A stretch of 20,000 bases of DNA, taken from the IMG/VR virus record IMGVR_UViG_3300027156_000006; one strand, written 5' to 3'. Positions 1 to 20,000 of this stretch are shown piece after piece. A program made the translations under genes and the position numbers. The stretch comes from an uncultured virus (IMG/VR IMGVR_UViG_3300027156_000006) (taxonomy: Duplodnaviria > Heunggongvirae > Uroviricota > Caudoviricetes). The stretch's first letter is position 1. Every line of letters begins with the position of its first letter. Under the pieces are notes generated by a model. That model searched no databases. It was not told the DNA's origin and was given only the letters and a program-made list of their open reading frames with translations.

Positions 1-239
1 ACACGGTAAGCGTGGGACGTTTGCTGGAAGTGGCACGTCGTCAAGGCTTGATTGACACCAGCTTCATTGTTGGTCCCAATGGTGAACGCACCAGGATGTA
101 CCAAAGCTGGGCTTATGAAGCTCCAGATGTTGATTTTGAGCCTGTTCCCGCTCAGGAAGAAGCTCCCCAAGAAGAGCCTGTTCCCATTGTTCCCAATGAA
201 AGTCTTCCCGAAGGGGAAGACGATGATGAGTGGTTCTGA
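1..239 (+). CDS. 3' end of a gene truncated by the window edge; acidic C-terminal tail; function unknown
   Basis: Frame of ORF 12..239 is open back to the window start and ends in ...PEGEDDDEWF; a terminator follows at 331-352. Confidence 0.6.
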   Translation, partial: TVSVGRLLEVARRQGLIDTSFIVGPNGERTRMYQSWAYEAPDVDFEPVPAQEEAPQEEPVPIVPNESLPEGEDDDEWF

Positions 240-330
240 CTGTCTCGCAATAGGAGGGAGGCTCTATTGCACAGCCTCCCCGCTGCCTACCGTAGCGAGC
301 AGCTTTCTTCAGTATAGACAAAAGACTAAC

Positions 331-352
331 GGGGGCTCAAGCCCCCTTTTTT
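331..352 (+). terminator. Intrinsic (Rho-independent) terminator
   Basis: GGGGGC-TCAA-GCCCCC hairpin followed by TTTTTT. Confidence 0.85.
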
Positions 353-497
353 GTGCCAATTTCCTCACTGGCCCTCTTGTGAAAATTTGGCGGGGGTGAG
401 TAAACTGGTTCCGGAATGTCCCGCGAGTATCCCAGAGATCTCAGACGAGCATTCCAGGGGGCTACAAGCCTACGCTGCCTGGCCATCCAGAGCAAGC

Positions 498-616
498 GGA
501 GCCCCCCAGGGCGAAGCGCCTCGATCATCAGGCCAAGATTCCCTAAAAGGAACAGGCCAGACGAGGCCTCAAACCTCCGCAATGCCGCTCTAGCCAGAGT
601 GGAGCCCCACAGGGCG
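498..616. repeat. Imperfect 16-bp direct repeat pair
   Basis: GGAGCCCCCCAGGGCG (498-513) and GGAGCCCCACAGGGCG (601-616), one mismatch, each shortly preceded by CCAGAG. Confidence 0.7.
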
Positions 617-694
617 GAACGTTCCAGACGAAAGGCAAACAAGCCTTCAAACAAAAAGAACGTTACTAACATTGCAAAGGAAACTACCAAAGCA

Positions 695-931
695 ATGCTT
701 CTACCGCCTCAGCCAGTAGAAAAGCTCCCTCTGCTGGAGCACAATGGAGCAGAAATTCTGCCAATCATTCATCACGGCTTTTCAAAACCCGCTAAAGGGC
801 CGCAACCAGCGGCCCGTACGCTTTACGGAGCCCGTGATAACAATGGTGAGCGCCATTGGCGCGGAAGCTTGCATGAAATCCAGCAATTGATTGATGGTGG
901 TTTCGCCGTGCAGGAGCAAGCCAATGCGTGA
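695..931 (+). CDS. Hypothetical phage protein (78 aa, MLLPPQPVEK...)
   Basis: ATG at 695 after an A-rich leader; C-terminal part of ORF 416..931; stop overlaps the next start. Confidence 0.6.
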   Translation: MLLPPQPVEKLPLLEHNGAEILPIIHHGFSKPAKGPQPAARTLYGARDNNGERHWRGSLHEIQQLIDGGFAVQEQANA

Positions 932-1139
932 ATTCTGCACCAACCCAAAGGATTGCATGGCTCTTGCTTACGAGCGTGAAGCTGAGCATGAAATGGACTC
1001 TCGCGGGCTAGATGCTGCTTATGCAGAAATCGTTGATAGCTTCCACAAAGAAATGGAAGAATTTATTAGGAAGTATTGCCCTAAAAAGCTAAATGAGTTT
1101 GATGATCTGTTAGAAAAAGCTTTCTGGCAGTATCATTGA
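924..1139 (+). CDS. Hypothetical phage protein (71 aa, MREFCTNPKD...)
   Basis: AGGAG RBS at 912-916, ATG 924 overlapping the upstream gene's end. Confidence 0.7.
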   Translation: MREFCTNPKDCMALAYEREAEHEMDSRGLDAAYAEIVDSFHKEMEEFIRKYCPKKLNEFDDLLEKAFWQYH

Positions 1140-1142
1140 ACC

Positions 1143-1316
1143 ATGCTTAATTCAGGCGATGATCTTCAGCGTCTCATTGATGATGCCATTCGTCGCCATG
1201 AAATCAGAGTGGCACTATGGAGCGGCGCATTAGGCGCCGCTCTTCTATTAGGCACGTTCCATGCCATTGCATTGCTTCGTCATGAATTACACTCCCTCAC
1301 CATTGTCACAAGCTGA
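1143..1316 (+). CDS. Small single-TM hypothetical protein (57 aa), not in the ORF track
   Basis: Read by hand: MLNSGDDLQRLIDDAIRRHEIRVALWSGALGAALLLGTFHAIALL...; hydrophobic segment; IDDAIRRH plus TM resembles, from memory, a conserved cyanophage small protein. Confidence 0.65.
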   Translation: MLNSGDDLQRLIDDAIRRHEIRVALWSGALGAALLLGTFHAIALLRHELHSLTIVTS

Positions 1317-1452
1317 ATGGGAAGAGCTTTGTATGTTGAAGCAAGCCATTGATGATGCTCCGGCCACTGTCGTGGCCTCGCGCATGGAACGTTTCACAGA
1401 ATTATTTGTTCGTACTCTCCATGGAAAGGGAGATACCATGAGGGGCGCATAG
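1282..1452 (+). CDS. Small hypothetical protein (56 aa), cyanophage-like
   Basis: MNYTPSPLSQAEWEELCMLKQAIDDAPATVVASRMERFTELFVRTLHGKGD; recalled similarity to cyanophage hypothetical proteins. Confidence 0.65.
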   Translation: MNYTPSPLSQAEWEELCMLKQAIDDAPATVVASRMERFTELFVRTLHGKGDTMRGA

Positions 1453-1494
1453 CCAAAAGCTTCGCTTACAATGCGAGAAGCAAAATAATAAAGA

Positions 1495-2250
1495 ATGCCT
1501 CGTCCTGAAATTGAATTTGCTACGCCTGAAGAAGAAGAGGCTTATGCACGAAAAGCTTTAGCAAAGGCTGGCGTTCCAATTTCACAATACGAAGCCATTC
1601 GTGAGCATAAATCAAAAGGCGGTACAGCCGGTCCTGGCATCTACACCAAAGAGATGCTTGGCGTTAGGCGATGGATGGTGCAGGAGCTTCTTGCAGCAAA
1701 AATGAGCAATCGTCAGATTGCGAATGTTCTTAAACTCAGCAAAGAAACAGTTAATGGTGATCGCCATTTCAACCGCGATCTCTATACGCAAGAAATCTTG
1801 AAGAATCAAGATACGCACAGGGCGCGTCTCTTGAAAGAACAAATGGAGCTAAAAGACTTAGCTCTTCGTAGCTTTGAAAATAGTAAGCGCAAGAAAGTAG
1901 TCACCATTATGGACGGTGGTGACGATGGTAGCAAGGAGATGGTGAAGATTGAAGAAAGTGCTGGCGACGCATCGTTCCTTAACGTGGCCAAGAATTCCCT
2001 GGTGGAACAAGCAAAGTTGCTTGGCTTGAACGAAATCAAGCAAGTGGAAAACCAAGACACCTCCTATAGGAAATTCCTGAAAGATTTGTCTTCCACCATT
2101 GAAAAGGAGAAGGAAGCCAAAGCAACGGAAGAACGCCGAAGCAATTCTCTTCCTGCGTCTGCTGAGACTATTAGCTTCGATGCAGAACCAGAAAACGAGC
2201 CACTTCCTGACGCCATGCCTTTACAAACAATTAATGAAGATGACTATTGA
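1495..2250 (+). CDS. HTH DNA-binding protein, terminase small subunit-like
   Basis: HTH segment MSNRQIANVLKLSKETVNGD, then a helical region and AGDASFLNVAKNSLVEQAKLLGL, a pattern typical of TerS-like proteins. Confidence 0.55.
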   Translation: MPRPEIEFATPEEEEAYARKALAKAGVPISQYEAIREHKSKGGTAGPGIYTKEMLGVRRWMVQELLAAKMSNRQIANVLKLSKETVNGDRHFNRDLYTQEILKNQDTHRARLLKEQMELKDLALRSFENSKRKKVVTIMDGGDDGSKEMVKIEESAGDASFLNVAKNSLVEQAKLLGLNEIKQVENQDTSYRKFLKDLSSTIEKEKEAKATEERRSNSLPASAETISFDAEPENEPLPDAMPLQTINEDDY

Positions 2251-2275
2251 CAATGGTCCTTAATGGGACCATTAT
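2247..2275 (+). promoter_or_regulatory. Sigma70-type promoter overlapped by a palindrome
   Basis: TTGACA (2247-2252), 17-nt spacer, CATTAT (2270-2275); inverted repeat AATGGTCC (2252-2259) / GGACCATT (2266-2273). Confidence 0.65.
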
Positions 2276-2298
2276 GAGCCCATCTTCTCCCTTTTCCA

Positions 2299-2724
2299 TT
2301 GGACGCTTTTGATTCCGTCGACCAGTTTCTACGGCAAGCTGTAGCCGCTAAAGATGGCAAGCGGCAAGCTATCGGCGCTTCAATCTCGCCTCACTTGCAG
2401 GACCATGGCACTGTAGGCATTCCGCCGAAACTGGCCAAGACCATAGAAGCCATGCTGCAGAAGCATGGCGACGAAACCTACCGGCAAGTGGCCCTGTTCT
2501 GCCTGGGCAAATGGTTTGAGCTGCACATTGGCATGTTTGAGGAACTCATTGGTGAAGAGCCCAGTATGGCTTGTAGCTGCCTAATGGACTCCACTCGCAT
2601 TGCTGATGCTCTCCATCTCCTTTCAGAAATTAATAGCATTGGAGGCGACGGCGGATGGCGCACCATGCTTGAAGAAACGCTCAGTCAGCACATTCTTGAA
2701 GAGCTTGAAGAGGAGAGTTGGTAA
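2299..2724 (+). CDS. Hypothetical phage protein (141 aa)
   Basis: ORF track; TTG start downstream of the promoter; stop overlaps the next ATG. Confidence 0.7.
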   Translation: MDAFDSVDQFLRQAVAAKDGKRQAIGASISPHLQDHGTVGIPPKLAKTIEAMLQKHGDETYRQVALFCLGKWFELHIGMFEELIGEEPSMACSCLMDSTRIADALHLLSEINSIGGDGGWRTMLEETLSQHILEELEEESW

Positions 2725-2894
2725 TGGCTGCAACGTGCCGCACATTCTTGATCACCACTTACGAAGGCAAGAAAATCGCCCTTGGGGCGATTTCCGCAAA
2801 ACAAGCTGAACACTTTATGCTTGCCATGCGTCCCGATGTGAGGATTGCAATGATTGAAGAAATTCCTCCGCTTCCCGAAGACCCCAAATTATGA
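2724..2894 (+). CDS. Hypothetical protein (56 aa, MAATCRTFLITTYEGKK...), not in the ORF track
   Basis: TAATG coupling, GAGGAG RBS upstream, ATGA coupling to the next gene. Confidence 0.7.
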   Translation: MAATCRTFLITTYEGKKIALGAISAKQAEHFMLAMRPDVRIAMIEEIPPLPEDPKL

Positions 2895-3061
2895 TTTTCT
2901 CTTTCCATTGCTCTGACATCACTGGGCATATTCGCCTGGGAGATTTCTGTTTTCAATGGAGAAATAGTTTTCTTCTTGGCACAATGTATGACGGCTTTGG
3001 TGAAAGCCTTCTAATCATCGGCAATCGTTCTTTTCGTTTCGGACAATTCCGTTTCATCTAA
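2891..3061 (+). CDS. Hypothetical protein (56 aa, MIFSFHCSDITGHIRLG...), not in the ORF track
   Basis: ATGA overlap with the previous stop; fills the gap up to the ATG at 3064. Confidence 0.6.
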   Translation: MIFSFHCSDITGHIRLGDFCFQWRNSFLLGTMYDGFGESLLIIGNRSFRFGQFRFI

Positions 3062-3063
3062 TC

Positions 3064-3483
3064 ATGGACTTTCAGCTCTCCCTTGTTGAAGAGCATTCTC
3101 TGCCTCGCATGGTTCACATTTGCATTCCTCCTCAATTGCGAGAAGAAGCACAAGCTTTAGCCATGGAGAATCCGCCCATTCATCCTGCATGGCGAAAGGC
3201 TCAACAACGTGGTAGACATTTTGTCATTGCCACCAATGAGCTAGATGACATTACGGAACTTGCCGACTTTGCTCGTACCAACATTGAAGAGCCTGAAGGG
3301 CCGATGAGCAAGCCAAAGCGACAGGCTTATCAAATCCTGCTGGATAGGGCATTCAGGCATGCTGAGCTAATGCCAGTGGGCTCTTGCCATGCCATTGCCA
3401 TTAAATGGCGAGACAAGCCTTTGCCTATCACCAAAAATCTAAGCATCGCCACACAGGCTTTGCGCAAGCCACGAGCTTTGTAA
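3064..3483 (+). CDS. Hypothetical phage protein (139 aa)
   Basis: ORF track; last gene before the terminator at 3496. Confidence 0.75.
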   Translation: MDFQLSLVEEHSLPRMVHICIPPQLREEAQALAMENPPIHPAWRKAQQRGRHFVIATNELDDITELADFARTNIEEPEGPMSKPKRQAYQILLDRAFRHAELMPVGSCHAIAIKWRDKPLPITKNLSIATQALRKPRAL

Positions 3484-3495
3484 CGATTTATGAAC

Positions 3496-3519
3496 GGCCC
3501 CCTTGATAGGGGGCCTTTT
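3496..3519 (+). terminator. Intrinsic terminator
   Basis: GGCCCCCT-TGAT-AGGGGGCC followed by TTTT. Confidence 0.8.
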
Positions 3520-3575
3520 GCTGGCACACTATGCACATGCGACGGCGAACGTCGCTAGCCCTCTGCTTCACCATC

Positions 3576-3908
3576 GTGACCGTCTCCTTCAATCACCTAC
3601 TGCCCAACCATCCTGTTTCTGCTTTTAAGGATGGAGAGCTTGCCATGCACTTTGGCCAGCCAATGGTGACGCGCAGCTTCTCCATGGGAGATCTGCAAGA
3701 ATTCATTTGCACCATTGAAAAGGCTATTGATGAAGAGCCTAACGTCGTGCAACAACTGGCCCTGGAGCGCATTCGTTGTGCTTTTGTTGTGAGCTTGGAC
3801 ATGCTCAAGCAGAATCATGAAGAGCTTCAAAAAGAGGCTCCTCTTGGTGCTGATTTTGAAGAATATCTAATGAACTACAACAATGCCATTAAAGGAGGCA
3901 AACTGTGA
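3576..3908 (+). CDS. Hypothetical protein (start uncertain: GTG 3576 or ATG 3531)
   Basis: ORF track 3531..3908; GTGA coupling to the next gene. Confidence 0.65.
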   Translation: MTVSFNHLLPNHPVSAFKDGELAMHFGQPMVTRSFSMGDLQEFICTIEKAIDEEPNVVQQLALERIRCAFVVSLDMLKQNHEELQKEAPLGADFEEYLMNYNNAIKGGKL

Positions 3909-4081
3909 GCACGCCCAAAGATGTGCTTTCAGACGCTATTTTTAATTACTTTGATAATGACAATGGCGATGAGTTCATCAAAGATCTCGCGGAATTGTTG
4001 GCGCAAGATAGGGATCATCATCTTAGGAAATTTCGCGCTATCTCTCATGCCTACGAACAACTCTTTGGCCAAAGCTTCTGA
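3905..4081 (+). CDS. Hypothetical protein (58 aa, MSTPKDVLSDAIFNYFD...), not in the ORF track
   Basis: GGAGG RBS upstream, GTGA overlap with the previous stop, natural-looking composition. Confidence 0.7.
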   Translation: MSTPKDVLSDAIFNYFDNDNGDEFIKDLAELLAQDRDHHLRKFRAISHAYEQLFGQSF

Positions 4082-4220
4082 TCCATTGTTGGATTGGGAT
4101 TATGACAAACGAAGCGTGATGCAACTTGCTACGGCAAAGCTTGAACGTAGGCTTCAATACTGGCGAGAGAAAGAGCAGGAGGAAATCCTGAAGCGATATC
4201 GTCTCGTCACTTCCATCTAG
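4047..4220 (+). CDS. Hypothetical protein (57 aa, MPTNNSLAKASDPLLDW...)
   Basis: C-terminal part of track ORF 3921..4220, read from ATG 4047. Confidence 0.55.
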   Translation: MPTNNSLAKASDPLLDWDYDKRSVMQLATAKLERRLQYWREKEQEEILKRYRLVTSI

Positions 4221-4257
4221 CCAAATTGCCAATTTCTACACACTACGAGGTTCAACA

Positions 4258-4467
4258 ATGACTCAAGAACATCCCATCACCCCAATGAGCGACTTCCACC
4301 CCGCACCATTCGATGACTTTTCCACCGAACTGCGCGATCCGTGGCCCGTTGTGGAGCGGCTACGCATGGCACTGCGCGAGGCCGAGCGCTACTGCCTCGG
4401 CGCTGAAAACACCACCGGGCAGTGCATCACATCCCTTCTTGAAATTCTTCCTGACGAAGATGACTGA
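4258..4467 (+). CDS. Small accessory hypothetical protein (69 aa; second possible start at MSDFHP)
   Basis: GAGG RBS and ATG 4258; ATGACTGA coupling to the next gene. Confidence 0.65.
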   Translation: MTQEHPITPMSDFHPAPFDDFSTELRDPWPVVERLRMALREAERYCLGAENTTGQCITSLLEILPDEDD

Positions 4468-4720
4468 CTTCCGAGCGCTGTGCGCCCGCATGGCTGACGA
4501 GCTGGACCATTACCGGCAGCTTTTGATGGATGACCGACGCGAAGCACATGCGTTGGCGACAGAAGCCCGCGCCGCACTTGCTCAGCCCAAGCCGCCGAGC
4601 TTGAGGGAGCAGGCGCTAGATGCCCTCACCCTTCTATGCAAAGGGCCGGACGCAACAGCTTTTGTGACGTGTAGAGACACCATCCGCCGTGCTCTCGAAC
4701 AGCTTCCCGACAACGAGTAG
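4460..4720 (+). CDS. Small accessory hypothetical protein (86 aa, MTDFRALCA...PPSLREQAL...IRRALEQLPD)
   Basis: ATG 4460 overlapping the upstream gene's end; blocks recalled from freshwater cyanophage accessory genes. Confidence 0.7.
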   Translation: MTDFRALCARMADELDHYRQLLMDDRREAHALATEARAALAQPKPPSLREQALDALTLLCKGPDATAFVTCRDTIRRALEQLPDNE

Positions 4721-4745
4721 TCACCTTCACTAATTACGCCAACCC

Positions 4746-4919
4746 ATGCCCACCAAGCTCAAAGCCAGCACCCTCCCCGTCAACCTCACCGCCTACCAGC
4801 GCGCCATCGACGCCGCCGCTCGCACCGTTTCCGGTATCCCGCGCTGCCAGCTAGAGGCCATCGTCGCCGCTGCCATCACCGCCATTGGCAAACCAACAGA
4901 TGACAACCAAGCGGCCTGA
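4746..4919 (+). CDS. Hypothetical protein (57 aa, MPTKLKASTLPVNLTAYQRAID...), not in the ORF track
   Basis: Read by hand; C-ending codon bias matches neighbouring genes. Confidence 0.65.
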   Translation: MPTKLKASTLPVNLTAYQRAIDAAARTVSGIPRCQLEAIVAAAITAIGKPTDDNQAA

Positions 4920-5076
4920 AAACCAACCCTGTCGCCTTGTCTCCCTCTGCGGTCAGTTCCTCACCGTCAATGGCACCTTCTCCGCAGACCCTGCCAGCGC
5001 CCTCACAGCCGAACGCTGGTGGCTTGAACGAGAACAACGACGCATCAACACCCTCTCCATCATCATCCGCGCCTAG
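4900..5076 (+). CDS. Hypothetical protein (58 aa, MTTKRPENQPCRLV...)
   Basis: Track ORF 4885..5076 read from ATG 4900; overlaps the 5' end of the RusA frame. Confidence 0.5.
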   Translation: MTTKRPENQPCRLVSLCGQFLTVNGTFSADPASALTAERWWLEREQRRINTLSIIIRA

Positions 5077-5500
5077 TGCCATCACCTTCAACGTGATCGG
5101 CATGGAACCAGCAACCCAAGGCTCTAAAAGCCATGTCGGTAACGGGATCATGCGCGAAACCAATCAGCGCCTCCGTCCCTGGCGCTCTCTCGTCACCGAC
5201 GCAGCCCTAGCAACCAATACCCCACTCATCAATCACCCCGTCTCCATCTCAATAACCTTTCGCTTCCTACGCCCCAAAGGCCACTACAACAAATCCGGCC
5301 TATCCCCTAAAGCACCAGCCCACCTAACCTCTCGCCTAAAGGGCGACATCGACAAACTTTCCCGTGCCGTGCTTGATGCCCTCACTGGCTCACTTCTTCA
5401 CGACGATTCTCAAGTGGTTCAACTGGCTGCCCACAAGCGCTACTGCACCGCAGAAGAAAAACCTGGTGCCCTCATCACCATCATCCCGCTGGCAACCTAA
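4970..5500 (+). CDS. rusA: RusA-family Holliday junction resolvase (start uncertain)
   Basis: PATQGSK N-terminal motif and catalytic pattern GDIDKLSRAVLDALTG...DDSQV. Confidence 0.85.
   Translation: MAPSPQTLPAPSQPNAGGLNENNDASTPSPSSSAPSAITFNVIGMEPATQGSKSHVGNGIMRETNQRLRPWRSLVTDAALATNTPLINHPVSISITFRFLRPKGHYNKSGLSPKAPAHLTSRLKGDIDKLSRAVLDALTGSLLHDDSQVVQLAAHKRYCTAEEKPGALITIIPLAT
5491..5500 (+). promoter_or_regulatory. Putative late-promoter motif
   Basis: GGCAACCTAA ending 19 nt before ATG 5520; recurrent motif. Confidence 0.6.
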
Positions 5501-5519
5501 AGCAGCGGCACCCTGTGCC

Positions 5520-5834
5520 ATGGAACCCTGGTCCATCGTTGCTGAAGATCCCGCAACAGGCGAACCCTTCGGCCTGGTCCTTCAACACGACGTTGACCCA
5601 GAACTCGCTGAACACATCGCACGCAATCTTCTCGCTACCTTCCGCCTCACAGGTGGCTACCTCCCAACCAACGGCCATCGTTCCCTTAAAGGTCACTACC
5701 TCTTCCTCTACTTCGTCGCACCAGAACCCGTCGCACGCTTAGCCACCATCTGGGCACGCTCCTTTCAAGACGCTGAAGACAAGCTCAATATCCTCGCCTC
5801 AGATGGCACCCTCCTCATGCCCTCCTCCGGTTAA
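5520..5834 (+). CDS. Hypothetical protein (104 aa, MEPWSIVAEDP...)
   Basis: C-terminal part of track ORF 5364..5834, starting after the rusA stop. Confidence 0.7.
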   Translation: MEPWSIVAEDPATGEPFGLVLQHDVDPELAEHIARNLLATFRLTGGYLPTNGHRSLKGHYLFLYFVAPEPVARLATIWARSFQDAEDKLNILASDGTLLMPSSG

Positions 5835-5843
5835 ACTCCGGCC

Positions 5844-7055
5844 ATGGCAAATACAATCTCAGATCTCAAGTTTGACCATAAGAACGCCCGCAAGCGTACT
5901 GATAGTTCCGCACGCCTCATTCAGGAATCCCTGCAGCGCTACGGCGCAGCACGCTCCATCGTCATCGACGAAGAGAACCGCATCCTTGCGGGCAACGGCA
6001 CCATCGAAGGTGCCAAGGCACTAGGGCTAACGAAGCTCAAGGTCGTTGAAGCCAGCGGTGACGAGATCATCGCCGTGCGCCGTAGCGGCCTCTCCGAAGA
6101 TGAGAAGGTCGGCCTCGCTATCGCTGACAACCGCGCTGCTGAACTCTCGGACTGGGATGCCGAGATGCTGCAACAGCTCAGCGAAGAGCATGACCTAGAG
6201 CCTTGGTTTGAAGCAGAAGACCTAGACGAGCTGCTTAAGGAAGCCGAGCAACTCGATCCAGTCGAAGGCAACACCGACCCCGATGAGGTGCCTGAGGCAC
6301 CCGAAGATCCGATCACCAAGCCAGGTGATCTCTGGATTCTCGGCAATCATCGCCTCCTCTGCGGTGACAGCACCAACCCGCAGCACGTTGAACGCCTGAT
6401 GGATCAGCAGGAGGCGGACATGCTCTACTGCGATCCTCCTTATGGGATGAACCTCAACACCGACTACAGCCAGATCAAAGGCTCCGCAAAAAGCCCTAAC
6501 GCAAAGGGCTACAAATGGAAAGAAGTAATAGGAGATGACAAAGATTTTGATCCATCGGCTCTAATAGCTTTGTTCCAAGATGTGCCAGAGCAATTTTGGT
6601 GGGGAGCTGATTATTACTTTGAATGCCTGCCTCGCGGTGGCAGCTTGATTGTTTGGCAAAAACGGGACAAGGCTGATGCTGAGATGATCGGTAACGATTT
6701 TGAGATCTGCTGGTCTAAGAAGCGCCATAAGAAAGCAACATTTTGGAAGCGCTGGGTTGGTTTTGACTCTGTAGAACGCGGAGAGAAGCGCGTCCACCCA
6801 ACGCAGAAGCCCGTTGACTTGCATTCATGGGTCTTCGATCAATGGGGAAAACAAGGTGACGTTGTAGTAGACCTCTTTGGAGGCTCAGGCTCCACCCTTA
6901 TCGCCTGCGAAAAGACCAACCGCCACTGCCGCATAATGGAACTCGACCCCGCCTACTGCGATGTGATCGTCAAGCGCTGGGAAGACTTCACCGGTAACAC
7001 CGCCATCTGCCAACCCTCCGCTACCCACTTTGCGGAGCAACAGGAGGCAGCCTGA
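5844..7055 (+). CDS. ParB-like N-terminal domain fused to an amino (N6-A/N4-C) DNA methyltransferase, beta-class motif order
   Basis: ParB-like SLQRYGAARSIVIDEENRILAGNG...ADNR; motif IV DPPY precedes HPTQKP and motif I DLFGGSGST; typical terminase-adjacent phage MTase. Confidence 0.92.
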   Translation: MANTISDLKFDHKNARKRTDSSARLIQESLQRYGAARSIVIDEENRILAGNGTIEGAKALGLTKLKVVEASGDEIIAVRRSGLSEDEKVGLAIADNRAAELSDWDAEMLQQLSEEHDLEPWFEAEDLDELLKEAEQLDPVEGNTDPDEVPEAPEDPITKPGDLWILGNHRLLCGDSTNPQHVERLMDQQEADMLYCDPPYGMNLNTDYSQIKGSAKSPNAKGYKWKEVIGDDKDFDPSALIALFQDVPEQFWWGADYYFECLPRGGSLIVWQKRDKADAEMIGNDFEICWSKKRHKKATFWKRWVGFDSVERGEKRVHPTQKPVDLHSWVFDQWGKQGDVVVDLFGGSGSTLIACEKTNRHCRIMELDPAYCDVIVKRWEDFTGNTAICQPSATHFAEQQEAA

Positions 7056-7378
7056 TGGCAGCCCGCGATTCCTACCAAGGTCAAGCTATCGAGCGGGCAC
7101 GCCGCTTCGCTCGCATAATCGCCAATGGCGGCCGTAGGTCGGACTGCCTGCGCTATGCCGAAGAAAACTGGGGGGTCAAGGCAAGCTCCTGCGATCAATA
7201 CCTCCGCATGGCCCGCGATCAGCTCAAGGCTGACTGGGACATCGAACGGCCCCAGATGATCGCTGACCTGCTCTCTCAGTGCTCCACCCTTCAGATGGAA
7301 GCCCGCCGCGCTGGGCAGTACCACATCGCTCTAGGTGCCATTAACACCGCAGCCAAGCTCGCTCAGCTCTGCTCGTGA
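7055..7378 (+). CDS. terS: Terminase small subunit (probable)
   Basis: 107-aa HTH-like protein translationally coupled to TerL; C-terminal ALGAINTAAKLAQL helix. Confidence 0.7.
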   Translation: MAARDSYQGQAIERARRFARIIANGGRRSDCLRYAEENWGVKASSCDQYLRMARDQLKADWDIERPQMIADLLSQCSTLQMEARRAGQYHIALGAINTAAKLAQLCS

Positions 7379-8724
7379 GCATCCTTGCTGCTGCACCAAC
7401 AGGCAACGTCCTTCAGCAGATCGGTCATGGCAACGGCGACCTTGATGTAGCCAACCTCCTCGCTCGCATCACAGCGGACCTGCACCCCGGTCAGCTCGCC
7501 TTTGTCGAAGACCAGACAACCGAGATCCTTGGCATTTCTGCCGGATACGGCGCTGGTAAAACCCGTGCACTAGCCAGCAAGGCCGTTCACCTCGCCGCCA
7601 GCAATCAGGGCTTCATCGGCATCGTCATGGAGCCCACCGGCCCATTGATCCGTGACATCTGGCAGAACGACTTCGACGACTTCCTAGAGGCCTACGACAT
7701 CCCCTACACGTTCCGCGCTTCACCGCTCCCGGAATACGTGCTGCACCTGCCCGGCGGCGACACCAAGATCCTCTGCCGCAGCTTTGAAAACTGGCAGCGC
7801 TGCATCGGCATCAACGCCGCATGGTGCCTCTGCGATGAAATTGATACTGTCCCACCCTCCACGGCCAACAAGGCCTTCCCCAAGATCCTTGGCCGCCTTC
7901 GTGCCGGCAACGTTCGGCAGTTCGGTGCAGCCTCCACACCTGAAGGCTTCCGCTGGATGTGGCAAACCTTCGCCTCAGAAGAGACCAAGGAACGCGCTGA
8001 TCGCAAGCTGATCAAGATGCGCACGGCAGACAACCCCTATCTGCCGCCTGACTTCATTGAGCGTCTACAGGCCAACTACGACCCGAACCTGCTGCAGGCC
8101 TACCTCAACGGTGAGTTTGTCTCGCTCACCACCGGCCAGGTGTACGACCGCTTCAACCGTGAGCTGCACGTTCAGACGGTTGACTGGGATCCAGAAGAGC
8201 CGATCCTGCTCGGCATTGACTTCAATATTGGCAACATGAGTGGCGTCTTAGCCGTGCGCCGTGGCCGTGAGCTGCACGTCTTTGATGAGATTACCGGTGC
8301 CCACGACACCGATGCCCTCGCTCAAGAGGCTCGCCGCCGTTACGGCAAAGCACGCATCCTTGGCTACCCCGATGCTTCCGGTGCCAACCGCAGCACCAAT
8401 AGCTCCCGCAGCGACATCGCCATCCTGGAGAGCTACGACATCAGCAACATGGCACCCTCAGCCAACCCACCGGTGCGCGACAGGATCGCAGCGGTGCAAG
8501 CGTTGCTGGAGAACGGCATGGCCGAGCGCCGTCTGTTCGTCGATAAGCGCTGCAAGAAGCTGATCGAGTGCCTAGAGCTGCAGAGCTACACAGAGCAAGG
8601 TGATCCAGACAAGAGCGCCGGCTATGACCACATGAATGATGCGCTCGGCTACATCGTCCACCGCTGCTTTGAAGTGGGCCGTGGCCACAGCGGTAAAGCA
8701 GTGCGCAATCTGCGCATCTACTGA
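7375..8724 (+). CDS. terL: Terminase large subunit
   Basis: Walker A GYGAGKT, Walker B LCDE, motif III ASTPEG, RNase H-like nuclease motifs GIDFN and DHMNDA. Confidence 0.95.
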   Translation: MSILAAAPTGNVLQQIGHGNGDLDVANLLARITADLHPGQLAFVEDQTTEILGISAGYGAGKTRALASKAVHLAASNQGFIGIVMEPTGPLIRDIWQNDFDDFLEAYDIPYTFRASPLPEYVLHLPGGDTKILCRSFENWQRCIGINAAWCLCDEIDTVPPSTANKAFPKILGRLRAGNVRQFGAASTPEGFRWMWQTFASEETKERADRKLIKMRTADNPYLPPDFIERLQANYDPNLLQAYLNGEFVSLTTGQVYDRFNRELHVQTVDWDPEEPILLGIDFNIGNMSGVLAVRRGRELHVFDEITGAHDTDALAQEARRRYGKARILGYPDASGANRSTNSSRSDIAILESYDISNMAPSANPPVRDRIAAVQALLENGMAERRLFVDKRCKKLIECLELQSYTEQGDPDKSAGYDHMNDALGYIVHRCFEVGRGHSGKAVRNLRIY

Positions 8725-8726
8725 TC

Positions 8727-8736
8727 GGAAACCTAG
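8727..8736 (+). promoter_or_regulatory. Putative late-promoter motif
   Basis: GGAAACCTAG between the terL stop and the portal start. Confidence 0.6.
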
Positions 8737-8747
8737 AAAAAAGGGCT

Positions 8748-10217
8748 GTGCACTTCAATCTCGCTGCCACTGAACTCAAGCCCGTCCTGTCCATTCAGGA
8801 TCTCGGCGTTCACGATCCCGGCATCGCCTGGCAGCGGATGCAGCCCCGCTGGGAACTCATCGAAGAGCTGATCGGTGGCACGCTGCAGCTGCAAGCCGCA
8901 GGCCGTCGCTACCTGCCGCAGGAGCCGAAGGAATCCGACGAGAGCTATCTCGCCCGCCTGCGCCGCAGCGTCTGCCCGCCGTACTACCAGCGCTTAGAGC
9001 AGATGCTGGCCGGCATGATCAGCCGCAAGCCAGTCCGTCTGGACAACGTGCCTGATCAGGTGCAAGAGCACATGATGGACGTCGATCTGCAGGGCAACGA
9101 TCTCAACGTCTACCTGCACAGCCTGGCCCGCACCTGTCTGCGCTACGGGCACGTCGGCGTGCTGGTGGACTTCCCTCGCGGTGATGAAGGCGACGACACA
9201 CCGGTTACTGACTTCAACCGTCCCTACTGGGTGAGCTACAGCCCACGGGACATCCTTGGCTGGCGAACTGACGTAGTGGGCGGCACGCAAAAGCTCACGC
9301 AGCTGCGCCTGCTAGAGCGCGTCGTCGTGCCTTACTCGGAATACGGCGAAGAGGTGGTGGAGCAGGTGCGGGTGCTGACGCCCGGTGCGTTCCAGCTGTT
9401 CCGCAAGCAGGCCTCCCGCTCCCGTGATTGGGAACTGGTCAGCGAAGGCCAGACCACGCTCGACGAGATCCCCTTTGCGGTTGCCTACTCCAACCGCGTG
9501 GGCATCCTGGAATCCACCCCGCCGCTGGAAGAGGTCGCACACCTCAACCTGCAGAGCTACCGCGTCAGCTCAGACCTCAGCAATCAGCTGCACATCGCTG
9601 CTGTGCCTCGCTTCCATCTGTACGGCGTGCCAGCCGAACTAGATGAGATCACTGCTGGCCCTGACTCCGCCATGGCTCTACCCGTGGATTCACGGGCTGA
9701 GTTTGTGGAGCCGCAAGGCACCAGCTACGGCTTCCAGTTCCAGCAGCTGGATCGCATTGAACGCCAGATCAATCAACTTGGCCTGGCCGCTGTGATGGGT
9801 CAAAACATGACCAACCAAGCGGCAGAAGCCAAGGCCATTGACCGCAGCCAAGGTGATGCTGCCCTGATGACCGTGGCGCTTGGCCTGCAGGATCTGATCG
9901 ACAACTGCCTGCGCTTCCACAGTGCGTTCCTCGGTCTGCCCAACAGCGGCAGCAGCATGGTCAACAACGACTTCGTGGCCCGCACGCTGGAGCCTGGTCA
10001 TGTAGCCGAGCTGATCAAGCTGCGCCTCAACGGTGACATCACGCAGGAAACCCTGCTGATCCAGCTAGCCGATGGTGAGTGGCTCTACGACGACTTCAAT
10101 GTCGATCAGGAGATTGAAGCCACCGCAGCGCAACAGCAATCACGGCTTGATGCACAAGCTGCGCAGCTTGATGCAAATCTGCAACAACTTCCGGGGCAAC
10201 CTAATCAGCAACCCTGA
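8748..10217 (+). CDS. Portal protein (DUF4055/SPP1-like)
   Basis: Follows TerL; 489 aa; YLPQEPKESDESYLARL, VDLQGNDL, YGHVGVLVD and PPLEEVAHLN motifs. Confidence 0.9.
   Translation: MHFNLAATELKPVLSIQDLGVHDPGIAWQRMQPRWELIEELIGGTLQLQAAGRRYLPQEPKESDESYLARLRRSVCPPYYQRLEQMLAGMISRKPVRLDNVPDQVQEHMMDVDLQGNDLNVYLHSLARTCLRYGHVGVLVDFPRGDEGDDTPVTDFNRPYWVSYSPRDILGWRTDVVGGTQKLTQLRLLERVVVPYSEYGEEVVEQVRVLTPGAFQLFRKQASRSRDWELVSEGQTTLDEIPFAVAYSNRVGILESTPPLEEVAHLNLQSYRVSSDLSNQLHIAAVPRFHLYGVPAELDEITAGPDSAMALPVDSRAEFVEPQGTSYGFQFQQLDRIERQINQLGLAAVMGQNMTNQAAEAKAIDRSQGDAALMTVALGLQDLIDNCLRFHSAFLGLPNSGSSMVNNDFVARTLEPGHVAELIKLRLNGDITQETLLIQLADGEWLYDDFNVDQEIEATAAQQQSRLDAQAAQLDANLQQLPGQPNQQP
10195..10204 (+). promoter_or_regulatory. 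Putative late-promoter motif
   Basis: GGCAACCTAA in the last codons of the portal gene, upstream of scaffold ATG 10232. Confidence 0.6.
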
Positions 10218-10231
10218 GCCTGTGGCTCTAC

Positions 10232-10915
10232 ATGCCCGACAACGACACCGCTCCTGTGGAGCAGTCTGCAAACAACGCTGATCTGCAAGCCCTGCAAGCA
10301 GAACTCGATGCCATGCGCCGCAAGAATGCGGAGCTGCTGGACGAGAAGAAGAAGCTGGCCAAGAAGCTGCCTGAAGTGCCCGATGGCGTTGATGTCCAGG
10401 AACTGCTGGACTTCAAGCGCAAGGTGGAGCAGCAGCAGCTGGAATCCAAAGGCAAGTACGACGAAGCGCTTAAGACCTACGAGCAGCAGTACCGCGAGCG
10501 TGAATCGCAGCTGCAGGCTCGTGTCGCTGAGCTAGAGGCCGAAAACCGTGAACTCAAGGTGATCGGTCCTGCCGTCGCTGCCCTGGCCGACACCGTGCAC
10601 GATCCAGATGAGGTGATCAGGTTGCGGCTCAAGCCCGATCAGATTGAGCGCGAAGCAGACGGCAGCGTGGTCGTTGTCGATGGCTACCAGCGCACACCAA
10701 TCAGCGACTGGGCACGCACCAGCCTGCCGCAGTACCGCCTCAAGGCACCAAAGCCCGCCGGCACCGGCGCACCGGTTGGCCGTAGCACCGCTGAACTACC
10801 TGCCGGCAGCAAAAACCCCTTCTCGCGTGAGCACTACAACCTCACCGAACAAGCACGGATCTACAAAACAGATCCTGAACTCTATGCACGCTTAAAAGCT
10901 GCAGCTAGTAAGTAA
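10232..10915 (+). CDS. Capsid scaffolding protein
   Basis: Coiled-coil N-terminal half, GTGA linker, C-terminal KNPFSREHYNLTEQARIYK; directly before the MCP. Confidence 0.85.
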   Translation: MPDNDTAPVEQSANNADLQALQAELDAMRRKNAELLDEKKKLAKKLPEVPDGVDVQELLDFKRKVEQQQLESKGKYDEALKTYEQQYRERESQLQARVAELEAENRELKVIGPAVAALADTVHDPDEVIRLRLKPDQIEREADGSVVVVDGYQRTPISDWARTSLPQYRLKAPKPAGTGAPVGRSTAELPAGSKNPFSREHYNLTEQARIYKTDPELYARLKAAASK

Positions 10916-11010
10916 ACGCTTCTGGCATACTTACAAGCAAGAGGGAAGGCTGTGCTGACCCATTGGCCTGTGGCCGCACCACAAACCCACTCTCTTTAGG
11001 AGCTTGAACC

Positions 11011-12066
11011 ATGGCGGCAACAGTCCGCTCGGATATTGTCATCCCGGAGATTTTTACTCCGTATCTGGAAGAGGCCACCACTCTTCGCAATGCCTTTATC
11101 GCTTCCGGTGTTGTGCAGCCCCTTGAGGCTCTCAACGCTGTGGCCGATGGCGGCGACTACGTGAATGTGCCCTTTTTCGATGCCAACCTCAGCGGCGACG
11201 CTGAAGTGCTGGCTGATAACGCCAGTCTGACCCCTGGCAACATCACCGCCGACAAGCAGCGCGGTGTGGTGCTGCACCGTGGTCGCGCTTGGGGTGTGCG
11301 TGAGCTGGCCAAGCTGGCTGCTGGTGCTGACCCCATGGCCGCCATCGGCAACAAGGTCGCTGCCTACATCGCTCACCAACAGCAGAAGGATCTGCTGGCC
11401 ACCCTCGCTGGTGTGTTTGGTGCAGTCGGTAGCAGCAACAGCTCGGCATCCTTTGTCGATCTGACCTTTGATGCCGGCGGTTCTGGTGAGACCCCTCTCA
11501 CCCCTCGTCACGTCGCCAAGGCTCGTGCACTGCTGGGTGATCAAGGCGACAAGCTGAGCGCTATCTGCATGCACTCGGCTGTCTACTACGACCTCGTAGA
11601 GCGTCGTGCCATTGACTACGTGACCGCCTCTGAAGCTCGCGCTACCGCTGCTGCTTCTAACGCTGCTACCCCCGATGTGTTCGCTGGCTCTGTGGCTGGC
11701 GCATATACCGCTGACGGCAGCGTGCCCTTTTACATGGGCATGCGCGTGATCGTCTCCGACGATGTGCAGACCAGCGGCTCTGGCTCCTCGAAGAAATATG
11801 CAACTTATTTCTTCACTCCGGGGGCAGTCGGATCGGGCGAAGCCCAGGGCATCAAAACCGAAGTGGACCGCGACATCCTCGCGCTGGCCGACTACATGGC
11901 CGTGTCCTGGCACAACGTGTTCCACCCCATTGGTGCTCAGTACCAGACCGCCGGCGGTGCTAACCCCTCACAGGCAACTCTGGCCACTGTTGCCAACTGG
12001 ACCAAGGTGTACGAGACCAAGAACATTGGCATCGTGCGCGGCACTGTCACCAGCAACTTCGACTGA
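11011..12066 (+). CDS. Major capsid protein
   Basis: AGGAG RBS; DIVIPEIFTPY, SGVV, RGRAW, GADPMAAI, EVDRDIL and NWTKVYETKNI motifs; 351 aa. Confidence 0.92.
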   Translation: MAATVRSDIVIPEIFTPYLEEATTLRNAFIASGVVQPLEALNAVADGGDYVNVPFFDANLSGDAEVLADNASLTPGNITADKQRGVVLHRGRAWGVRELAKLAAGADPMAAIGNKVAAYIAHQQQKDLLATLAGVFGAVGSSNSSASFVDLTFDAGGSGETPLTPRHVAKARALLGDQGDKLSAICMHSAVYYDLVERRAIDYVTASEARATAAASNAATPDVFAGSVAGAYTADGSVPFYMGMRVIVSDDVQTSGSGSSKKYATYFFTPGAVGSGEAQGIKTEVDRDILALADYMAVSWHNVFHPIGAQYQTAGGANPSQATLATVANWTKVYETKNIGIVRGTVTSNFD

Positions 12067-12077
12067 GGTTGATCTTC

Positions 12078-12236
12078 ATGGGACTGACCGGGTTCAACCT
12101 GGCTCGTCGTGAAGAAGAAGAGGCTGCTGCTTCGGCAGTGGCCTCTGTTTCTACAGAGTCAGAAGTCTGCTCCATGCCTGAGCAGAAAGAAGCCCCCAAG
12201 CGCGGGCGCAAGAAGGCTGAGTCTGTCGAAGACTGA
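12078..12236 (+). CDS. Small head-region hypothetical peptide (52 aa, MGLTGFNLARREEEE...PKRGRKK), not in the ORF track
   Basis: GAGG RBS after the MCP stop; TGATG coupling to the next ORF. Confidence 0.7.
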   Translation: MGLTGFNLARREEEEAAASAVASVSTESEVCSMPEQKEAPKRGRKKAESVED

Positions 12237-12373
12237 TGGCGGTCAAAGCTAAGGCGGGTGTTACTGCCCGCCTTTTTGGCAAGGGCAAACCCAAAAAGAC
12301 CCGGCAAGGGTATGGCCAGCACAGCCGGCCAAACCACGGGCGCAAAAAGCTAAGAGGACAAGGGCGTGGCTGA
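12236..12373 (+). CDS. Small highly basic peptide (45 aa) ending RKKLRGQGRG, not in the ORF track
   Basis: MAVKAKAGVTARLFGKGKPKKTRQGYGQHSRPNHGRKKLRGQGRG; overlaps the flanking genes at both ends. Confidence 0.7.
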   Translation: MAVKAKAGVTARLFGKGKPKKTRQGYGQHSRPNHGRKKLRGQGRG

Positions 12374-13379
12374 TCTGTCGCAGCAAGTTGAAGCGTTCCT
12401 GCGCAACGCGCTGCGGCAAAAACAGCTGGAAGATCGCCTGATCAGGCAAGCACTACGAGACCTGCGCACCACGCTGACAGCTGTAGAGCGCGTCGTTGGT
12501 CAGTCGGGTGTGCTGAGCTTTGGGCCGGGCCGTGAGCAGACCATCAATGCGGTGGTGGCCGCTGTGGCCCGCAGCGTGCAGGAGAGCTTCGGTGTGCCGC
12601 AACTGGCAGCGCTGCAGGAAGCCCTGCGGCCGTTTGTAGAGCAGCAGCTGAGCTTCGCCCGCCGCATGGTCACCATGGCCGGCGGTGACCTAATCAATGA
12701 AGGTGCAGCGTCAGCATCAACCGTTCAGGTGCAGCGCATCGTTAATGACGCGGTGGTGGCTGGCAAAACGCTGAGCACGCAGCTCACGCAGAGCCTGCCG
12801 GCGTTGGTGGCTGATCGTGTGGAGCGCTTTGCACGCCTTGGCCTCTCGGACATCGGCGGCGAAACCTTCGCCACCTACGAAAGCGCCGTGGTGCGCATCA
12901 CCGAAAACAACGTTGAAGCCCTGATCCGCACAGGTGTGCAGGAAGTAGGCAGCGCCGCGCAGCAGGCGATCTATGAGTTTGAAGCCGATCCTGACTGGAT
13001 GGGACCGGACGGGCTTGTCTGGACAGCAGTGCTGGATTCTGCCGTTTGCCCAATCTGCTTGAAGCTGGATGGCAAGCGATTTCCAGCTACTTACCGGAAG
13101 GTATCACCGCATTTTCAGTGTAGATGTGTAATCCTGCCTTGGAAATGGCGCAACGAGACGATGACCGATCCACAGGGCAACCCGGTGCAGCCCAATCGCC
13201 TGGCTGACGGTGATGGCGCCGAGGGTGCGTTGTCATTCAAAGTGGCTGCCAAGCAGTGGGTCAAAGACAACCCCGAGACTGCACAGGCCATCTTTGGCAA
13301 GAAGCTGGGCCAACGCCTTGTTGACGGTGAGATCAGCTTTGATCGTGCCGTCAAACTCTGGCAATCACCCAAGAAATAA
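12366..13379 (+). CDS. Head morphogenesis / minor head protein (SPP1 gp7 / Mu gpF family)
   Basis: WTAVLDSAVCPICLKLDG...PHFQCRC signature. Confidence 0.85.
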   Translation: MADLSQQVEAFLRNALRQKQLEDRLIRQALRDLRTTLTAVERVVGQSGVLSFGPGREQTINAVVAAVARSVQESFGVPQLAALQEALRPFVEQQLSFARRMVTMAGGDLINEGAASASTVQVQRIVNDAVVAGKTLSTQLTQSLPALVADRVERFARLGLSDIGGETFATYESAVVRITENNVEALIRTGVQEVGSAAQQAIYEFEADPDWMGPDGLVWTAVLDSAVCPICLKLDGKRFPATYRKVSPHFQCRCVILPWKWRNETMTDPQGNPVQPNRLADGDGAEGALSFKVAAKQWVKDNPETAQAIFGKKLGQRLVDGEISFDRAVKLWQSPKK

Positions 13380-13382
13380 GCG

Positions 13383-13392
13383 GGCAACCTAG
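13383..13392 (+). promoter_or_regulatory. Putative late-promoter motif
   Basis: GGCAACCTAG intergenic, before ATG 13411. Confidence 0.65.
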
Positions 13393-13410
13393 CGGCAAGG
13401 GTGTGCCGCT

Positions 13411-13968
13411 ATGACCGTCACTGTCGTTGCTACTGCTGGCGCTGCTGATGCCAACAGCTATCTGACAGTGGCTGCTGCAGATGATTTGGCCAACCTGTAC
13501 CTCGGCACTCTCAACTGGTCATCGGCCAGCACCGATAACAAAGGCCGTGCGCTGATCATGGCCACGCGCTACCTCGATGAGCTGAGCTACATCGGTGAGC
13601 GTGCTGCCAGCACACAAGCGCTGCTCTGGCCCCGCACGGACGCCGAGTGTGGCGACTGGTCTTACAGCAGCACCGAGATCCCCAAGCCGATCAAGCAGGC
13701 CACCTTTGACCTGGCCGAATACCTGCTCGGTGATGGCAATGCCCTGTCAACTGGCGGTGCCGGCAGTAGCGAACTGATCAGCGGCATCCCCAACGCCAAC
13801 CTCAAGCGTGCCCAGATTGATGTGATCAGCGTGGAGTTCAATTCCACCCCACAGGCCGAAAGCAAGAACGCTTTGAATGTGCTTCCGCACTTGTCTAAAG
13901 TGTTGGGATGCTTATGCACCAGCACCGCAGCATCAGCCTTCGGGTCGCGCCTCGTCCTGCGAAGTTAG
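13411..13968 (+). CDS. Head-tail adaptor (phage 'DnaT-like' connector family)
   Basis: ANSYLTVAAAD...ALIMATRYLD...TQALLWPR...IPKPIKQAT pattern and position after the head genes. Confidence 0.8.
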   Translation: MTVTVVATAGAADANSYLTVAAADDLANLYLGTLNWSSASTDNKGRALIMATRYLDELSYIGERAASTQALLWPRTDAECGDWSYSSTEIPKPIKQATFDLAEYLLGDGNALSTGGAGSSELISGIPNANLKRAQIDVISVEFNSTPQAESKNALNVLPHLSKVLGCLCTSTAASAFGSRLVLRS

Positions 13969-13973
13969 ACAAG

Positions 13974-14552
13974 ATGCGCGTTGCTGAAGGCCAGCTTGAT
14001 TTCTTCAGCACTCCGGCCGCTGCACCGGAGAAAAAGCGCAGCGAAGGACACCTTGCTAAACCACTGACCCGCGAGGAACAGCGGCGGTTTGGGCGCATGT
14101 ATGCCGAAAACATCGGCCTGATCAAGATGTTCGGCGGGAAGCTGTGCCGCAAGTACAGCCACTGCATGGCCAAGGAGGATATCTTCTCCTGCTGTGACAT
14201 TGCCTTCTTGAAGGCGTGCCGTGCTTGGGATCCCGAGAAGGGAAAGCTGAGCACGATCTTCTGGAGCTTTGCCCAAGGTGAAGTGCTGCACTTTTTGCGG
14301 GGCCACAACTGGACGATCAAGGCCACGCACAAGGTCAGGCTGCTGGGCAACAACGCCAGGCGGCTGATGGCGTTGGGCTGGCAGCCGGCAGCGATCTGCA
14401 AGGAGCTGAGCTGCAGCAAGCAAGACCTCAAGGAAGCACTGCTAGCGACAGCAGGCGTGGCCCATGACGTGAAGGGCTTTGACCTACATGTATGCCCGCG
14501 CATGACGCCGTGGGAGGTACTTGAGGCCGAAGAGGAGGCTGCTGCTAGTTAG
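13974..14552 (+). CDS. Phage sigma70-family factor, regions 2 and 3 only
   Basis: LTREEQ (region 1.2-like), ENIGLIK...EDIFSCCDIAFLKACRAWDPEKGKLSTIFW...GEVLHFLR (region 2), PAAICKELSCSKQDLKEAL (region 3 HTH); ends with no recognisable region 4. Confidence 0.8.
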   Translation: MRVAEGQLDFFSTPAAAPEKKRSEGHLAKPLTREEQRRFGRMYAENIGLIKMFGGKLCRKYSHCMAKEDIFSCCDIAFLKACRAWDPEKGKLSTIFWSFAQGEVLHFLRGHNWTIKATHKVRLLGNNARRLMALGWQPAAICKELSCSKQDLKEALLATAGVAHDVKGFDLHVCPRMTPWEVLEAEEEAAAS

Positions 14553-14553
14553 G

Positions 14554-14563
14554 GGCAACCTAA
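14554..14563 (+). promoter_or_regulatory. Putative late-promoter motif
   Basis: GGCAACCTAA intergenic, before tail tube ATG 14587. Confidence 0.65.
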
Positions 14564-14586
14564 GGCACACGCCACAGGTTTAAGTC

Positions 14587-15066
14587 ATGGCCACCGGTGC
14601 CTTTTTTAACTCGCTGGGGTATCGGTTCTATGTGAAGGCCGGCACCACCGCCAGCACCAAGCCAACCGCTAGCACCGGCATGACTGAGGTGCTGTCCCTG
14701 ACCAACGCTGGTATCCAGGGCACCAGCCAGACGCAGGAAGTGCAGGACTACGGCAGCACGCTGGGCTTTACCGCTTCGCTGGTGACCACGCAGGCTTACA
14801 CCATCCCCTGCGAGATGAACCTCAACCTGAATGACGCCGGTTATGCCGTCCTCAAAAATGCTGCCCTAAATGCTGCAACCGGCACCACTGTTGAGTGGTA
14901 TCGTGAATCGCCCGAGATGAGTGGCACCGGCAGCCCTGAATACCACTCCGGCGTCGCCTTCGTGACCGACTTCTCGGAGTCGATTGCTGCAGGCAATGTT
15001 GCAACTGTCAGTTTTACCTTGTCGGGCTACGGCTCGTATTCCTGGTCTGCCGAGACCAACGCCTGA
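14587..15066 (+). CDS. Major tail tube protein (siphovirus type)
   Basis: 159 aa, T/S/G-rich, beta-strand-like; GVAFVTDFSES...GNVATVSFTLSGYG C-terminal signature. Confidence 0.85.
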   Translation: MATGAFFNSLGYRFYVKAGTTASTKPTASTGMTEVLSLTNAGIQGTSQTQEVQDYGSTLGFTASLVTTQAYTIPCEMNLNLNDAGYAVLKNAALNAATGTTVEWYRESPEMSGTGSPEYHSGVAFVTDFSESIAAGNVATVSFTLSGYGSYSWSAETNA

Positions 15067-15093
15067 GCAACTTAGGTTGTCGGGTGGACAGCA

Positions 15094-15123
15094 GAGCGGC
15101 CAGCTGGAGATGGCCGCTTTTTT
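15094..15123 (+). terminator. Intrinsic terminator between convergent genes
   Basis: AGCGGCCA-GCTGGAGA-TGGCCGCT followed by a T-run. Confidence 0.8.
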
Positions 15124-15127
15124 GTGT

Positions 15128-15577
15128 CTACAACCCGCCGATGCCGTCTAGGCGTCGCCACTGCTCAGCAAAGAAGCGATCTAGCGGTTGCTTCTCTAGG
15201 GCTGGCTTGATCCAGTTGCGGCCTGGTACCAGTGTGCCCTTGCTGGTGGTGTAGCCCGTCAAGATGAGGCCGGCATACATGAATCCGTCTTTGCTCTTGG
15301 GTTCCCATGTGAAGCGCAGCTGCGTTGCACTGGGGCGATCACGACGTTGAGAGCGCAGCAGACCGCCGAGGTCCACGATGTCGCGTGGGCTGCTGACGGT
15401 TTGCCCATTGCGGCGTTTGGTGGCACGCGGCCAACCGAACTGCGGCGTTTGGATCTCTTCCTTGAGCTGATCACCCAAGACCTTCCCGTAGGTGGTCAGG
15501 ATCTGCGGCACGCGCAGCTTGAGCTGATTGGCATTCCAGCCGGTCAGCTTGAAGTTGGCCTTGACCTGAACTGGCAT
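15128..15577 (-). CDS. HK97 gp10-like neck / tail-completion protein (probable)
   Basis: PRDIVDLGGLLRS...YAGLILTG...PGRNWIKPAL pattern. Confidence 0.6.
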   Translation of the reverse strand: MPVQVKANFKLTGWNANQLKLRVPQILTTYGKVLGDQLKEEIQTPQFGWPRATKRRNGQTVSSPRDIVDLGGLLRSQRRDRPSATQLRFTWEPKSKDGFMYAGLILTGYTTSKGTLVPGRNWIKPALEKQPLDRFFAEQWRRLDGIGGL

Positions 15578-15972
15578 CAGCCCTGCACGTAGCGGGCCAG
15601 CCGGATCTTGTCGCCAATGACCTGCTGCACGGTGCTGCCAATCAGACCGGTGGTGCCGTAGGGGTAGCGGCTGTTGATCACTTCGCAGTCGATGCTGCCT
15701 TGACCGGCGAAGTTCAGAGTGCCGACCACTCCGGGCTTGATGCGTGCATCCAGTGCTTGCGGGCTGACCGCATAGCCCTCGTAGGTCTCAACTTCAGTGT
15801 CAACGCCAGGAAAGTCCGAGGCCCTGGTGCTGCCTTGACGCAGGTACAAGCTGACCGTGACTGTTTCCGTGGCCGGCACAACGTTGCCGGTGACGGGATC
15901 AGTGACTGTGCCAACGGTTGGAACCGTGAAGATTGCAGTGGCGTTGGCCAGTGCAGCGAGAGCGCTAGTCAT
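15577..15972 (-). CDS. Probable head-closure / neck protein
   Basis: 131 aa, beta-strand-like, with DPVTGN motif; TGATG-coupled to the gp10-like gene. Confidence 0.5.
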   Translation of the reverse strand: MTSALAALANATAIFTVPTVGTVTDPVTGNVVPATETVTVSLYLRQGSTRASDFPGVDTEVETYEGYAVSPQALDARIKPGVVGTLNFAGQGSIDCEVINSRYPYGTTGLIGSTVQQVIGDKIRLARYVQG

Positions 15973-15975
15973 GGC

Positions 15976-15985
15976 CTAGGTTCCC
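15976..15985 (-). promoter_or_regulatory. Putative late-promoter motif (leftward)
   Basis: GGGAACCTAG on the minus strand, 3 nt before the ATG at 15972. Confidence 0.65.
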
Positions 15986-15994
15986 GCAATCAGC

Positions 15995-16004
15995 GGCAAC
16001 TTAA
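15995..16004 (+). promoter_or_regulatory. Putative late-promoter motif (rightward)
   Basis: GGCAACTTAA before tape measure GTG 16024. Confidence 0.65.
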
Positions 16005-16023
16005 GAGCACATGAAGGCGTGTT

Positions 16024-18249
16024 GTGGCGGAGAGTCTGGGCTCAGCTGTCTTAACAGTCAGCGTTGATGATGCCCAGCTCAAAGCAGGCCTGCAAGCTGC
16101 AGAACGTCAAGCAACAGCGACTGGCCGCGCAGTAGAAAAAGCCTTCACACCGTCCGGCAAGTCGGTGCAGACTGCTGCCAACGGTCTGCAGTATTTCATT
16201 GATACGCAGGGTCGTGCCCGTGATACGGCTGGTAAGTTTCTGACCGTTGCACAGCAGCAGGCGGCTGGGATTGAAAACGTCGGCAAAAGTGCAAAGCGGG
16301 CAAGCTTTGACATCAGCGGCCTAGGTGATGCGTTAGCTGCGATTGGTATTGGTGCTGCCGCTGCTGGGTTTCTGCGTGGCTCCGTTAATGCTGCTGTAGA
16401 ACTTGAAAGTATTAGCAAGAAACTCAGCAATACGCTCGGTGAGCAAGGTGCTGGGCAGGCACTCAGTTTTACCAAGGGCTTGGCTGATCAGCTGGGCCTC
16501 AGCTTCAAAACGCTGGCCGGTAGTTTTGGCAGCTTTACAGCCGCAGCCTCGGCGGCCAATGTTCCGCTTGACCAGCAGAAAGAGCTGTTCGCTGCTGTCG
16601 CTAAGGCGGCGCAGGCTCTTGGTCTGAGCAACGATGAAATCAATGGCTCACTGCTGGCCCTGCAGCAGGTTGCAGCCAAAGGCACCGTGCAGATGGAAGA
16701 ACTGCGCGGTCAGCTTGGTGAGCGCTTGCCGATTGCTTTTGGTGCTACTGCCAAAGGGCTTGGCATCACACAGCAAGAGCTAATTAAGCTCGTGGAGTCT
16801 GGAAGGCTCACAGCATCTGAGTTTTTCCCTGCTCTGACCAAAGGCCTTAATGAGCTGACAGCAGGTGCTGGTGGTTCGGCAACTGCAGCTCAGAACTTCC
16901 AAAAGCTGGCTAATGCTTTTGACGAGCTGCAGACATCCTTTGGAAAGACTTTGCTGCCAACCATTACCGAGCAGGTCAAGAACCTGACCGGTGCGTTGAG
17001 TGGGTTGCAGATTGGAATTGATGCCAACAAGCTTGGCCTTGGTGGCCTCTTTGGCAACCTTGGCCTAGTTCCAGATGCAGGCATTGAGGCCGTTGCATCG
17101 GTGCGGCAACTTGCTGAGCAGTATCAGCTGACCGCTGAGCAGGCACGGGCTCTGTTCTTTGATGCGGCCAAGCTTGAAGGTCTAACACTTACCAGCACAG
17201 GCTTTCTCCCCGACGCTAAAGGTTTGGAGCGAGCGCTAGAGCGCTTGCCGCAACTAGCCGAAGAATTCAGGGCCAAAAATAAGGATGCAGTCACAGAGCT
17301 GAAAGCACAAGCGGCAGAGGCTGCTCGTGTTGCTGCAGAGCAGAAAAAAGGACGTGACAGCGTTGAAAACATTCAAGAAGCCATTAAGGCTTTGTCTTCA
17401 GAGCAGAAGGCATTGGCGGTTGATAGTCAGCGCTATGCAGACATCTCGCAAGAGATCGTCAACAAGCAAACGCGACTCAATGAGCTGAAGAAGACCGAGG
17501 GCCAGCGTTTTGCCGAAAGTATTGCTGCTGCAAATCAGCTTCGTAGTATTCAAGAGGAGATCGCCATCCAACAGCAGCGCGGCAGCTTGACTGGTACTGG
17601 CATTGGCGCGTTACAAGCTGTCAAAGCGCTGGAGGATGCCAAACGAGCTGAGCAAGAAGCCCAGGCTGCTCTTGGTGCTGATCCTGGTAACTCCAGCCTC
17701 TTCAACGCCTCGCAGCAGGCAGCAGCCAATGTTCAGCTGGCTGCAGCTAAGACCAAGGCCGACCTTGAAGACGCTTTTAGGTCCGCACAAGATGCGGTGC
17801 GCAGCATCAGCCGCAGCATTGAGGATTCCGTCACTGCCCTGAACGCCGCACGCGGTAGCGCTGAGGGCATCAATAAGTTCATCAATCCCCAGCAAGCCCG
17901 TGAGCGGCAACAGGCTGCCAACGTGACCTTGCTGCGTGAAGCAAGCGATCTGGCTAAGCAGCTTGGCGTCACTGCCACCTTCCGGGGTGGGCTGACGCAG
18001 CGCAACAGCCAGCTCAACGAGTTCATCACAGCTGCACGGCAAGAGCTGCGTGCTCCTGAGGACATTGCACGCTCCAACTTGGATTTAGCGCGTGCTCAGA
18101 ACGATCTCGCCACCGTCAACGAGTCCCTAGTCAATGTGACTACTCAGCTGGCGGAAGCGACCGCAAACCTAGCGAGTAAGGACTGGAACGTTTACGTGAA
18201 CGCTCCGGCCACTGCTGATCTGCCCCGTGGCGTGGAGGTTTACCAATGA
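16024..18249 (+). CDS. Tail tape measure protein
   Basis: MAESLGSAVLTVSVD start, tape-measure domain ALQQVAAKGTVQMEELRGQLGERLP, Ala/Gln-rich helical body; 741 aa. Confidence 0.92.
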   Translation: MAESLGSAVLTVSVDDAQLKAGLQAAERQATATGRAVEKAFTPSGKSVQTAANGLQYFIDTQGRARDTAGKFLTVAQQQAAGIENVGKSAKRASFDISGLGDALAAIGIGAAAAGFLRGSVNAAVELESISKKLSNTLGEQGAGQALSFTKGLADQLGLSFKTLAGSFGSFTAAASAANVPLDQQKELFAAVAKAAQALGLSNDEINGSLLALQQVAAKGTVQMEELRGQLGERLPIAFGATAKGLGITQQELIKLVESGRLTASEFFPALTKGLNELTAGAGGSATAAQNFQKLANAFDELQTSFGKTLLPTITEQVKNLTGALSGLQIGIDANKLGLGGLFGNLGLVPDAGIEAVASVRQLAEQYQLTAEQARALFFDAAKLEGLTLTSTGFLPDAKGLERALERLPQLAEEFRAKNKDAVTELKAQAAEAARVAAEQKKGRDSVENIQEAIKALSSEQKALAVDSQRYADISQEIVNKQTRLNELKKTEGQRFAESIAAANQLRSIQEEIAIQQQRGSLTGTGIGALQAVKALEDAKRAEQEAQAALGADPGNSSLFNASQQAAANVQLAAAKTKADLEDAFRSAQDAVRSISRSIEDSVTALNAARGSAEGINKFINPQQARERQQAANVTLLREASDLAKQLGVTATFRGGLTQRNSQLNEFITAARQELRAPEDIARSNLDLARAQNDLATVNESLVNVTTQLAEATANLASKDWNVYVNAPATADLPRGVEVYQ

Positions 18250-18998
18250 GCGTCACCATCGGCGCGTTCAGCACCAGCAAGCTGATCGCCCAGCCCTTTG
18301 GCTACGACGAGACCAACACCCGCGACGGCCTCACCGCCCGCAAGTGGACCGTCAGAGGTCTACTCACAGCAAGCGAATGGCAATCGCTGCTGAGCGTCTA
18401 CAACACCTGGCGCGACGCACGCCTCACCGATGCCGACACGTTGAGCAGCGGCACGATTGGCACCACCGTCAGCCTGACCGCCAGCGCCAACGGCATCACC
18501 TGGAGCGGCATCGCCTGCTGGTTCAACAGCGCCCCCAGCGGTGATCAAGCCGGCCCTTACATCCAAGCCACCTGCGAGCTGGTGGATGCCGCCCAAGCCC
18601 TGGCGGTGCTGCTGCGGCAGGAAGAGAAGAATCGTCAGCGCAGCGAAGCGCTTGCCAATCCCAACCTCGGCACGGTGACGCTCGGCTCCGCCACGTTGAC
18701 CCTGCTGGCGCCGATGGAAACCTACCAAGACACACCACAGCTGCAGCTCACCGCTAGTGGCACTCATGTGATTAACGGTGCCTTGAGCGCTACCCGTGTG
18801 CGTCGCATCCGTGGCACCACCGACAGCAGTGGTTGGAGTGCCGTGCGCAGTTGGTACGAAACCAGCGTGGCCTCCGTGCCCAGTGTGGGCGCCTGGTATC
18901 CGATCTCAGCACCCACAGCAGAAGCCGAGGTGATCATCAGCGGCGGCGCCAAGAGCACCCGCTACACGATCACCGTTGACGCTGCGGAGGTGAAGTAG
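18246..18998 (+). CDS. Tail-tip protein (distal-tail-like, with internal duplication)
   Basis: ATGA-coupled to the tape measure gene; position typical of Dit; two similar halves. Confidence 0.6.
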   Translation: MSVTIGAFSTSKLIAQPFGYDETNTRDGLTARKWTVRGLLTASEWQSLLSVYNTWRDARLTDADTLSSGTIGTTVSLTASANGITWSGIACWFNSAPSGDQAGPYIQATCELVDAAQALAVLLRQEEKNRQRSEALANPNLGTVTLGSATLTLLAPMETYQDTPQLQLTASGTHVINGALSATRVRRIRGTTDSSGWSAVRSWYETSVASVPSVGAWYPISAPTAEAEVIISGGAKSTRYTITVDAAEVK

Positions 18999-20000
18999 AT
19001 GCCCATCGACATTCGCGCCGAAGTCAGCTGCAGCCTTGGCACCGTCATCAGCGGCAGCTTTGCCGACGACTACCTGCAGGGCAACGGCCTAATCAAGACC
19101 CGTGGCGAGGTGGTGCTGGACGGCACCCAAACGCCTGAGGTCGGCACTGAGGTCACCTTCACCTACGCCAAGGCAGGCGACACCTACACAGTGCCGCGTG
19201 TGCTGCGGGTGCTGAGCAGCTTTGCCGATCCATTCCGCCGCACCACCACGGTGCAGCTGGGATGCAAGCTGACCTACCTAGAAAACCGCAAGCCGCCGGT
19301 TGAGAACCCAAGCAGCAAAGACGAGAACGCCGAAGTGCCCTGCAAGGTGTTCCTGAAGGCGACGCTGCCGATCACGGCCGAGTACGTGTTCCAGCAGTGC
19401 CTTGATGCGCTGCAGCTTGACGCCGCAAGCATCCCCCTCACCAACAAGTTCTCGGTTGAGGAGTTCGACCTGACGCCTGGCTACATCCAGGTGATGAGCG
19501 ACCTGCTGCAAAGCGAGGGCTACGCGGGCTACCTCGACAGCGAGGAAACGCTGCAGTTCTTGGACCTGACCGAAGAGGCCAGCACCGGCCCTGTAATCAC
19601 TCCGGCCGATGTGGTGGACCTCGGCCCGATTGGCAGCGGTGAACTGCCAGGCGAGAGCGTGGTGGTGCGCTGGAGCAACCTGCGCCTGCTGCCTCCTGAT
19701 GAGCTGTACGGCGACGAATACCTCAAGCGCAGCTGGGAGATTGAGGAAGTCTTCGGCGCACCGTCTGAGGTCACGGTCAGCTACACAACTGATGAAGGCA
19801 ACACAGTCAGCGACAGCGACGTTTTCTACCCGTACAGCTTTGCTGCCACTCGCTACGACGTGTGGGACCGCAAGATCGAGTCAATTTCCTACAACCTAGT
19901 TTCTTCAGCGGAGACAAACAACCGCTGGGCTAGTGATGCGTTCCGCAAGGGGCGTTTGTGGAACTTGCCCACCGCCCGCCTGACGCGAGAGGTTGTTGAG
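18999..20000 (+). CDS. Large tail-tip / hub protein, 5' part (runs off the window)
   Basis: ATG immediately after the previous TAG; MPIDIRAEVSCSLGTVISGSFADDYLQGNGLIKTRG...; frame appears open to the window end. Confidence 0.7.
   Translation, partial: MPIDIRAEVSCSLGTVISGSFADDYLQGNGLIKTRGEVVLDGTQTPEVGTEVTFTYAKAGDTYTVPRVLRVLSSFADPFRRTTTVQLGCKLTYLENRKPPVENPSSKDENAEVPCKVFLKATLPITAEYVFQQCLDALQLDAASIPLTNKFSVEEFDLTPGYIQVMSDLLQSEGYAGYLDSEETLQFLDLTEEASTGPVITPADVVDLGPIGSGELPGESVVVRWSNLRLLPPDELYGDEYLKRSWEIEEVFGAPSEVTVSYTTDEGNTVSDSDVFYPYSFAATRYDVWDRKIESISYNLVSSAETNNRWASDAFRKGRLWNLPTARLTREVVE

Follow-up and report, generated by a model that had tools for sequence, protein, structure and literature searches.

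The window, i.e. the whole stretch of 20,000 nt that was analysed, carries part of the genome of a phage of ∼41 kb, a relative of cyanobacterial viruses; its left end (1–4477) comes from another phage, unrelated to the first, whose genome is joined to it in the record. Genes for the virion are accompanied by recurring copies of a ten-letter motif, GGVAACYTAR, and by a gene for a sigma-like protein. The features of the window used in this work are the following:

5491..5500, plus strand: motif copy GGCAACCTAA, 19 nt before ATG 5520
8727..8736, plus strand: motif copy GGAAACCTAG, 11 nt before the portal gene GTG 8748
10195..10204, plus strand: motif copy GGCAACCTAA, within the last portal codons, 27 nt before the scaffold gene ATG 10232
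10924..10933, plus strand: variant box GGCATACTTA, 8 nt past the scaffold stop, 77 nt before the major capsid gene ATG 11011
10934..11010, plus strand: conserved leader of the capsid gene, containing GGCTGTGCTGACCC, GGCCTGTGGCC and an AGGAG ribosome site
13383..13392, plus strand: motif copy GGCAACCTAG, 18 nt before the adaptor (Ad1) gene ATG 13411
13974–14552, plus strand: sigma-like gene (‘sigma 2’), 192 aa, apparent regions 2 and 3, SigB/F/G-FliA type, no region 4
14554..14563, plus strand: motif copy GGCAACCTAA, 23 nt before the tail-tube-like gene ATG 14587
15093..15120: terminator-like hairpin, 10 pairs followed by a T run, between the convergent tube and neck units
15976..15985, minus strand: motif copy GGGAACCTAG, 3 nt before the neck operon ATG 15972
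15995..16004, plus strand: motif copy GGCAACTTAA, 19 nt before the tape-measure gene GTG 16024

A pattern search of the window for GGVAACYTAR returned seven copies (5491, 8727, 10195, 13383, 14554 and 15995 on the plus strand, 15976 on the minus strand), while 0.23 copies are expected from dinucleotide shuffles and none of 200 shuffles reached seven. These are exactly the seven sites picked out in an earlier note on this DNA, whose statements that the motif always lies on the coding strand and ends 3–27 nt before a start codon hold for all seven copies, the spacing being correct with the start codons conserved in relatives. The note had also seen no copy in 1–4250; the count is true, the reason being a different one, since this stretch belongs to the genome of the other phage and the motif-free left part is therefore not the early region of the phage studied here. 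The same division is seen in the nearest record, G001, where all 10 copies fall within 71.5–97.1 kb: the part from the other phage (70,497 bases) has none, and the 10 are all in the 36,237 bases that belong to the phage studied here. Two weaker variants had been proposed as well. The box at 10924 is kept at the same place in relatives, in the form of GGCATACTTA, GGAATACTTA or GGTAAGCTAT; the variant at 18163, GCAAACCTAG, lies inside the tape-measure gene, is missing from the corresponding place in the four relatives compared (best match there with 2–3 mismatches) and is probably a chance occurrence.

Several copies are tightly packed between neighbouring genes. The TAA of the copy at 5491..5500 is the stop codon of a RusA-like gene (4937–5500), and the ATG at 5520 opens a conserved 104-aa gene (MEPWS...), relatives supporting this start and not GTG 5515. 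The copy at 8727 starts 2 nt past the stop codon of the terminase large-subunit gene; in relatives, the spacing to the portal start is 11–19 nt. The copy at 13383 starts 3 nt past the stop of the head-morphogenesis gene and heads a unit that includes the sigma-like gene, 1 nt past whose stop the copy at 14554 begins. The neck operon (two genes, 15972–15128, minus strand) is inverted; its ATG is fixed on two grounds: an in-frame TAG stands one codon ahead of it, and changes in the first codons are all silent. The copies at 15976 (minus) and 15995 (plus) stand back to back with 9 nt between them, and these two opposed copies are the sole conserved elements in the 51-nt gap between the neck operon and the tape-measure gene.

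Across more than 50 related contigs the motif stays conserved and the sequence on either side of it diverges. Exact copies number 9–13 in each of five relatives with complete genomes of ∼41 kb (1–2 for a reversed-pattern control). With the portal gene used to set the orientation of 52 related loci, 107 copies are forward and 12 reverse, and 49 of the loci have at least one copy. The earlier note had suggested looking for intergenic and strand enrichment in the genome and its relatives, and both were found: motif copies face the gene downstream, and 51 of 61 copies from six genomes are situated at gene boundaries versus 5.3 expected (binomial P 2e-44, with boundaries taken from crude gene calls, i.e. 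longest ORFs). For 45 of the 61, a same-strand start is called at most 60 nt downstream. The upstream stop codon coincides with the TAR of the motif at 30 of 117 sites; another 47 sites begin 1–11 nt past that stop. Motif-to-start spacing is 3–49 nt overall, no real start codon being closer than 3 nt. With such variable spacing the motif is not a ribosome site; the fixed short distance of a Shine–Dalgarno-type site is absent even for the portal gene alone (11–19 nt). The isolates KBS-S-2A and S-H1 have one and no exact copies, respectively, none of them intergenic, and the motif is not enriched in KBS-S-2A. Some late genes of KBS-S-2A are preceded by a CTAAAC-like word, which was rejected as it had no strand excess (18 forward, 20 reverse).

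The profile of the motif and its surroundings was built from 70 site clusters, which are partly dependent as many of them are orthologous sites. Letters G1, G2, A4 and T8 are invariant by definition in exact copies, and the looser copies GGCATACTTA, GGAATACTTA, GGTAAGCTAT, GGCAAGCTAA and GGAAAACTAG retain all four; the letter before GG is most often C (44/70 clusters). Downstream of the motif there is an A-rich stretch (AAAG), with A enriched at motif positions 15 (45/70) and 16 (37/70), i.e. 7–8 nt after the conserved T; 62 of the 70 clusters have A at positions 14–16, whereas ∼38 are predicted from base composition. Conservation of the final letters, TAR, equals that of the hexamer at positions 3–8. 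Such conservation, along with the use of TAR as a stop codon, is not what a promoter usually shows, and it could indicate a role at the RNA level or in translation.

No −35 signal was detected in this profile: information content is at most 0.13 bit at every column from −50 to −4, which bears out the earlier observation that the copies share no −35 box. GCAATC-like words seen by eye upstream of three copies were gone in the 70-cluster profile, and a candidate second downstream box, CTGTGC, was dropped, the conserved portal start (GTGCAC) accounting for part of it. The motif could be compared with the GGAAC-type −35 box of ECF sigma factors, located ∼30–35 bp upstream of the transcript start. 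This interpretation is ruled out by geometry: the conserved start codons lie only 3–27 nt after the motif, and transcription starting ∼25 nt after it would cut off these genes. Matches to sigma-70-type promoters are missing from positions 4000–20000 of the window (0 versus 3.7 expected), and scans of the presumed early arm for canonical sigma-70 promoters gave matches at or below shuffle level and are thus uninformative.

Terminators consisting of a hairpin and a T run are located directly upstream of some motif copies. The hairpin at 15093..15120, flanked by the ends of the tube gene (15066, plus strand) and the neck operon (15128, minus strand), is terminator-like and may act in both directions to close the two units. 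Relatives of the phage are present in public RNA libraries, in five runs and with small shares (0.06–0.08 of sampled words); the four runs examined consist of contigs of relatives, mostly <95% alike, in which starts, ends and strands are unreadable. Contigs bridge the motif sites at 8727, 14554 and 15976/15995, so that either read-through RNA or contaminating DNA crosses these sites. Some contigs end near 15130–15165 (two runs of one study), which may reflect the hairpin and was counted as no evidence.

A new element of the late cluster is the conserved 192-aa gene for sigma 2; it was absent from the earlier note. The protein matches the PHROG family ‘RNA polymerase sigma factor’ (E 1.4e-12) and, with scores under the family cut-offs, Pfam Sigma70_r2 (E 0.002; 18.2 bits, cut-off 24) and the NCBIfam families FliA/WhiG (4.9e-6) and SigBFG (2.4e-5), the latter two far below cut-off. 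Two members of the close family were scanned as well: P0060 is above the Pfam cut-off, with 26.7 bits, and for P0081 there was no match to any family. The predicted model is of middling confidence (pLDDT 68.6); its Foldseek matches listed from the PDB (ranks 1–50) are all sigma factors, the best with E 2.5e-5. The sigma profile match ends near residue 160 of 192, and the remaining tail consists of a stretch of low confidence and a single acidic helix. The protein is conserved in 74 viral loci (60–100% identity); members of the close family have 101–311 aa, mostly 160–230 aa, and are aligned to the end. In four distant ∼250-aa matches that were scanned, region 4 is at ∼197–245, beyond the aligned part. 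Region 4 was not found in sigma 2 by profiles, in the model or by comparison with these full-length distant relatives; sigma 2 is thus a sigma-like protein and not a complete member of the sigma-70 family, and its lack of region 4 fits a promoter without a −35 box. Relatives of sigma 2 occur in two metagenome bins, labelled Synechococcus and Ca. Fonsibacter; binning of phage contigs is weak evidence on the host, and the Ca. Fonsibacter bin is probably a case of mis-binning.

We consider it probable, with a probability of roughly 0.7 given the sequence data, that GGVAACYTAR is a promoter. The motif would be the core of late promoters, each a single extended −10-type element in which GG serves as the extended −10 and positions 3–8 (nAACYT) as the hexamer, whose A and T would flip out on melting. 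This agrees with the reading put forward in the earlier note (GG + nAACYT, with A second and T sixth in the hexamer and no −35), for which the support obtained is at the level of sequence only. Transcription is predicted to start at a purine 6–8 nt after the T, giving leaders of ∼6–22 nt; the message of the inverted neck operon would be leaderless, and its start would have to be 6 nt after the T, one below the usual distance. Each copy would head a short transcription unit with genes for head, neck, tail or lysis functions, and some units end at hairpin terminators.

The reader of the box would most likely be a phage-made sigma factor, and sigma 2, encoded within the late cluster, is the most likely candidate; if the box is a promoter, we would put the chances of sigma 2 being its reader slightly above even. 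Since the sigma 2 gene is itself behind motif copies, another factor must start the circuit. A fuller scheme is offered as tentative, its chances being clearly less than even: sigma 2 might be a natural two-domain sigma (regions 2–3) that, alone or with a separately encoded small helix–turn–helix (HTH) partner, brings cyanobacterial RNA polymerase to J-Box-like promoters of a single box, with one start exactly at the AUG of the leaderless operon. It might then be a siphovirus counterpart of the ‘split sigma’ gp55 of T4, derived from a group 3 (SigF/SigJ-like) sigma, and a second, RpoD-like phage sigma would act in the step before it, making a cascade of two sigmas. Two further genes, located in G001, have to be considered along with sigma 2:

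97,286–98,197 of G001, minus strand: RpoD-like sigma, 304 aa, outside the window, the last gene of a leftward, presumably early, block
96,768–96,953 of G001: HTH protein, 62 aa, HTH_23/sigma-region-4-like, adjoining lysis genes

The same promoter could be read by the RpoD-like sigma, which is unlikely given a promoter and, taken over all readings, improbable. Its gene was found in all five complete relatives, placed where an early-to-late switch gene would be and followed by a same-strand motif copy; with this sigma as the reader, the bootstrapping problem of sigma 2 would not arise. In an alignment with HrdB, RERIRQ is changed to RQATQQ and HMVE to QAND, at what we take to be the region 4.2 and 3.0 contact residues of primary sigmas; these changes would fit a loss of −35 reading. 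However, region 2.3–2.4 of the protein (GYKFSTYAYWWIRQ) does not vary and is of the type found in primary sigmas. Sigmas of that type recognise TAnnnT hexamers, in which −12 is T, and the motif never has T at that place. The region is, moreover, identical in KBS-S-2A, where the homologue of this sigma shows 35% identity and where sigma 2 and motif enrichment are absent, and in G006 the RpoD-like sigma is only 40% identical while the motif is unchanged. A host sigma of SigF/SigJ type as the reader would be less likely again, given a promoter.

Two other interpretations do without a promoter at the motif. The motif could be an intercistronic RNA signal in long late transcripts, either an endoribonuclease cleavage site or a protein site coupling termination on one cistron to initiation on the next. 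Its squeezed position between stop and start codons, described above, would suit such a role, as would the A-rich stretch after it, and the contigs bridging three motif sites imply that the motif can lie within RNA. Yet the sites share no fold (mean z −0.53 for 70 sites, computed against mononucleotide shuffles), the core letters being unpaired in most minimum-energy folds, and the spacing to the start is too variable (3–49 nt). The opposed copies in the 51-nt divergent gap would have no upstream transcript to process, barring promoters within the neighbouring genes; some copies directly follow terminators; and the conserved letters match a known DNA promoter type, the J-Box, letter for letter. 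We regard the RNA signal as quite improbable. Less probable by far is a site for a phage DNA-binding regulator, such as the 62-aa HTH protein, that activates late genes from promoters elsewhere. Ten conserved base pairs suit a protein site, and the small protein is encoded beside the lysis genes. On the other hand, the motif is asymmetric and strictly oriented, stands 3–27 nt from start codons, where the core promoter must be, and has no other shared promoter element around it; the 51-nt divergent gap is too short for separate promoters. Homology of the HTH end of a fused protein, P0087, to the 62-aa protein was not established (E 0.096).

In the literature searched, we found no description of the ten-letter box or of the short sigma; three genome papers list phage sigma factors just as genes (PMC2784084, PMC6157547, PMC3751600). 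The promoter reading would give a concrete and testable job to the sigma factors that these papers catalogue and would define late transcription units for a group of ∼41-kb phages that is widespread but uncultured. A box of ten letters and a sigma of 192 aa that lacks region 4 make a system small enough for an in vitro test or for use as an orthogonal cyanobacterial switch.

The sigma factor gp36 of phage phiEco32, helped by gp79, uses middle and late promoters with AATGTA centred at −11.5 (PMC12276001). The proposed system is similar in that a distant phage sigma would work with host core polymerase at promoters defined mainly by one element near −10. It differs in host, sequence and partner protein, and the C-terminal domain of gp36, which contacts the −35 region and the flap, has no counterpart in sigma 2. 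T4 late promoters, served by gp55, gp33 and the gp45 clamp, likewise have a single box of 8–10 bp at −10 and no −35 element, and a small diverged phage-encoded sigma-family protein without region 4 switches on the virion genes (PMC2988020); here, such a protein is a candidate known from sequence. The box sequences are different, and sigma 2 keeps region 3 and resembles group 3, while gp55 consists of region 2 only. No gp33-like co-activator or sliding clamp was seen among Pfam matches (141 ORFs of G001) or PHROG matches (27 ORFs), small ORFs without matches remaining.

The closest likeness in letters is to promoters of cyanobacteria. The SigJ-dependent J-Box of Nostoc punctiforme and other cyanobacteria, GGGaAtacT, combines an extended −10, GGG, with the −10 hexamer aAtacT, whose A and T are conserved, and its −35 is weak (PMC6495340); in Synechocystis PCC 6803, the −12 region of the SigF promoter has GGTAA (PMC2532724). 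The phage box has two G rather than three, AACY instead of Atac as the inner letters of the hexamer, and two extra conserved letters (A, R) after the T; unlike the J-Box and SigF promoters, the elements studied here are phage-borne, head virion genes and have a candidate sigma without region 4. In common with both, a run of G directly precedes a hexamer with near-invariant A (second) and T (sixth), and the −35 is weak or absent (≤0.13 bit in our 70 clusters). Transcripts of the J-Box/SigF type start ∼10 bp downstream of the hexamer centre, for which the phage box offers indirect evidence in its A enrichment at positions 15–16, where the start is predicted, and in the spacing of at least 3 nt to every real start codon. 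Promoters of this type are read by group 3 sigmas, a group-3-like sigma gene being apparently present in the phage. The variant at 10924 is the copy nearest to the J-Box (GGaAtacT); in relatives, the capsid-gene box GGAATACT is identical to the final eight letters of GGGaAtacT, and some relatives have the SigF letters GGTAA again, as GGTAAGCTA. These likenesses suggest that the ∼41-kb phages borrowed the SigF/SigJ promoter type of their hosts and did not invent a new one.

A pattern search of the window for GGVAACYTAR, the candidate core of a late promoter, returned all seven copies claimed in the earlier note, each at its exact coordinates, where 0.23 matches are expected; none of 200 dinucleotide shuffles reached seven. 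The claim that the motif lies on the coding strand, 3–27 nt ahead of a start, was borne out as well: measured to the start codons conserved in relatives, the distances from motif end to start are 19, 11, 27, 18, 23, 3 and 19 nt, and every copy is on the same strand as its gene. In 52 related loci, put into a common orientation by their portal genes, the motif occurs 107 times in the forward and 12 times in the reverse direction (18 and 3 for the reversed pattern, used as a control in the same loci), with at least one copy in 49 of the 52. Each of the five complete relatives carries 9–13 copies, compared with 1–2 for the control. The ten motif letters stay constant in relatives while the flanks diverge freely; a more distant clade has looser forms, such as GGCAAGCTAA and GGAAAACTAG, at the same places. 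Over six genomes, 51 of 61 copies sit at gene boundaries (5.3 expected, P = 2e-44), these boundary statistics being based on longest-ORF gene calls that missed some genes; a same-strand start follows within 60 nt at 45 of the 61.

All ten copies in the nearest record, G001 (106,734 bp; identity with the window runs to window position 18,361), fall within 71.5–97.1 kb. Pfam searches of 141 ORFs revealed two complete phage gene sets in this record. The first set (∼1–70 kb; 44–59% G+C, ∼48% overall) carries a portal, a capsid gene, an 1809-aa tape measure, fibres and a lysin; the second (∼70.5 kb to the end; ∼59% G+C) carries a terminase, a portal, a capsid gene, a 741-aa tape measure, a lysozyme, a sigma factor, ERF and a serine recombinase. 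The relatives, free-standing genomes of ∼41 kb (two with terminal repeats), resemble the second set only, with BLAST similarity from 70,772 onward. Bases 1–140 of G001 recur at 70,498–70,637 (window 4478–4617) with 99.3% identity, and a related contig, L019, starts at this same point, G001 70,498. Given the two gene sets, the one-sided similarity of the relatives, the 140-bp repeat and the start of L019, window 1–4477 (∼47% G+C) is part of a second, unrelated phage of ∼70 kb joined at the shared repeat. The join is probably one of assembly; a physical link between the two phage genomes may exist instead. The motif has no copy in the 70,497 bases of the other phage versus 10 in 36,237. Its absence from window 1–4250, to which the earlier note had drawn attention, is therefore true but uninformative about early genes, since that stretch belongs to another phage. 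The structural genes have ∼65% DNA identity to those of the cyanosiphoviruses KBS-S-2A and S-H1. Two relatives, L154 and L155, were assigned to metagenome bins under the names Ca. Fonsibacter lacus and uncultured Synechococcus; the first of these bins probably holds a mis-binned phage contig.

The sites share no −35 box, as had been claimed: information content between −50 and −4 does not exceed 0.13 bit in 70 site clusters, and upstream of the motif there is a weak purine at −3, a C at −1 and nothing else. On the downstream side, A is overrepresented at motif positions 15 (45 of 70 clusters) and 16 (37 of 70), and 62 of 70 clusters have an A within positions 14–16 versus ∼38 predicted from base composition. 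The enriched positions lie 7–8 nt after the conserved T, where a transcript would be expected to start if positions 3–8 form a −10 hexamer.

The inverted, minus-strand neck operon narrows the choice of models. Three nucleotides separate the motif from the operon's ATG, an in-frame TAG stands one codon upstream of that ATG, and the first sixteen codons differ between relatives by eight silent changes and one replacement. The spacing, the TAG and the almost exclusively silent changes mark this ATG as the real start, and transcription has to set in there or further upstream. The same geometry excludes GGAAC as an ECF-type −35 box as well as TA (positions 8–9) as −12/−11, and leaves as the sole reading the proposed −10-type model, a hexamer plus GG, under which the neck operon message would be leaderless. 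Real start codons lie either exactly 3 nt or at least 11 nt after the motif, apparent shorter spacings being miscalled starts. The spacing to the portal start varies from 11 to 19 nt across relatives, which excludes the motif as a ribosome site. On sequence evidence only, we read it as the probable core of a late promoter.

The surroundings of the motif fit this role. The neck operon and the tape-measure gene are separated by 51 nt, in which two opposed copies stand 9 nt apart and nothing else is conserved. The copy at G001 94,882 comes directly after a hairpin-plus-T-run terminator, as do several copies in relatives, and the window has one hairpin of this kind between convergent genes. Matches to sigma-70-type promoters are lacking in window 4000–20000, where 3.7 are expected. 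The following features were also noted:

Window 5844–7055: 403-aa protein with a ParB-like N-terminal part and a DNA methyltransferase domain.
Window 12237–12368: very basic small ORF (MAVKAKAG...) flanked by the capsid and head-morphogenesis genes.
Window 15093–15120: 10-pair hairpin and T run separating the tube gene from the neck operon, which converge here.
L048 2285–2308, L052 2882–2905 and L056 1273–1296 (related loci): facing motif pairs upstream of the portal gene.

The gene at 5844–7055 precedes the terminase genes and is part of the first unit headed by a motif copy. Relatives carry a motif copy ∼20 nt before the ORF at 12237–12368; in the window this copy is degraded to GCAAGAAGGC. 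The facing pairs, seen in some relatives, are perfect inverted repeats of 10 bp with GAAA in the middle (GGAAACCTAG gaaa CTAGGTTTCC) and could be either a bidirectional promoter or a hairpin.

Stop, box and start are very tightly packed at the 117 motif sites in relatives. At 30 of them the upstream gene ends on the motif's own TAA or TAG (in the window, at 5498–5500), and at 47 more the upstream stop ends 1–11 nt before the motif. Such close attachment to stop codons would suit a signal acting at the RNA level, but the sites share no fold, and the divergent pair together with the terminator-then-motif order argues for starts at the DNA level; we consider an RNA signal improbable. That the motif is a regulator site is also unlikely, as it lies very close to start codons and no other promoter element is present.

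Two sigma-like genes, candidates for reading the box, and a small HTH gene were found:

G001 97,286–98,197, minus strand: sigma 1, RpoD-like, 304 aa, outside the window and ∼11 kb to its right.
Window 13974–14552: sigma 2, between the adaptor and tube genes.
G001 96,768–96,953, plus strand: 62-aa HTH_23/sigma-region-4-like protein beside the lysis genes.

Sigma 1 has regions 1.2, 2 and 4, with a best match, below cut-off, to the cyanobacterial RpoD subfamily. All five complete relatives encode it (78–79% identity in four, 40% in G006), and its region 2.3–2.4 is of primary-sigma type and invariant, KBS-S-2A included. Its contact residues in regions 4.2 and 3.0 are changed. The gene is the last of a leftward, presumably early, block; a motif copy follows it on its strand at G001 97,107. 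The ∼10-kb arm with the RpoD-like sigma, ERF and recombinase genes has no motif copy.

Sigma 2 matches the PHROG sigma factor family (1.4e-12), Pfam region 2 (E = 0.002), FliA/WhiG (4.9e-6) and SigBFG (2.4e-5), and its start at 13974 coincides with the onset of homology in most relatives. Its AlphaFold model has a pLDDT of 68.6, and the best 50 Foldseek matches listed are sigma factors only. Of 78 near relatives (128–218 aa), 19 are named ‘specialized sigma subunit’ by their sources. There are relatives of sigma 2 with 48–55% identity. In an exhaustive profile search the close family was matched through the C-terminus, while the distant hits of ∼250 aa are complete sigmas that carry region 4 (197–245) beyond the part aligned to sigma 2; the protein is thus predicted to comprise regions 2–3 without region 4. 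This architecture agrees with a promoter that has no −35 box and a long −10-side element. In KBS-S-2A, sigma 1 is present and both sigma 2 and the motif are absent, and S-H1 lacks all three, a correlation of sigma 2 and motif that comes from one or two genomes only. Against sigma 2 as the reader of the motif, its own gene lies behind motif copies, so something else must start the circuit, which could be sigma 1, a host SigF-type sigma or read-through. At its C-terminus (window 14490–14552) sigma 2 carries the conserved word TPWEVL and then an acidic helix; this end could act as a docking peptide through which a partner binds, the role that the C-terminus of gp55 has towards the clamp. Of the distant relatives of sigma 2, one (P0087, 311 aa) has an N-terminal HTH_23 domain fused on; homology of this part to the 62-aa HTH protein was not established (E = 0.096).

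Before the capsid gene the box reads GGCATACTTA in the window and GGAATACTTA or GGTAAGCTAT in the same alignment columns of relatives. It is followed by a conserved leader of ∼77 nt (window 10934–11010) with GGCTGTGCTGACCC, GGCCTGTGGCC, of which one relative has two copies, and a strong AGGAG; CCTGTGGC also occurs 5 nt before the scaffold start (window 10219–10226). The consensus fold of the leader is weak (−7 kcal/mol), and the leader may be a translational or stability element.

A literature search, supplements excluded, found no description of this box. In excerpts of the genome papers on the cyanosiphoviruses P-SS2 (PMC2784084), S-LBS1 (PMC6157547) and KBS2A (PMC3751600), sigma genes are listed with no cognate box. 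The J-Box of Nostoc punctiforme is GGGaAtacT, read by its authors as an extended −10 (GGG) and a hexamer (aAtacT) whose A and T are the flipped-out bases; its −35 is weak and AT-rich, and SigJ, a group 3 sigma, is required (PMC6495340). SigF of Synechocystis requires GGTAA in the −12 region (PMC2532724). What these promoters and the motif have in common is the GG, the A and the T, and by its letters the motif is of the cyanobacterial J-Box and SigF type; GGAATACT, in the box before the capsid gene of relatives, is the J-Box without its first G. The same logic appears in phiEco32 gp36 (PMC12276001) and in the T4 late promoters, where gp55, a small sigma that lacks region 4, reads a single box (PMC2988020).
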